Source: a bacterium (GTDB taxonomy: Bacteria > SAR324 > JACQKK01). From it: DNA of 64,000 nt. A model generated the notes under the pieces. It was not told the DNA's origin. It saw only the letters and a list, made by a program, of their open reading frames with translations, and did not search any database. Within the stretch, counting starts at the first letter, position 1; each line of letters opens with the position of its first letter. The translations under genes and the position numbers were made by a program. The stretch covers positions 151,046-215,045 of the forward strand of contig OZ251219.1 in assembly GCA_965240465.1 (NCBI GenBank). Reading direction: 5' to 3'. Below are positions 1-64,000 of the stretch, piece after piece.

Positions 1-123
1 TCCGGGGGGGTGATTACGTTTCTCGATGGCACACTTGTCCGTATAGCAACGTTCTCCTTTGAGAAATAATTTAGTGCCTTCACGGCGACAGAGACGACAG
101 ACAGGGTCAGTGTAGCGAGACAA
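1..123 (-). CDS. rpsD: 30S ribosomal protein S4, N-terminal 41 codons (partial; continues past the left edge)
   Basis: Reverse-strand translation from TTG (121-123) gives [41 protein letters not shown], the conserved S4 N-terminus with its Cys cluster. It lies directly downstream of rpsK, as in the alpha operon. Not in the ORF track because it is truncated. Confidence 0.85.
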
Positions 124-183
124 GAGAGTTTATATCCTATACAAAGAGGTTGGAGGTAATGGGTTTCTGGTATGAGAAAAAGG

Positions 184-573
184 TTATATGCGACGCATTT
201 TTGGGGACTGGCAACCATTGTGAGGAATGGGGGTTATATCACGAATAAAAGAGACCTTCATACCCTCACTAGCAAGTGCTCTTAAGGCAGCTTCTCTACC
301 TGAGCCAGGGCCTTTGACGTTCACATCTACTTGTTGCATGCCGTGTTCGCGTGCCTTTCTAATGGCATTTTCTGCCGCAGTGCGGGCTGCAAAAGGAGTG
401 CTTTTGCGTGAACCTTTGAACCCATTGGCACCAGTGCTTGACCAGGCAATAACGTTTCCTTTCATATCTGTGAAAGAAACAATGGTATTATTCAGAGTAG
501 CCAAAATATGGCAAATCCCGACTGGAACATTTTTCTTTTCGCGCTTTTTGGTGCTTTTTTTAGATTTATCCAT
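184..573 (-). CDS. rpsK: 30S ribosomal protein S11
   Basis: 129-aa ORF with S11 signatures: [51 protein letters not shown]. Position between rpsM and rpsD. Confidence 0.97.
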
Positions 574-699
574 AGTTATTTGGGTGACGCAAGTAATTAA
601 TTATCGGTTAAAATCGTGGTTGTAAAATGATGAGATGTATCATATTTGGATGGTTAATGTTACCGAAACATATCACCATCTACGGTATTATTTGTGCTA

Positions 700-1062
700 C
701 TAGCCTTTCCCTCGTCCTACCGAGCGGCCAGGCCCTTTACGAGTTCTGGCATTTGTTTTGGTTCGCTGTCCTCTAACAGGCAGTCCCCGGCGATGACGTA
801 ACCCCCGATAATTTCCTAAGTCCATCAGGCGTTTGATGTTCATTTGCACTTCGCTACGCAGTTCACCTTCTACTTTGTATTCTTGAATAGCACTTCTTAA
901 TCGGGTAATCTGTCCATCGTCCAGCCGACTGGGGCGGATATTTTCATCTACATTTGCCTTGCTCAAAATTCGGGATGATGCGTGATAGCCAATTCCATAA
1001 ACATAGGTCAGTGCAATAACCATGCGTTTCTCTGGTAAGTCTACACCAACAATTCGTACCAC
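700..1062 (-). CDS. rpsM: 30S ribosomal protein S13 (GTG start)
   Basis: 120-aa [13 protein letters not shown]...YGIG...[27 protein letters not shown], the typical S13 sequence. A GAAAGGGA Shine-Dalgarno lies upstream of the GTG. Confidence 0.97.
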
Positions 1063-1104
1063 GACAGATCCCTTTCTTCGTTTAGTAGCTTTATCATAAG
1101 TTTT

Positions 1105-1218
1105 TTAACCTTGGCGTTGCTTGTGGCGAGGGTTCTTGCAAATCACCCGCAGTACTCTCTTGCGGCGTACCAACCTGCAGGAAGAACACATCTTCTTTAC
1201 TGAAGACCTTACTTTCAT
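1105..1218 (-). CDS. rpmJ: 50S ribosomal protein L36 (zinc-binding C-x2-C-x12-C-x4-H form)
   Basis: Not in the ORF track (37 aa). The reverse strand reads ATG AAA GTA AGG... = [37 protein letters not shown], a canonical L36. GAAGG Shine-Dalgarno upstream. Located directly upstream of rpsM. Confidence 0.9.
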
Positions 1219-1562
1219 TATTTACCTTCGTCGCTCACCTTTGAATCAATCTCCAGTGATATACATTGCATCAAACATCTTGCATTCTCCACTTGCCCTG
1301 TTTAATGGACGCATGGGAATACCATCAAATCCTAAGCGGGCGACCAACAGAACATTCTCCATATATGGTTTGTGTGTGTCAAGTAATAATTCCGATAATT
1401 GTACGCTTTACCATACAAAATAACGCAACCTCGTGTGTGTCGGTGGTGAAATAGTAGGCTTGTATGCAAGACGATTAGTATTGATACTTGCAAGATGAGC
1501 TGTTTTATATTACCGTGACCTCCTGCAGTAAAACCTGTTGTAGAATTTAAGAAGGTTTCCTG

Positions 1563-2882
1563 ATGTCTATAAATGTTGAAGTACTCACTAAAGGTCAATT
1601 TATGGGTGTTATGCCTTTCTCTGTGTATTGCTTACCCAATGGCATGAGTATTCTGTTGTTGCAAAATGAAATCAGCCCAGTGGTTTCTTCGTTGTTGTAT
1701 TACAAGGTGGGTAGTGCCTACGAAAACGATTCCCAGCGTGGTTTGGCTCATTTTCTTGAACACATGATGTTTAGAGAAACAACATCCCACACTGATAGCA
1801 GTTTTGATCGCAGTGTATCAAGAATGGGAGGAGTAGGCCTGAATGCTTTTACCTCTTGTGATGCCACGGTTTATCTCGTAGAATTACCTACAAACAAATT
1901 ACAAAATTTGCTGGAGCTGGAAGCTGATCGCATGGCGAATTTAAAGCTTGATGAATCTCAAATTGATACAGAAAGAGGTGCCGTACTAGGGGAAATTGAC
2001 ATGTACAATGACATGCCTGTTACCCAGATTTACGACCGTATGATGGAAGAAGCTTTCTATCCGCATGTATACAGGCACCCGGTTATTGGGTATTGCGAAC
2101 AAGTTAGGAATTTTAAGCAAGATGATTTTAAGCGTTTTTACAGAAGGTTTTACTCACCTAATAACGCCTTCTTAGTGATAGCAGGTGGTTTTGAGGAAAA
2201 GCAGGTGATCGAGTGGATATGGTCTTCATTTGCCCACCTGAGTGCCAGCCGACCACAAGAAGAAGCTTTACAAATAGAGCCTCGCACGAAAAGTGATCCT
2301 TGGAAGGAAAATCGCTGGGTTGAATTAAAGAATCCTTCGGTTCAAACCGAAACATTGATCGTGAGCTGGCGTTCTCCCGGTGTTTTAAATGCAGATTATC
2401 CTGCTTTGACTCTGATGGCATCTTGGCTGGGAACGGGGCAGTCTTCGCCCTTATATCAGGAATTAGTGCTAAGCGGCTTGGTAGCCAATTACACCATTAC
2501 TCTACAAGAGCAAGAAATGTTGTGGCTCGACCCAGCTCTAATTATCATGGATGCCAGACTGAGTCCCGGTGTCTCTTCAGAACAGGTGAATGATAAGATT
2601 AACAAACTGCTACAAAAGCTGGTAAAAAACCCTCCCGGATCGGAAGACATGGCTCGTGCTCTTAATCAATTGCGTTTGGAGACGTATGCAGTAATAGGAA
2701 ATAATTACAACATGTCCTGCATGCTGGGGGGAGGTTTCTTAACCCAAGGTGACCCTCTTTATTGGGAAAAACAACTACAGAATATAGAAAAGGTCACTGC
2801 TATTCAGGTACAACAAGTACTGCAAAAGTGGTTGCTGGATTGCCCCCAAATATGTGTTTGTCAACGCCATGTTCAAAAATAA
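1563..2882 (+). CDS. M16-family (pitrilysin/insulinase-like) zinc peptidase, catalytic subunit
   Basis: 439-aa ORF with the inverted zincin motif HFLEHMMF (HxxEH) followed by ...GG.LNAFTS.D.T.Y. The N-terminus LPNGMSILLLQN is typical of the family. Confidence 0.85.
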   Translation: MSINVEVLTKGQFMGVMPFSVYCLPNGMSILLLQNEISPVVSSLLYYKVGSAYENDSQRGLAHFLEHMMFRETTSHTDSSFDRSVSRMGGVGLNAFTSCDATVYLVELPTNKLQNLLELEADRMANLKLDESQIDTERGAVLGEIDMYNDMPVTQIYDRMMEEAFYPHVYRHPVIGYCEQVRNFKQDDFKRFYRRFYSPNNAFLVIAGGFEEKQVIEWIWSSFAHLSASRPQEEALQIEPRTKSDPWKENRWVELKNPSVQTETLIVSWRSPGVLNADYPALTLMASWLGTGQSSPLYQELVLSGLVANYTITLQEQEMLWLDPALIIMDARLSPGVSSEQVNDKINKLLQKLVKNPPGSEDMARALNQLRLETYAVIGNNYNMSCMLGGGFLTQGDPLYWEKQLQNIEKVTAIQVQQVLQKWLLDCPQICVCQRHVQK

Positions 2883-2909
2883 TCTTAAACTACAACAAAT
2901 GTCGTCACT

Positions 2910-4235
2910 ATGAATATCATTCATCAACACGCACTCACTAGTCGCATTAGCCAAATTCAGCTAGTGCTACCACGCACCGGCTATTGCTTAGATCCCAATT
3001 CGCTAGACGGATTGACCCGTGTGACACTACGCATGCTAGAACAAGGTGCCGGAGGTATGGATGCACAAACCTTCAACGCCCAGTTGGAAAAATTAGGTGC
3101 CAACATTGGTCATACGCTCGCCAATGACCATATCAGAGTTTTCCTTAGCGTATTGACAGAAAACATTGAAGTAGCAATAGAAATGTTCGCTAAAGCACTC
3201 TTTCAACCGAATTTTACCCAACAATGTTTGACACAACTGAAACAAGAACTCATAAGCACCTGGATTACCGAACGACAACAATCTAAGCATCTACGAGCGA
3301 TAGAAGTTCTCTTTGTCAACCTCCACAAAGGAGGACCACAAGGAAAATCAGCAGACGGTAACCCTACTGGAATAAATAATATCACTCTGGAAAATGTCCA
3401 AAGCCAGTATAAAAAGATTTTTGTCTCTCCAAAAGCCTTCTTTGCAATTGTTTCTAATCTTCCAAAAAAGCAATTGGAAACCATGCTGGAACCTTTGGAA
3501 AAATTTATTGCTACATCTAAACCTACACCATTTACTCATCCATGGGATGAGTATAACCCACTTACCCCCCCAGGAAGGCGTGTAACCATTGTTCCTGAAG
3601 CAAATACCAACACTGATGAGATCCTCTTATCTCGCTTTGCTGCCAATGAATCCAAAAATGATTGGTACATCCAACAGCTAGCAAATTTCATCCTTGGTGG
3701 AAGTATGTTTTCACGTCTGTTTCATGAAATTCGCGGTAAACGAGGTTATTCCTACGGTGCATCTGCCTCGCAAGACAATCGCAGTGGCAAAACACCCCGA
3801 AACGTAAATGCTCCTATCATTATTTACACCTTCCCCAGTGCCGATAAAACTATAAAGGCTCTACCTCTCGCCCTTAAAATTTATGAAGACTGGGCACAAA
3901 AAGGAATTACTCAAGAAGAACTTGATCTGGCTAGCAAATCCCTCATACAATCCTACCCCTTCCAAAATAATACCCCTCATAAACAACTGGGCTGGCAAAT
4001 AATACAACAATTATATGGAATTCAGATCACTCCTAAAGACAAATACCAGCAACAGCTGGAAGACCTTACCACTAAGGACGTTTTCAAAGCTGTTCAAGCA
4101 GTACACAATACCTCGGACTTGGAAATAGTACTGTTGGGAGACCAAAAAAGATTGAACAAAGTGGTTGATTCCATCCATACCATTACAGAGGTACGTACTG
4201 TAAAATATCCCGAAGAAACAACTATCGCAGCTTAA
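2910..4235 (+). CDS. M16-family peptidase, non-catalytic partner subunit (no HxxEH)
   Basis: 441-aa ORF 27 nt downstream of the first M16 gene. Same two-domain length and the R(G/K)..YSYGA-type motif (IRGKRGYSYGASAS), but it lacks the HxxEH motif. This is the usual paired arrangement. Confidence 0.75.
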   Translation: MNIIHQHALTSRISQIQLVLPRTGYCLDPNSLDGLTRVTLRMLEQGAGGMDAQTFNAQLEKLGANIGHTLANDHIRVFLSVLTENIEVAIEMFAKALFQPNFTQQCLTQLKQELISTWITERQQSKHLRAIEVLFVNLHKGGPQGKSADGNPTGINNITLENVQSQYKKIFVSPKAFFAIVSNLPKKQLETMLEPLEKFIATSKPTPFTHPWDEYNPLTPPGRRVTIVPEANTNTDEILLSRFAANESKNDWYIQQLANFILGGSMFSRLFHEIRGKRGYSYGASASQDNRSGKTPRNVNAPIIIYTFPSADKTIKALPLALKIYEDWAQKGITQEELDLASKSLIQSYPFQNNTPHKQLGWQIIQQLYGIQITPKDKYQQQLEDLTTKDVFKAVQAVHNTSDLEIVLLGDQKRLNKVVDSIHTITEVRTVKYPEETTIAA

Positions 4236-4271
4236 TTCCTACCTACAGGATTAAGCACTCCCTGCTGTGGG

Positions 4272-6122
4272 TTAGGTTATCTTGCTACAGAGTTTTTGCA
4301 GTTGCTGATGTCTGGTGTGTGAAATCTGGAAATCGGTTTTGATCTCAATCATTTCAATGCCCTTGTTCCGAGTCGTTTCAACGATGATGCGAGAAAGTTC
4401 CGCTAGGCTTGTTGGTTGATAATAGTCAATATCATGGGCTTGGGCTAGTTTTTGAAATTGAGTGTGGTGTGGGGCTAGAAATAATGATTTAAACTGGGGA
4501 TGGTGCTTAATAGGCAGAGTATAAAAAATACCACCACCATTGTTATTTATGAGAATAATTTTAAGGGGGATTTTTGTTTGTTGATTCATGCAGAGTACAT
4601 TACTGTCATGGAGAAGTGCTGTATCACCGATGAGTAAGAAGGAAGACTTAGCATTATGTTTTGCTGCTCCAAGAGCGGTGGAGATAGTGCCATCAATGCC
4701 ATTGGTGCCTCTATTGGATAGGTGTGTAATGGGAGGAGCATTTTGAGGCCAGTATTGTGAGAGGTATCTAAGGCAAAGACTGCTGGCAGTAAAAATAAGG
4801 GAGTGTTGAGGTATCAGGGACGCAAGCTGGATGATTAATTGACCTTCAAACCAGCTGTGTTGGGGAGGTTGGGGCAGATAAGAATTTTGCTGGAGATTTT
4901 GGTTGATGATTTGCTGAATATCCTGTTTAGCAGAAGAGAAAATAGAGAGCCACTGGGGATCTCTATGAGATTTATTGATGGAGTTAATGGACTGGAGGAG
5001 TTGTTTGATAGTAAGAGTTGGCTCCGCGTGCAGATGTTGAGAGTGAGGATGATGATGATGATCGTTCCAGCGACCTTGGGGATCTATTATTGTTTGAGGT
5101 GTATCTGGCTGTGACAGTAGGCTATCTAGTTCAGCGTCCACGGGCATAGCCCCAAAGCGAAGGATATATTGTGGGGGCATAGCCTGTTGTACAGCTTTGG
5201 TTTGAAGTGTAGCACTGGGGTGTGGAATAAGGTTGGGATGGGTACCATTTTGCCAAATACCGCTTGAAGGTTCTGCAAAAATTGGCCATCCCAGCTGGTA
5301 AGCCAGCGAGGTAATGCTCTGTGCAAATGATTTGAGGGGAAAGGTAGTATCCAGGGTGGAGATAGGAGAATGAGGACCACCAACTATTATGCCTCTGGGG
5401 ATATTGGATATAGTTTCCGCAAGGGATGAGAAAACTTTAAACGATAGTTTAGGGATGGCTGGATTAGCAGAAACTTGCAGTGGGACGGAATAATCTTGTT
5501 GTAACAGTTGAGCAGCTATTTTTATTACCGAGGACGGTAATTTTTCAGCAGTCGTTGATGGTTCAAGTGGTTTTGGGAAAGGGAAGTTGATGTGAACAGG
5601 CCCTTGCGGAATACAAAGAGCTTTTTTAAGAAGTTTGGGTGCAAGACTAAATAGAGCAAGCAATGCTGAGGCAGTCATGCGAGGCTCACCTGGGTTAACG
5701 TGCCAGTGGTCGTAAGAGGCAAACATGCCATCTTGATGGGTGGTTTGATTAGCTCCACAGTGATGCAGTTGTGGTGGTCTGTCGGCTGAAATTACAATGA
5801 GAGGAATACAAGAGTTATGAGCTTCAACGATCGCAGGTAAGAAATTGGCAGGTGCTGTTCCGGACGTACAGAGTACTGCTACTGGTTTGTGGCTACTTTT
5901 TGCTATTCCCATGGCAAAGAATGCCGCAGAGCGTTCATCAATTATAAGATGAGTCCTTAAGCTAGTGTGAGCCGCACATGCCAAGGATATTGGTGCTGAA
6001 CGAGAACCTGGACTAATACAAATATCGCGTATACCCGAAAGGCTTAGGGCATGAACAAATATAGATGCCCATAAAGTATTGGCGTTGGCTAAATAATCGT
6101 GGTCACGAAAGGCGGTGAACAT
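4272..6122 (-). CDS. menD: 2-succinyl-5-enolpyruvyl-6-hydroxy-3-cyclohexene-1-carboxylate (SEPHCHC) synthase
   Basis: 616-aa ORF. ThDP-enzyme motifs: ISPGSRSAP, CTSGTAPANFLPAIVEAH...PLIVISADRPP, GIDGTISTALGAA, GDTALLHDSN...NNNGGGIF. Adjacent to menF. Confidence 0.9.
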   Translation of the reverse strand: MFTAFRDHDYLANANTLWASIFVHALSLSGIRDICISPGSRSAPISLACAAHTSLRTHLIIDERSAAFFAMGIAKSSHKPVAVLCTSGTAPANFLPAIVEAHNSCIPLIVISADRPPQLHHCGANQTTHQDGMFASYDHWHVNPGEPRMTASALLALFSLAPKLLKKALCIPQGPVHINFPFPKPLEPSTTAEKLPSSVIKIAAQLLQQDYSVPLQVSANPAIPKLSFKVFSSLAETISNIPRGIIVGGPHSPISTLDTTFPLKSFAQSITSLAYQLGWPIFAEPSSGIWQNGTHPNLIPHPSATLQTKAVQQAMPPQYILRFGAMPVDAELDSLLSQPDTPQTIIDPQGRWNDHHHHPHSQHLHAEPTLTIKQLLQSINSINKSHRDPQWLSIFSSAKQDIQQIINQNLQQNSYLPQPPQHSWFEGQLIIQLASLIPQHSLIFTASSLCLRYLSQYWPQNAPPITHLSNRGTNGIDGTISTALGAAKHNAKSSFLLIGDTALLHDSNVLCMNQQTKIPLKIILINNNGGGIFYTLPIKHHPQFKSLFLAPHHTQFQKLAQAHDIDYYQPTSLAELSRIIVETTRNKGIEMIEIKTDFQISHTRHQQLQKLCSKIT

Positions 6123-6178
6123 GTAAAGAAGAGGTTTTTGGAGTGAAAATTTTTTGGATAAATTGTCAATAAATATGG

Positions 6179-7627
6179 TTATAGGGAAGGATTTATAGCT
6201 GATATCATGGGTTGGAGTTTCAATTGTAGCTCATGCCACTCATCCTGAGGTTTGGAGGCTTCCAAGATGCCTGCTCCTACAAATAAGTAGGCTTGATTAG
6301 GTCTCAGTAACCCGCAACGCAGGGCAACCGCAAACTCACCATGCCGAGGACCTTGTAGCCATCCAATCGGAGAAGCAAACCAACCCCGCTCAAATTGCTC
6401 TAATTCTGCAATGGCTTGTAATGCCTGTTCACGAGGATATCCTCCCACTGCAGGGGTGGGATGCAATTTGCCGAGTAAAGTCAATGGAGATATGTCACCA
6501 CGTGGAAAAAAAACAATCGGGGTGTGCAAATGCTGAACATTAGCAAGTTGCATCAAGCAAGGCTCGGTAGAAAAACTAACCTCACCATAAGAAGATAACA
6601 AACCGGTTATTTCATCCACTACCACACGGTGCTCTTCCCTATCTTTAGCACTGTGGAAAAGACGTTGGGCGTACTGATTGTCATCAGCAGGATCACTACC
6701 TCTGGAGGCTGTTCCTGCCAGAGCACTCAAGCATGCTTTGTTTCCCTCAAAAGAAATCAACCTCTCAGGTGAAGCCCCTACAAATATTCCATTCCCAGAC
6801 TCAGCCCCAGTCTTAGACTCGGGCACAATGCAAAAACAATAGCAGTCTGGGTACTGCTTTCGTAATCGGGCACTAACTTGATAGGCATCCGTGCACACGG
6901 AATAGTACATTACTTGTGTCAAGACTGCCTTATGTAAATCGCTTGATGCCATCTTATGCTGCAAGGCTTTTACCATCATATTCCAAGCATGCGATTGTTT
7001 CTCTTTACTCAATGCTTCCAGTTCACCAGTATTTTTCCACTCCACCTGAGACACTTCACTCTGGAACACAGAACTGAGCATTCTTAAACCCTCTTCCAGC
7101 CGGTTATGTACGACATTTGATTCATCCATGGTTTCTACCCAAGACTGCACCATGCCCCACAACTTGTTACCACGACGCACCAAAGCTACTTTTGGTAAAA
7201 TCATCCGAGCTACTCCAAACTCAGACCATAAATCATCTGTAACCTCAGAGAAAAAAGAAAATCCACCCACTAGTAACGGATACTCCACTGCCCCCTGAAA
7301 ACCAGAACCGCATACTGCTTCTTGCTGTAATCTCTCAACCTGAGTTGCCAATTTCTCAAAACGCTCATCCCCTTTAGAGCTCAACACATGGCTACTTCCG
7401 CCTGTAGCTAAGCCCTCGTTCACACTTGGGTGTTCCCAGTAAAAAGAATTTCCCTCTAAATCTTGCAAAATCCGAGCACAATTTAATATATCAACCCCTT
7501 GAAATTGCGATAGATCTATCATCTGTACTACAGCACAACCCCTTCCTAATCTAACTGCCTGTGCTAACCCTCGTTCACATAATCCGCCTAGATCAGGAAC
7601 ACGAATTTGTACCATATCACACCACAC
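6179..7627 (-). CDS. menF: isochorismate synthase (menaquinone-specific)
   Basis: 482-aa ORF with the chorismate-binding C-terminal motifs SPERL, GTASRG, LHPTPAVGGYP, ERGWFASPIGW and AGILEAS.P..EW.E. Immediately upstream of menD. The true start may be the ATG at 7615. Confidence 0.85.
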   Translation of the reverse strand: MWCDMVQIRVPDLGGLCERGLAQAVRLGRGCAVVQMIDLSQFQGVDILNCARILQDLEGNSFYWEHPSVNEGLATGGSSHVLSSKGDERFEKLATQVERLQQEAVCGSGFQGAVEYPLLVGGFSFFSEVTDDLWSEFGVARMILPKVALVRRGNKLWGMVQSWVETMDESNVVHNRLEEGLRMLSSVFQSEVSQVEWKNTGELEALSKEKQSHAWNMMVKALQHKMASSDLHKAVLTQVMYYSVCTDAYQVSARLRKQYPDCYCFCIVPESKTGAESGNGIFVGASPERLISFEGNKACLSALAGTASRGSDPADDNQYAQRLFHSAKDREEHRVVVDEITGLLSSYGEVSFSTEPCLMQLANVQHLHTPIVFFPRGDISPLTLLGKLHPTPAVGGYPREQALQAIAELEQFERGWFASPIGWLQGPRHGEFAVALRCGLLRPNQAYLFVGAGILEASKPQDEWHELQLKLQPMISAINPSL

Positions 7628-7917
7628 CTAGAGCTAAACTCTCTAACTAACCTACCCATTAACTTGTAATACATACTGCCTAATCACTATTATCATTAGT
7701 CAGTTAACCACGAATTTATTCATATCGTCTCATTAATTTTTAGCAAAACCCCGATTACAAAACCATCATGCCTCTATTAAATATGAGAATCTCATTCTGT
7801 TACAAACACCCCTCGCTGTAAAAGGCATGATAAACTACTTCTTGTTAGCATTCTAATAAGATTTGATAAAACCAACCCAGCACTACAATAACCACCACCA
7901 CCCAACCCCCGCCCGCT

Positions 7918-8721
7918 ATGAATACTGCTTATAAAGATATTTACTACCAAGTCCAAGCAGGAGTATCTACAGTGACCATCAATCGCCCAGAAGTGCTCAA
8001 TGCCTTCCGTCCTCAAACGGTGGATGAAATACTGGAAGCATTCCAACAAGCATGGGATGATGAATCAGTCGGAGTGGTAGTGCTGACAGGAGCTGGTGGT
8101 AATTTCTGCAGTGGTGGAGATCAAAAACTTCGCGGGGACAGCGGCTATTTAGATAAATCTCAGAACCGCAACCGACTCCAAGTTCGTCATCTTCATAGAA
8201 TGATAAGAGATATTCCCAAGCCTGTAATTGCGATGGTTGATGGCTGGTGCGTCGGGGGTGGTCATGTGTTGCATATTCTATGCGACTTAACTATTGCTTC
8301 TGAGCGTGCGAAGTTTGGTCAAACTGGTCCCAAAGTAGGAAGCTTTGATGCTGGATTTGGCACCATACAATTGGCACGCATTGTAGGAGAAAAAAAAGCC
8401 CGCGAAATATGGTTTCTCTGTGAATCCTACAACGCTGAAGAAGCACTCTTGATGGGGCTAGTCAATAAAGTTGTACCCCTTGAAGAATTGACTTCCACCA
8501 CCAAGCAATGGTGCGAAAAAATATTGTCTCGCAGTCCAACCGCATTAAGGTTTTTGAAAGCATCCTTCAATGCCGATACCGATCATGTCTATGGTCTGCA
8601 AAACATAGCCCACGGAGCGGTGCACTTATTTTACGGTAGCGAAGAAAGTAAAGAAGGGCGCCAAGCTTGGAAAGAAAAACGAACTCCTGATTTTTCATCA
8701 TTTAGAAGAATGCCTTGGTAA
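7918..8721 (+). CDS. menB: 1,4-dihydroxy-2-naphthoyl-CoA synthase
   Basis: 267-aa crotonase-fold ORF: [79 protein letters not shown]-terminal [11 protein letters not shown]. Confidence 0.95.
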
Positions 8722-8738
8722 CCTCCAAGCCAAATATT

Positions 8739-9623
8739 TTAGAGAGCAAAAAATACCTGCTTCCCTTGCACCCGAAATGAATTTATTCTTTTCTTGCCAT
8801 TGGGAGAATAGAGCCAATCCAACCAACGCCCGGCTAATGATGTTTGCAAATGCCGATGTTTGTTGGGGTTGACAATGATAGCACTATAAGTGTTTTTGGG
8901 TCCTGATTTTGGCGGGAAAAATTGGCGAAGCTGTTGCTTATTCTTAAAAGCATGCCAAGTAGCAATATCCGATAGGGTATAAGCATTGAGTACCGCAGCA
9001 GTATTGAGAGTTGAGCCCATGCTGCTTCCTGTTTCCAAGTACCACCGAGACACATATTGCCAAGGAGCTAAATGGCGAACATTCCAGAGGTATTTTTCCA
9101 TTTGGTGTGTGCCGCTTTTATCTCCTCGTGAGAGGAAGATAGATTTTGATTGCTGTATTCTCTGAAAAGCATCAGAGAAATGTTTTGGAGAATCAGTCAG
9201 GAATACCATTTGTACTTGAGCAGGATCCGCTTTCGGCCCCACCAAAACAAAATGATTGTAAAACACCGGCCGGCGTTTAACTCCCCATCCTTGAGAAATA
9301 AATTGCTTTTCTCGTGGAGGATCATGGACAAGAAGTGCATCAACATCGCCTTTTTTAGCTAAAGTAAACGCCGCACCACTGCCGACCACAACCATCCGCA
9401 CATTGATTCCTGTTTGCTGTTCAAAAGAAACCTTTAGCCATGGCAATAAGCCCGAATTATCAGTAGTAGTAGTAGCTGCAATTTTTAATGACTCCGCAGA
9501 TACTGGAGTAATTACAAGGCATAGGCAAACAAACACCGCCCAGACTAGAACTCGTCTTAATTTAAGAAATAGCAACGCAAATACGACGTCTGAAAGGTAT
9601 CTAAAAGCATCAACAATCACCAT
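8739..9623 (-). CDS. periplasmic substrate-binding protein, tungstate/molybdate (TupA/PBP-like_2) type; orphan
   Basis: ORF 8739..9683; the likely start is ATG 9623, preceding a signal peptide. LKIAATTTTDNSGLL...VVVGSGAAFTLAKKGDVDALLVHDP..E..F...G.G..R.PVFYNHFVLVGPKADPA matches the TupA-type 'TTTS..DSGL' binding-protein pattern. No permease or ATPase gene is adjacent. Confidence 0.55.
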   Translation of the reverse strand: MVIVDAFRYLSDVVFALLFLKLRRVLVWAVFVCLCLVITPVSAESLKIAATTTTDNSGLLPWLKVSFEQQTGINVRMVVVGSGAAFTLAKKGDVDALLVHDPPREKQFISQGWGVKRRPVFYNHFVLVGPKADPAQVQMVFLTDSPKHFSDAFQRIQQSKSIFLSRGDKSGTHQMEKYLWNVRHLAPWQYVSRWYLETGSSMGSTLNTAAVLNAYTLSDIATWHAFKNKQQLRQFFPPKSGPKNTYSAIIVNPNKHRHLQTSLAGRWLDWLYSPNGKKRINSFRVQGKQVFFAL

Positions 9624-9717
9624 CTTTTCCCGCCGGGAAACTACAGCAACATAATAAGATAAACCCCAATGACTACCAATCAAATATAGCCTAAAGATGT
9701 ATTAAAACGCCTCTACT

Positions 9718-12700
9718 TTATTGTTCTGCTTCTAATAACTGCTGGCGTTGTGCCTCTAGTTCAGCAGCGGCGGCTTCATCAGTGATGCGATAGGTGGTGT
9801 TTTTGAAATCACGGAAACCGGTTCCACAAGGAATAAGCCTTCCCATGATCACATTTTCCTTAAGACCACGTAGATAATCAACCTTGCCCTGGATGGCAGA
9901 TTCGGTAAGTACCTTGGTAGTCTCTTGGAAAGAGGCTGCAGAAATGAATGAATCGGTACTTAGAGCTGCCTTAGTTATGCCTTGTAGAACCACCTTACCT
10001 CTGGCGGGTTCTTTATTGGTAGCAATAGCATCTGAATTAGCACGTTCAAAATCCTTGCGAGACACCAGCTCATTGATTAGGAAGGTAGTGCTACCCGGAT
10101 CTATAACTCGAATTTGACGTAACATTTGACGGACAATCACCTCAATGTGTTTATCGTGAATGCCTACTCCTTGCAGGCGATATACCTCTTGTACTTCATC
10201 CACCATGTATTTTTGGAGCTCTTTAGTACCCAATACAGCAAGCATATCGTGAGGGTTAGCCAAACCATCTACAATGGAATCCCCAGCACGAACATAATCA
10301 CCCTCATGGACGATGATATGTTTTCCACTTGGAATCAAGTATTCCTTTGCATCTCCTTGCTCAGGGGTAACAATCACCTTATGTTTGCGCTTAACATCCT
10401 TTCCAAAGCTCACTTGGCCATCAATTTCAGATATTATGGAAGTTTCTTTGGGTATGCGTGCTTCAAAAAGTTCTGCCACCCTAGGGAGACCGCCAGTAAT
10501 ATCGCGATTCCTAAGGATTTCCCGTGGTAGTCGAGCAAGCACTGTGCCTGTTTCTACCTGTTGTCCTTCTTCCACCATTAATTCTGCTTTGGCAGGCAAG
10601 CTAACCCGAGCTGGTTGACTACCATCAAAAGATTTTACTACAGCACCGTTTTTGTCATAAATAGAGATAGTCGGGCGAAATCCAGCTGAAGGTTCCACAA
10701 TTACTCTACGAGACAGTCCAGTTTCTTTGTTCACCTGTTCTATCATAGTGTTGCCTTCAACAATATCAGAGAATCTAACTATTCCTGAAGCACCAGAAAG
10801 GATAGGTACAACAAAAGGGTCCCACTCTGCCAGTGCCTGACCACGTTTGATATCCGTTCCCGAAGACACCAACATAATTGCTCCTACTGGGAGAGCTCGT
10901 TGCTCTAGTTCTTGTCCTTCTTCATTAACCACTAAGGCTTCGGCTTTACGACTCATAACAACCCCCCTTCCATCGTTGTTTCTTACGACCCGCATCTGGC
11001 TGTAATCTAGCTTCCCAGAGAATTTGGCATCCCAACGACTGATCTCTGCGCGCTTACTAGCCGCACCACCCATGTGGAAAGTACGCATTGTTAACTGTGT
11101 CCCGGGTTCGCCAATACTTTGAGCCGCAATCACACCCACAGCTTCTCCATGAGCAATAATCCGCCCCCGAGACAAATCACGACCGTAGCATAACGCACAA
11201 ATTCCGTGTTCCTGACGGCATGTCAATACCGATCTAATCCACATTCTTTCAATACCAGCCTCTTCAATAGAATGAGCTATTGCCTCGTCAATTTGTTCAC
11301 CGGCTTTTACCATCAAAGAATTGTTAGTTGGGTCCGACACATCTTCCAAAGACACTCTACCTACCACCCTTTCGCCAAGAGTTTCTATGATCTCTCCTGC
11401 TTCAATAAGTGCAGTAATTTCAATGCCATCCATGCTACCGCAATCATTATTGGTTATGATGGCATCCTGTGCTACATCTACCAATCTACGGGTCAAATAA
11501 CCCGAATTTGCTGTCTTTAGAGCCGTATCGGCTAAGCCCTTACGTGCTCCGTGAGCGGAAATAAAGTACTGCAAAACGCTGAGGCCTTCACGAAAATTTG
11601 CAGTAATAGGAGTTTCTATGATCTCACCCGAGGGCTTGGCCATCAACCCCCGCATACCCGCCAACTGCTTCATTTGCTGTGGGCTACCCCTAGCACCAGA
11701 ATCTGACATCACAAAAATAGAATTGGTCGTTCCTTCACGCAGTTGTTGACTGCTACTTAAATTCTTCAGCATGGTGTCAGCAACTTGGTCTGTGAGGCGT
11801 GCCCAAACATCAATTACTTTATTGTAGCGTTCTCCTTCAGTGATCAAGCCATCCACATATTGTTGACGTACTTCTAGTACCTCATTTTCTGCCTGATTCA
11901 GTAATTTTGCCTTCTCTTTCGGAATTGCCATGTCCTCAATAGAAATTGAGAATCCTGCTTTAGTAGCATGATGAAAACCCAGAATCTTGATGGCATCCAA
12001 CATTCTCAAAGCCACTTTACTACCACCCACTATGTTGGCTTGATCAACCAGAGCAGCCAATTCACGCTTTTTCAACAATCTATTGACCATTACAAAAGGC
12101 ACTTGTGGTGGCACGTGGTTATACAAAAGTGCCCTTCCAACAGTGGTATTTTCCACATTTTCGTGTATCCTGATGCGAATTCGGTCATGAAGCTTGACAC
12201 AGTTGTGATCATAAGCCAGCTGTAGTTCTTCTAATGAGAAGAAGAATTTACCCTGACCTTCTTTTTTTTCTTTGCCACTGAATTCTTTGGTCATCCAATA
12301 GAGTCCCAGCACCATATCCTGGGTAGGTGCCATAATAGGTTTCCCATTGGCAGAAGATAGAATGTTGTTGCTGGACATCATCAGTACTCGTGCTTCTAGT
12401 TGGGCTTCAATCGACAGCGGTATGTGAACAGCCATTTGGTCGCCATCAAAATCGGCATTGAATGCAGTACAAACCAGAGGATGTAATTGAATGGCTTTTC
12501 CTTCCACCAATAGAGGTTCAAACGCCTGAATCCCCAAGCGATGTAGCGTAGGTGCACGATTGAGCAATATCGGATGTTCCTTTATCACTTCATCTAGTAC
12601 CTCCCACACTTCAAGCCTGTGTTCCTCCACCATTTTTTTAGCTACCTTAATGGTAGATACCCCATAATTGGCCATCAATTTATGAAAAATAAAAGGCTTG

Positions 12701-13845
12701 AACAATTCCATAGCCATCAATTTTGGCAAGCCGCACTGATGAAGTTTGAGTTCAGGGCCTACAACAATCACGGTGCGTCCAGAATAATCAACTCGTTTTC
12801 CCAACAAATTCTGCCTAAAACGTCCCTGCTTACCCTTCAAAATATCACTCAGAGATTTCAAGGCACGCCTGTTATTGCCCAGAATAGGGCGTCCTCGTCT
12901 ACCATTGTCCAATAATGCATCTACTGCCTCTTGTAGCATTCGCTTCTCGTTGCGTAGAATCAGATCCGGTGCTAGTAGGTGAAGCAACCTCCTAAGACGA
13001 TTGTTACGATGAATGACACGACGATATAAATCGTTCAAATCGCTGGTAGCAAAGCGTCCTCCATCTAAAGGCACCAATGGGCGAAGCTCTGGAGACAAAA
13101 CCGGTAGCACATCAATAATCATGGAAGCTGATTCATTACCTGATTTCCTCATTGCTTCTACTATCTTTAGAAGCTTTATCACCTTTTTACGCTTAGCTTC
13201 CGAGGTTGCCGACCGCATTTCTTCATGCATCTCTTGGCTGATGAGATCCAAATCCATGTCCGCTAAAATACCTTTGATTGTTTCTGCGCCCATGCCAATT
13301 TGCAAATCAGGATACTGATCTTGCAAATCTTCGGCTTGATCTTCTTCCACCAATTCGCGTTCCTTTAAGGGGGAGCTCCCAGGTTGAATAACCACATAGG
13401 CGTCATAGTACAACACTCGCTCTAATTCTCTCAGCGGCATATCCAGGAGATTAGCCATCCGACTAGGGATACCTTTCAAAAACCAGACATGAGAAACAGG
13501 ACAAGCCAACTGAATATGCCCCAATCTCTCCCTACGCACCCGAGATTGAATCACCTCCACCCCGCATTTTTCGCAAGTAATGCCACGATGCTTCATGCGT
13601 TTGTACTTTCCACACAAACACTCATAATCGTGATTTGGCCCAAATATTCTGGCACAGAATAGTCCATCCTTTTCTGGCTTAAAAGTTCGGTAATTTATGG
13701 TTTCAGAAGTTTTAACTTCGCCGTGAGACCACGACAAGATTTCCTCAGCAGAAGCCATCCGAATACGCACCTTAGAAAAGTTTATATTGTCGGACTGCGG
13801 CTGTCTTTGTTGTTTAGCCAGGAATGAGGTAGTAGCAATGTTCAT
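9718..13845 (-). CDS. rpoC: DNA-directed RNA polymerase subunit beta-prime
   Basis: 1375-aa ORF with the zinc motif CxCGK...C..CGVEV, the catalytic [12 protein letters not shown] motif and trigger-loop/bridge-helix regions. Directly downstream of rpoB. Confidence 0.99.
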
Positions 13846-13922
13846 GTATGCCTAAGGAAAAAATAAAAATAGCAATCAAAGAATTAAGTATAAAGGATGA
13901 TAAACAAATTTCAGCCAAGCCA

Positions 13923-16900
13923 TTAAAGTAAATCTACGCTCAAGCAAAGACTTTTTAATTCATTGGTAAGCACCTTGAAAGATTCAGGAACACTAGTTTC
14001 CATTGCATAATTTCCTTTCACAATAGATTCATAGATGCTGTTTCTACCTATGATATCATCAGACTTCACCGCCAACATTTCCTGCAGAGTGAATGCCGAG
14101 CCATAGGCTTGCAGAGCCCAAACTTCCATTTCACCGAAGCGCTGGCCACCAAATTGAGCCTTGCCTCCTAGTGGTTGCTGAGTAACTAGGGAATAAGGGC
14201 CAATGGAACGTGCATGAATTTTTTCGTCCACCAAATGATGAAGCTTCATCATATAGATTTTTCCCACGGTCACAAATTGATCAAATGGTTCTCCTGTAAA
14301 ACCGTCATAGAGGGTAATTTGTCCAGAACTAGGTAGCTGGGCTAATTTTAGCAAGCGGAGGATATCGCTTTCTTTGGCACCATCAAAAACAGGGGTAGCC
14401 AAGTGAATGCCGTCCTGAAAGTCTGATACCAATTCCAGCAAGGCCTCATCATTCAGAGATTGAAAGTACTCCTGTACTCCCTCGTTTTTATAAACTTCAT
14501 TTAGGTACTCACGTAATTTAGCTATCGGATGATGCTGTTTCACCATATCATTCAACTGTTTTCCCAGTTCGTGAGCAGCCCAACCTAAGTGAGTTTCAAG
14601 CACTTGCCCCACATTCATGCGGCTAGGAACACCCAGCGGATTAAGCACTATATCCACAGCCTGACCACCAGCCATATAGGGCATGTTTTCAATGGCTTCA
14701 ATTCGTGAGACCACCCCTTTATTGCCATGGCGGCCAGCCATTTTATCGCCCTCAGATAGCTTACGCTTTACCGCCAGACTGACCTTCACCATCCGAATAA
14801 CCCCGGGGGGAAGATCATCACCTTCTTTCAATCTATCGCAACGGTTATGGTACACTTTCTCCAGTAATTTCACCTGCGTTAAAGCAGCAGAAATAATTCT
14901 GCGTAGTTTGCGATCAGTATTCGCATCCGATACATGCACTTCATCCCATGCTTGCAGAGGGATACTATCTGCTACCTCAGCCGTTATTTTCTGTCCCTTT
15001 TTGCACAAAACCTCCCGACTGCCAGTACGAACCACATCAAATGCCAATTTTTTATTCCCCACAAGCTTTAACGCCAATTGCAACAAATTCTCTCGCACAA
15101 TCCGTACTTCATCCCGATAGTCTTTTGAAAATTGCTCCAGTGTTTCTTCCGCTATTTGCTTACTGCGATCATCTTTTTCTAGCCCTTTGCGGTTGAAAAC
15201 AACCACATTAATCACTACCCCAGAAATTCCTTGAGCAACCCGCAACGAAGTATCCCGAACATCACCTGCCTTTCCACCAAAGATGGCTCGCAACAGTTTC
15301 TCCTCTGGATTAGGCTGAGTCTCTCCCTTAGGGGTTACCTTTGCTACCAGGATGTCGCCTTGTTTCACGTACGTGCCGATCCGAACAATCCCACTGGCAT
15401 CCAAATTACGTAAAACCTCTTCTCCCACATTTGGAATGTCTCTGGTAATGTCTTCCTGACCCAGCTTGGTCTCACGTGCAACAATCTCTAACTCTTCAAT
15501 ATGGATGGAGGTAAACAGGTCGTCGTGCAACACCCGCTCTGAAACCAATATAGAATCCTCAAAATTGTAGCCATTCCAGGGCATAAATGCCACCAGCAGG
15601 TTCTGCCCCAAAGCTAACTCACCTTTATCACAAGAGCTGCCATCAGCAATGATATCACCTACTTCCACTCTTTGGCCAACTTTCACGATCGGACGCTGGT
15701 TGATGCAAATATTCTGATTAGAACTCCTAAATTTTGAAAGATGGTAAATATCAATATTGGGAGTGTTATCATAGTCCACACCGATGTTAACATCAGATTG
15801 AACTATAACGCGTGCGGAGTCCAAGCGATTTACTACTCCTGCACGACTAGCTACCAAGCAAGCCCCTGAATCTGCTACGGTTTTTCTTTCCATGCCAGTG
15901 CCCACCAACGGGGCTTTTGGATCAATCAGAGGTACCGCTTGTCGTTGCATATTGGAACCCATCAGAGCTCGATTAGCATCATCATGCTCCAGAAAAGGAA
16001 TTAGAGATGCTGCGGTGGACACCAATTGATGCGGAGCAACATCCATATAATCAATTTCTTGGGCTTCAATCATTTCAAAATCGCCTTTGTGGCGTGCCGA
16101 TATTAATGGGTTCGCAAATTTTCTGTTCTTATCTAAGACAGCATTAGCTTGGGCGATTTTGAATTGGTCTTCTTCCACCGCAGATAGCAAGGCCACATCA
16201 GATAGTACCTTGGCTTTTTCTACCCTATGATAAGGAGTTTCAATAAATCCAAATTCATTTACAGATGCATAAATAGCTAAAGAAGCAATCAAGCCAATGT
16301 TAGGTCCCTCAGGCGTTTCTACTGGACAGATACGCCCATAGTGAGAAGAATGCACATCACGGACATCAAACCCAGCCCACTCACGGGTAAGACCGCCTGG
16401 ACCCAGAGCACTGAGACGCCTCTTGTGGGTTATTTCCGCCAAGGGATTGGTCTGATCCATAAATTGCGATAACTGACTACTACCAAAGAATTCGTTAACG
16501 GCCGCAGAAACTGGTTTAACATTAACGATGTCATGTAGCATCATTGATTCTGATTCCTGCAAGCTCATACGCTCTTTTATGGTGCGTTCCATGCGTACCA
16601 GCCCCACTCGGAATTGGTTTTCCAGCAATTCCCCCACCGCACGAACTCGCCTATTTCCCAGGTGGTCAATATCATCTACTGTTCCATTCCCTTCTCTCAA
16701 GTGTAGTAGATAACCTACAGTTTTTAAGATGTCTTCTTCTGTAAGTACAGTATTGTCCAGGCTCTCTTCTATACCTAGTTTTTTATTAAGTTTTAATCTT
16801 CCTACGCGAGACAAGCTGTAGCGTTCTGGATTAAAGAACAAGTTATTTAACAAAGAGCGAGCTGTTTCAAGGGTCGGAGGATCCCCTGGTTTCATACGCC

Positions 16901-18182
16901 TATAGAGTTCAATTTTTGCTTCATCGGGAGAACTTAAGCCATCTGATGCCAATGTTTCTCTGAAGGAATCTCCGATAGTGTTTTCTGCGGTGCACAGGAA
17001 GGATACCTGCTTGATACCCTCTTTGAGGATATTTTCCAAGTGTTCTTCAGTCAGTTGGCAATTAGCGGATATAATTACTTCGCCATTACCAGCTAGAATT
17101 TCCTGATCGGTATAGCGTCCAACCACATTTTCCGCAGTGGTGGGAATTTGCTTTATCCCAGCTTGCTCGAGCTTTCTCAGTAGCACATTAGTAATACGAC
17201 GACCCTTAGGAGCTAGCAATTTTTTAGACTGAGGATCTTTAATATCTAAGAGAATCCTTTGTTGAAGTAGAGTACTGGCATTAAACTCTTGGAAGAACTT
17301 GCGTTTTTCAGGTGGTTTTCCTACGGCTTGGGAAGTATCTATTTTTTCAGTGGAATAAAATCGGTTGAGCAATTCTTGTTCGCCGTATCCCAAGGCACGT
17401 AGCAAAATAGTCACCGGAAATTTTCTTTTACGGTCTACGCGAGCGTAGAAAATATCTTTGGAATCAAATTCAAAATCTACCCAAGAACCCCGCTGAGGAA
17501 TAATTCTAGCGGTGTAGAATTTTTTTCCTGTAGCACTGGTTTTAGTACTGTCATGAGTAAAAAACACCCCAGGACTTTTGTGCATTTGGCTAACAATAAC
17601 CCGTTCTGTTCCATTGATGATAAAACCACCTTGGTCTGTCATAACGGGTAAGTCGTCAAGATAAACATCTTGTTCCTTGACCTCACGTATTTTCTTATTT
17701 TCTTTGGAAGATTCTTTGTCCCAAAGAACCATACGTAGTGCAATTCGTAACGGGCGAGAATAGGTAACCCCACGAATACGACATTCAGTTTCTGTGTAAT
17801 GTGGTTCCCCTAGGGTATAGTGAACATAATCTAAGGTAGAAGTGTTGCTAAAATCGGAGATGGGGAAGATAGAGCGAAGTATTGCTTCCAACCCCACATT
17901 TTCACGCTTATCTGGAGGAACATCCAGTTGCAGAAATTTACGAAAAGAACACACTTGAACATCCAGCAGATGAGGCATGGGAGGAGCCTCAATACTGCCG
18001 AATGAAACGCGTGCTCGGTTTTGGAAGTGACGGAATTTACCTGCCAAGCCATTACCATTATTGGTATCAATAGCAGTTACACTAGTCTTTGTTTTGGAAG
18101 CAACAGGCGATTTTTCTATATCTTTTAGGGTCGTTTTTAGGGGAGATTTAGACGTTTTTAATTCAGGGGTTTTGGCAGCCAT
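13923..18182 (-). CDS. rpoB: DNA-directed RNA polymerase subunit beta
   Basis: 1419-aa ORF. Rif-cluster region [32 protein letters not shown], plus [18 protein letters not shown] and [13 protein letters not shown]. It carries about 46 extra N-terminal residues relative to the E. coli-type start; an alternative TTG at 18047 is possible. Confidence 0.99.
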
Positions 18183-18465
18183 AAAATTTATAAGCAGAAG
18201 GTAAAAAAGTGATAGTTTAACAGCAAGGCCAGAGACAGAACGACATCAGTCAGCAATTAAGGGCCGACCTGATATTTAGAGCCTGAATAACAGAAACAAC
18301 ATTTGTGCATCTCGCATAAGTGAGCCTATATGTATACCGCAAATTAAAAATAAAAACAATAGGTTTTGCTTGTTTTTCTATTTTTTTTTTACGCTATAAC
18401 TCATCTGTGCAATTAGTGTCTTATCTTTTAGCATCAAAAACCCTGATTTTATTGATTTACTCGGT

Positions 18466-19443
18466 ATGGATATCCAGTCATTCAACTTTATGACAGATAC
18501 CAAACTGTCGCAACAAAAGCTGGTGCTAACGATCGGCAATTTTGACGGTATTCATACTGGGCATCAGGTACTGCTCAAGAGAGTATCCCAAGTTGCCCGC
18601 CAACAAGATGCCACTGCTGGCGTTCTTACTTTTGATCCTCATCCTTCTGCCATTCTAAGAAGGCAGACACCGCCTCTGCTAACGACACAACAACACAAAT
18701 GGTTATTGATGGAAATCTTGGGCATCCAAAAAATATGGGTGGCCGATTTTAATGAAGAACTAGCCTCCATGAGCACCGAGGATTTTGTTTATCGGTTGCT
18801 TCAGCGTCATTTGAAACCTATTCAGATGCTGGTGGGGCAAGACTTCCGCTTTGGATTTCAACGCCGTGGTGATTCCAAAACCCTCTTCAATCTTGGAAAA
18901 CAAGCCGGCTTCTCCGTGGAAATAATTCCAACCGTCAGTAGCAAACATGACAAAATCAGTAGCTCTGTTCTACGTAATGAGATCGCTTCAGCTCGCTTTC
19001 AACAAGTAGCCAGTTTGTTGAAACGCCCCTATAGCATTGTGGGTACTGTACAACACGGCAATAAAAGAGGGCATTCAATCGGTTTTCCTACCATTAATTT
19101 ACAACCTAAATCTACTCTGGCTATTAACTACGGAGTGTTTGCTTGTCAAGTTTTTCTAAAAAATAAATGGTACGATGGTGTTTGTAATTATGGTATCCGC
19201 CCTACCTTTCAACAAACTATCCCCATATTAGAAGCCCACTTGTTTGATTATTCCACCACCTGCTACAATGAAATCGTAGAGATTGTCCCCAGAAAACTAC
19301 TACGCCCAGAAAAACGGTTTTCTTCTCCCCAAGCCCTCACAAAACAACTGAAAAAAGATTGTCAACAAGCAAAAGTATTGCTACCTACCTTGTCCGACCT
19401 TTTACCAAGCCCACTATTTCCTGCCATTGGGGACTATAAATAG
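18466..19443 (+). CDS. ribF: bifunctional riboflavin kinase / FMN adenylyltransferase
   Basis: 325-aa ORF: LTIGNFDGIHTGHQ (adenylyltransferase motif), VLTFDPHP, ISSS.LR, and the C-terminal kinase domain GNKRG..IGFPTINL...LEAHLFD. Confidence 0.93.
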   Translation: MDIQSFNFMTDTKLSQQKLVLTIGNFDGIHTGHQVLLKRVSQVARQQDATAGVLTFDPHPSAILRRQTPPLLTTQQHKWLLMEILGIQKIWVADFNEELASMSTEDFVYRLLQRHLKPIQMLVGQDFRFGFQRRGDSKTLFNLGKQAGFSVEIIPTVSSKHDKISSSVLRNEIASARFQQVASLLKRPYSIVGTVQHGNKRGHSIGFPTINLQPKSTLAINYGVFACQVFLKNKWYDGVCNYGIRPTFQQTIPILEAHLFDYSTTCYNEIVEIVPRKLLRPEKRFSSPQALTKQLKKDCQQAKVLLPTLSDLLPSPLFPAIGDYK

Positions 19444-19609
19444 ACCATCATCCACTAGCAAAAAAATGACTGACAAGAACCACCTTTATAAACTTAGATA
19501 TATTCATCTTTAGGGCTATAGGAGAACTTTATACTGATATTTCATTGCGGACAACAATTAAAAGTGTTATCGTCTATGGGGGTTGTTTCTAGCTGAATGT
19601 CACCAGATC

Positions 19610-20224
19610 ATGAAACTTTCTATTAAAGAATTCTCAAAAAAGAGAAGAGATTCTCAACCTGCCTATGTGTTTGATTTACGCTCAGCCGAAGAGTACCAAA
19701 TTGATCACCTAGCGGGAGCTCACAATTTGCCCTTTCAATATTTAGAGTCCAATCTTCACCGCCTACCTTTTAGCGGTGATATCCTTTTCTATGACGGCGG
19801 CGAAGGAATATCTAAACAAGCGGCAGACATCCTTTGTGAGAACGGCTTCAGCGACTATTTCTTCGTGGAAGAAGGGCATGAGAATTTAAAAAAATTTCTC
19901 AAAGACTCCTCTTTTGATATTAAGCTATCCTGTACCAAGGACGACCCCGTCTCGGTACAAAAAGAAGTCCTCCAAAACCTTCTTAATTTAGAGATAAATC
20001 CTGCAGTTTCTTCACATGGTGGTTATTTTTCCTTGATAGACATCAAAGATAACAATGTTTACGTGGAACTCAGCGGCGGATGCCAAGGATGTGGAATGGT
20101 AGATGTTACACTGCGTCAAGGAGTAGAAAAGCGCATGCGTGAGGTCTTCCCTGATATGACTGCCCTGATAGACATTACGGACCACGCTGAAGGAGAAAAT
20201 CCCTATTATCAGCCTTCCAAATAA
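19610..20224 (+). CDS. fusion protein: rhodanese-homology domain (active-site Cys replaced by Asp) + NfuA-type C-terminal Fe-S scaffold domain
   Basis: The ORF track starts at TTG 19583; ATG 19610 (MKLSIKEF) is more likely. The N-terminal half has the rhodanese fold pattern (YVFDLRSAEEY...GAHNLP...ILFYDGGEGISKQAADIL..GF) with D where the catalytic C normally sits. The C-terminal half, INPAVSSHGGYFSLIDI...SGGCQGCGMVDVTLRQGVEKRMREVFP...ITDH..GENPYY, closely follows the E. coli NfuA C-domain (INPQLAGHGGRVSL...[20 protein letters not shown]). Confidence 0.7.
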   Translation: MKLSIKEFSKKRRDSQPAYVFDLRSAEEYQIDHLAGAHNLPFQYLESNLHRLPFSGDILFYDGGEGISKQAADILCENGFSDYFFVEEGHENLKKFLKDSSFDIKLSCTKDDPVSVQKEVLQNLLNLEINPAVSSHGGYFSLIDIKDNNVYVELSGGCQGCGMVDVTLRQGVEKRMREVFPDMTALIDITDHAEGENPYYQPSK

Positions 20225-20289
20225 CTCATCATCTGCTGCACAAAATAGCGGGTGAGATAATATAGCCAGCTTGTGGCATGGATCTATTT

Positions 20290-22782
20290 TTACTGGACTA
20301 TGTTTTTAACATATTCCAGCTTCAGAGTAGTAAACCGTACCGCGGTAGCAATATGTTGCTGATGACCCCTTAGCACGTTGCTGTACCCTATTCCCTTGAG
20401 TCCTTCTCTTTTAAGCTGTTTTACAAACAATACCCTCAAGCTTTTTCCTCCCTCAATGGCATATTCCAAGCGTAGCTCATTCAGCCCGGATATTGTTGGA
20501 CATTGGGCCCGAACATCAAGCCATTCGTTTTTTGCTAAGGGTCCCCATTTTTTTATGGGTACGCTATTGCATAACAACTGTATTTGCTGGCCATTGTGTA
20601 GATTTTCCAACCTCGCCCGCAATTGAACCTGCTTATTAGCCTGACCACTATCGGCAACGTGCCAATACAGGACAGTTGTTTTACCCAGGGAATATCGCTC
20701 ATTTCCTACACTAGCGATGGTACCCAACCTTTTGGAACGGTACTTGAGTCCCTTAGCACTAATTCCATAAGGTCGTTCAAAAGCTACAAAATCAGCCTGA
20801 CCCTCAAAAAAGACTACCGGAGGATTGTCAGCCAAGTTTTTTTTATGGCGACTACGCCAATCATCTGTTAGCGGAACAAATGCCAGCTTGGTGCCTTTTT
20901 CTTTATTGGCTAGTAAGCGAGCCGTTGGCCGACCAAAACGATGATAAAATTCCTTAGCACAGCCAGTAGCCATCAAATCCTCGTGTACCTGAATACCAGC
21001 AAAGTCATGCTGTGATAAATGTAGTTCCAAGAAACGATATTCATCTTCCTTGAGACAACGCCACTGACGACGAGGTTCTTTTATTCCCCCCTGCTGGCGT
21101 GCTTCTGGCCACAATAAATGCGGCCAGCCCTGTAAAATCAGTTTTTCCAATAGACTGCTCGGGGGCCAGATATCCCATCCTCCTGCCAGACCTTTTTTGT
21201 CATGATGCCTGCGTAAAAAGCCAATATCCTGAGCCCAGAAATCATAAGAACACATAGCACGAAATCCACGAATACGAAGACAAAATGGCCACTCAAAAAT
21301 AGCCGTACCCTCTGTATTCTTAATAACATTTGCATAAGATACAATATCTTGACGGTCTACTCTGGTAAAAGAATGGGCATCTGGAAGTTCTGAGGCAAAT
21401 GTATGAACCTCCGTTCCAGCTACCACCAACCAAATGGCAAAAACCCCCTTGTGGACATGTCGCCAATCGATTTCCAAGGTTGGCAATAGTAGTAGCAATG
21501 GATAGAGCAATGTGCCTCGCCCTCCTACTCTTGTAAAACTGTGCCAGGGAAACACCTCCAATAGCGGCAGTAAGCGCGGAATGTTGAATACTAACAGCAA
21601 AAAAAACACCCCCGAGGGCAACAGCCATACCCACGCAGGAGTAGACTCAGACGCATTGGCCGAAGTATCAAAGGAGCCAGAATCTGTAGAAGACGACCTA
21701 AACCAACACCCCCGAACTGCCCACCACCAACCCATTATCCCCAGAGATAACAACGCCCAACCAGCCATCCCACTATAAAAATGCTCTCTTATGTCAAACA
21801 GATCTAATGAAAAGCTAGCTTTCCAATATGGAAGAAACAACCGCAATGGACTGGAAAACCAAAACCTAAAATAATGTCCCGAATCCGTACTAACAGGAGT
21901 AATGGCACTAACAATCTGCAAAACCAGCGGCACGTACAACCACCCCACTACAAACATTGCCCCCAGCAAAGAACAGTGCCAAAAAGGCCTGCCACGTACC
22001 TCAGACCATCCATGGAAACTTGCACGCAAGGCCAGCTTCCAGATGCTACCAGTACCCAGCCATCGCCTGTGCCATACCCAGCCCACCCCAAATAACAATG
22101 TGATCACAAACGATGTTATATTCAATGCCCCTACATAGCCTAATCCATGCCCCAATCCTAGCAACAGAAACAATCCACGTAACATTACCAGCTTCAATCG
22201 CAACTTCCCTTCCCGTACCAATTGACGAAACAAGAGAAAGTCTACCAATACCCCCAACTGTAGCCAGTGAATATATGCAATATTAAAATGAACGCTCTGC
22301 TTGTAACCAACATAAAAATTTAACAAAACAGATAAAAATGCAAAAACTCCTGCACGATTATCACCATATACTCCCCGTAGTAGCCAAAAACTTCCTAAAC
22401 ACCCCACCAAAACGCTGATGGCTCCATAGTACAAGAACCACTCCCCCTCACCCAGCCACTTACCGCCCTGATACATCCATAATGCCTGCTCAAATGCCCA
22501 ATCTACCAACATAACCCCCATATCATAAGGATATGTGTGTTCATCACCAGCAGGCATCAATTGCGGAAATGGCCACCACTTGATCCAACGGGCAAAGTAA
22601 TCCCAAGTAAAATAAGATTGTTGTACATCTGTTGCCCCCTCCCACGCCCACCCTATTGGCAACCGATTGACAAAATCATGCCACCAAAAACAAAAACCCA
22701 ACAACACGAACACCCAAATCGCTGTTCGCACCCCTCCCAAACTCTTACCCCCCTTAATCTTCTCTACCAAACTGGTTAACAT
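20290..22782 (-). CDS. large Trp-rich polytopic membrane protein with about 350-aa C-terminal soluble region; function unknown (GT-C-like topology is only a guess)
   Basis: 830-aa uninterrupted ORF. The N-terminal ~480 aa hold many hydrophobic segments, with an acidic loop (PAGDEHTYPYD) after the first segment. The C-terminal part is hydrophilic and looks beta-rich. I recognise no family motif. Confidence 0.6.
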   Translation of the reverse strand: MLTSLVEKIKGGKSLGGVRTAIWVFVLLGFCFWWHDFVNRLPIGWAWEGATDVQQSYFTWDYFARWIKWWPFPQLMPAGDEHTYPYDMGVMLVDWAFEQALWMYQGGKWLGEGEWFLYYGAISVLVGCLGSFWLLRGVYGDNRAGVFAFLSVLLNFYVGYKQSVHFNIAYIHWLQLGVLVDFLLFRQLVREGKLRLKLVMLRGLFLLLGLGHGLGYVGALNITSFVITLLFGVGWVWHRRWLGTGSIWKLALRASFHGWSEVRGRPFWHCSLLGAMFVVGWLYVPLVLQIVSAITPVSTDSGHYFRFWFSSPLRLFLPYWKASFSLDLFDIREHFYSGMAGWALLSLGIMGWWWAVRGCWFRSSSTDSGSFDTSANASESTPAWVWLLPSGVFFLLLVFNIPRLLPLLEVFPWHSFTRVGGRGTLLYPLLLLLPTLEIDWRHVHKGVFAIWLVVAGTEVHTFASELPDAHSFTRVDRQDIVSYANVIKNTEGTAIFEWPFCLRIRGFRAMCSYDFWAQDIGFLRRHHDKKGLAGGWDIWPPSSLLEKLILQGWPHLLWPEARQQGGIKEPRRQWRCLKEDEYRFLELHLSQHDFAGIQVHEDLMATGCAKEFYHRFGRPTARLLANKEKGTKLAFVPLTDDWRSRHKKNLADNPPVVFFEGQADFVAFERPYGISAKGLKYRSKRLGTIASVGNERYSLGKTTVLYWHVADSGQANKQVQLRARLENLHNGQQIQLLCNSVPIKKWGPLAKNEWLDVRAQCPTISGLNELRLEYAIEGGKSLRVLFVKQLKREGLKGIGYSNVLRGHQQHIATAVRFTTLKLEYVKNIVQ

Positions 22783-22877
22783 CCGCCCATCAAAAACCTT
22801 ATTAACTTATACATATAACAGACAAGGCAACATCATTATAATGCTCCCACCTAAAAATATGTACCCCGTTTCAGGAT

Positions 22878-23363
22878 CTATTGATTTATTAGCCCAGGCC
22901 AGTTTTTATCACCTTTTCTGATATTGTCATCACGCTCGCTCAGCCAAGCATTTTTCACCCCTATGCTGTAGTTAAGGTAAAGCTTGTTTTTGTGAACAGT
23001 CCAAGCACGAGGATTTATCGGAGCTACTTGGTTCTGAGCTACTGCAAAAGCACAATAGCCCCCATATTGAGGAGCATATTGTTGAGGTTTTTTAAGGAAT
23101 TTATCCCGATTTTCAGCCGAATAAAAATTCCAAGTTGCTCCGTTCCATTTGGCTTGGAAGGCTTTTTTTCCTTTTACAGCCCGTTTATCTGTGAAATAAG
23201 CCACAGCATCGTAGCCACGGATGGCTACCCCTCGAGATTGGAATACTGGTTCTATCGCTTGGGCATCATTTGGAATAACCAAGCTGTAAATAAAAGCCAA
23301 ACCGCATAGTGTAACAGCTAGTGTTAGCCATTTTCTATTCATATTGGGGATCTGTTTAATCAT
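22878..23363 (-). CDS. secreted YHS-domain protein (family annotated in databases as 'YHS domain-containing (seleno)protein'), copy 1
   Basis: 161 aa. Signal peptide (KWLTLAVTLCGLAFIYS...AQA), then GYDAVAYF...KG...F.AKWNGATWNFYSAENRDKF...P..YAPQYGGYCAFAV...KLYLNY...KGDKNWP, which is the family pattern as I remember it. Confidence 0.8.
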   Translation of the reverse strand: MIKQIPNMNRKWLTLAVTLCGLAFIYSLVIPNDAQAIEPVFQSRGVAIRGYDAVAYFTDKRAVKGKKAFQAKWNGATWNFYSAENRDKFLKKPQQYAPQYGGYCAFAVAQNQVAPINPRAWTVHKNKLYLNYSIGVKNAWLSERDDNIRKGDKNWPGLINQ

Positions 23364-23507
23364 GGATATATTCCTTATTTAAGGATAAATAATAACAACA
23401 AATTACGCTGCACTTAAAAAATTTGCTACTTGCCATAAACATAGCACCGAAGAAAATGAGCTGGACTGATTTGGGCATGAGTTCATTAAGACATCAATCA
23501 CAAATTA

Positions 23508-23996
23508 CTAGCTACCCTTAAGTAAATTAGGCCAGTTTTTGTCTCCCTTTTTGATATTGCTATCACGACTTTCCAGCCAAGTAGTTTTCACTCCTGTGCT
23601 GTAATTAAGGTATAGTTTATTATTGTGGACCGTCCAGGCATGTGGGTCTATGGGAGCTACATAATTCCGAGAGACGGCAAAGGCACAATAGCCCCCGTAT
23701 TGAGGGGCATATTGTTGAGGTTTTTTAAGGAATTTATCCCGATTTTCAGCCGAATAAAAATTCCAAGTTGCCTTGTTCCATTTGGCTTGGAAGGCGTTTT
23801 TTCCCTTTACAGCTCGCTTTTCTGCGAAATATGCCACCGAGTCATAGCCACGGATAGCTACTCCTCGGGATTGAAATACTGGCTCTATCGCTTGAGCATT
23901 ATTTGGAATAATCAAGCTGTGAATAAAAGCCAAGCTGCATAATGTAAGAGTTAGTGTCAGCCATTTTCTATTGATACTGGGGGTCTGTGCAAACAT
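23508..23996 (-). CDS. secreted YHS-domain protein, copy 2 (tandem paralogue)
   Basis: 162 aa, collinear with copy 1 and roughly 85% identical by eye. Same signal peptide and the same QYGGYCAFAV motif. Confidence 0.8.
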   Translation of the reverse strand: MFAQTPSINRKWLTLTLTLCSLAFIHSLIIPNNAQAIEPVFQSRGVAIRGYDSVAYFAEKRAVKGKNAFQAKWNKATWNFYSAENRDKFLKKPQQYAPQYGGYCAFAVSRNYVAPIDPHAWTVHNNKLYLNYSTGVKTTWLESRDSNIKKGDKNWPNLLKGS

Positions 23997-24144
23997 GAAA
24001 GGACTCCTTATTATAAATAAATCTATCGTGCAATAAACTGAGTGACATTATACCTTTGCTACCTATAATCAGTCTAGTACATGTGGATACATAGAGTGAA
24101 TACCTGCAGACAAACAGAAATAATTGCCCCCTCGCACCAAAACA

Positions 24145-24573
24145 TTAAGATAAGGCTTTTTCCAATTTTTGGTGGAGGTCCTGGCTAATGCGAGTAGGCT
24201 TACCTTCTTGGTTCAAGAATACAGCTGTTGCTTGGGCAGTGAGAACAAGATTTTGCTTTTGATCAGGCTTACTTCCAGCTGGGCAGGTGATTTGTTGGTC
24301 CATATTTAGCCTAGCACCGCGAACAGAAGCTACTTGAAGATAAACCGTAAAGGTCTGATCAGATAACAGAGATTTGTAAAAACGTAGATGAATTTCTGAG
24401 AGTGCCAAGGATTGATTGTCTTTGGCAGCCTGAGACGGAATTATGCCCAGTGTAATCAAAAAGGCATGGCGAGTATGTTCCAAATAATTGAGATAAACAG
24501 CATTATTAACCACCCCAAATTGATCTAATTCATAGTCGCGTACGTGAAAATCCAGTTGGAAAGAAGCTGACAT
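24145..24573 (-). CDS. hotdog-fold acyl-CoA thioesterase (4HBT/YbgC-like)
   Basis: The track ORF (24145..24717) overlaps the upstream cytochrome gene. The internal ATG at 24573 gives MSASFQLDFHVRDYELDQFGVVNNAVYLNYLEHTRHAFL..., the canonical start of YbgC/4HBT thioesterases (catalytic D in 'YELD', V.N..Y..Y.E). Confidence 0.75.
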   Translation of the reverse strand: MSASFQLDFHVRDYELDQFGVVNNAVYLNYLEHTRHAFLITLGIIPSQAAKDNQSLALSEIHLRFYKSLLSDQTFTVYLQVASVRGARLNMDQQITCPAGSKPDQKQNLVLTAQATAVFLNQEGKPTRISQDLHQKLEKALS

Positions 24574-24595
24574 ACTACAAAAACAAGATGGCTGT

Positions 24596-24910
24596 TTACG
24601 GTTTCTGAGACTCCAACCACTCTGCAATTTGGCGGATATCATAGTCGCTAAGGCGACGAGCATGCGTCCACATAGTTTGTGAAGCCGCACTATCACGCTC
24701 CAGATTGCGATAAGCACGCAGTTGATTCACTAGATAAGCCGCGTTCTGGGATGCCAATTTGGGAATACCGTTGCCAATCGGCCGACTACCTTTCCTTCCA
24801 TGACATACCCCACAAGCATTTTGCTGGTAGATATATTCTCCGGTAGGCTGTGCCTCAACAATATTTTGCCAACCCAACAGAGCTACAATAGTCATAGCCA
24901 TTAACAACAT
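24596..24910 (-). CDS. monohaem class I cytochrome c (c4/c553-like single domain)
   Basis: The likely start at ATG 24910 gives the signal peptide MLLMAMTIVALLGWQNIVEA. One CGVCHG haem motif, IPKLASQNAAYLVNQLRAYR and a distal Met (QTMW). Confidence 0.75.
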   Translation of the reverse strand: MLLMAMTIVALLGWQNIVEAQPTGEYIYQQNACGVCHGRKGSRPIGNGIPKLASQNAAYLVNQLRAYRNLERDSAASQTMWTHARRLSDYDIRQIAEWLESQKP

Positions 24911-25067
24911 CTTTACCGATGCCGTATCCTTACACACCTGGCAATTCGCTAAATACATGGGGGCATTATTCTGGCAAGAATCTATAAATAAAGAAAAACA
25001 TATCAGCAGGTTCCAATTTAAGAGCATCTGATATTAGGACACTCTGCAGAATTGATGACATACACTA

Positions 25068-25460
25068 CTATTTTAACGCAGCTAGATAAGCAGCTATCTC
25101 AAGCACCTCTTTTTTGCTTAAAGCATCCGCAAAAGGCCACATCACCTTGGCTAGGGCACTAGAACGAGAACGGTCTTGGTACGCCCTCAACTGAGCAACA
25201 ATATACACAGCATTTTGACCTGCTAGCTTAGGGTAATTAAGTGCTATCGGCTGACGACCATTTTGGCCATGGCAAGACACACAATCTTTTGACACATAAA
25301 GCTCTTTACCATCTGCTTGGGCCGATTTGGCAATGACGGTCGCACTCAGAAAAACAAGTACACAAACCACTAACCTGGTAGATCTATTTAATCGAGATTG
25401 CCACTCCCCTAGTTGCCTCTGTTCTAACAACTGTAAAATAAATCTCATCGTGTTTACCAA
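25068..25460 (-). CDS. monohaem class I cytochrome c (c4/c553-like single domain)
   Basis: 130 aa. Signal-anchor segment, one CVSCHG haem motif, YPKLAGQNAVYIVAQLRAYQ and a distal Met (KVMW). Paralogous in layout to the downstream cytochrome. Confidence 0.8.
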   Translation of the reverse strand: MVNTMRFILQLLEQRQLGEWQSRLNRSTRLVVCVLVFLSATVIAKSAQADGKELYVSKDCVSCHGQNGRQPIALNYPKLAGQNAVYIVAQLRAYQDRSRSSALAKVMWPFADALSKKEVLEIAAYLAALK

Positions 25461-25574
25461 GTAATCTTATTCAATCATTTCTCACTAACATTTTATAGCT
25501 AAAACCTAGTTGCTAGCATGGTTTATTATCATATCCGATCATAATACCCCCCCCTTCGTTTGTTTTGTTGTTAA

Positions 25575-26207
25575 CTAAGGGATGGAGAAAGAGGGGGTAA
25601 TAACAATGTCCATAGGAACATCATGTGGTTCTGTGGGGATGGCATGCTCACACTGCCATTCTAGTGCCAAGCCAATCAGGGTAGCCGGAGTTTCTCTGAG
25701 TTCCTGTAGGTTAGCAATAAAGCGATCATAGATACCCTTGCCGTACCCCAATCGTTGACGATTTTGATCAAATCCAAGCATAGGTACAATCACAATGTCA
25801 ATGTACTGGGCTTGTGATGAGGAAAGCGGCTGGTATCCTTGGGGAGGGGGACAAGGTTCCAACACCCCAAAAGGTCCTTTTATAAGAGGCTCACCCGGCT
25901 TCCAAGAAGCAGTAGCCAAAGTATTATTAGGCATTTGTACAGGAGCAAAACAGATTTTCTCGGCAGACGCCTCTTGCCAAATAAGAGCAGTATTTATCTC
26001 ATCTGGAAGGCTGATAAAACAGTGAATGCCGGTTGCTTGCTGCCAAACAATAAGTTGAAACAATTTCTTAGCAATGGACAGGCTAGCCTGTTTGAGAATA
26101 TGAGTATCTACTGAATGCCTCTTGGTCAAAAGTCGCTGACGAAGTTCTCGCTTGGCGATTGATACCATAGTAAAACCGAAATTATTATCTGCCATACTGG
26201 GATACAA
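25575..26207 (-). CDS. 5-formyltetrahydrofolate cyclo-ligase
   Basis: 210 aa. N-terminal K.ELRQRLL..R, and C-terminal IVIVPMLGFDQNRQRLGYGKGIYDRF...HDVPMD, the MTHFS signature. Confidence 0.8.
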   Translation of the reverse strand: MYPSMADNNFGFTMVSIAKRELRQRLLTKRHSVDTHILKQASLSIAKKLFQLIVWQQATGIHCFISLPDEINTALIWQEASAEKICFAPVQMPNNTLATASWKPGEPLIKGPFGVLEPCPPPQGYQPLSSSQAQYIDIVIVPMLGFDQNRQRLGYGKGIYDRFIANLQELRETPATLIGLALEWQCEHAIPTEPHDVPMDIVITPSFSIP

Positions 26208-26333
26208 TGAAAAAAATTTAACAACCTACACTAAGAATAAGATGAAAAAACACCCAATCCATATACCAGATTACTTCAATGCCCATGGAGAAGGTCCCAT
26301 GGAGTCAGAGTAAATAGTATTTTTGGTCAATAA

Positions 26334-27698
26334 CTATTCCGACGCCGACAATAGCACCAACTTTTTCCGCAAATGGTACTGTATCCAAAAAGCAAATCCA
26401 ACCTGAACAAAGCTGGCAATGTTGTTAGCCCAAAAAATGGCCAGAAAACTACTCTTCCACACCAACAAGCTCCCTATTAGCCATATAGACATGGTCACAA
26501 TTCGAACACTCCCAATAGCCAAGGAAAAACCAGTACGACCCAACCCCACTGCCAAAGAATTAACACTAAAAATAAACGCAAAGGCTGGTAGTGACAACAT
26601 ATTAATGATCGCATAGGTTACCCCAAAGGACATCACCTGAGGGCTATCTGTGAACAACCCCACCAAGAACCCTGCACCACTCCCAATTAATACGCACCCC
26701 AAAAATGCCATTAAAAAACTGTATAGCAGGCCACACCTAAATGAAGACCACACTCTATCCCATTTACCCGCTCCATGATTCTGTCCCACCATACTAGACA
26801 CCGCAACTCCGATTGAAATAATCGGTAAAATGGATGTCTCAAAAATACGAAACCCCACCACCGTACCAGCTACCACCGTGCTCCCCAATGGACGCAGTGC
26901 CACGTATACAGCCATTATACCCATTGCAAAAAATAAGTGCTGGACCCCTACAGGAACACCTATCCTAAGAGTACGCCCTATCTGCTGCCAATCTGGTCGC
27001 AATGGCATTTCTAGCTGCAAAGGTCGTCCTCTGTTAATTTCCCCCGAACGCAACATCAACCACACATAAACAGATCCACTCACTACCTGCGATGTCATTG
27101 TCGCCCAAGCAGCCCCATTCATTTGCCAACCATTAAAAGGTCCCCATCCGAATATAAACAGCGGATCCAGTATAAAATTCATCACCACGCTTAAACCAAT
27201 CAATTTCATTGGCGTCTTAAAATCTCCCACTGCACGCCAACATTGACTCATAGAAAATAAAAATACCTGCCATAAAAAAGCCGAGGCATAAACTCTATAA
27301 AATGACACCCCCAAGGCTTTAACTTCAGCATCTTTGGTAAAAATGGCAAAATACCAAGGGGCTACCAAGCCCGCCAACAGCCAACCCATAGACCCCAACA
27401 CTACTGCTAGCAATACCGTCTGAGAAAATACCCGTCCTACACCTTTAAAATCTCCTGCACCGTAAAATGACGCTATCTGAGACAAGGAACCCACCCCCAG
27501 CATCATTGTCAGTGACAACACCAAGAAAAGTGTATTGAATGATATCGCAAACGCTGCCAGTACCTTTTCACCCAACCGACCCAGAAAAAACAAATCCGCC
27601 AGAGCATAAAAAGACTGCATTAAGAAAGCCAACAGAGTAGGCCCCGCCAATCGTAGTACCCATAACAAAATAGGGCCCTTCGTTAAATCTTGTGCCAT
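26334..27698 (-). CDS. MATE-family efflux transporter
   Basis: 454 aa with about 12 hydrophobic segments. The N-terminus ...LLWVLRLAGPTLLAFLMQSFYALADLFFLGRLG and internal-repeat organisation are typical of MATE/NorM proteins. Confidence 0.85.
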   Translation of the reverse strand: MAQDLTKGPILLWVLRLAGPTLLAFLMQSFYALADLFFLGRLGEKVLAAFAISFNTLFLVLSLTMMLGVGSLSQIASFYGAGDFKGVGRVFSQTVLLAVVLGSMGWLLAGLVAPWYFAIFTKDAEVKALGVSFYRVYASAFLWQVFLFSMSQCWRAVGDFKTPMKLIGLSVVMNFILDPLFIFGWGPFNGWQMNGAAWATMTSQVVSGSVYVWLMLRSGEINRGRPLQLEMPLRPDWQQIGRTLRIGVPVGVQHLFFAMGIMAVYVALRPLGSTVVAGTVVGFRIFETSILPIISIGVAVSSMVGQNHGAGKWDRVWSSFRCGLLYSFLMAFLGCVLIGSGAGFLVGLFTDSPQVMSFGVTYAIINMLSLPAFAFIFSVNSLAVGLGRTGFSLAIGSVRIVTMSIWLIGSLLVWKSSFLAIFWANNIASFVQVGFAFWIQYHLRKKLVLLSASE

Positions 27699-27832
27699 TG
27701 TTTTTAGTTAAATCTTCGTTTCATGCTTTTCAACCATACCGAACACTAGCGAAAAACTACCCTGAATCTTTATGTCTTTAATAGCAAACATAGCTCGTTG
27801 ACAAGCGAGTATTGAAATTGTCTTTAGCAAAT

Positions 27833-29908
27833 TTATTCTGTCTGCTGTAATAAGGAAGGAGTGATAGATGGGTTGTTGTAAAGCAGATAGCGACTAGTTT
27901 CAAAAAGTCCCATTGCGAGAGTCTTCATGCTTTGAAATTTCTCTGGATATTGCTCTTTAATATCTTTTAGATAGGTTTTAGAACGATATTGATACATGTG
28001 ATCTTGTCCATCAAAGGAACGCTGGAAGTAAAAGCGTTTTTCAAGTAGTCCGATTTGCGGTGCGGACAAATTAGGACGAATGGTAAATATGGGGCGGTTG
28101 TGATCAATGTTGGGGGAGAAAAGGTTTTGTCCAAGTCCCCGATAGCGGTAGCTGAAGCCTAGTAGGCTAGTGATGGTGGGCAATAGGTCAACTTCACTGG
28201 CAATGGTTTCTATTTTGCGAGGGTTTTTGATGAGGTGAGGATTATAAAATACCAATGGAACATGAAAGCTGGTGATACCTAATTGGGTATATCCAGGGGG
28301 AATATGCTTGCCGGAAGATGGCAGTCCATGATCTCCCAGTATCACAAAAAGGGTGTTAGGGAAGTAATGTTCTTTTTCAGCTAACTGAAAAAAATGTCCC
28401 AGGGAAAAATCTAATAAACGGAAGGAATTGTATTCGGCAAGCGACTGGAATCCTGCGGCTTTGACTTCTTCATGAGGTATTTCTTTTGGTTGGAAATTAA
28501 GTCTGTTTTTGGGGATAGTATAGGGGCGATGGCTTCCTGAAGTTACAATGAAAGCAAAGAATGGCTGTTGTGTTTCTTTGAATACCCGATTAGCAGACTT
28601 AAAGAGGTCTAAGTCTGAAATGCCCCAAACATCTACCACGGGGGCATCATAGCTACCTTCTTCCATGAGTTGGAGATTTTTTATGTTGCTTTGGAGGGTC
28701 CCACGTAAATTACCCCAATTAGCACTACCTCCAATGAAGTAAAAGCGTTTGTACTCAGATGGCCACTCGTTAAGGAGTATATGCTGATCAACAATTAGAG
28801 GATTGCGGCTGGATGTATTAGAGGCGTCAACATCGGGGATGCCTACCAGGGCGGTAAACACGGAACGGGCTGTTCCTGCTGTGGGAGTATAAAAATTGGT
28901 GAATGTCCAAGAACGGGGCAGTAGGCTGTCTAGATTGGGTGTTGGCTGAGCTGGGTTTCCCAATGAACCAACAAAGTATGAGGAAAGAGACTCCATCATG
29001 ATGATCACCACATTAGTATTTTTAGGCATTAGTGGAGATGACGGCTTAATAAAGCGTTGATAAGAAAGGGGTGGCTGTTGGGGTGGGATATTAAGATATT
29101 TAGAGATGACCGGATAATATTTCTGAGTGGCATTGGCATCAAAGGATTGGACTCTATCTTCATAGGTATCAAAGAAAAATAAGACTGGGTTGAGTGCCAA
29201 TGCGTTTAGATATACATTATTTGTAAAATAGGCTTGGCTCCAACGCAGAGGGTACGCAGAGTTATTGCCATAAATGCCTACCAGCAGGCCAATCACTGCC
29301 AACACTGACAGAATATATCTTTGCCAGCGTTGCTTTATAGAACATGAAGGTTCTTGCTTAAGGAATATCGGCAACACCATTCTCCAAATTAGCCAGCTGT
29401 AGAATGCCATACCTCCGAGTACAAACAGCAGGATAGCTAAAACAGGATAGGTCTCCCATACCATGCGAGTAGATAACTGAGCCGCCTGAAGGAACTCAAG
29501 CAAAGAAGCGTTAAAACGCGTTTCTTGATAAGCAAAATTGCCAAAATCTATTACATATACTAGCTGACATAAAAAGATTGCCAGAGTAAGCCAGAGCCAC
29601 CACACCACTCTCATAAATCTGTAACGAGGGTTCAACCATGGAATTACACTGAATATCACCAATGGCAAAATTATTAATAATCCCAACCGTAAGTCAAATC
29701 TCAGTCCCAGCTGAAAAGAGTGCCAGAAATCTGCGTATGAGTACTGGGCGGCAGATTTTTCATTAAAACTAATCACAAAGGCGATTCGCAATAAAGCAAA
29801 CCAAAGAAAATTTAATCCTGCTATCAATAAAAAAGCCCGTGTACAAGGACTCAGCAATTTTTGCCATCCCTGTCTCAGGCTTATCAGTAGGGTATTATGC
29901 TTCCACAT
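27833..29908 (-). CDS. LTA-synthase/phosphoglycerol-transferase family (membrane-anchored sulfatase-fold) protein
   Basis: 691 aa. The N-terminus has about 5 TM segments. The extracytoplasmic sulfatase-fold domain carries NVVIIMMESL, TPTAGTARSVFTALVG, SGSHRPY and FVILGDHG. Confidence 0.8.
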   Translation of the reverse strand: MWKHNTLLISLRQGWQKLLSPCTRAFLLIAGLNFLWFALLRIAFVISFNEKSAAQYSYADFWHSFQLGLRFDLRLGLLIILPLVIFSVIPWLNPRYRFMRVVWWLWLTLAIFLCQLVYVIDFGNFAYQETRFNASLLEFLQAAQLSTRMVWETYPVLAILLFVLGGMAFYSWLIWRMVLPIFLKQEPSCSIKQRWQRYILSVLAVIGLLVGIYGNNSAYPLRWSQAYFTNNVYLNALALNPVLFFFDTYEDRVQSFDANATQKYYPVISKYLNIPPQQPPLSYQRFIKPSSPLMPKNTNVVIIMMESLSSYFVGSLGNPAQPTPNLDSLLPRSWTFTNFYTPTAGTARSVFTALVGIPDVDASNTSSRNPLIVDQHILLNEWPSEYKRFYFIGGSANWGNLRGTLQSNIKNLQLMEEGSYDAPVVDVWGISDLDLFKSANRVFKETQQPFFAFIVTSGSHRPYTIPKNRLNFQPKEIPHEEVKAAGFQSLAEYNSFRLLDFSLGHFFQLAEKEHYFPNTLFVILGDHGLPSSGKHIPPGYTQLGITSFHVPLVFYNPHLIKNPRKIETIASEVDLLPTITSLLGFSYRYRGLGQNLFSPNIDHNRPIFTIRPNLSAPQIGLLEKRFYFQRSFDGQDHMYQYRSKTYLKDIKEQYPEKFQSMKTLAMGLFETSRYLLYNNPSITPSLLQQTE

Positions 29909-29936
29909 GATTTTTTATAGTATCTTTCACAATTTA

Positions 29937-31763
29937 TTACGGTCGCATACGGTTAACCAACCTGGCATAGCGACCTCCTTTTTTCATAAGTTGCTGATGA
30001 GTACCACTCTCTGCAATGCGACCTTGATGAATCATAAGAATGTTGTCTGCTTTGCGAATGGTACTTAAGCGGTGAGCAATGGCTATCACTGTACGATCTT
30101 GAAATAGATTCTGAACTGCTTTTTGAATAGCCTGTTCAGTTATAGAATCCACCGCACTAGTGGCCTCATCTAGTACAATCAGTTCTGACTTCCAAGCTAC
30201 TGCACGTGCCAACGAGAATAGTTGCTTTTGTCCCGCAGAGAAATTATCGGCTCCAAGCCTCACCTGATTCTGATACCCCTCCTCCAGTTTATTAATGAAA
30301 GGGTCAACTTGTGCATATTGGGCAGCTTCTTTAAGCTGCGACATAGAAACATCTTTTCCCATGCCAATGTTAAAAGCTACAGACCCTTGAAATAGAAATA
30401 CATCTTGATGAACAACCGCCATCAAGCGATTAATTTCATCAGCTGAGAATTTTCTTAGCTCTCTTCCATTTATAAGAATTTCACCTCTATAACCATCATA
30501 GGCCTGCATCAGCAACTTAACGATGGAAGACTTGCCAGCTCCTGTCGCTCCAACAATGGCTAAATTCTGCCCACGATGAAGAACAAAACTAACCCCTTTT
30601 AATACCTCTTCTCCATCTTCCCGATATGAGAATTTAACATCCTTAAACTCTAATGATTGAAAAACCCCAGTATCTTCTATGATAGGACGATAATCCGGAT
30701 TAATAACCTCACAGGAAGCAATTGGCTGATCACATATCCCACTGATGTGACTTAAAGATGCAAGAGAGTGCTGGAATAGAGCAATTTGTTGGGAAAATCC
30801 TTTCAGCGGTAAAAATAACTTCTGGATGTAGTCCACAAAAGCTACCAGTACACCTAAACTCAGGATCCCTAATTTCAACTGAATGGCACCCACAGCTAGC
30901 ACTGCCGCAATAGATAACACAGTAAAAAATTCCATGGAGGCATAAAGAGCCGAATCGTAAAAAATAGAAACGTTTTGAGCTTTTAAAAAACGTTCACTCT
31001 TGACTTTGAAGGTATGCCTAGCACGGTGTTCCGTCCGAAATAATTGCAGAGCCTTAACCCCTGCTAAGCATTCATGCAGCCAGCCTGTAGCATAAGCAAG
31101 GGCACGGTGGGTTTCGTAAAAGATAGTCCGAACGCGGACCCGAAACAAGATGATTACCAATACTACCATGGGTAAAATAAGAAACAGTACCACCGTCAAT
31201 CGTGCATTCAGTAGAAACATTGCGATAAGGAATGCCATCATTTTTAGTAATTTCACCACCATTTCCATGATCTGGGTACTAAATCCATCTGCTAATATTT
31301 CTATATCACTGGTGACACGGGTCAACACCGAACCGATGGGATGTTTATCAAAGTAGCTACGCGGCAATCTGAGGGTATGTGCAAATACTTTAGATCGCAT
31401 GGATGCCAGTATATTTTGCATGATATGCTCTACAACGATTAAATAGATAGCGTCTATCATATAGTCCAGTAGCACTACAGAAATGGCTACGGAGGTTAAG
31501 GTCAAGACACCCCCCCGATACGGACTGAGGTCTTTTTCTTTAATAGCAGGAAGGAGGTAGTCATCAATTGCTATCTTAGTGAGCCAAGTAGGCACACTAG
31601 CCACAAAAGCAGATAATGGCAATAACAACAATACGCCTAGAAGCACCCAACGCCAGCGTACAATATCCGGCCACATCATGAGAAATAATGGAGATGGTTC
31701 ACCTCTTGCTGAAAACCGCCTAAAAAATTTATCAAGCCACAACGGAAGACACTCGTTGCTCAT
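29937..31763 (-). CDS. ABC exporter half-transporter (TMD-NBD), consensus ATP site
   Basis: 608 aa. Six-helix TMD, then Walker A GATGAGKSS, signature FSAGQKQL, Walker B LIVLDEATSAVD and H-loop AIAHRLST. Its start overlaps the upstream gene's stop (ATGA). Confidence 0.9.
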   Translation of the reverse strand: MSNECLPLWLDKFFRRFSARGEPSPLFLMMWPDIVRWRWVLLGVLLLLPLSAFVASVPTWLTKIAIDDYLLPAIKEKDLSPYRGGVLTLTSVAISVVLLDYMIDAIYLIVVEHIMQNILASMRSKVFAHTLRLPRSYFDKHPIGSVLTRVTSDIEILADGFSTQIMEMVVKLLKMMAFLIAMFLLNARLTVVLFLILPMVVLVIILFRVRVRTIFYETHRALAYATGWLHECLAGVKALQLFRTEHRARHTFKVKSERFLKAQNVSIFYDSALYASMEFFTVLSIAAVLAVGAIQLKLGILSLGVLVAFVDYIQKLFLPLKGFSQQIALFQHSLASLSHISGICDQPIASCEVINPDYRPIIEDTGVFQSLEFKDVKFSYREDGEEVLKGVSFVLHRGQNLAIVGATGAGKSSIVKLLMQAYDGYRGEILINGRELRKFSADEINRLMAVVHQDVFLFQGSVAFNIGMGKDVSMSQLKEAAQYAQVDPFINKLEEGYQNQVRLGADNFSAGQKQLFSLARAVAWKSELIVLDEATSAVDSITEQAIQKAVQNLFQDRTVIAIAHRLSTIRKADNILMIHQGRIAESGTHQQLMKKGGRYARLVNRMRP

Positions 31764-33748
31764 AAAACCTCATCCTTTTTTATGAGATTATCAGACAAAC
31801 TATCAGCTGGAATTTGAGAAATTTCTTTAGGATCCCCATAATCAGGAGAATAATCAGCTTCTGTCAAAGCACTATCAAGTGAACGCTCTTGTTGCAGAAG
31901 CCAAGCATCGCGATATATTCCTTTATGTTTAATTAATTCCTGGTGGCTATCGCAGGCCTGCAATTTACCCTCGCTTAGAATCAATACCCGCGTCGCTCTT
32001 TCTAGGGCTGAGATACGATGAGAAATAATCAGTGTAGATTGGGCATTTTGGAACTTATAAATTTGATCTACTAGTAATTTTTCAGTACGGTGATCAACTG
32101 CAGAAAGAACATCATCCAGCACCAGCAGTCCACATTGACGCAACATGCTCCTGGCCAAGGAAACACGCTGTTTTTGACCTCCGGAGAGGGTAACACCCAT
32201 CTCTCCCACCATGGTTTGGATACCCTGAGGGAATTTTGCTAAATCAGGTGCAAGGCCGGCTTTGCGAGCTACGCTAATAATCTCGGTGCTCTTTTCAGGA
32301 GATATTTCTCCAGCAATAGAGCCCTGTGCCTGAGAGGATTTTGAGTCTTCTAATTCTTCAGCAGAAAGTCCAGAAAGTAAAAATGGGGATTTCTTTTTCT
32401 CTACTTCAACCATGTGACTGTCTGCATCTTCCCCAAAGGCTATATTAGCTTCAATAGTATCAGAAAAAAGCTGGGGGTCTTGTGTTATCAACAAAATCTT
32501 ACTGCGTAAGGTAGAAAGACTCAATTTACAGACATCCACACCATCCAGAAATATAGTACCCAAAGGTGGAGTGAGCCATCCACACAACAAATTAGCTAGG
32601 GTGCTTTTTCCTTGTCCAACCAATCCAAATATACCTATTACATCCCCAGGGCGAACGGTAAAAGAAATATCTCGTAAGACAAATTGCTCCAGATTACTAG
32701 GATAACACCAAGAAAGTGAACGCACTTCCAGTCCTTGCTGTAACTTATAGGGTAAAGGCGGTTCTTCAGCTGGTGATATAAGCGGAGGTTCAGGACTAGC
32801 ATCAAATATCGTCTTAAGGCTTCGCAGTGCCACCAAACCACGCTGAATCACAAATAACATATAGCTCGTCCCCATTAAGGGCGATGATAGCAAGGAAAGA
32901 TACAATAAGTAGGCAGCAAAATCCCCAATGCTCATCTCATTTGTAACAAGCAGATTGGCAGCCAGTAGCACTAACAGTACCTTCAATATATTCACTAGCT
33001 GTCCGAGAATGGGTACAAAAATAGTCTCTGTACGTACAATCTTCATGGAAATTTCTTTCAAAGAGATACTGAATGCATTAAACCCTTTCTCAGCCCAACC
33101 AAAACCACGATAAGAACGTAGTACATCCAAACCCTTGTAGGCTTCAAGGGTAAAAGCAGATATTTTACGTAGAATTTCCATGTGCCTAGAGTGATAGCGT
33201 TTCACAATTCGCATGGACATTTGTAAGCCCACCAAAGCTAGCAGAATAGGGGCGATAACATATAAGGTGATCTGGGGAGAAATTTGAAACATCAGCCAAG
33301 GAACAACGATCATAGTGACAGTGCCTTTAAATATAAACAGCATTCCGAATCCCATCATAAGACGTACCCCAGTAACATCATTGTTGATGCGAGAGATTAA
33401 TTCTCCACTAGGATTTTGGACAAAGAATTGATGATGCATTACCATTAGATGTTTCAACATACTATTTTTTAAGTCGTATTCTATTATCCTGCTGGAACCA
33501 AAGAAACACAGGTGAACTACCGGATGAAGGACAAGAGCAAGCAGTCCCAGCAACATCATCCAAATGATTCCCTTCAAAAATAGGGGGTCGCTAAATTCAC
33601 CGCCTTTTTGTAAGACATCAATAGTTAATTTTATCCAGGATGGGATATAAAAAAGCGACCACATACTTATCCCCAAGGATATTAATCCTATTAAGTATGT
33701 CACCCGATGCTCATTCAGCAAGGATGTGATAAACCTCCATGAATTCAT
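31760..33748 (-). CDS. ABC exporter half-transporter (TMD-NBD), degenerate catalytic site and NBD insertion
   Basis: 662 aa. Walker A GLVGQGKST, signature LSGGQKQR. Walker B reads LLVLDDVLSAVD, with Asp where the catalytic Glu normally follows. About 40 extra residues lie between AFGEDAD and the FPQGIQTMVGE segment. Confidence 0.9.
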   Translation of the reverse strand: MNSWRFITSLLNEHRVTYLIGLISLGISMWSLFYIPSWIKLTIDVLQKGGEFSDPLFLKGIIWMMLLGLLALVLHPVVHLCFFGSSRIIEYDLKNSMLKHLMVMHHQFFVQNPSGELISRINNDVTGVRLMMGFGMLFIFKGTVTMIVVPWLMFQISPQITLYVIAPILLALVGLQMSMRIVKRYHSRHMEILRKISAFTLEAYKGLDVLRSYRGFGWAEKGFNAFSISLKEISMKIVRTETIFVPILGQLVNILKVLLVLLAANLLVTNEMSIGDFAAYLLYLSLLSSPLMGTSYMLFVIQRGLVALRSLKTIFDASPEPPLISPAEEPPLPYKLQQGLEVRSLSWCYPSNLEQFVLRDISFTVRPGDVIGIFGLVGQGKSTLANLLCGWLTPPLGTIFLDGVDVCKLSLSTLRSKILLITQDPQLFSDTIEANIAFGEDADSHMVEVEKKKSPFLLSGLSAEELEDSKSSQAQGSIAGEISPEKSTEIISVARKAGLAPDLAKFPQGIQTMVGEMGVTLSGGQKQRVSLARSMLRQCGLLVLDDVLSAVDHRTEKLLVDQIYKFQNAQSTLIISHRISALERATRVLILSEGKLQACDSHQELIKHKGIYRDAWLLQQERSLDSALTEADYSPDYGDPKEISQIPADSLSDNLIKKDEVL

Positions 33749-33845
33749 ATGGCGATATTAATGATATAAAAATCAATAAATTAAAAGATTCAAATATTTA
33801 GAGTCACAAGTAAAAAACTTTACCTACACAATGAATACGTCATAG

Positions 33846-33880
33846 TGAACACAGCATATTGAACACAGCATATTGACATA
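33846..33880. repeat. perfect 14-bp tandem direct repeat TGAACACAGCATAT x2 plus a partial third unit (TGACATA)
   Basis: Read directly: 33846-33859 and 33860-33873 are identical, followed by TGACATA. Located in the divergent intergenic region between the ABC exporter operon and the methyltransferase gene. Confidence 0.9.
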
Positions 33881-33963
33881 AAGGAAGATTGTGCCTTATC
33901 TATATTGTTATTACTAGAGAAAACCCACCCAGAAAGAATGATTCTTTGGATTTGGATTAGTCA

Positions 33964-35052
33964 ATGGAAGAATTTTTTCCCCTTACCTTTCATCAAAGTG
34001 CCTGGCAGCCAAGATTGATCAAGAGCCTGCAAGATAACTTGCAGAAAGGACAAATACCCAACTGGTGGATGTACCGAAGCACAAATCAATCAGCTTGTTG
34101 GCAAGAGTATAGTACTCATTACAGTCCTTGGAATTTGCAGCGAGAAAAATTGCTACAAATGTACCGAGATGCCTGCATTTGGATTTCTCGCATGGTGGCA
34201 GACAGGCCTGTACAAGTAATTAGTCTAGGACCTGGTGACGGCACAAAAGATGGGATGTTAATGAAAATCTTGTTGGATGGCGGGGTACGCAAGCCATCCG
34301 ACATGATTTATACACCCTTAGACATTAGTGCAGAGTTGTGTATCCGTGCTACTAATCGTGTTAAGTCCTTAGTGCCAGATATAATAACGAAACCGTTGGT
34401 GGTGCAAATAGAGCAATATCCGAGGCTTCGTCCTTGGTGGATGAGACATGAAGCCCAAAGTAATGTGCTTGGCCGTGCAATTAGGATTATCACCTGCTTT
34501 GGTATAATTCCAAATATGGATGTAGCACCTTTTCTAGATTGGCTCAAGCGAATGATGCGTCCTAGCGATTGGCTGTTGATATCGGTAAATCTCTCTCCCC
34601 CGATTACAGAAGCTATCCCCCTTATTATGCCCCAATATGACAACTCCCTTGCCCGAGCCTGGTACAAAAGCGGCCTGGATTCTTTGGGAATCGGTCGACA
34701 ACGAGTCAGCATGAATATTCATCCCGAAGCCCTAAATGAAGATGGAAGTGCTTGGCGAGTGTGCTTGAGCTTAAGTAGTCTTAATGCCAAACGCAGCCTA
34801 AAAATCACGCCATTTTCTTCTGAGATCATTGAGCTGGAATTGGAAAATCCTCTGCGGCTATTTTTTTCAAATAGATTTGAGTCCGAAACGTTTTCCTTCC
34901 TGATGAGGCAACAAGGTCTATCTACCTCAAAACAGTGGCTGGAAGAAAAGAAATGCTGGGAAGGGATATTTGCATCTAGAATTATCCCTACCGGGACGAA
35001 AGAAATTGCCCCCATTCTACCCGACTTAAAAAGCTCTTCCCGATCCAATTAG
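33964..35052 (+). CDS. SAM-dependent methyltransferase, EgtD-like (Methyltransf_33 / histidine N-alpha-methyltransferase family)
   Basis: 362 aa. IPNWWMY...(Y/W)-rich N-terminal segment, VISLGPGDGTKDGMLMKILL (SAM loop), IYTPLDISAELC and ITCFGIIPNMD parallel the EgtD pattern (LP.KWFYD..., ELGSG...K...LL, Y.P.DIS...L, FLGS.IGNF). Family-level call only. Confidence 0.5.
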   Translation: MEEFFPLTFHQSAWQPRLIKSLQDNLQKGQIPNWWMYRSTNQSACWQEYSTHYSPWNLQREKLLQMYRDACIWISRMVADRPVQVISLGPGDGTKDGMLMKILLDGGVRKPSDMIYTPLDISAELCIRATNRVKSLVPDIITKPLVVQIEQYPRLRPWWMRHEAQSNVLGRAIRIITCFGIIPNMDVAPFLDWLKRMMRPSDWLLISVNLSPPITEAIPLIMPQYDNSLARAWYKSGLDSLGIGRQRVSMNIHPEALNEDGSAWRVCLSLSSLNAKRSLKITPFSSEIIELELENPLRLFFSNRFESETFSFLMRQQGLSTSKQWLEEKKCWEGIFASRIIPTGTKEIAPILPDLKSSSRSN

Positions 35053-35995
35053 AGCGACCACGTACGAATTCCTCCCAGTCCAAAGGGTCGGCTCCCTCCA
35101 GCTGTACTCGCAGAAGCCTAACTCCACCTGAAAGAGCTCGCACACAGCCATCGGCATGCAGCACCCCCATTGCTTCCATCGGAGGTTTAACCTCTTCCAT
35201 AGCTAAGAAAAACAACCGCCGTCCTTCTATCCATCCTGAACAACCCGGCCAAGACTTAAAAGCACGCATTTTTCTCAAAATTCCCTGGGTGTCCTCCCTA
35301 GAAAAATCTATCCAGCCATCTTCTTTCTTTAGACGCTTACACCAAGTGACTTCCCCTTCACACTGTTGAAAGCCTCCAGCTGTTCCGGTTGTCAATTTGG
35401 GAATCATCTCAGATAACAACCCTGCCGCTCGCTGGCTGAGCCTAGTACCTAACACCAGTACGTCATCTTCTTTGCTTATTTTTTCTCTGGCTGTAGCCAC
35501 CACTAATCCAGCATCTAATTTTTTTTGCATGCGTTGTAAGCTTACTCCTGTTTCTGAGTCGCCAGCTAGCAAAGCAGCTTGCATTGGACTAGCTCCTCTC
35601 CAACGAGGAAGCAAGGAAAAGTGCAGATTAAACATACCCAACTTTGCCATTTCCAAAACCCACCCCGGCAACAGACGACCATAAGCACACACCACTCCCA
35701 ATTCCATTCCCCACTGCTCAAGCTGTTTGCCTACTATCGTACGCTCTAATTCACCGGGTCCTAACCATGGCAACCCTAAGCGTTCAGCTTCCCGATGAAC
35801 TGCACAAGGGCGATACCTTGGCTTTATTTTTATATTCTGTTCGCTTTTGTGCTTCTTGCCTCCCCTGCCAGCTACACGCGGAGGTTGAGTAACTACTCCC
35901 ACCAACCGTACCTGATCATGCTCAGCTAATGAATTCAATGCAGGTACTGCCAATTCGGGACTGCCAAAAAACACCGTCCGCACTTGATTGTTCAT
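34988..35995 (-). CDS. fmt: methionyl-tRNA formyltransferase
   Basis: 335 aa: VFFGSPELAVPAL, VVTQPPRVAGRGGK, NLHFSLLPRWRGASPMQAALLAGDSETGVSLQRM. The C-terminal domain is present. The 3' end overlaps the convergent methyltransferase gene by 65 nt. Confidence 0.9.
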   Translation of the reverse strand: MNNQVRTVFFGSPELAVPALNSLAEHDQVRLVGVVTQPPRVAGRGGKKHKSEQNIKIKPRYRPCAVHREAERLGLPWLGPGELERTIVGKQLEQWGMELGVVCAYGRLLPGWVLEMAKLGMFNLHFSLLPRWRGASPMQAALLAGDSETGVSLQRMQKKLDAGLVVATAREKISKEDDVLVLGTRLSQRAAGLLSEMIPKLTTGTAGGFQQCEGEVTWCKRLKKEDGWIDFSREDTQGILRKMRAFKSWPGCSGWIEGRRLFFLAMEEVKPPMEAMGVLHADGCVRALSGGVRLLRVQLEGADPLDWEEFVRGRSNWIGKSFLSRVEWGQFLSSR

Positions 35996-36002
35996 GGGTT
36001 CG

Positions 36003-37352
36003 CTATTTTTTATCCTTTTTCTTTACCTTCCCACCATTTTTACTAGTACGCATTCGCAAGGCTTCAGCCTGTGAGAATAGATGCTCGGACTCAGAAAGAT
36101 GTATAATCTTCTCACTTTCCTGCTCAAAACGTGCCCTTGAGTACCCAAGCACGGGAGAACGCTTGATAAAATCACCTACCCCCAAGGAAGATGAAAATCT
36201 CGCCCGCCCGCCTGTAGGAACCAAATGATTAGTACCACCAAAACAATAACCCACCGACTGCGGAGTATGCGGGCCCAAGAATATCGCCCCTGCCTGACAA
36301 ACATGTGCCAATTGTGAGAAGGGGTCTGCTGTCAGTAACTCCAAGTTTGCAGGTGCCAGCTCATTGATCACCTCCAAGCCGGCTGCTAAGTCTTTCACTA
36401 CTACAATACCGGATCCATTGGCAAAAGAGGCTTTAATTATATCTGCTCTGGGTAAGGTGGGAATCAATTCTTCCAAACAAAGAGTCACTGCTTGTGCCTG
36501 TTTCTGGCTGGTGGTCACCAACATTGCACGAGCCTCATCATCTTGTTCAGCTTGAGCAAGTAGATCGCCAGCCAAGTATCCCGCCGGGATATCTCCTCGG
36601 GTACACAGAATGACAAGCTCACTGGGCTCTGTGAGTAAATCAACTCCCACCTCGCCATATATTTGGCGTTTAGCTTCGGCAACCCCGCGATTGCTAGGAC
36701 CCACAATTTTGTCCACCCGTGGAATACTCTCTGTTCCCCATGCCAGAGCTGCTATCGCCTGCACTCCTCCTACCGCGTATATATGCTCCAATCCCAGCAA
36801 TGCTCCAGCTGCCAAAATATTACTATGTGGCAAGCCATCTTTACCGGGGGATGCCGCTACTAAGATCTCCTTTACCCCTGCTAGCTGGGCTGGCACTACC
36901 CCCATAAACAAGCTCGCAGGACCACCACCACCCCGACCATCAGGTACACACACCCCAACCCTATCCAATGGCGATACCTTCCATCCTACCACGCTACCAT
37001 CCGAGCAAAACTCAAACCGACTATCTTCACATTGACGTGAATGAAATTGCTCAATGTTGTTGAGTGCCTCAATCCAAACGTCTTTCAATACTGGGTTCAG
37101 CCCAGACAGGGCTGCTTCCATCAGGTCTACTCCCACCAGCAAAGAAGGAACCTCAACCTCATCAAAACGGCGGGTATATTCCAATAATGCCGCATCCCCC
37201 TTGATACGCACCCTTTCTAATACATCCCGCACATGGGCTTGGATTTCCTCATTTTCTACCCTAGGTCGCTTGTCTAAATGCTCCCAGTATTCTTCCAACG
37301 AAGAAAAAATAGCCACCAATCCAATTTCTGACATCAGATTACTCTTCCTCAA
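36003..37352 (-). CDS. hisD: histidinol dehydrogenase
   Basis: 449 aa: IKGDAALLEYTRRFD, IVGPSNRGVAEAKRQIYGEVGVDLLTEPSELVIL, ...AQAEQD..A, APANLELL, GAIFLG.HTP.S.G.Y..GTNHLVPTGG.ARF.S.LGV.DF.K. Lys-rich C-terminal tail. Confidence 0.93.
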   Translation of the reverse strand: MRKSNLMSEIGLVAIFSSLEEYWEHLDKRPRVENEEIQAHVRDVLERVRIKGDAALLEYTRRFDEVEVPSLLVGVDLMEAALSGLNPVLKDVWIEALNNIEQFHSRQCEDSRFEFCSDGSVVGWKVSPLDRVGVCVPDGRGGGGPASLFMGVVPAQLAGVKEILVAASPGKDGLPHSNILAAGALLGLEHIYAVGGVQAIAALAWGTESIPRVDKIVGPSNRGVAEAKRQIYGEVGVDLLTEPSELVILCTRGDIPAGYLAGDLLAQAEQDDEARAMLVTTSQKQAQAVTLCLEELIPTLPRADIIKASFANGSGIVVVKDLAAGLEVINELAPANLELLTADPFSQLAHVCQAGAIFLGPHTPQSVGYCFGGTNHLVPTGGRARFSSSLGVGDFIKRSPVLGYSRARFEQESEKIIHLSESEHLFSQAEALRMRTSKNGGKVKKKDKK

Positions 37353-37380
37353 GATATCTAAAGGCTAACTCTCAAACCGA

Positions 37381-38220
37381 TCAGCGCTTGCTTCTTGACG
37401 ATTTGCCATAGCGTTGATCCAGAAATTGTAGCCGACGAGTAGCATCATCGGTCCAAGCACCGCCTGAGGCAACCAACTCAGCGTAGAAACGGCGTGCCCG
37501 CAGAGGTTCTCCCACATCCTCCAAACAACTGGCCAGCAACCAGCGAACATCTGCCACTCTACGATATTGGGGCTGATTATCCAGCAGGGCGAACAGAGGC
37601 TCCATCGCCCCTTCACACTGGTGCAGTAAGAACAAAGCTTGACCCTGATAATGAAGCACCTGAGATAAACGCACGTCTTTGGGGTAACGCCTACGAAAAT
37701 CTGCTAAATCACGCACCCCTACATCCAGTTGCCCGTTGATAATCTGAGACAACCCACGGCGAAATAATTTATCTGCTACCGTCACATCAGGAACACCGGC
37801 CAACGGACTTCTCAACAGCTGCTCCATCACTGTGATCTGCAACCGCAATTTATCAACCTCATCACGCCAAACCACTTGGGATTTAGCATGTTCTTGTAAC
37901 TCATTCTTAAATTCTTGTTCCAACCTTAAAGCCTCTATCTCCATACGCTCCAAGGTTTCACGCAAAGCTTTATTTTCTGCGGTCACCTCCCTTAAAAGAT
38001 TTTCCAACAGCTGTAAGCGATTTTCTATAGCATTAAGCTTACGATTAGACTGGGCTTGAACAGGAACTGCTAATGATATCAGCCCCATTGATAACACCAA
38101 CATCCCCAGCAAGAACATTCTAAAGCAACCTTCAAAAGGCTTAACTTGCCGATACGGAGGCAAGTACCTCTGTAGAAAGGGAACGATATTTCTAATCAAT
38201 CTGCTATTACAATAGGACAT
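37381..38220 (-). CDS. cpoB: Tol-Pal system protein YbgF/CpoB
   Basis: 279 aa. Signal/anchor segment, then a long coiled coil (LNAIENRLQLLENLLREVTAENKALRETLERMEIEALRLEQE), then a TPR-like C-terminus (F..F...YP.....S.VLHYQGQALF). Located immediately after tolB. Confidence 0.7.
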   Translation of the reverse strand: MSYCNSRLIRNIVPFLQRYLPPYRQVKPFEGCFRMFLLGMLVLSMGLISLAVPVQAQSNRKLNAIENRLQLLENLLREVTAENKALRETLERMEIEALRLEQEFKNELQEHAKSQVVWRDEVDKLRLQITVMEQLLRSPLAGVPDVTVADKLFRRGLSQIINGQLDVGVRDLADFRRRYPKDVRLSQVLHYQGQALFLLHQCEGAMEPLFALLDNQPQYRRVADVRWLLASCLEDVGEPLRARRFYAELVASGGAWTDDATRRLQFLDQRYGKSSRSKR

Positions 38221-38265
38221 ACGAACTCACAAAATTAAAGAATATCAACCGAAACAAGTCCTATC

Positions 38266-39693
38266 TCAAAACAAGCTGCCTGCTTCCCAAGAAGGACTAT
38301 TCTCTTCTATTCCTTTTCCAGTATTGGTAACGCGACGCAAACCACTACCATCAATAGATGCCACGTACAGCTTAAAATCTCCGCTACGTCTGGAAGAAAA
38401 TACAATCTGACGGCCATCAGGAGACCATTCTGATTGTTCACAGTTGTACCTACCTTGAGTGATAGCACGAATATTTTGACCAAGTTTGTCCATGACATAA
38501 ATCTGATCTACCCCCCGCACACGACGAGTGAACATGATATCTTCTCCATCAGGACTCCATCTGGGATCTGCACTGTAAGAATTATTGAAGGTCAAACGCA
38601 AATTGCGTCTGCTTTGTAGATCTAGCAGATATATTTGGGGCGCACCAGAACGAAAAGACACGTACACTAGCTGATGGTTTGCAGGATGCCAATCAGGCTG
38701 AAATTCAATACCTATCCTAGTAGTGATGTGTTGAGGTTTGGGTTTTCTTTTATTGAGGTTAAAAAAGAACAAATCAGTACCTGCTCCAACGCTAATGACT
38801 ACTGCTAAACGACCATCTGATGAAAAAGAACCGCCATTGTTCAAGCTGCCAAAATCGGTTAAATAGCCACTTCGCCTGCCTTTTTTGCCTAGCTTTTGGT
38901 AATAGATGCGGCTACCACGGAGAGAAATTTCGGTATAGACCAAGCTTTGAGCATCAGACGATAAGCGCGGTAGAATGGCTATATTGTCATTGCGAGATAT
39001 AATTTTGGGCTCTGCTTGATGAGTATCTGTCGCTGCAATCACCAAATTTTCTCCTCTTTCTTTCATGGCAAAAACAATGCTAGAACCCAGGATCCCTGTT
39101 TTACCGGTCACATTTCTAGCCATCTGATTTACCAGAACTATAATATTCTTTTCTTTGAGAGCTTTTCTCAGGGACAAATTACTTTCAAACAAAAGTTGCC
39201 CACCGGGTCCCAAATCAAGCACTTTCAACTGAAACTGACCATCTTTTACTTCAACCTTTATACTTAAGTCTGCCCGCGAAGAATCCTTTACTCCGCAATA
39301 CTTTTCGCTTCCCATTATAATGCTGAATAAGCCACTCCAACACAAATTTCTCTCCAGCAGTTTTTCCAGCTGTCTAGCTGAAGAAACATCCTGTTTATCA
39401 TTAAATACTACCTCAAGAAGCACTACCAAACGTGCAAAATCCAAACCCTTTATCACAATGTCTCCAGCTGGATCTTGACTACTAGAAGGAAAACCATAAG
39501 ACCGCGGTTCCTTAGAATTAGCTTTTGCTCCAGACTCAGCCTTCAATGAGCCTGATATAATCACCAGTAGCAATACTGTCAACCATGTCCGGGATATCAG
39601 ATCAAAAATAATCTTCCCCCCAGGACTGCGACAAACAAAGGCCTTTTTTCTCAGTAAGAACCTAATCGCTATGGGAAAAAAATTACACTGCAT
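38266..39693 (-). CDS. tolB: Tol-Pal system beta-propeller protein TolB
   Basis: 475 aa. Repeated propeller blades with P.WSPDG motifs (DPRWSPDGEDIMF, SEWSPDGRQIVFSS) and QIYLLDL/QIYVMD strands. Position after tolA. Confidence 0.85.
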   Translation of the reverse strand: MQCNFFPIAIRFLLRKKAFVCRSPGGKIIFDLISRTWLTVLLLVIISGSLKAESGAKANSKEPRSYGFPSSSQDPAGDIVIKGLDFARLVVLLEVVFNDKQDVSSARQLEKLLERNLCWSGLFSIIMGSEKYCGVKDSSRADLSIKVEVKDGQFQLKVLDLGPGGQLLFESNLSLRKALKEKNIIVLVNQMARNVTGKTGILGSSIVFAMKERGENLVIAATDTHQAEPKIISRNDNIAILPRLSSDAQSLVYTEISLRGSRIYYQKLGKKGRRSGYLTDFGSLNNGGSFSSDGRLAVVISVGAGTDLFFFNLNKRKPKPQHITTRIGIEFQPDWHPANHQLVYVSFRSGAPQIYLLDLQSRRNLRLTFNNSYSADPRWSPDGEDIMFTRRVRGVDQIYVMDKLGQNIRAITQGRYNCEQSEWSPDGRQIVFSSRRSGDFKLYVASIDGSGLRRVTNTGKGIEENSPSWEAGSLF

Positions 39694-39778
39694 AAGTTAC
39701 TCCATAAATCTTTAATCTCTCAAAAAATAGCCAAAAAATATTGCCTCCATAAAAAATTAAGGCTGAATATTTATAATA

Positions 39779-40432
39779 TTAAGGGCTACAAGTCCAAAGC
39801 ATCACTACATAATTTGAAGAAAACAATCTTGGCAACGGGGGGAAAATAGTGTTGTTAATACGTGCTAAACAAACCAGCTTATCAAAGTTTTCATTGTCGC
39901 TGGGCTGTATAAGAGAAATTTCCTGCTTCTGACCATCTTTTCCGACTCGCACCTTCACTACCGCTCGCAAATGAGGAGAAAACTCAGCTGGAAAATCATA
40001 ATTCTCTTGCACCCGATCGCTAACTTCCTCCACATACGACCGCCAAGCTAGCAAGGCTGCCCGATCACGGAAGCGCACATTACCCTCAATCCTGAAATCA
40101 GTTCCTGAAGATAACACCGGTGCGTTCTTTTTTTTCACCTTAACTACTTCAGGTGATAAAACACTGGGTAGCGGTGGAGTACCAGCATCAGCTGGATACA
40201 AAGCCTCTTTTGGTTTATTAGGCCCGGTAGATGATAATCTTTTGCCACGTTTGGCAGGCAACGACACCAATTTAACCGTATAAGCATTTGGCAACTCAAT
40301 CTGCGGCGACCGAGGCGAAAAAACCAACACCAGCAAAAACAAACCATGCAAAAACACAGAAGCAACTCCTGCCAGCACGATGATACGTTTGTTCATGCCA
40401 GATTCCATCAATCCCCCTTTCATCAGCATCAA
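39779..40432 (-). CDS. tolA: TolA/TonB-type energy-transducing protein (short TolA)
   Basis: 217 aa. N-terminal TM anchor (IIVLAGVASVFLHGLFLLVLVF), Pro/Lys-rich linker, and a TonB_C/TolA-III-like C-terminal domain. Gene context is between tolR and tolB. The likely ATG overlaps the tolR TGA (TGATG). Confidence 0.6.
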   Translation of the reverse strand: MMLMKGGLMESGMNKRIIVLAGVASVFLHGLFLLVLVFSPRSPQIELPNAYTVKLVSLPAKRGKRLSSTGPNKPKEALYPADAGTPPLPSVLSPEVVKVKKKNAPVLSSGTDFRIEGNVRFRDRAALLAWRSYVEEVSDRVQENYDFPAEFSPHLRAVVKVRVGKDGQKQEISLIQPSDNENFDKLVCLARINNTIFPPLPRLFSSNYVVMLWTCSP

Positions 40433-40866
40433 GGTTGCTCAATCACTAACCCCATCTGCTCAACCCGCAAGCGACGTAACTCAGCCATAACCTGAGTCAC
40501 AGATCCATAAGACAACCTTTCGTCGGCACGCAACAATGCTATACCAGTCGGATTCCGCAATTTCCAACGACGAACCCGGGAACGGAATTTCTCTCTCGCA
40601 CGCCCATTTTCTAATTTTCCTAAGGTCTCTGAACCCACTGCCACTACCCCAGCCCTATTCACACTCACTACTAATCTTGCCGACTTGGTATTCTCCGCTG
40701 GGATATTTGCTTTTGGCAACTGTACCTGCAGTGAATACGCTGCCAACGGTGCTGTAATCATGAAAATCACCAACAGCACCAACAACACATCCACCAATGG
40801 AACAATATTTATTTCCGATATTTCATCATCCATAGCATCATTTTTCTGTACCTCGTCAAATAACAT
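40429..40866 (-). CDS. tolR: ExbD/TolR-family protein
   Basis: 145 aa: EINIVPLVDVLLVLLVIFMITAP (ExbD/TolR TM signature with a conserved D), followed by the periplasmic domain. Confidence 0.85.
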   Translation of the reverse strand: MLFDEVQKNDAMDDEISEINIVPLVDVLLVLLVIFMITAPLAAYSLQVQLPKANIPAENTKSARLVVSVNRAGVVAVGSETLGKLENGRAREKFRSRVRRWKLRNPTGIALLRADERLSYGSVTQVMAELRRLRVEQMGLVIEQP

Positions 40867-40869
40867 TAG

Positions 40870-41547
40870 CTACACCCCTCTTTCCAATTGATTGAGTACC
40901 TGCAACATAAAATAACGCCCCTCTTCCAGATGCCCCCGCAGTATCCCCTGAAATATATTGTACGCTACCAAAGCTGGCACTGCCACAAACAACCCCGCAG
41001 CCGTAGCCACTAATGCCTCAGAAATCCCCGGTGCCACCACCGACAAACTTACCAAACCCGAAAGCCCAATAGAAGTAAATGCTCGTATTACCCCTAACAC
41101 CGTCCCCAATAAACCCACATAAGGCGATGTACTAGCACTCAAAGACAGAAATATCATTCCACGCCGTAACCGCCGTAGCTGCATTCCAGCAGCCCCTTCC
41201 ATCGCCCGTACCACACATTCCCTTATCCGTTCAGGCTCATCTTTCAAGCGATGGTACGCCTTGCCGAATTCCTGCCAGCCAGCTACATACATCCCCGCTA
41301 GTAACGACCCAGACTTGAGGGCTTCGTTCATCAGTTGCTGACGATAATCATTCGCCTCCTCAGGAGTCATATGACTTAGCATTTGAAATCGTTTTGCAAA
41401 TTTTTTGTTTTGAATCCTGATCCAGGAAAAAACCACCACCTTAGCAAAAACCAACGCCCAGCTACAAACACTGACAACCCCCAACAATAACAATATTAAC
41501 AGCCCAGCCGTGTTCTCAGACAAGCCATCTGTCAGAATTCTCCACAT
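40870..41547 (-). CDS. tolQ: MotA/TolQ/ExbB proton-channel protein
   Basis: 225 aa with three TM segments. The C-terminal motif TSPYVGLLGTVLGVIRAF...VAPGISEALVATAAGLFVAVPA is typical of TolQ/ExbB. Confidence 0.9.
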   Translation of the reverse strand: MWRILTDGLSENTAGLLILLLLGVVSVCSWALVFAKVVVFSWIRIQNKKFAKRFQMLSHMTPEEANDYRQQLMNEALKSGSLLAGMYVAGWQEFGKAYHRLKDEPERIRECVVRAMEGAAGMQLRRLRRGMIFLSLSASTSPYVGLLGTVLGVIRAFTSIGLSGLVSLSVVAPGISEALVATAAGLFVAVPALVAYNIFQGILRGHLEEGRYFMLQVLNQLERGV

Positions 41548-41589
41548 CAGTAACCACCTCCTTCCCCCTTTTCATTATTCCCCCTGTGG

Positions 41590-42057
41590 TTACTCTTCGG
41601 TAAATTCCACTCGCCGATTTTTCCGAAAAGCACTCTCACTGGAGCCAGTACTTATCGGACGCTCTTCTCCAAAGCTAACGGTACGAACCCTTTTCGCTGC
41701 CACCCCTGCCGCTAACAAAGCCCGCTTTACCGCATTAGCACGACGATGACCTAAGGCTAAATTATAAGCATTAGTACCGCGCTCATCTGCATGCCCTTCT
41801 AGAACCAATTTGACAGAAGCATTAGCACCCAATCTCTTTACTGCAAAATTAACAACATCATTCGTACCAGGTCGTAACCTTGCACTATCAAAACCGAACA
41901 ATACCACCCGATATTCATCTTGAAGTTCATATCTACCCTTCCCTTCTTTAGTAGATTTCCCAGGTTCAGCGGCACCTTTTACGCTACAACCTCCAAACAG
42001 TAATCCCACTACCATAAATACAAATAGCGACCATCTCACAGATTTATTACCCATCAT
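41590..42057 (-). CDS. pal: peptidoglycan-associated lipoprotein (OmpA-C domain)
   Basis: The track ORF runs to 42129; the likely start is ATG 42057 (MMGNKSVRWSLFVFMVVGLLFGGC, a lipobox-like motif). OmpA-like domain: FGFDSARLRP...LEGHADERGTNAYNLALGHRRANAVKRAL...VSFGEERP. It lies upstream of tolQ, not after tolB. Confidence 0.85.
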   Translation of the reverse strand: MMGNKSVRWSLFVFMVVGLLFGGCSVKGAAEPGKSTKEGKGRYELQDEYRVVLFGFDSARLRPGTNDVVNFAVKRLGANASVKLVLEGHADERGTNAYNLALGHRRANAVKRALLAAGVAAKRVRTVSFGEERPISTGSSESAFRKNRRVEFTEE

Positions 42058-42242
42058 AACCAAAATCGGACCTATACGTGCTCCTGTTTTTGAAAATCGC
42101 TCTGTTATAACACCCATTATTTTCTCCATATCATCGTGCTAAAAATATTTGGTTTGCATTTTACGCCAGCCTCCAGAGGTCATTGTTTCATGTTATTTAA
42201 AGATAAGCAATTAAATATCAAGAAAAATTTACTATTGTTTTC

Positions 42243-42309
42243 AGTACACTGTCCCTTATTTTGTTAGCCTTCTGCTAAATTGTACCTAGTTAGTACCTCG
42301 TCCCTTATT
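42243..42309. repeat. two imperfect 18-nt direct repeats (AGTACACTGTCCCTTATT / AGTACCTCGTCCCTTATT), start-to-start spacing 49 bp
   Basis: Read directly at 42243-42260 and 42292-42309 (15/18 identical, 10-nt perfect core GTCCCTTATT). They sit in the pal/lipoate-ligase divergent intergenic region; the second copy ends 16 nt before the ATG at 42326. Confidence 0.8.
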
Positions 42310-42325
42310 ACATGCAAAAACAGCT

Positions 42326-43177
42326 ATGCAAACAATTCCTTGGAGCGTTTATTTGGATGGATCTCTACCCGGTCCCCTTAACATGGCCAGAGATGAATAC
42401 CTCCTTCAATGTGCTCTCAAACATCAGCGAGCCTTCCTACGTTTGTATAGCTGGGACATAACCACCCTCTCTCTGGGACGTTCTCAAAACCCGACCCGTG
42501 ACATAAACCTTAAAGCTTGTTCGGAAAATAACATCCCCCTTGTCAGACGCATAACCGGCGGACGCACTGTCATACACGGACAAGACCTTACCTACACTAT
42601 CGCGGCTCCAAGAAATATATTTTCACAATCTGACCAAACCGGTCTCATGGATATCTACCGGCATATCAGCCAAATATTCTTTCATTTTTTTAGGTCTGTG
42701 GGCATCAATATCCAAATTCAGCCCTATACCCCTAAGCAACGTGCCAGATTGTCCAGCTCCATCTGCTTTGCCACTCCATCGGCCTTTGAATTATTATACC
42801 AAGGCAAGAAATTACTCGGCAGTGCCCAAAGAATGCTCCCTCACACCTTCCTACAACATGGCTCTCTTCCTCTTTACCCCCAACACGAGCTCATCAAGCT
42901 CCTTTTTCTATCTCCCGAAAGAAAACTGATCCACAATAAAATGACCGACCTTTCTTCCATCAGTTCATCAAATCTTGCCAAAAGTACCTCCCAGCTACAA
43001 AAATTGCTCCTGAAAAGCTTTGAGAAAGTTTTAGGCATCCGTTTTTCGTTATCTCAGTGGCAAACCCATGACCACCAAGCCATCCAACAATTGCTACCCA
43101 ATTATCCCCTTCTAAACTCTACAAACCTCCTGCCAGTCAACTCCGTGGGAACATCGCATACCACGCACTCCCCCTAA
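42326..43177 (+). CDS. lipoate-protein ligase / octanoyltransferase family protein (BPL/LPL catalytic domain)
   Basis: 283 aa: NMARDEYLL, LRLYSWD..TLSLGRSQ, VRRITGGRTVIHG.DLTYTI, KKLLGSAQR (the conserved Lys-containing motif). Family-level call. Confidence 0.75.
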   Translation: MQTIPWSVYLDGSLPGPLNMARDEYLLQCALKHQRAFLRLYSWDITTLSLGRSQNPTRDINLKACSENNIPLVRRITGGRTVIHGQDLTYTIAAPRNIFSQSDQTGLMDIYRHISQIFFHFFRSVGINIQIQPYTPKQRARLSSSICFATPSAFELLYQGKKLLGSAQRMLPHTFLQHGSLPLYPQHELIKLLFLSPERKLIHNKMTDLSSISSSNLAKSTSQLQKLLLKSFEKVLGIRFSLSQWQTHDHQAIQQLLPNYPLLNSTNLLPVNSVGTSHTTHSP

Positions 43178-43201
43178 TACTAAAGATTTAAGTACTCCCT
43201 C

Positions 43202-44383
43202 CTAATATCTTGGCAGTGAGGGGTCTATCTCCTTAGCCCAGCTGTCTATTCCCCCTTCTACACTGACAGCATTGAGGAAACCTTGTTCCTGCATTATACG
43301 CACCGCAGTTTCTGAGCGAATGCCATGATGACAATATACAAAAATCTTTTCCTCCTTAGGCAATAAATCCAAACCATTCGGCAAATCACCAACCGGAGCC
43401 AACCGTGCCCCCTTGATGCGTACCATGTCCCATTCATGAGGCTCTCTCACATCCACCAGAATGACATTTCCCTTGCCCATGGATTGCTGAAGTTCTCTCA
43501 CTGTTGCAGTTGGAACAGGAGTTTCCTCTGTTTTTTTCTCAGCAGTGTCCGCCTGACTGGCATTCACAAATGATTCATAATCCATAAAACCTCTCAGACT
43601 GGGGTTATCTCCGCAAAGCACACACTTCTTGTTTTTTGCCATTTGCAGGGTTCGGATGCTCATATCTAAGGCATCATACAGAATCAACCTATTTTTCATG
43701 ACCTTGCCAATACCCACGATAAACTTTATCGCCTCGGTGGACATCAGCAAACCCACCACGCCTGGGAGCACGCCTAAGACACCTGCTGTGTTTCAATTCG
43801 GTGCCAGGCTAGGCGGCGGCGGGACCGCGTACAAACAACGATAACAAGCCCCTCCCTCACGCGGAATAAACAAACTAACTTGTCCTTCAAATCTAAAAAT
43901 AGATCCTGATATCAATGGCAAACCCGCGAACCACGCCGCATCGTTCACTAAATATCTAGTTTCAAAATTGTCCGAACAATCCAGCACTAAATCCCAATCA
44001 GCAAAGATAGACTCCACATTCTCCACCGTTAAACGCTCCCGATACTCCTTCACCTCTACATAAGGATTCAGAGCCTTGATGCGACGCACCATTGATTCTG
44101 ACTTTGGCCGGCCAACACTGGCGGTGTCATGGGCAATCTGCCGATTGAGGTTGCTTTCTTCTACCAAGTCGTTATCCACCACTCCTATAGTACCCACTCC
44201 TGAAGCTGCCAAATAAATCCCCACTGGCGAGCCTAATCCACCTGCCCCAATGTACAACACCCGTGCCTGCTTCAAACGCAACTGCCCCGCTACTCCCACC
44301 TCCGGCAAAATTAAATGACGATTGTATCGCCGGCTCTCATCAGGCGACAACATTTCATCTGGTGTTCTATCCGACATCCACAC
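43202..44383 (-). CDS. MoeB/ThiF/MoeZ-type adenylyltransferase fused to a C-terminal rhodanese domain; a single in-frame TGA (43793-43795) at the conserved loop Cys (candidate selenocysteine, or a split/pseudogene)
   Basis: Track ORFs 43793..44383 and 43202..43771 are in the same frame, separated only by TGA plus 7 sense codons. Read-through gives RYNRHLILPEVG..., GAGGLGS, CYRCLY..PPPPSLAPN-[TGA]-NTAGVLGVLPGVVGLLMSTEAIK, CVLCG, then rhodanese (VDVREPHEW...YCHHGIRS). Total 393 residues, the normal MoeZ length. Confidence 0.7.
43745..43792 (-). other. candidate SECIS-like stem-loop immediately 3' of the in-frame UGA
   Basis: mRNA: UGAAACACAGCAGGUGUCUUAGGCGUGCUCCCAGGCGUGGUGGGUUUGCUG. CCCA (nt 30-33 after the U of UGA) pairs with UGGG (41-44) around a 7-nt loop GGCGUGG. 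CAGCA (8-12) pairs with UGCUG (47-51) as an outer helix. Both pairings were verified on the plus strand. No energy calculation was done. Confidence 0.3.
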
Positions 44384-44593
44384 TCTCCAAAGACCTAATT
44401 CATCCCATCTATCCCTGCAAAAACCCCCCCTCCACAGTACTCATTCCCTTGTTTTAATACAAGCACTAAAATTATTTCCACCCCCAGGTAAAGTCATTGA
44501 TTTTCTATATCTTTAGGTGAATAATTCACTATATGCATGTATGCATGTGCTGTCAATACCGTCCATTCAGCAATAAATTCCCAGAAATTAACC

Positions 44594-44622
44594 TTGACGA
44601 AGACACTAATAAGCGTTATGCT
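44594..44622 (+). promoter_or_regulatory. putative sigma70-type promoter of the hrcA operon (-35 TTGACG, 17-nt spacer, -10 TATGCT)
   Basis: TTGACG at 44594-44599 and TATGCT at 44617-44622 with an exact 17-nt spacer. It sits immediately upstream of the CIRCE element, the usual arrangement. Confidence 0.4.
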
Positions 44623-44625
44623 ACT

Positions 44626-44652
44626 CTAGCAGTCTCAATGAGATAGTGCTAA
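44626..44652 (+). promoter_or_regulatory. CIRCE operator (HrcA binding site)
   Basis: CTAGCAGTC-N9-TAGTGCTAA versus the consensus TTAGCACTC-N9-GAGTGCTAA (7/9 and 8/9 matches, exact 9-nt spacer). About 120 nt upstream of hrcA. Confidence 0.6.
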
Positions 44653-44672
44653 CAACCACGGATGTCAGAAAC

Positions 44673-44714
44673 CATGAATACTGGGGCATGAATACTGGAG
44701 CATGAATACTGGAG
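44673..44714 (+). repeat. three tandem 14-bp units CATGAATACTGG(G/A)G in the hrcA leader
   Basis: Read directly: 44673-44686, 44687-44700 and 44701-44714. Units 2 and 3 are identical and unit 1 differs at one base. A fourth partial GAATACT lies at 44723-44729. Confidence 0.9.
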
Positions 44715-44773
44715 ATAGCAGAGAATACTAGCCGTAGCAACACCGATTGAGCAAGTTATGTAGGTTACAAGAT

Positions 44774-45814
44774 ATGAAGAAAGAGTCAATAGAAGAAATG
44801 GATGAGCGTACTCGCACGGTGCTGTTTGCCATTGTCCGTTATACAATTTCCACAGGGGAAGCGGTGGGATCGCGTGCTTTGAATCGTGAGCTAGATTTAG
44901 GATTATCTGCAGCCACTATTCGGGGGGTAATGGCAGAATTGACGGAACAAGGATATTTACTGCAATCGCATATATCGGCGGGGCGTACTCCTTCAGAGCA
45001 TGCGTATCGCATGTACGTGAAGCATTTAGATATTTCCAATCCTTCATCGGATGTTTGTCGGTTGATTGAAAGCACCATTGGCAATGGAGAATTAGGCCTG
45101 AATGAAATACTTAAGGAAGTGACTCAGATATTGTCTAGCCTAACCAATACGGTAGGGATGGTAACCACTCCCAAGGGATTCACTCGGTTGCGCAAATTAG
45201 AATTTGTTCTCGTGGATGAAAAGCGTATTTATGTGGTGTTAATCGCAGATTGCAATATGGTGTATCAGGGTTTGGTGAGGGTATCTCAGCCTATGAACGA
45301 AGAAGAACTCCGCCGTCTTAGTGCACACTTAAATAGGCAATTTGCTAGTCAAGAAATGGAAGAAGCCTCTGAGCAGGTGTGGAAGATTCTCACTGAAGAA
45401 CAAGACGAATACCCAGAGCTATTTGCCCAAGTAGCCCGCATAAGTAAGAGAGCCCTTAATTTGCCTCGCCAACGAGAAATATTTGTGGACGGTCGACAAA
45501 ACCTGATGCGAGGTTTTGATAATGTCAAACTGTTGCAAGAGCTGATTATGCTACTGGAAAGCAAATCTTTCTTGATTAAACAACTGGAGACCATGCTAAC
45601 AGAAGAACAACCCAGGAAAGTACGAGTGACTATCGGTTCAGAAAATCCTCCCCACTTATCTCAGTGTGCGATGGTAGCTGCGGCTTATGGTGATGGAGAG
45701 GAAAAACTCGGTGAACTAGGGGTACTCGGACCTGCTAATATGGATTATCAAAAAATAATCCCAGTGATTGATTACACCGCCAATTACCTCTCTAATGCAG
45801 TAAGTACCTGGTAA
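44774..45814 (+). CDS. hrcA: heat-inducible transcription repressor HrcA
   Basis: The track ORF starts at TTG 44747; ATG 44774 (MKKESIEEMDERTRTVL.AIV..Y...GEAVGSRAL) is more likely. N-terminal winged helix, ...SAATIRGVMAELTEQGYL.Q.H.SAGR.P, and a C-terminus ending LG.LGVLGP..MDY...IP.IDY.A. First gene of hrcA-grpE-dnaK-dnaJ. Confidence 0.9.
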   Translation: MKKESIEEMDERTRTVLFAIVRYTISTGEAVGSRALNRELDLGLSAATIRGVMAELTEQGYLLQSHISAGRTPSEHAYRMYVKHLDISNPSSDVCRLIESTIGNGELGLNEILKEVTQILSSLTNTVGMVTTPKGFTRLRKLEFVLVDEKRIYVVLIADCNMVYQGLVRVSQPMNEEELRRLSAHLNRQFASQEMEEASEQVWKILTEEQDEYPELFAQVARISKRALNLPRQREIFVDGRQNLMRGFDNVKLLQELIMLLESKSFLIKQLETMLTEEQPRKVRVTIGSENPPHLSQCAMVAAAYGDGEEKLGELGVLGPANMDYQKIIPVIDYTANYLSNAVSTW

Positions 45815-45860
45815 TCGCCAAAAAGTATCTCTTTAATTTTTTAGTAATAAAACTTATAAC

Positions 45861-46589
45861 ATGAGTAAGTCAAAGCAGCCTGATTCTGTAAGTCATTCTC
45901 TACCTGAGGAGGTTGATTCTCCGTCTGATCAGTCATCCACTAATCGTCAAACACCCAAAGAGGATGCCTCTACGGACATAAATGATACCAACAACTCCCC
46001 CCGCAACAACTCCCCGCTATCTGAGACACCACCTGTCCAACCAGACCCAAAAACTGCCGAATTAACCTCCCAACAATGGCAGGAAAAGTACCAAGCCGCC
46101 CAGCAAGAAGCCTCACAAGCACAAGACCAAGCACTGCGATCTCAAGCTGAATTAGAAAACTTCAAAAAACGTATTCTTCGTGAGCAAGAAGAAGCTTTGC
46201 GTTACGCTAATGCAGCCATCCTCAAAGACTTTCTGGGAGCCCTGGACAACCTAGAGCGAGCAATAGCGGCTACCCACACAAATAATTCCTCTGGCGGAAA
46301 AGCCCTGCAAGAAGGAGTTTCCATGGTGGCAAACCAGATACAAGAAATTTTCTCTCGCCACGGCATGGAGCCCATCCATGCTCAGCCCGAGGCTCCTTTT
46401 GACCCAGACTCCCAAGAAGCAATCTCTACCGCCACCAGCAATATCATTAAGGCTGGACACATAATAGATGTGTTTCAAGTGGGCTGGAGATATCATCAGC
46501 GAGTACTTAGACCCGCTAGAGTGAGTGTTGCCAAAAGTCCTGACAGCGATAACCTTGGCAAAGTATCGGCTGGTAAGGAAAAGAAATGA
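45861..46589 (+). CDS. grpE: nucleotide exchange factor GrpE (long low-complexity N-terminus; TGA stop)
   Basis: 242 aa. About 75 residues of S/T/P/N/D-rich sequence, then the coiled coil and core: RSQAELENFKKR..RE.E....YA...I.KDFL...DNLERA, G.....Q....F...G.E.I......FDP..QEA. Confidence 0.9.
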   Translation: MSKSKQPDSVSHSLPEEVDSPSDQSSTNRQTPKEDASTDINDTNNSPRNNSPLSETPPVQPDPKTAELTSQQWQEKYQAAQQEASQAQDQALRSQAELENFKKRILREQEEALRYANAAILKDFLGALDNLERAIAATHTNNSSGGKALQEGVSMVANQIQEIFSRHGMEPIHAQPEAPFDPDSQEAISTATSNIIKAGHIIDVFQVGWRYHQRVLRPARVSVAKSPDSDNLGKVSAGKEKK

Positions 46590-46656
46590 TTTTGCAATCC
46601 GAAATTTATTTTAATTTTTATATGACTGTTATTCCCAATTATATGAGGTACAAAAC

Positions 46657-48570
46657 ATGGCAAAAGTTATAGGCATTGATCTTGGCACTACCAACTCTTG
46701 TGTAGCGGTAATAGAGGGGGGAGACCCAAAGGTTATCACCAACGCCGAAGGGGCTCGCACTACCCCATCTATGGTGGCTTTCACTAATAAAAATGAGCGT
46801 TTGATTGGTCAAGTAGCTAAAAGGCAGGCCATCACAAATCCCAGCCGCACCATCTTTGCCATTAAGCGTTTGCTGGGTAGAGCATTATCCTCGCCCGAAG
46901 CCAAAAAGGCATCCGGAAGCTGTCCCTATAGCATCGTCAAGGATGGTAATTCATCCGTGGCAGTATCTATTGATGATAAAATCTTCTCCACGGCTGAAAT
47001 TTCATCCTTCGTGTTGCAAAAAATGAAGCAAACTGCCGAAGACTACTTAGGTGAAAACGTCAAAGAAGCAGTGATAACAGTACCCGCTTACTTCAATGAT
47101 GCCCAAAGACAAGCCACCAAGGATGCCGGACGCATTGCCGGATTGGACGTATTACGCATCATCAACGAACCTACCGCCGCTGCTCTCGCCTATGGTCTAG
47201 ATAAAAAGAAAGATGAAAAAATCACCGTTTATGACCTGGGAGGAGGCACCTTTGATGTCTCCATTTTAGAATTGGGAGACGGTGTGTTTGAGGTAAAATC
47301 CACCAATGGCGACACTTTCCTGGGCGGTGAAGATTTTGATGACCGCATAATTGATTATCTGGCAGAAGAGTTCAAAAAAGACCAATCAATTGATTTGAAA
47401 CAAGATAAAATGGCTTTGCAGCGTCTGAAAGAAGCTGCCGAAAAAGCCAAGCATGAGCTATCCTCTGCTATGGAAACCGAAGTCAATCTGCCCTTCATCA
47501 CCGCGGATGCCTCTGGTCCTAAGCATATGAACATTCTCCTCACCCGCTCCAAGCTGGAGCAGCTGGTTGAAGATCTAGTACAGAAAACCTTAGAGCCCTG
47601 TAAAAAAGCTTTCAAAGATGCCAAACTCAATCCCAAGGATATTGATGAGGTCATTCTAGTGGGTGGCATGACCCGCATGCCACGCATCCAAAAGGTAGTC
47701 CAAGATTTCTTTGGCAAGACCCCTCACCGCGGAGTTAATCCCGATGAAGTAGTAGCTATGGGAGCAGCTATCCAAGGGGCTGTACTCAAAGGCGATGTCA
47801 AAGATGTTCTGTTACTGGATGTAACTCCTCTCTCTTTGGGCATTGAAACCATGGGAGGCATAATGACTAAGCTCATTGATCGTAATTCCACTATTCCCAC
47901 CAAAAAGAGCCAAATTTTCTCAACTGCTACCAATAACCAGCCTGCTGTCAGCGTCCACGTGTTGCAAGGTGAACGATCAATGTCTGCAGATAATAAAACC
48001 ATGGGCAGATTTGAACTCACTGGCATACCTCCTGCTCCCAGAGGACAACCCCAAATTGAAGTCTCCTTTGATATTGATGCCAACGGTATCGTCCATGTAT
48101 CCGCTAAGGACTTGGGAACAGGCAAAAGTCAAGATATTCGAATAACTACCTCCAGCGGACTCTCAGAAGAAGAAATAGAACGCATGCTCAAAGAGTCTAA
48201 AGAATATGCCTCTCAAGATGTCAAAAGAAAAGATGAAGCTGAGGCAAAAAATAATGCCGAACACATGATTTATGCCGCCGAAAAGTCTCTCGCAGAAGCT
48301 GGCGAAAAGGTCTCTGCTGATACCAAGAAGAAAGTACAAAGCTCCATTGACAGCGTAAAGAAAGCCGTCACTTCAGGAGATATTGACAAAATTCGCACCG
48401 CTTCAGAAACCTTGAGCAAAGATTTCCAAGAGCTAGCTATTGCTATTCAGCAACAAGAACAGAGCAAAAAAGACTCAAAAGAAGAAGATAGCTCAAATGA
48501 TAAAGCAGCTGAAAAAAACAAAGATGACGTAGTGGAAGCTGACTTCAAAGAGGTAGATGACCAAAAATAG
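46657..48570 (+). CDS. dnaK: molecular chaperone DnaK (Hsp70)
   Basis: 637 aa: [55 protein letters not shown], and a substrate-binding domain with [15 protein letters not shown]. Confidence 0.99.
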
Positions 48571-48698
48571 TACCTTGTCTTATTCCTCTGGCATCGTTAT
48601 ATCTCTAGTATTTCGTGTTCTAGCATTGTCATGCTTCCATGGTAGAATTTTTGCTATACAATTAAAAGCCATGCTAAAAGTATGCATGCTATTTGCAC

Positions 48699-48724
48699 AT
48701 ATTTTACTTTATTAAGTAAAATAT
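48699..48724. repeat. perfect 11-bp inverted repeat ATATTTTACTT-TATT-AAGTAAAATAT
   Basis: Read directly; 30 nt upstream of the dnaJ GTG in the 184-nt dnaK-dnaJ spacer. AT-rich, so it is a weak hairpin if transcribed. It could equally be a protein-binding palindrome. Confidence 0.7.
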
Positions 48725-48754
48725 TAACTGTTATCCCAGTCCCGAGAGAGAACG

Positions 48755-49861
48755 GTGTCCAAAGACTACTATAAAATCCTGGGTATAGATCGCACCGCCA
48801 GTGATGAAGAAATCAAACGCACTTACCGCAAGTTGGCGATGCGTTTTCACCCTGACCGTAACCATGGCGATAAAGAAGCCGAACGTAATTTCAAAGAGGC
48901 TTCAGAGGCTTATGCTGTACTAAGTGATTCATCTAAGCGTGCCCAGTATGATCGCTTTGGGCACGTGGAGGGGATGCCAGATTTTGATTTTGAATCTATA
49001 TTTTCCGGTGCAGGCGGTTTTGGTGATATATTTGGCGATATTTTCAGTGATTTCTTTGGCGGAAGTCGTTCTAGTACACGCCGGATCAGGAGGGGAAATG
49101 ATTTACAATATAACTTAGAGCTAAGTTTCAAAGAGGCTACTTTTGGTGTTAAGCATCACATTGAAATACCACGCAAAGATGAATGTCCCCGTTGTGAAGG
49201 ATTGGGGGCACAATCGGCAGCAGATATTCAAGTTTGCCCTATTTGCCAGGGTTCCGGGCAACAACGCATGCAGCAAGGATTTTTTGCTGTGGCTACCACC
49301 TGTTCTCAGTGCGGAGGAAAGGGCAAAATCATTGCTATTCCTTGCAAACAATGCAAGGGCTATGGAGTAACCAAGCAGAATCGTCGCATTCAAATTTCCA
49401 TTCCCCCTGGCATACATGACGGCACCCGACTCAGACTAAAAGGCGAGGGGGAAGCCGGAGAGCAAAAAGGTCCTCACGGAGATCTTTATCTCAGGGTTCG
49501 TGTTCTCAGTCACCCCATTTTTGAGCGCGGCGATGAGAACGATATCGTCTGCCACATGCCTCTTGACTTTATTTCAGCAACCCTAGGAGGAGTGATAATT
49601 GTTCCCACCCTGGACAGCAAGGTTAGCCTTAAAATCCCCCCGGGTACAGAAAGCGGCAAAACCTTCCGCATTAGAGGGCATGGCATTTCTAGCGACCACT
49701 CCAAAGGTGATCTTTATGTCCGATTTACCATTGTCGTTCCATCGCGAATGAGCAAAAAACAAAAACAAATCTTAGAAGAATTTCAATCCTTGCAAGAAAA
49801 AGATAGCTCTGCTCACTACCCAGCCCAAAAAGACTTTGAGCAAAAACTAGCCAAAATCTAG
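48755..49861 (+). CDS. dnaJ: molecular chaperone DnaJ (GTG start)
   Basis: 368 aa. J domain KDYYKILG...YRKLAMRFHPDRN, a G/F-rich linker, and four CxxCxGxG zinc motifs (CPRCEGLG, CPICQGSG, CSQCGGKG, CKQCKGYG). Confidence 0.97.
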   Translation: MSKDYYKILGIDRTASDEEIKRTYRKLAMRFHPDRNHGDKEAERNFKEASEAYAVLSDSSKRAQYDRFGHVEGMPDFDFESIFSGAGGFGDIFGDIFSDFFGGSRSSTRRIRRGNDLQYNLELSFKEATFGVKHHIEIPRKDECPRCEGLGAQSAADIQVCPICQGSGQQRMQQGFFAVATTCSQCGGKGKIIAIPCKQCKGYGVTKQNRRIQISIPPGIHDGTRLRLKGEGEAGEQKGPHGDLYLRVRVLSHPIFERGDENDIVCHMPLDFISATLGGVIIVPTLDSKVSLKIPPGTESGKTFRIRGHGISSDHSKGDLYVRFTIVVPSRMSKKQKQILEEFQSLQEKDSSAHYPAQKDFEQKLAKI

Positions 49862-49898
49862 CTTCCGCTTAATCCATGATAAATATTTTCTTACAACA

Positions 49899-50735
49899 CT
49901 AATTCTTTTTGCTCTGGCGTTTTATCGATGCTGGGATAGTTTCGCCTATCATTCCTTCGCTAGGGGAAGATGACTGAGCAGACTGTCTGGGAGGAATACG
50001 CCCTGCATGATGAGCATAAAAACCAGCTTCGCAAGCCAAAGCCATGGCACGTGCCATACCAGGAGGGTCTTCTGCCTCGGCAATGGCTGTATCAATAAGA
50101 ACACCATCGCATCCTAGTTCCATAGCCTGAGCAACATCAGAGGCAGTACCGATGCCGGCATCAATAATCACAGGGCATGAGAGTCTTTGGCAGATCAGAG
50201 ATATATTATAAGGGTTAAGAATTCCCATGCCCGAACCAATAGGTGCCCCCAGAGGCATTACCGCCGCACAGCCGATTTCAGCCAATTTCTGGCAGGTGAT
50301 GGGGTCATCAATGCAATAGGGAAGCACCTCAAATTTAAGGCGATTGAGTTCACGAGCTGCTTGAAGGAGTTTTTCAGCATCGGGATAGAGTGTGTATTCA
50401 TCGGCAATAACTTCCAACTTGATGAGATTTGTTTGCAGTGCTTCCCGGGCTAGTTCCGCGGTGTAGACAGCTTCTTTGACGGTATAGCAACCTGCGGTAT
50501 TGGGAAGTACCTGTACTCCTTCTTTTTTAAGGATGGAAAAAATATCTTGCTGGTTGGTATTAGGGGTCATCCTTCTTAGAGAGACGGTAGCTAGTTTAGA
50601 GCCACTGGCACGGAGAGATTTCAACATCATCTGCTGGCTGGGGTATCGGGCTGTACCCAGGATGAGGCGAGAAGGAATTTTATGACTGCCGAGACAGAGT
50701 CCGTCTGCAAAATATGGGCGGCATGAGAGTGACAT
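49899..50735 (-). CDS. thiG: thiazole synthase
   Basis: 278 aa: LILGT.RYPS, VSLRR, LPNTAGC.T..EAV..A.LARE, IKLEVI.D...L.PD, VLPY..DDP..C.KL...GCAAVMPLGAPIGSG.GI.NP, PVIIDAGIGT.SD.A.AMELGCDGVL..TAIA. Confidence 0.93.
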   Translation of the reverse strand: MSLSCRPYFADGLCLGSHKIPSRLILGTARYPSQQMMLKSLRASGSKLATVSLRRMTPNTNQQDIFSILKKEGVQVLPNTAGCYTVKEAVYTAELAREALQTNLIKLEVIADEYTLYPDAEKLLQAARELNRLKFEVLPYCIDDPITCQKLAEIGCAAVMPLGAPIGSGMGILNPYNISLICQRLSCPVIIDAGIGTASDVAQAMELGCDGVLIDTAIAEAEDPPGMARAMALACEAGFYAHHAGRIPPRQSAQSSSPSEGMIGETIPASIKRQSKKN

Positions 50736-50798
50736 AGTCTTGGGCTGCTTATTTAATAGATAAACAGGAAGCTAGAATACAATACGAGGAGAAAAAGA

Positions 50799-51005
50799 TT
50801 ATCCCCCCATTACAGCGGTTAAAATTTCTAATTGCTCGCCACCTTCAATAACGGTATTATGCCAGTGATCGGAACTGATGATTTTACCATTCAGGCTGAT
50901 GGCAATTGCTTCAGTTTGAGGAACTAATTTCTTCAACAATTGGCTTAGGGATGTTTTACTAGGCAGCTGTTCGGATTTACCGTTGATGTGGATAATGATA
51001 CTCAT
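50799..51005 (-). CDS. thiS: sulfur-carrier protein ThiS
   Basis: The internal ATG at 51005 of the track ORF gives a 68-aa protein MSIIIHINGKSEQL...AISLNGKIIS...W....I..G.QLEILTAVMGG*, ending in the diagnostic Gly-Gly. 63 nt upstream of thiG. Confidence 0.8.
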   Translation of the reverse strand: MSIIIHINGKSEQLPSKTSLSQLLKKLVPQTEAIAISLNGKIISSDHWHNTVIEGGEQLEILTAVMGG

Positions 51006-51252
51006 GGCAACAATATAAAGATAAAATACCCTTTGGTAAGAATATAAATACAGGACGCTTTTTGAAAAAATAAGATATTTTATATTATTGCAAAAAATAG
51101 GCACACATAGATTATTTTATTCACGGAGCATCCTTGGCTACGAAATACCTCCTGATGTGTAGACCATATATTTTAACTTGCATTGAGACAAAATTATCCT
51201 ATAATAGCGTGTTTGTTGTTACAATTTACTCTATGTACCTGGAATAAAATAA

Positions 51253-51564
51253 ATGGAAAGTATGTTATCCGATGATAGTCAGGAAAATGTCAATCGTGGG
51301 TTGATGTTGTTGATTTCCGGTGGAGTGACTGTACTCCTTAAGTGGGTGTTACCATCTGTGGCTCCGTTTGCGGTGGTCGCTTATGGGGTTTATCGCTTGT
51401 ATACTCGCAATTTTCAAGAAGGGGGCATTGCCATTTTGGTGGCCTTGTTACTATTGTGGCAACGTGCTGCGGTGGGATGGCTGTTGTGGTCTGTAGGAGC
51501 ATTAATGGCAGGGTTAGGCTTGTTCTTGCTGATAGCAGGCCTCAGAGAGCGACTAACTAAATAG
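51253..51564 (+). CDS. small hypothetical membrane protein (about 3 TM segments)
   Basis: 103-aa ORF with three hydrophobic stretches (LMLLISGGVTVLL, VAPFAVVAYGVY, IAILVALLLLW...LLWSVGALMAGLGLFLLIAG). No recognisable family. Confidence 0.4.
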   Translation: MESMLSDDSQENVNRGLMLLISGGVTVLLKWVLPSVAPFAVVAYGVYRLYTRNFQEGGIAILVALLLLWQRAAVGWLLWSVGALMAGLGLFLLIAGLRERLTK

Positions 51565-51621
51565 CTTCTGAGATTTTAGCACTAGCTGATTTATTCTGGA
51601 TCACACAAAAGTAGAATTAAA

Positions 51622-52320
51622 ATGGCGAAGTATTTTATCAAAAATATAGCAACATTCGCAGTTTTGGCAACTGCTGTATTATCTTCTGATTGGGTATTGG
51701 CTCAATCCACCATCCGTTTGGATGATTTTTCCTCAAACTTTCAGCCCCAAACACTGCCTAAAAATTGGGAAAAGAAAACAATAAAATTTCTGGCTTCTGA
51801 GAAGGGAGAAGAATATCAGTTTTTTAATAAATCAAATGAGCATTACATTCGCATGGCTACTGGGCCGGGGAATTTTTTCAGTCTGTCACCTAAGCGAATT
51901 GTTCTGCCCGTTGATTACCCCATTCTAGCTTGGGAATGGAAAGTATCTCGCTTTCCATCAAAAACCAAAATCAAAAACGGACTGCGTAGCGACAAGGCTG
52001 CCTCTATATGTCTATTTGACAATTATTCCAGCAAATTAAAATACCGTGCTGTTTGCTATGCGTGGGAGCTAGATAGTACTAAAGATGTTCCCCTCTTAAC
52101 CCCCGGCAACAAACGCATTTATTTTATAATTCTCCGTACCCAAAAAAGCGACAAAAAAGAACAGTGGTATCCTGAAAAACGTAATTTGCAAGTAGATTTC
52201 AAGAAAATCTGGAAAAAAGAACCACGTGAAGGAAGAATCGTACTTTTCGTAGATTCGGATACCTCTAAATCCAATGCAGAGGCCGCGTTCCGTAAAATAA
52301 TCATCTCTAAAACTCCCTAA
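51622..52320 (+). CDS. secreted protein, DUF3047-like
   Basis: 232 aa. Signal peptide (FAVLATAVLSSDWVLAQS). YPILAWEWKVSRFP..., ...YAWE..., and a C-terminal ...GRIVLFVDSDTS..NAEAAFRKI resemble the DUF3047 pattern (P.LSWRWKV..., ...ai.tDtDnt...a.a.ygdI) as I recall it. Confidence 0.45.
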   Translation: MAKYFIKNIATFAVLATAVLSSDWVLAQSTIRLDDFSSNFQPQTLPKNWEKKTIKFLASEKGEEYQFFNKSNEHYIRMATGPGNFFSLSPKRIVLPVDYPILAWEWKVSRFPSKTKIKNGLRSDKAASICLFDNYSSKLKYRAVCYAWELDSTKDVPLLTPGNKRIYFIILRTQKSDKKEQWYPEKRNLQVDFKKIWKKEPREGRIVLFVDSDTSKSNAEAAFRKIIISKTP

Positions 52321-52359
52321 AACCAAGCTCTCAGGGGAGTCCCAAGCTAGGATTAGGTG

Positions 52360-53067
52360 TCAAATGGACATCGGCTGTGCTTCAAGTATTTGCATAGCCA
52401 GTTGCAACCAGTTGGGCGGTATATGTCCTTGGGAAAAAAAATCGCCAACGGAGTTATCAAAAGGTAAGAAACAAGCATTGATGTTGAGTTCATGCTTAGT
52501 AACATGTCTACAAAGGGACTGCTTGTTTTTGCTGAACTCCGCCGCATGAAAAAAATCTGGCGATTGAACCTGATTAAATACCACCTGTGCCAAAAAATCT
52601 CGCTCTGTTTCTACTTTGGATTGTCGCTTGATGAGAGCTGCCAACCAAGTTAGCGTCCACACATCGGGCAGAACAGGAAGGCATGGGATAAGCAACAAAT
52701 CCGCGGTGCGAATAATGCTCTCGGTAGAAGCAGAAAGACCGGGAGGACCATCTATGACTACCCAGTCTACATCAGTACGGGTACGCAACTCCAAATGCTT
52801 ATCTGGTAAAGGCAGGGTTTCCAACTGCATTTCTTTAGGTAGCCCATGCATAGCACACCAGTCACTGCTGGTAGCCTGAGGGTCAGCATCCACCAACAGT
52901 ACCCGTTGGTGAAGTCGTTGCAAGGCTAGGGATGTAATTAAAGACAGGGTACTCTTTCCCACCCCCCCCTTCTGGTGCAAAAAAGCCACCACCGCAACCC
53001 TTTTCTGGTGGAGCCAAACCGCATTTGGCAACCGAAAGGTATCTTTATGACGGAAAGAACCCGTCAT
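52360..53067 (-). CDS. ParA/MinD-superfamily P-loop ATPase (small, orphan ParA-like)
   Basis: 235 aa. Deviant Walker A VAFLHQKGGVGKSTLSL, then LLVDADPQATSSDW and VVIDGPPG (Walker B-like). It starts 2 nt after the htpX stop. No parB-like gene is adjacent. Confidence 0.75.
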   Translation of the reverse strand: MTGSFRHKDTFRLPNAVWLHQKRVAVVAFLHQKGGVGKSTLSLITSLALQRLHQRVLLVDADPQATSSDWCAMHGLPKEMQLETLPLPDKHLELRTRTDVDWVVIDGPPGLSASTESIIRTADLLLIPCLPVLPDVWTLTWLAALIKRQSKVETERDFLAQVVFNQVQSPDFFHAAEFSKNKQSLCRHVTKHELNINACFLPFDNSVGDFFSQGHIPPNWLQLAMQILEAQPMSI

Positions 53068-53069
53068 TT

Positions 53070-53963
53070 CTACGATAAATCCAAACTCTGTAAGGCTTGG
53101 ATTCGCTTTTCTAAGGGTGGATGAGTAGAAAGCAAGGCTGAAAATCCTGCTGGGCGAGAAGATATTTTCAGGGTTTTCAAAGAGGCCGGCTCTTCACCTA
53201 CAGAAGCCAAATTAAGAGTCCCGCGTAAACCCTCTAACGCAGATACCATTTTTTTACGACCCGCCAAACGTGCTCCTCCCGCGTCCGCTTTGAACTCTCG
53301 CAAGCGAGAAAACCACGTCACTACTATCATTCCCAAAAGGCTGAACACGATCTGCAGCACAATCACTATCATGAAATGCACCATCACCCTTCCTCCATCA
53401 CGCATCCGTGAAGTAATGGCAAATGCAATTACTCGGGCCAAGAACATCACCACGGCGTTAATAACACCCTGCAACAGAGTCATTGTTACCATATCCCCAT
53501 TCACAATATGAGAAACCTCATGAGCTAGTATCGCTTCTACCTGATCATCTTTCATTCGCGATAACAAACCCCGAGAAACTGCCACCAAAGATCGCTTGCG
53601 GGTAGGACCGGTAGCAAATGCATTTACCTCTTGGCTCTCATAAATGCCTACTTCGGGCATAACAGTCATGCCAGCTTTCTTGCTCAATGCATGGACTTTG
53701 GCTACCAAATCCCTATCTGTGCTTCCTCCTTCTCCGGGTCGGATAACCTTTACCCCCATCATTTTTTTAGCAACCCAACGAGATATCCACAAAGACAAAA
53801 ATGCTCCGCCCATGCCCCAAACTAAACAAAATATCGCCAGACTCTTATAATCCAGTCCCTGTGCCGTGACATAATTGCCCAAGCCGAGTGCACTCGTTAC
53901 CACGAACAAAGTGGTAATAATCAAGATATTCACCATGAAAAATAAAGTCATTCGCCTAAACAT
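53070..53963 (-). CDS. htpX: membrane zinc protease HtpX (M48)
   Basis: 297 aa. Two N-terminal TM segments, NAFATG, HEVSHIVNGD (HExxH), two further TM segments, and a C-terminal STHPPLEKRI. Confidence 0.92.
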   Translation of the reverse strand: MFRRMTLFFMVNILIITTLFVVTSALGLGNYVTAQGLDYKSLAIFCLVWGMGGAFLSLWISRWVAKKMMGVKVIRPGEGGSTDRDLVAKVHALSKKAGMTVMPEVGIYESQEVNAFATGPTRKRSLVAVSRGLLSRMKDDQVEAILAHEVSHIVNGDMVTMTLLQGVINAVVMFLARVIAFAITSRMRDGGRVMVHFMIVIVLQIVFSLLGMIVVTWFSRLREFKADAGGARLAGRKKMVSALEGLRGTLNLASVGEEPASLKTLKISSRPAGFSALLSTHPPLEKRIQALQSLDLS

Positions 53964-54094
53964 TGTTTTCTATTCTCCTCATATTGCATTTTGGTAAAAT
54001 TATCTGACACTCCCCACAGGATATTCCTTCTTTTCAATTATCACAAGCTCAGCTCATGCCAAAAATCAATTGGCAAGTACTGATATGTCAGAAC

Positions 54095-55504
54095 TTATGA
54101 AGATGTCATGGACTTAGAAAAAAATTTTACCAGTTGATGAGCCAATAAGGTTTTAGGCATCAAGGGTAATGTTAGTGGCTTATCGGGCTGTAAGCGAGTA
54201 AGCAAGGTGACTTGGTTGAAATCGGAATCAAAGCCTGCATGGGGTTGATCAATAGAATTGGCGATCACGATATCTGCATTTTTAGAGTGCATCTTGCGTT
54301 TTGCTTCTGATAGGAGGGAATTACCATGCTCAGCAACGAAGATGACAAGCAATTGTCCTTTTAGCTTTTTTTGCCCAACTTCTTTGGCAATATCAGGGTT
54401 AGGAGTAAAATTTAGGATAAGAGGAGAGGAACCGCGTTTTATTTTTTGATTATGTCGTTTTGGCTTAAAGTCGCTAACAGCAGCACAGAGTATCAAGGCA
54501 TCTTGTTGGGGTTGGACTTTAAGAACGGTGGCTCTCATTTGTTCTGTATCCCGAATTTGCAGGTGTTTTATTTTTCTTGGGGGTTTGATCCCTACAGGTC
54601 CAGAAACCAAAGTTACTTCTGCACCTAATTGCTGGCATGACTGGGCTATGGAATAGCCCATTTTCCCACTAGATTTATTGCCTATAAAACGGACCGGGTC
54701 TATATCTTCTATAGTGGGACCCGCAGTAACGAGGATTTTCTTACCCTCCAGAGAGTCTTCTTGGCGGACGTTTGTGGGCGGGATACCTGCCAGCTTTTCA
54801 TTGAGCACGGTTATCAGTAGATCTGGCTCTGGCAGTCTGCCGATTGCTTGCCAGCCTTCAGCAAGCTCACCATAGGCAGGAGGAATGATTATTACCCCTC
54901 GCTGTTGCAAAATACTTACGTTCTCTTGAGTGGCTGGGTGCTCCCACATTCTATTGTTCATGGCTGGGGCCATCACAACTGGTGCAGCCGTAGCTAGCAA
55001 GGTCGCGCTGAGGGTTTCTGATGCCTGTCCACCACGATAAGAAGCCATCAAATTGGCGGTGGCAGGAACAACAAAAACCACCTCTGCCCATTCTGCCAGT
55101 TGGATATGCTCAATACGACCATCTGGGGTTAATCCCAGGCGAGACATTGCCACTGGCACCCCTGAAAGGGTCTCAAAAGTAAGGGGAGCCACAAAACGAC
55201 GTGCTTCTTTGGTCAATACCACCTGTACCTCAGCTTGGCAGCGTTTTAGTAGTCGCAGTACTTCCACTGCCTTGTAGCAGGCTATTCCACCAGAAACACC
55301 CAGTAAAATTCGCCTATTAGCCAGAGCAGGCCAAACATTCTTAACCGCACTGTCCTCATTCAGTGATGCCAAATCATTTCCCGCTAAATCATCAGGCTTA
55401 ACCAGATCCACGGCTACAGAGCTATTTTTGGTAGGCTCTTTCTTCCGAGCAGATCCTCTCTGAGATTTAGAATGCCCTACTTCCATGATTTCATTTTTAA
55501 CCAC
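54095..55504 (-). CDS. coaBC: bifunctional phosphopantothenoylcysteine decarboxylase / phosphopantothenate-cysteine ligase
   Basis: 469 aa. After an N-terminal extension of about 60 aa: ILLGVSGGIACYK, PAMN..MW.HPATQ.N (CoaC), then ILVTAGPT.E.IDPVRFI.N.SSGKMGY.IA, AAVSDF and N.D....GFD.D.N (CoaB). Confidence 0.93.
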   Translation of the reverse strand: MVKNEIMEVGHSKSQRGSARKKEPTKNSSVAVDLVKPDDLAGNDLASLNEDSAVKNVWPALANRRILLGVSGGIACYKAVEVLRLLKRCQAEVQVVLTKEARRFVAPLTFETLSGVPVAMSRLGLTPDGRIEHIQLAEWAEVVFVVPATANLMASYRGGQASETLSATLLATAAPVVMAPAMNNRMWEHPATQENVSILQQRGVIIIPPAYGELAEGWQAIGRLPEPDLLITVLNEKLAGIPPTNVRQEDSLEGKKILVTAGPTIEDIDPVRFIGNKSSGKMGYSIAQSCQQLGAEVTLVSGPVGIKPPRKIKHLQIRDTEQMRATVLKVQPQQDALILCAAVSDFKPKRHNQKIKRGSSPLILNFTPNPDIAKEVGQKKLKGQLLVIFVAEHGNSLLSEAKRKMHSKNADIVIANSIDQPHAGFDSDFNQVTLLTRLQPDKPLTLPLMPKTLLAHQLVKFFSKSMTSS

Positions 55505-55805
55505 AATATAAAAAACCGAGTGCCAATCCAGCTATAAACACCTGCAACCAGCCTATTTTCACCATTATGGCATATGTTGCTATTTTAAGTGGTACAACTG
55601 ATAAAAAGCACCGTGAAACATCTGCTAATATGTGCCAGCCTTATGAACCACAAGTACTTACGATATACTTCTATTTTGAAAACCTGTCCTTCCACACCTG
55701 CTATAAATATGAGACAAGTACCCAATCAAAGAGATAACAGCTATTTTTACTTCTCTGATGATTTGCCTGCCTTGTCATTCTGCCACCTACCTTTTAGAGC
55801 ATACC

Positions 55806-56603
55806 ATGTCTACCACTATTGTATTCTCTAGCGAAAAAGGCGGAGTAGGCAAAACAACTTCGGCGGTCAATTTATCTGCCAGTCTGGTTTCTGCCAATTT
55901 TCGGGTATTGGTGGTAGATATGGACCCCCAGAGCTCAGTGCGTTTCTCTTCTGGAGTCAGTAAAGAGTCCCCACTGGGTACTTACCAACTTCTTACCGAC
56001 CCCCAAACTCCGCTAGAAAATTTGATTCAGATCACTCCGGGATTAGGGCTAGATTACATATTTGCCAATTTCAAGGACTGGTCTCAGGAAAATGACACCC
56101 TCTGGCATATCCAGCCCGACACCCTTAAAAACCGTCTCAATCTGGCTTCTAATTATGATTTCATCATCTTAGATGCCCCCGCCAGCCTCAACATGCTCAC
56201 CCTGAATGCCATCACAGCCGCTAACATTGTCATTCTGCCGTTGCAGTGCGAGTCGCTAGCTATGCATTCGCTCAAACGATATTTGCAAGGGTTCCATTAT
56301 TTACAGCAAAAACACAATCCTTCCATTCGTATTGCGGGAATACTGTTGACTATGTTTGATAAAAATCTTGCTATCCATCGCCGTCTCTGCCAGCAAATCT
56401 ATCGCACTCTGGGGGATTCGGTGTTAAAAACCATCATTCCCCGCTCAAGGGAATTAGTGGAAGCCTCTGCCTTAGGACAATCCGTACTCACATACAATGC
56501 CCATTCCATCGCGGCTACATCCTATTTGCACCTGAGCAAAGAAATTTTACAGAATTTTTATTATCCTCATTCTGCCACTCGCTCATACGCTAACCCTACC
56601 TAG
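55806..56603 (+). CDS. ParA/Soj-type chromosome-partitioning-like ATPase (no adjacent parB)
   Basis: The track ORF starts at 55758; ATG 55806 gives MSTTIVFSSEKGGVGKTTSAVNLSASL...VLVVDMDPQSS, IILDAPASL..LT.NA..AA..V..PLQCE..A...L and GILLTMFD......IPRS....EA...G.S...Y, the Soj/ParA pattern. Confidence 0.85.
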   Translation: MSTTIVFSSEKGGVGKTTSAVNLSASLVSANFRVLVVDMDPQSSVRFSSGVSKESPLGTYQLLTDPQTPLENLIQITPGLGLDYIFANFKDWSQENDTLWHIQPDTLKNRLNLASNYDFIILDAPASLNMLTLNAITAANIVILPLQCESLAMHSLKRYLQGFHYLQQKHNPSIRIAGILLTMFDKNLAIHRRLCQQIYRTLGDSVLKTIIPRSRELVEASALGQSVLTYNAHSIAATSYLHLSKEILQNFYYPHSATRSYANPT

Positions 56604-56646
56604 CAACACTGAGCTCATTAACCTTTGCTTAAAAGAAATAATACTC

Positions 56647-57129
56647 TTGGTTCAAACCCAACCTGCTACTTTAGACCCAACCCCCCAGCCCACCGGCTCA
56701 CGTAGACAGAGTCGGGTATTCGCATTACAAATGCTTTACCTAATAGAAATACAACAAAAATTACCAGCCGATATTCAATCTTCATTTTGGCGGCATGTTC
56801 GTTCCTCAAAGCAGGCACGTATTTTTACTCAAAAATTGGTTGATAACACCTGCTCTCAACAAAAAAAAATAGATGCTCTCATCTCTGGCTACTTGATAAA
56901 CTGGAAATTCAATCGCTTGGCTGTCATTGTTAAACAAATCCTCCGCCTTGCAATCTGTGAAATACTGGTACTTAAGGAATCTCCCCCTGAGGTGATCATC
57001 AATGAAGCCATAGAACTTACCCGCATCTACATGGACGAAGAATCTACCAAATTTGTCAACGGTGTGCTAGATGAATGCCTGAAATCCCAGCCTGATTCCA
57101 CACTGACAAATACCAAACATGAAGGATAG
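56647..57129 (+). CDS. nusB: transcription antitermination factor NusB (TTG start)
   Basis: 160 aa: SRRQSRVFALQMLY, ...W.F.RL..I...ILRLAICE.L......P..V.INEAIEL.R.Y..E.S.KFVNGVLD. Confidence 0.85.
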   Translation: MVQTQPATLDPTPQPTGSRRQSRVFALQMLYLIEIQQKLPADIQSSFWRHVRSSKQARIFTQKLVDNTCSQQKKIDALISGYLINWKFNRLAVIVKQILRLAICEILVLKESPPEVIINEAIELTRIYMDEESTKFVNGVLDECLKSQPDSTLTNTKHEG

Positions 57130-57188
57130 GAAATTCTTGTCTGACAAATATTAGTTTTGACCGCCACACCCTATGTTTTCGCATTGTA

Positions 57189-59273
57189 TTGTCACTATCT
57201 GCTGATATGTCCGCCCTAAGCAAAAATCAATTGCACCTTAGTCAACTGCGTAAAGAACAATTGCAGGCTTTCTCGTCTTATTACCTTGATGATTCACCAC
57301 TATTAACAGACGAACAATATGATGATCTGTGTTGCCAATTGCTAGCAAGTGAAGTACCCAATTCGCAATCAAGGGAATGGTTTTCTGAGAATGTTTGGGT
57401 GGTTTCAAATCGGAACACCCCTTTTACAAGTGGTCTGCACCAAATTCCCATGCTCAGCCTCACCAATCTTTACAACCTTGAAGAACTTAAGGCATGGTAT
57501 CTCGGACTCCAGAAGCTACTTCCACAGGCATCATTGAGTTATCTATGCCAATTGAAGCTGGATGGAGTTGCAGTTTCGCTTCGTTATCAAAAAGGAGTGC
57601 TTACTCAAGCTCTTACCCGCGGTGATGGTCAACAAGGTGAAGACATTACCCGCAACATTAAAACCGTTAGTGATGTTCCATACCGTTTGAAGCAACCAGT
57701 GGATATTGAAGTACGGGGAGAAATTTGCTACCCATTTAAGGCATTTGCTAAGGAAAATAGCCTCCGAGAATCTCAAGGGCAAGAGCTCATGAAGAATCCT
57801 CGCAATGCGGTGGCTGGATTGATGCTCACCCTAGACAGTACGATAGCTAGCCATCACAATTTGAAGATGTGTGTCTTTGAGCTTATCACTAAGACTGACG
57901 TACCTAGCTCTAATCAGCACTCAGATGATTTATCCGCCCTGCAATGGTTAAAAGAACTGGGGCTTCCCATAAAGGAAGATATTAGAGAAACTAATTCTAT
58001 ATCTGTCTTGGAAGATTTTTATAATTACTGCCTAACAAGTCGTCATAACCTAGAATTGCCCATAGACGGGGTAGTAGTGAAACTGAATTCTCTGCAACAG
58101 CGTGACCAAGTGGGTAGCACCTTAAAATCTCCGCGCTGGGCAGTAGCCCTCAAATTCCCTGCCGAAAAAGCATGTACCATTCTAAAAGGGGTAGAACTAA
58201 ACGTGGGTCGTACTGGACGCATCAATCCCACCGCGATCTTAAAACCTGTCCAATTGGATGGCACCACAGTCGCGCGTGCTACCCTGCACAACTTTGATCA
58301 GATTGAAAGACTTCAATTGTGTATAGGGGTTCAAGTGCAGGTGGAAAAAGGCGGAGACATTATCCCCAAGGTGGTAGGCTTGGCACCCACCAAAATTGCG
58401 GCCTCCTCAAATGCACCTGCCGAAACTAACATCCCCCCACCTGATTACTGCCCTAGTTGCCACACACCCCTCAAACGCCACACAGGCGAAGTGGATTATT
58501 ACTGCCTCAACCCTCTCTGCCCTCAACAATATGCAGAACGCCTGCTACATTTTGTATCCCGACCAGCTATGAACATTGAAGAACTCGGTCCGGCTATCAT
58601 TAATCAGCTACTCAACAAACAATGGGTATCTGCTTGGGCTGATATCTATGACCCCACCTGCCTTAATCAAGACAAACTAGCTAGTCTGGAGAATATGGGT
58701 GAGAAATCAGCCCAGCTGGTGATGGAAAACATTGAATGCTCCAAGTCAGTGCCTCTTCATCGTTTTTTGCATGCGGTGGGCATACGCTATGTAGGAGCAC
58801 GAACGTCACAAATACTGGCTGAAGTATTTGGCTCACTGGAAGCTGTTCAGGATGCCTCCCTTGAGCAATTATTAGATATTCCAGCCATTGGAGAAGTTAT
58901 GGCAGAAAGCATTAGAGCCTTCTTTTGCAATTCATCCCAATTGGATCTTATTGCCAGAGCTCGCTCATTTGGCTTGAATCCACAGCCAATTTCACTCTTA
59001 AAAACAACTGCTCTCAGTGGTAAACGCATAGTGATTACAGGCACTCTTTCTATATCCAGAGATGAATGGAAACAGAAGCTCTTGCAATGCGGTGTTATCG
59101 TAAGTAGCAAGGTATCGCGTAATACCGACTGTTTACTGGTAGGTGATAATCCCGGTAGCAAGAAAGAACAAGCCAAAAAGCTGGATATACCCATCTATAA
59201 TGAATACCAGATCATTGACCTTCTCAATTCCCCTGGCGAAACCAACTCTATCCCTACTGAAAATAGATCTTAA
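57189..59273 (+). CDS. ligA: NAD-dependent DNA ligase
   Basis: 694 aa. Adenylation motif CQLKLDGVAVSL (KxDG), DGVVVK, SPRWAVALKFPAE, Cys4 zinc finger CPSC...C.N..CP, HhH repeats and a C-terminal BRCT (GKRIVITG.L....R.E.K..L...G..VSS.VS..TD.L..G...GSK..KA..L.I). ATG 57207 is an alternative start. Confidence 0.95.
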   Translation: MSLSADMSALSKNQLHLSQLRKEQLQAFSSYYLDDSPLLTDEQYDDLCCQLLASEVPNSQSREWFSENVWVVSNRNTPFTSGLHQIPMLSLTNLYNLEELKAWYLGLQKLLPQASLSYLCQLKLDGVAVSLRYQKGVLTQALTRGDGQQGEDITRNIKTVSDVPYRLKQPVDIEVRGEICYPFKAFAKENSLRESQGQELMKNPRNAVAGLMLTLDSTIASHHNLKMCVFELITKTDVPSSNQHSDDLSALQWLKELGLPIKEDIRETNSISVLEDFYNYCLTSRHNLELPIDGVVVKLNSLQQRDQVGSTLKSPRWAVALKFPAEKACTILKGVELNVGRTGRINPTAILKPVQLDGTTVARATLHNFDQIERLQLCIGVQVQVEKGGDIIPKVVGLAPTKIAASSNAPAETNIPPPDYCPSCHTPLKRHTGEVDYYCLNPLCPQQYAERLLHFVSRPAMNIEELGPAIINQLLNKQWVSAWADIYDPTCLNQDKLASLENMGEKSAQLVMENIECSKSVPLHRFLHAVGIRYVGARTSQILAEVFGSLEAVQDASLEQLLDIPAIGEVMAESIRAFFCNSSQLDLIARARSFGLNPQPISLLKTTALSGKRIVITGTLSISRDEWKQKLLQCGVIVSSKVSRNTDCLLVGDNPGSKKEQAKKLDIPIYNEYQIIDLLNSPGETNSIPTENRS

Positions 59274-59276
59274 ACT

Positions 59277-60614
59277 ATGCAGCATGTTGTGATTGTTGGA
59301 GGAGGTACAATTGGCTCGTTTTTAGCCAAACGCATCTCTTTGGAGAATGTAAGAGTCACCATGATTGATCAAAACCCCCTGGTTCTCAAATCTCTACAGC
59401 ATCAATTGGATATTGCCGTCTACGCCTGCAGTGCTACTAATTATAAAGCAGTTCAGCAAGCGGGCATTAACAATGCCGATTTATTTGTAGCTACCACCCG
59501 CCATGATGAAACTAACTTGATTGCCTGCCTCTTGGCAGACACTTTAAATATCAAGAACAAGATTGCGGTCACTCGTTACTTAGGTGCCAGAGGTCATACT
59601 TGGGTAGGTCTGAAGCAAAGCGGAAAGATTGTGAACACTAGTGAAGCCGTTTGCCAACATCTGATGGAGACCATTAGTCTGACTGGTATTCATGAACAAA
59701 CCTCCTTTGCCGATGGAGAGCTGATGCTGATAGCTACTCGCTTGGGACACCATAGCCCTTTGATCGGCAAACAGGCTTCAGAATTGATGAAAATCAATCC
59801 GAATATGAGCATCACACATTTAGTACGCAACCATCATGCGATTACCTGTAAAGAAGATTCAGTTATAAAAAAGAATGATCACCTGTATTTGGTGGTGCTT
59901 CGCAAGGGCTTGCAACAAGCACATGAAGTCTTGGGAGTGAAAAATATAAATTCACGACAGGCAGTTATCTTTGGAGGTAATTTCTTGTCTGAAATGGTTG
60001 CAGAAACACTTTCTTTGCATGGTTTTGAAGTAAATTTGATGGTTCCCGGCCGTCATTTGGTACGCGTGAAGGATGATTTGAAAAATAGAAAGCGGGTACG
60101 AGTTACCACAGGAGAAGTGACCCTAGATAGTTTTAAGGAACATAGGGTAGGGAAGAATAGATTATTTCTGGCAGTAAGCGGGGATGACACTGTTAATTTG
60201 CTGGCTTGCATGCTAGCTAAAAGCATGGGGGCATCCAAAACTGTGGCTGCGATCAAGTCTCTAGAGTTGGAGGATCCGGCCCTAAAGAGTGGTACTGATG
60301 CCTGTATTTTTCCTCATTTGTCCACAGCACGTGCTATTCATAGCCAGCTACATAAGGATGATATTTTAGATTATCACGCTATAACTCAAACCAATTTATC
60401 GGTGGTCAAATTGAAGGCTCGTCCTCACAGCCGAGTTACTCAGGTTCCCTTAAAGCATATACAGCTACCTGAAGGAACTGTAGTCGGGGCGATAATAAAC
60501 AAAGGGAAAGCTACTCTGCCCAGCCCATCACATATCATCAAATCTACAGAAGAAGTTTTACTATTGGCACATTCAGAGAACATGCCCGAAACCGAAGCCT
60601 TATTTTTTCATTAA
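59277..60614 (+). CDS. trkA: Trk-system potassium uptake protein TrkA (two RCK N/C modules)
   Basis: 445 aa. The first Rossmann loop is VIVGGGTIGSFLA...V..ID. The second module (AVIFGGNFLSEMVAE) is degenerate. TrkA_C-like segments follow each module. Confidence 0.85.
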   Translation: MQHVVIVGGGTIGSFLAKRISLENVRVTMIDQNPLVLKSLQHQLDIAVYACSATNYKAVQQAGINNADLFVATTRHDETNLIACLLADTLNIKNKIAVTRYLGARGHTWVGLKQSGKIVNTSEAVCQHLMETISLTGIHEQTSFADGELMLIATRLGHHSPLIGKQASELMKINPNMSITHLVRNHHAITCKEDSVIKKNDHLYLVVLRKGLQQAHEVLGVKNINSRQAVIFGGNFLSEMVAETLSLHGFEVNLMVPGRHLVRVKDDLKNRKRVRVTTGEVTLDSFKEHRVGKNRLFLAVSGDDTVNLLACMLAKSMGASKTVAAIKSLELEDPALKSGTDACIFPHLSTARAIHSQLHKDDILDYHAITQTNLSVVKLKARPHSRVTQVPLKHIQLPEGTVVGAIINKGKATLPSPSHIIKSTEEVLLLAHSENMPETEALFFH

Positions 60615-60650
60615 TGTCCCCACCAGCAAACCAAGAATACTGTGCCTTCT

Positions 60651-61190
60651 CTAGCGACTGTACAAAACAGGCTTATCCATTTCTATCCGTCCTTCTTCCA
60701 AAAAAAACTTAAAACCCTGGGACTTCTGTACCCACTGATTATACTCAATCAGTACCGTATCTTCTGAATAAACTACCCCCTGATTGATGTTGTAAAACAT
60801 GGTGTCGGATTCTACACTCCAATGACTACTAAAACGATCCAATCGTACTCCATCTGAAAAAAAAAGTTGACCCCTTTCCTTGTGCCAAACTGCGGCCCCA
60901 CTCCTACCAATAGTTTCGCTGTTTTCACCTTTATGCAGCTGAAAGTTGACCCTAACTAAACTAGTACGACCACCCTGTTGCAATCCTCGCTCAGCCTCCA
61001 ATGACCACCTTTGGCCATCGGCATTTTCTTTATCTATATGCAGACCAACAATCCTCGTTGCCCCCTCAACCAGTTCCTCACTGACAGTAACCTCATTAAC
61101 AGGTCTATCAGGTACAATCCAGCGTGCCATCCCGTATAATAAACCCATCCCCAACATCATAAAGCCAAAAAACAATAACAATCTCCGCAT
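60651..61190 (-). CDS. membrane-anchored periplasmic protein, LptC-like (tentative)
   Basis: 179 aa. A single N-terminal TM segment (LLLFFGFMMLGMGLLYG) followed by a beta-rich domain of LptC size. There is no adjacent lptA/lptB, so the call rests on size and topology only. Confidence 0.35.
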   Translation of the reverse strand: MRRLLLFFGFMMLGMGLLYGMARWIVPDRPVNEVTVSEELVEGATRIVGLHIDKENADGQRWSLEAERGLQQGGRTSLVRVNFQLHKGENSETIGRSGAAVWHKERGQLFFSDGVRLDRFSSHWSVESDTMFYNINQGVVYSEDTVLIEYNQWVQKSQGFKFFLEEGRIEMDKPVLYSR

Positions 61191-61300
61191 TGATACTCCA
61201 CTTATTTTTGTTGATTTTTGCTTGTACTAGCCACCTATCACCATGTTAGCATGGAGAGGGTTATCGTTACTTTATCGTATTTCAACCTTAAACAACTATT

Positions 61301-61819
61301 ATGAAATCAATTTTTACTTCATCATCTCCAGTGGCCTCCCTAGGCAACAGACTCTCATGGCTTAGCTTGTTTTTGGGTTGCGATTTGCTCTTTAAATTCA
61401 TTGTCTACTACAAATTATCTACCATCCAGACCCGTCCACTTATTCCCTATTTCGTAGATCTTACCCACACCTTTAACTATGGCATCAGCTTTGGCTTGAT
61501 GCAAAACTTGCCAGCATCCATACGAGTTCCGCTCATTATTAGTTTGTCTGTGTTAGCGATTGGAGGATTTATCTATGCCTGGCTCAGCCGCAGGAAACGA
61601 ATGGACATCTTTAGCGATTGGGGTTTCATATTAATAATCGCGGGTGCCTTAGGAAATTTCATAGAACGTGTTTTGCGAGGAGGCGTGACCGATTTTTTTC
61701 ATTTTCACGCTGGGTCAGTCAGTTTTTTCGTTAACAATTTGGCAGATATAGAGATCAGCATCGGGGTAGTCCTACTGTTGATAGGCGGATGGCGCGAACA
61801 CCGCCGAGCAGCTCGTTAG
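61301..61819 (+). CDS. lspA: lipoprotein signal peptidase (signal peptidase II)
   Basis: 172 aa with four TM segments: NYGISFG, GGALGNFIERV..G.VTDF and FNLADIEISIG-type motifs (FVNNLADIEISIGVVLL). Confidence 0.9.
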   Translation: MKSIFTSSSPVASLGNRLSWLSLFLGCDLLFKFIVYYKLSTIQTRPLIPYFVDLTHTFNYGISFGLMQNLPASIRVPLIISLSVLAIGGFIYAWLSRRKRMDIFSDWGFILIIAGALGNFIERVLRGGVTDFFHFHAGSVSFFVNNLADIEISIGVVLLLIGGWREHRRAAR

Positions 61820-61889
61820 GGGGAAGGACACGCCAACATTTTTAACAAGTTTGTTTTGTGATGCTTGCAATTCGCCCTAGCGATTATCA

Positions 61890-63395
61890 CTAAGGAAAGA
61901 TAAGAGCTAAATAGTGAACCTGACTGCCTAGGTGTACCAAAAACAAGAGTGGTTTTCCAGAGACGGTGCTGTTCAGCAATCTTTCCAACTGGCGAATTGA
62001 GCGAATACCCTTGTTATTAACCGCCCGTATTAGTGCCCCTTCACGAAGCCCAGCTTTGTCAGCTATGCTTCCCGCGGATACCTTGGCTACCAGTACTCCG
62101 TTTAGCCCTTCATATCCCAGACTAGCTGCTATGGAAGGAGTGACCTCCTTCACCGTGAAACCCAGACTATTGGCTTGAGGTCCCGTTTTTCTATTTCTTT
62201 GTCTACTGGGACGAGAATCATTTGAAGACTGCAAAGAAGTGGGCAGCTGACCTACCTTCACTTTGAAATAACGTTGCTTGCCTGCACGCAAGACCCGTAC
62301 TTCTACCGAGCTACCCGGTTTCCATCCAGCCACCCGATTACGCAATTCGCCCGTAGTACGTATCTGCTTCTTATCAAAATGAGTGATGATATCCCCTTGT
62401 CGTAACCCCGCTTTCTCTGCTGGACTACCAGCACCCACCTGAGACAATAATACCCCTGAACGAGGCTCAACTTTTAGAGCCTTGGCCAGATTGGCATCTA
62501 TATCCTGAATTCTTACCCCTAGAAATCCGCGTGAAACTTTGCCATCGGCTATCAATGCGGTCATCACCTGCTTGACCATGTTGATGGGAATCGCAAATCC
62601 CACCCCCAAATTGCCCCCACTACGACTAAAAATAGCAGTATTCACTCCAACCACTTCACCATGTAGATTGACTAGCGGTCCCCCGCTATTGCCAGGGTTG
62701 ATGGAGGCATCAGTCTGAATAAAATCCTCATAGTCTACCTGCCCCAGCTGTGTACGACCCTTAGCACTAACAATTCCTTGAGTTATGGTCTGTTCCAAGC
62801 CAAACGGACTTCCAATCGCCATCACTGTCTCCCCCACCTCCAAGGCATCTGAATTGCCCAGCTTTAATGACGGCAGACGAGGTCCATCAATCTTTAATAC
62901 CGCCAAATCAGTGGCTGAATCCGCACCCACTAGCTTTGCCTTAAACTGCCGACCATCCTTCAATTTGACCTCAACGGAACCCGCACCCACTACCACATGA
63001 TTATTGGTCACCACATAGCCCTTGCGATCCACTATAAATCCCGAACCTAAACCTCTTTGAAAACGCGGCTCGTTATTTTCAGGAAGGGTACCCGGTGGAA
63101 AAAATCTACGGAAGAATGGGTCATCAAATGGATCAATGCCTGATGACGCCGTAGGCTTCTCCACACTAATGTGCACCACGGCATTGCTCACACGACGCAA
63201 AATAGCAGCCCGTGCCTTGGATGCTCTCACCAGAACCTCTAAATCCTTCTCAGATTGAGCATGCACATCTGCCGGGGAACTAATCGCCAGCAGCAGACTG
63301 GTTGTCATATTTACGGTTGTCAATATCCCTGCGGTCAGTAACCCTGCTATCAGTACCTTTATACTTATTGTCGCTGTTTTCATTGTTACTCTCAT
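61890..63395 (-). CDS. htrA: periplasmic serine endoprotease, DegP/HtrA (Do) family, two PDZ domains
   Basis: 501 aa. Signal peptide, catalytic triad motifs GSGFIVD..GYVVTNNHVV, DLAVLKI and TDASINPGNSGGPLVN, then two PDZ segments (GV....V..GSPAEKAGL..GDII; GVLV..V..GS.A.KAGL.EG). Confidence 0.93.
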   Translation of the reverse strand: MRVTMKTATISIKVLIAGLLTAGILTTVNMTTSLLLAISSPADVHAQSEKDLEVLVRASKARAAILRRVSNAVVHISVEKPTASSGIDPFDDPFFRRFFPPGTLPENNEPRFQRGLGSGFIVDRKGYVVTNNHVVVGAGSVEVKLKDGRQFKAKLVGADSATDLAVLKIDGPRLPSLKLGNSDALEVGETVMAIGSPFGLEQTITQGIVSAKGRTQLGQVDYEDFIQTDASINPGNSGGPLVNLHGEVVGVNTAIFSRSGGNLGVGFAIPINMVKQVMTALIADGKVSRGFLGVRIQDIDANLAKALKVEPRSGVLLSQVGAGSPAEKAGLRQGDIITHFDKKQIRTTGELRNRVAGWKPGSSVEVRVLRAGKQRYFKVKVGQLPTSLQSSNDSRPSRQRNRKTGPQANSLGFTVKEVTPSIAASLGYEGLNGVLVAKVSAGSIADKAGLREGALIRAVNNKGIRSIRQLERLLNSTVSGKPLLFLVHLGSQVHYLALIFP

Positions 63396-63603
63396 GCTAA
63401 GGTTAATTTTCTTTATGCCTCTTAACCGACATAACCTACACCAGACTATTCTAGCATGCCTGATTTTTTTTAATTTTGATAGTTTGCCCCAGCAATGTAT
63501 AGCTTACACAGTAAAAAATCACTGCAAGTTGGTTTGTTTATTATAAAGCGACCAGTGATTACCATCAACCTTCCACTAAAAAAATGTATCCTATAAAGCA
63601 CTG

Positions 63604-64000
63604 ATGGATTTAATTTTATCTCAGTTACATAATGTTAATTTTCTGGTAGTGGGGGATCTACTTCTGGATAGGTATTTATGGGGAGAAGCAAAAAGGGTTT
63701 CACCGGAGGCTCCAGTTCCGATAGTGCATGTGGAAAGGGAGGAATCACGTTTGGGAGGGGCTGCTAATGTCGCAAACAATTTATATGCTCTGGGAGTGAA
63801 AACTCAGGTGGTAGGTTTGATTGGCAAAGATCAGCCGGGAAGATCCTTACAAAATTTGCTCAAGAAAACTGGCATTGATACCGATGGTCTGGTCGTGGAT
63901 ACCCAAAGAATAACCACCGTAAAAACTCGGGTGATGGCATCTCATCAGCAATTATTGCGTTTTGACCACGAAACGCATCAAGTAACCAATGATATTATCA
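63604..64000 (+). CDS. hldE: D-beta-D-heptose 7-phosphate kinase domain of bifunctional HldE/RfaE (partial; runs off the right edge)
   Basis: ATG 63604: MDLILSQLHNVNFLVVGDLLLDRYLWGEAKRVSPEAPVPIVHVEREESRLGGAANVANNLYALG...VKTRV......QLLRFD, the canonical RfaE domain I N-terminus. Confidence 0.88.
   Translation, partial: MDLILSQLHNVNFLVVGDLLLDRYLWGEAKRVSPEAPVPIVHVEREESRLGGAANVANNLYALGVKTQVVGLIGKDQPGRSLQNLLKKTGIDTDGLVVDTQRITTVKTRVMASHQQLLRFDHETHQVTNDII

Follow-up and report, generated by a model that had tools for sequence, protein, structure and literature searches.

A single in-frame UGA at the crossover-loop cysteine column of a MoeB/MoeZ-type gene from a SAR324 bacterium suggests a further member of the predicted MoeB selenoprotein family

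Background

Two neighbouring open reading frames (ORFs) on the minus strand of a 64,000 nucleotide stretch of SAR324 DNA (here referred to as the window) together resemble one MoeB/ThiF-rhodanese enzyme that is interrupted by a single TGA. Does this codon end a protein, mark a dead gene or encode an amino acid? From the window alone, the original prediction proposed a candidate Se-containing E1-like enzyme. This proposal is supported by the column in which the TGA lies, by a conserved downstream hairpin, by selection on the coding sequence and by published proteins with U at the same position. On the basis of sequence comparison it is most likely that the UGA encodes selenocysteine (Sec) in place of the crossover-loop cysteine. 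We assign a probability of roughly 0.85 to the reading that the gene product is a MoeB/MoeZ (Uba4-like) sulfur-carrier-activating enzyme with selenocysteine.

Results and discussion

Gene structure and reading frame

The ORFs 43793..44383 and 43202..43771 share a common frame and are separated by the TGA and seven sense codons, in agreement with the original prediction. Joined, they form a single reading frame in which the TGA at codon 195 is the sole internal stop (Table 1). Counted from the ATG, the read-through product would comprise 391 aa with a predicted Sec195. The local read-through peptide would be PPPPSLAPN-U-NTAGVLGVLPG, and the predicted peptide across the UGA site is ...SLAPN-U-NTAGVLGVLPGVVGLLMSTEAIK. 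The typical features of an E1 adenylation domain, the GxGxxG nucleotide loop and two CxxC zinc pairs, are present, as is the rhodanese Cys loop CxxGxR(S/T). All four motifs that had been described as intact (GAGGLGS, CYRC, CVLC and YCHHGIRS) were located.

Table 1. Positions of the predicted selenoprotein gene and its elements within the window
Feature	Position	Strand	Basis or remark
Predicted selenoprotein gene, MoeZ/MoeB-type adenylyltransferase/sulfurtransferase, complete	43202..44377	-	NCBIfam, PDB matches
Start and stop codons	start ATG 44377; stop TAG 43202-43204	-	in-frame GTG 44383 farther upstream
In-frame UGA, predicted selenocysteine codon (residue 195)	43793..43795	-	MoeB Cys187 / Uba4 Cys202 column
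ThiF/E1 adenylation domain, N-terminal part	43796..44377	-	PF00899 and structure alignment
Nucleotide loop GAGGLGS	44228-44248	-	
First zinc pair CYRC	43835-43846	-	
Adenylation (MoeZ_MoeB) domain, remainder 3' of the Sec codon, with GVLGVLPG	43613..43792	-	aligns with MoeB 188-248
Second zinc pair CVLC	43613-43624	-	
C-terminal rhodanese domain	43223..43549	-	rhodanese models, residues 277-385; aligns with Uba4 rhodanese
Rhodanese active-site loop YCHHGIRS, residues 348-355, presumed persulfide carrier	43313-43336	-	
Family SECIS-type hairpin region	43760..43779	-	window U CUUAGG [CGUGCU] CCCAGG C; consensus U CCUGGG [CGUGCU] CCCAGG A
Hairpin loop, 20 nt after UGA	43767-43772	-	
Alternative window-specific hairpin GGCG.UGCUCCCA[GGCG]UGG.GGGU.UUGC	43746..43774	-	11 bp, -11.3 kcal/mol

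Family assignment of the encoded protein

Among the NCBIfam models, the protein scored below the equivalog cut-offs of MoeZ PRK07878 (425 bits, cut-off 647), MoeB PRK08762 (421, cut-off 449) and PRK07411 (399, cut-off 633). The sole cut-off passed was that of the MoeB subfamily PRK05690 (289 bits, cut-off 266). Since the equivalog cut-offs for MoeZ and MoeB were missed, the protein may have a MoeZ, MoeB or ThiF role. Among the NCBIfam models there is no '(seleno)protein' entry for MoeB.

Matches in the PDB were Uba4, MoeB and ThiF. In the HMMER alignment to the solved structures the TGA column corresponds to Cys187 of E. coli MoeB, whose zinc ligands C172 and C175 align with CYRC, and thus to the conserved loop cysteine named in the original prediction. 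It also corresponds to Cys202 of Chaetomium Uba4, the residue mutated to Lys in 6yuc and 6z6s, and presumably to Cys184 of ThiF. The best match to a solved structure was Uba4/MOCS3, the eukaryotic Urm1 activator (6yub, 6yuc, 6z6s; E = 2.7e-61), with the same two-domain layout of an E1 adenylation domain and a C-terminal rhodanese. However, Uba4 is a eukaryotic protein with Cys instead of Sec; its partner is Urm1, its linker is longer and it contains insertions. Its Cys202 is the catalytic cysteine of the crossover loop, which forms a thioester with Urm1; a persulfide on the rhodanese cysteine then swaps this thioester for an acyl-disulfide (PMC7527816).

The adenylation fold, the four zinc cysteines and the nucleotide loop are also common to E. 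coli MoeB (1jw9), ThiF (1zud, 1zfn) and the M. tuberculosis-type MoeZ (PRK07878), all of which have Cys at the Sec column. The C-terminal rhodanese is shared with MoeZ, whereas MoeB and ThiF are without this domain.

The TGA column among relatives

Unrelated stops or frameshifts in close relatives had been named as evidence that would speak against a Sec codon. In the closest relative, which is 76% identical over the N-terminal half, TGA occupies the same codon; the rest of its frame is open and no other defect was found. Upstream of the TGA the comparison of both sequences gave a pN of 0.146 and a pS of 0.84, and downstream of it 0.235 and 0.745 (0.225 and 0.79 for the segment 43613..43792). 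Both halves have therefore been kept as protein, under strong purifying selection, since the two lineages split.

In total, a stop at the same column was found in 239 further loci of many phyla, 120 from metagenomes and 119 from genomes. The metagenome loci all show TGA at this column with a frame that runs on. In the genome scan TAA, TAG, TGA and TGG were all permitted, and TGA was found in 119/119. The TGA column is beyond chance, since the same stop recurs in the nearest relative and in these 239 other loci. Furthermore, the column is TGC or TGT in 92 homologous loci, which makes it a Sec/Cys pair. As a check, the original prediction had suggested an alignment with Cys-containing orthologues and a search for other genomes combining TGA here with a conserved downstream hairpin; both such orthologues and such genomes were found.

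With the N-terminal half as query, approximately 115 of the best 120 database matches were fragments of 187-227 aa, and 13/13 sequences inspected stop at ...PPPxxLxP(S/N). Full-length Cys homologues shared only 52-53% identity with the N-terminal half. Another genome scan, with the read-through protein, gave homologues of at most 51% identity among the matches listed. Hosts of the Sec-form belong to SAR324, Lambdaproteobacteria, Rokubacteria/Methylomirabilota, Poribacteria, Latescibacterota, Entotheonella, Nitrospinota, Verrucomicrobiota, Planctomycetota, Actinomycetota and Chloroflexi. Two domain orders were found within the Sec-form family.

The downstream hairpin of the family

The Sec-forms share the consensus hairpin UCCUGGG-CGUGCU-CCCAGGA, the loop of which starts 20 nt after the UGA. 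The bacterial SECIS model comprises a stem of 4-16 bp, a loop of 3-9 nt with G in the first two loop positions, a distance of 16-37 nt from the UGA and an energy of -7.5 kcal/mol or lower (PMC13188914). The family consensus hairpin agrees with this model in full. At each of the codons 5-9 (GUC CUG GGC GUG CUC), 103-107 of the 111 unique Sec-forms (93-96%) use the same triplet, while the flanking four-fold sites vary freely.

All six pairs of the 6-7 bp hairpin with the loop CGUGCU form in 99/111 unique Sec-forms, and in 135/142 type I Sec-forms, compared to 0/52 Cys-forms. The mean folding energy was -9.5 kcal/mol for Sec-forms and -1.4 kcal/mol for Cys-forms (P = 1e-24). At the stem-forming codons Val5, Leu6 and Leu9 just 8-10 of the 52 Cys-forms use the consensus codons, and other codons prevail here even where a Cys-form encodes the identical GVLGVLPG peptide. 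It is thus the choice among synonymous codons that fixes the hairpin, which is absent from Cys-forms encoding this peptide.

In a second register of the hairpin, G-C and C-G pairs covary (12 and 9 cases, with 3 mismatches), and a C-G swap occurs in one family sequence. As independent support the presence of this register was rejected: 17/52 Cys-forms, of high GC content, fold it by default codon usage, and for this reason only the G-C/C-G covariation was counted.

The hairpin of the window

The window preserves the hairpin loop together with both closing G-C pairs, and five of the six inner pairs form. A Leu UUA codon in the stem leads to one U·G pair and one A×C mismatch; it occurs in 1/166 unique family sequences, namely the copy of the window. 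In the consensus register the energy is -3.6 kcal/mol, compared to -11 for the consensus, -11.2 in SAR324 and -7.2 in the nearest relative, and the copy is the weakest one seen. Neither the 22-nt hairpin region nor the 60 nt after the UGA of the window fold better than shuffles. At the gathering threshold, Rfam gave no matching model for the window. An alternative hairpin specific to the window, with a GGCG loop that starts 30 nt after the UGA, fits the generic bacterial SECIS criteria (PMC13188914); it is not conserved in relatives, and 30/200 shuffles fold as well (z = -0.88).

On a side note, the family hairpin was seen by comparative analysis only, not by single-sequence folding.

Alternative readings of the UGA

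The family may be a true selenoprotein family of which the window copy is poorly decoded or being lost, either by drift of its SECIS or by loss or relaxation of the Sec machinery of the host. The unique UUA codon and the low stability of the stem are in line with this, and so is the size of the host genome of only about 1.6 Mb (the relative contig OZ252237.1 has 1,724,560 bp). Furthermore, selA, selB, selD and tRNA-Sec were not found by tblastn with E. coli SelA, SelB and SelD and by ARAGORN within the 64 kb window and about 2 Mb of loci and flanks, which also counts against the main reading. The same holds for the listing of two SAR324 single-cell genomes, both incomplete, as 'orphan SelD' (PMC5029168), the sole outcome of a literature search on Sec machinery in SAR324, Poribacteria and Rokubacteria. 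However, frame and motifs are intact under strong purifying selection, no change has affected the near-invariant loop CGUGCU or the two G-C pairs that close it, and the alternative 11-bp hairpin lies at a permitted distance from the UGA. A failing copy is therefore quite unlikely.

The UGA could also terminate translation, with the C-terminal half re-initiated at GTG 43771 or a later ATG, so that two fragments assemble into an enzyme without the loop cysteine. Both halves are conserved, and an AGGUG is located 9 nt upstream of the GTG. E. coli MoeB tolerates the loss of Cys187, which makes an enzyme of this kind conceivable. Nevertheless, the AGGTG/GTG signal for which re-initiation had been considered turned out to be a by-product of Ala-Gly-Val codons: most members read GCC GGC GUC at this site, with mostly GCC GGC at codons 3-4, so that the family has no conserved AGG. 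The conservation of the GUG at the Val8 codon reflects its place in the hairpin loop and not a start, and the start chosen by gene callers differs between genomes. Additionally, the break would fall between the two zinc pairs and so divide the adenylation domain, and simple termination leaves both the 119/119 TGA and a SECIS-fitting hairpin unexplained. We regard a split gene as very unlikely.

A nonsense mutation or a miscalled base on a Cys codon of a dead gene, to which the degenerate hairpin of the window and the splitting by standard gene callers might point, is effectively refuted by conservation. Both the 76%-identical relative and the 239 other loci share this TGA, the stop is always TGA and never TAA or TAG, further stops or frameshifts are lacking, all catalytic motifs are intact and pN is far below pS on either side of the stop. 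The conserved TGA, the conserved hairpin and the selection on both halves uphold the earlier argument against an eroding pseudogene and speak against a split gene as well.

Low-level UGA read-through is common in bacteria, and apart from this nothing specific favours a reading by near-cognate Trp or Cys insertion or by a reassigned code. As claimed earlier for grpE (46587), the ABC gene (31760) and tolR (40429), TGA is a normal terminator of window genes, and three more genes end with it (52360, 38266 and 37381). Reassignment was rejected on these grounds together with the lack of any other credible in-frame TGA in the 64 kb window, and the position on the catalytic Cys column (the signature of a Sec/Cys pair), followed by a conserved SECIS-type hairpin, leaves a negligible probability for non-Sec decoding.

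Relation to the published MoeB selenoproteins

On the basis of ocean metagenomes, Zhang, Fomenko & Gladyshev 2005 (Genome Biol 6:R37; PMC1088965) had already listed predicted 'MoeB protein' selenoproteins in their supplement, with the U in precisely this column. This agrees with the original prediction, according to which Sec-forms of MoeB-like proteins had been predicted in selenoproteome surveys. An example is AACY01471790, reading ...PPPAALVPSuAVAGVLGVLPG... and followed by the same hairpin DNA (PMC1088965). The 'Molybdopterin biosynthesis MoeB protein' selenoprotein family was also found in the GOS survey of 2008 (PMC2398784). It was relisted in reviews of 2022 and 2026 as a computational prediction only, with MBT7809913.1 as representative (PMC9312934, PMC13188914).

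The gene of the window fits this family by its MoeB/ThiF assignment (COG0476, PF00899) and by a U between P-P-P-x-x-L-x-P-x and x-x-A-G-V-L-G-V-L-P-G. It is a further member of the MoeB selenoprotein family already predicted in 2005, when the Sec position was published as well. Domain family, Sec column and downstream hairpin DNA are shared with the sequences of 2005, and the architecture of ThiF and C-terminal rhodanese with the Sargasso (SAR324-type) MoeB sequences. However, the protein is divergent from the SAR324-type sequences (55-67% identity in the N-terminal half), its flanks read APN-U-NT instead of VPS-U-AV/AE, and its hairpin contains a mismatch. To our knowledge no family member has been expressed, assayed or shown at the protein level.

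Because family and Sec position were published in 2005, the finding opens no new question by itself. Its consequence for annotation is one predicted protein instead of two fragments or a pseudogene. The approximately 115 truncated clusters among the best 120 matches indicate that gene callers split the MoeB Sec-form here and in hundreds of public genomes, and the family extends well beyond the 11-19 marine sequences of the first reports. In biological terms the family represents an E1-like enzyme with a predicted selenocysteine as catalytic nucleophile. A biochemical comparison of both forms, Sec and Cys, would bear on whether the crossover-loop nucleophile is rate-limiting in the thiocarboxylation of sulfur carriers.

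Putative mechanism

The steps described here, from Sec insertion in the source organism to the carrier used and the enzyme chemistry, are inferred from sequence and homology. The UGA would be decoded as Sec by SelB and Sec-tRNA(Sec), recruited by the short G+C-rich hairpin that starts approximately 14 nt and has its loop approximately 20 nt after the UGA, and a single 391-residue polypeptide would result rather than two fragments. By homology to Uba4, MoeB and ThiF, the adenylation domain should act on a ubiquitin-fold sulfur carrier and adenylate its C-terminal Gly-Gly. ThiS is a candidate, and MoaD- or CysO-type carriers encoded elsewhere are possible. Sec195 in the crossover loop would replace the E1 catalytic cysteine and attack the acyl-adenylate, giving an acyl-selenoester. 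The persulfide of the rhodanese cysteine (YCHHGIRS) would resolve this intermediate and free the thiocarboxylated carrier for thiazole, molybdopterin or other sulfur insertion. Here, Sec may act as a faster nucleophile and leaving group and better resist irreversible oxidation.

Two further readings are speculative and, taken together, unlikely: a chemistry unlike that of the Cys enzymes, and a divergent SECIS recognition in this lineage. An acyl-selenoester or Se-S relay could let the rhodanese/E1 pair work under oxidising conditions. Selenium might even be mobilised, with a selenocarboxylate made on the carrier. Given the genome size of 1.6-1.7 Mb and a hairpin that departs from the near-invariant family element, the interaction of SelB and SECIS might be relaxed or divergent; in that case the gene would perhaps be among the very few reasons for a reduced genome to keep its Sec machinery.

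Genomic context

Two YHS-family genes, whose family name '(seleno)protein' had been cited as support for the use of Sec, are located at 22.9-24.0 kb as described. Both are uninterrupted Cys-forms and were rejected as a sign of Sec use. MoaD and CysO were not found in the 64 kb window. The ThiS with a Gly-Gly end (...VMGG) and the ThiG noted earlier at a distance of 6 kb were both found, at 49.9-51.1 kb, and share no operon with the predicted selenoprotein gene, which looks monocistronic.

Gene structure and encoded protein

The moeZ/MoeB-type gene occupies a single frame with one internal stop, a TGA, and read-through of this codon leads to a product of 391 residues. The two mechanically called ORFs (43793..44383 and 43202..43771) are halves of this one frame, with the TGA plus seven sense codons between them. 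An alternative in-frame start GTG is located at 44383 (-), upstream of the ATG. The original prediction, which placed selenocysteine (Sec) at the conserved loop cysteine of a MoeB/ThiF-rhodanese enzyme, described the sequence correctly in every checked detail (frame, TGA and motifs).

According to NCBIfam the read-through product groups with MoeZ and MoeB. It scored 289 bits against the MoeB subfamily model PRK05690 (cut-off 266) and 425 bits against PRK07878, the latter being under the equivalog cut-off. Uba4 was the best match among solved structures (E = 2.7e-61), with E. coli MoeB and ThiF also among the top matches. In the structure alignments MoeB Cys187 was aligned to the TGA column and the MoeB zinc ligands C172 and C175 were found opposite CYRC. 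Uba4 Cys202 (Lys in entries 6yuc and 6z6s) was aligned to the TGA column as well. This crossover-loop cysteine is the site where the Urm1 thioester forms, which is then converted to an acyl-disulfide by the persulfide of the rhodanese-domain Cys (PMC7527816).

Features of the moeZ gene, its product and the surrounding region
Feature	Position	Strand	Remarks
moeZ/MoeB-type gene	ATG 44377 to TAG 43202	-	single frame
Internal stop TGA	43795..43793	-	predicted Sec195
Nucleotide loop GAGGLGS	residues 44-50		read-through product
Zinc pair CYRC	residues 178-181		read-through product
Zinc pair CVLC	residues 252-255		read-through product
Rhodanese loop YCHHGIRS	residues 348-355		C-terminal rhodanese of read-through product
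Alternative 11-bp hairpin	43774..43746	-	loop GGCG, starting 30 nt after the UGA; -11.3 kcal/mol
Menaquinone-type set	4272-8721		MenD-like TPP enzyme, MenF-like chorismate-binding enzyme, MenB-like enoyl-CoA hydratase
rpoB/rpoC	9718-18182
Rhodanese-NifU fusion protein	19583-20224	+	sulfur/Fe-S trafficking
830-aa ORF	20290-22782	-	no Pfam match, no NCBIfam match
Tandem paralogues, NCBIfam NF041384	22878-23363, 23508-23996	-	'YHS domain-containing (seleno)protein'
279-aa ORF	37381-38220	-	no Pfam match

A family of genes with the same stop codon

A database search with the N-terminal half gave mostly truncated sequences: of the top 120 clusters, about 115 were fragments of 187-227 residues, and the C-termini of all 13 fragments fetched read ...PPPxxLxP(S/N). 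Full-length homologues with Cys reached an identity of at most 52-53%. A degenerate DNA pattern for P-x-TGA-x-x-A-G-V-L-G-V-L-P-G matched at least 120 metagenome loci, and in the matches listed one frame crosses the TGA through conserved MoeB motifs. The stop type was controlled by a scan with TRR (allowing TAA, TAG, TGA and TGG) in one genome per species, and TGA was present in 119/119 matches.

The hosts comprise SAR324, Lambdaproteobacteria, Rokubacteria/Methylomirabilota, Poribacteria, Latescibacterota, Entotheonella/Tectomicrobia, Nitrospinota, Akkermansiaceae and other Verrucomicrobiota, Planctomycetota, Actinomycetota and Chloroflexi. ThiF is followed by a C-terminal rhodanese in the window, SAR324 and Akkermansiaceae; an N-terminal rhodanese precedes ThiF in Rokubacteria, Poribacteria, Actinomycetota and Latescibacterota.

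The original prediction noted that Sec-containing MoeB-like sequences appear in selenoproteome surveys, and the literature bears this out. Zhang, Fomenko and Gladyshev (2005) described 15 new selenoprotein families, among them 'Molybdopterin biosynthesis MoeB protein', for which their study yielded 11 Sargasso Sea sequences and the GOS survey 19. Reviews of 2022 and 2026 list the family, with MBT7809913.1 as representative, as computational prediction only. In the 2005 supplement AACY01471790 is given as ...GGPCYRCLYSEPPPAALVPSuAVAGVLGVLPGVVGLIQATEV... (protein) and ...AGT TGA GCA GTT GCA GGA GTC CTA GGC GTG CTC CCG GGA... (DNA). Since the Sec column and the hairpin described below are identical to those of the 2005 sequences, we regard the window gene as a divergent new member of the published family, with 55-67% identity to the SAR324-type members in the N-terminal half.

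A conserved hairpin downstream of the UGA

The genes with TGA at the catalytic Cys column (Sec-forms) were compared with homologues carrying TGC or TGT there (Cys-forms). Among 111 unique Sec-forms the V-L-G-V-L codons after the UGA were almost fixed as GUC (107), CUG (107), GGC (104), GUG (105) and CUC (103), followed by Pro CCA or CCG in 103/111, while the four-fold sites directly flanking them varied freely. In contrast, 52 Cys-form genes with identical GVLGVLPG preferred GUG, CUC and CUG at the three stem-forming positions and CCC for Pro; the Sec-form stem codons were present in only 8-10 of them. The loop codons GGC and GUG were the commonest in Cys-forms as well.

The fixed bases of the Sec-forms pair as U-CCUGGG-[CGUGCU]-CCCAGG-A. 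All six inner pairs were formed in 99/111 Sec-forms and in 0/52 Cys-forms, with mean energies of the fixed hairpin of -9.5 and -1.4 kcal/mol, respectively (Mann-Whitney P = 1e-24). The consensus element satisfies all criteria of a published bacterial SECIS model (PMC13188914), having a 6-nt loop with G then U from the second loop base, a 6-7 bp stem, 20 nt between UGA and loop and an energy of -11 to -12 kcal/mol. After enlargement to 166 unique sequences, the set contained 142 of this register (type I), 135 of them fully paired.

The remaining 24 sequences (type II) carry Pro CCC, a register shifted by one and a 7-nt loop. Default codon usage produces a 6-bp hairpin of this register in 17 of 52 high-GC Cys-forms (from loci L083-L161). 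Hairpin presence alone is a weak SECIS criterion at the GVLGVLPG site, and for type II we rely on covariation only. The third bases of Val5 and Gly11 were G-C in 12 sequences, C-G in 9 and mismatched in 3, and a G-C to C-G swap was found in one planctomycete.

The hairpin sequence is nearly identical across phyla in both domain orders (loci L285-L402 and L162-L281). This suggests either that the genes arose once and spread laterally or that SelB constrains the hairpin very tightly.

The hairpin of the window gene

Folding of the window sequence after the UGA on its own gave no signal above shuffles, and the downstream hairpin emerged by comparison. Its codons are GUC UUA GGC GUG CUC CCA GGC. 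The gene keeps the loop CGUGCU with its two closing G-C pairs; the Leu codon UUA in the stem, not seen elsewhere among the 166 unique sequences, leaves a U·G pair and an A×C mismatch. The energy of the 22-nt region is -3.6 kcal/mol in the window; the nearest relative (L081) reaches -7.2 and a SAR324 genome -11.2 kcal/mol. An alternative hairpin which fits generic SECIS criteria overlaps the weakened one and might compensate for the mismatch. However, it was not conserved in L081 and no better than shuffles (z = -0.88).

Evidence against decay, sequencing error or a changed code

Locus L081 lies, as does L403, on the complete 1,724,560-bp chromosome OZ252237.1 and is the closest relative found (76% identity in the N-terminal half). 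L081 has TGA at the same codon, an otherwise open frame and the C-terminus ...PSLPRY. Between the two genes pS was 0.84 and pN 0.146 upstream of the TGA, and 0.745 and 0.235 downstream. Synonymous sites are saturated while non-synonymous differences are few, and both halves have been kept as protein since the two lineages split. Six other window genes end in TGA; its use as terminator was confirmed for grpE, the ABC gene and tolR, and a systematic scan of the 64 kb found no further credible in-frame TGA. The shared TGA, pN far below pS on both sides and the TGA terminators elsewhere speak against decay, error and a changed code. Four rival readings are, even taken together, unlikely: that the gene is a pseudogene or carries a sequencing error, that it is split and its second half is re-initiated, that this copy is decaying, or that the UGA is read through without Sec. 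The TGA column, the conserved hairpin, purifying selection and the 2005 sequences support the originally proposed Sec-containing MoeB/MoeZ member.

Probable Sec decoding and putative function

The window and ~2 Mb of fetched flanks were searched by tblastn for homologues of E. coli SelA, SelB and SelD and by ARAGORN for tRNA-Sec; neither sel genes nor a tRNA-Sec were found, and the 64 kb window contained no tRNA at all. Sec decoding in the host can be argued for indirectly, as a gene with an obligatory UGA has stayed intact and under selection in the lineages of both the window and L081. Table 1 of PMC5029168 classes two incomplete SAR324 single-cell genomes as 'orphan SelD' organisms that lack selenoprotein genes. 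Yet a TGA-containing moeZ with a perfect hairpin is present in MAGs and one single-cell genome of SAR324 (L087, L096, L333, L354, L356). Genome incompleteness or an overlooked split gene may account for the 'orphan' classification, which would then be artefactual.

By homology, the adenylation domain would activate a ubiquitin-fold sulfur carrier at its C-terminal Gly-Gly. The crossover-loop residue Sec195 would replace the E1 catalytic cysteine and form an acyl-selenoester, which the rhodanese persulfide would resolve to a thiocarboxylate. We know of no biochemical work on the MoeB selenoprotein family. ThiS, whose predicted Gly-Gly end was confirmed (...VMGG), and ThiG are located 6 kb from moeZ and do not form an operon with it; MoaD- or CysO-type carriers may be present elsewhere in the genome.

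Genomic neighbourhood and lineage

The two YHS-family genes named as supporting context are indeed present, as uninterrupted ORFs with a signal-peptide-like N-terminus. Both are Cys-forms (...QYGGYCAFAV...), uninformative on Sec use, and were rejected as evidence for it. The surroundings of moeZ are ordinary housekeeping genes with no signs of mobile elements. The window belongs to a small-genome, taxonomically unplaced lineage with a genome of ~1.6 Mb; its contig measures 1,599,138 bp. HrcA is 69% identical between the window and the L081 chromosome, and both share the gene order moeZ-lplA-pal-tolQ-tolR with locus L392. The menaquinone-type set adjoins rpoB/rpoC.
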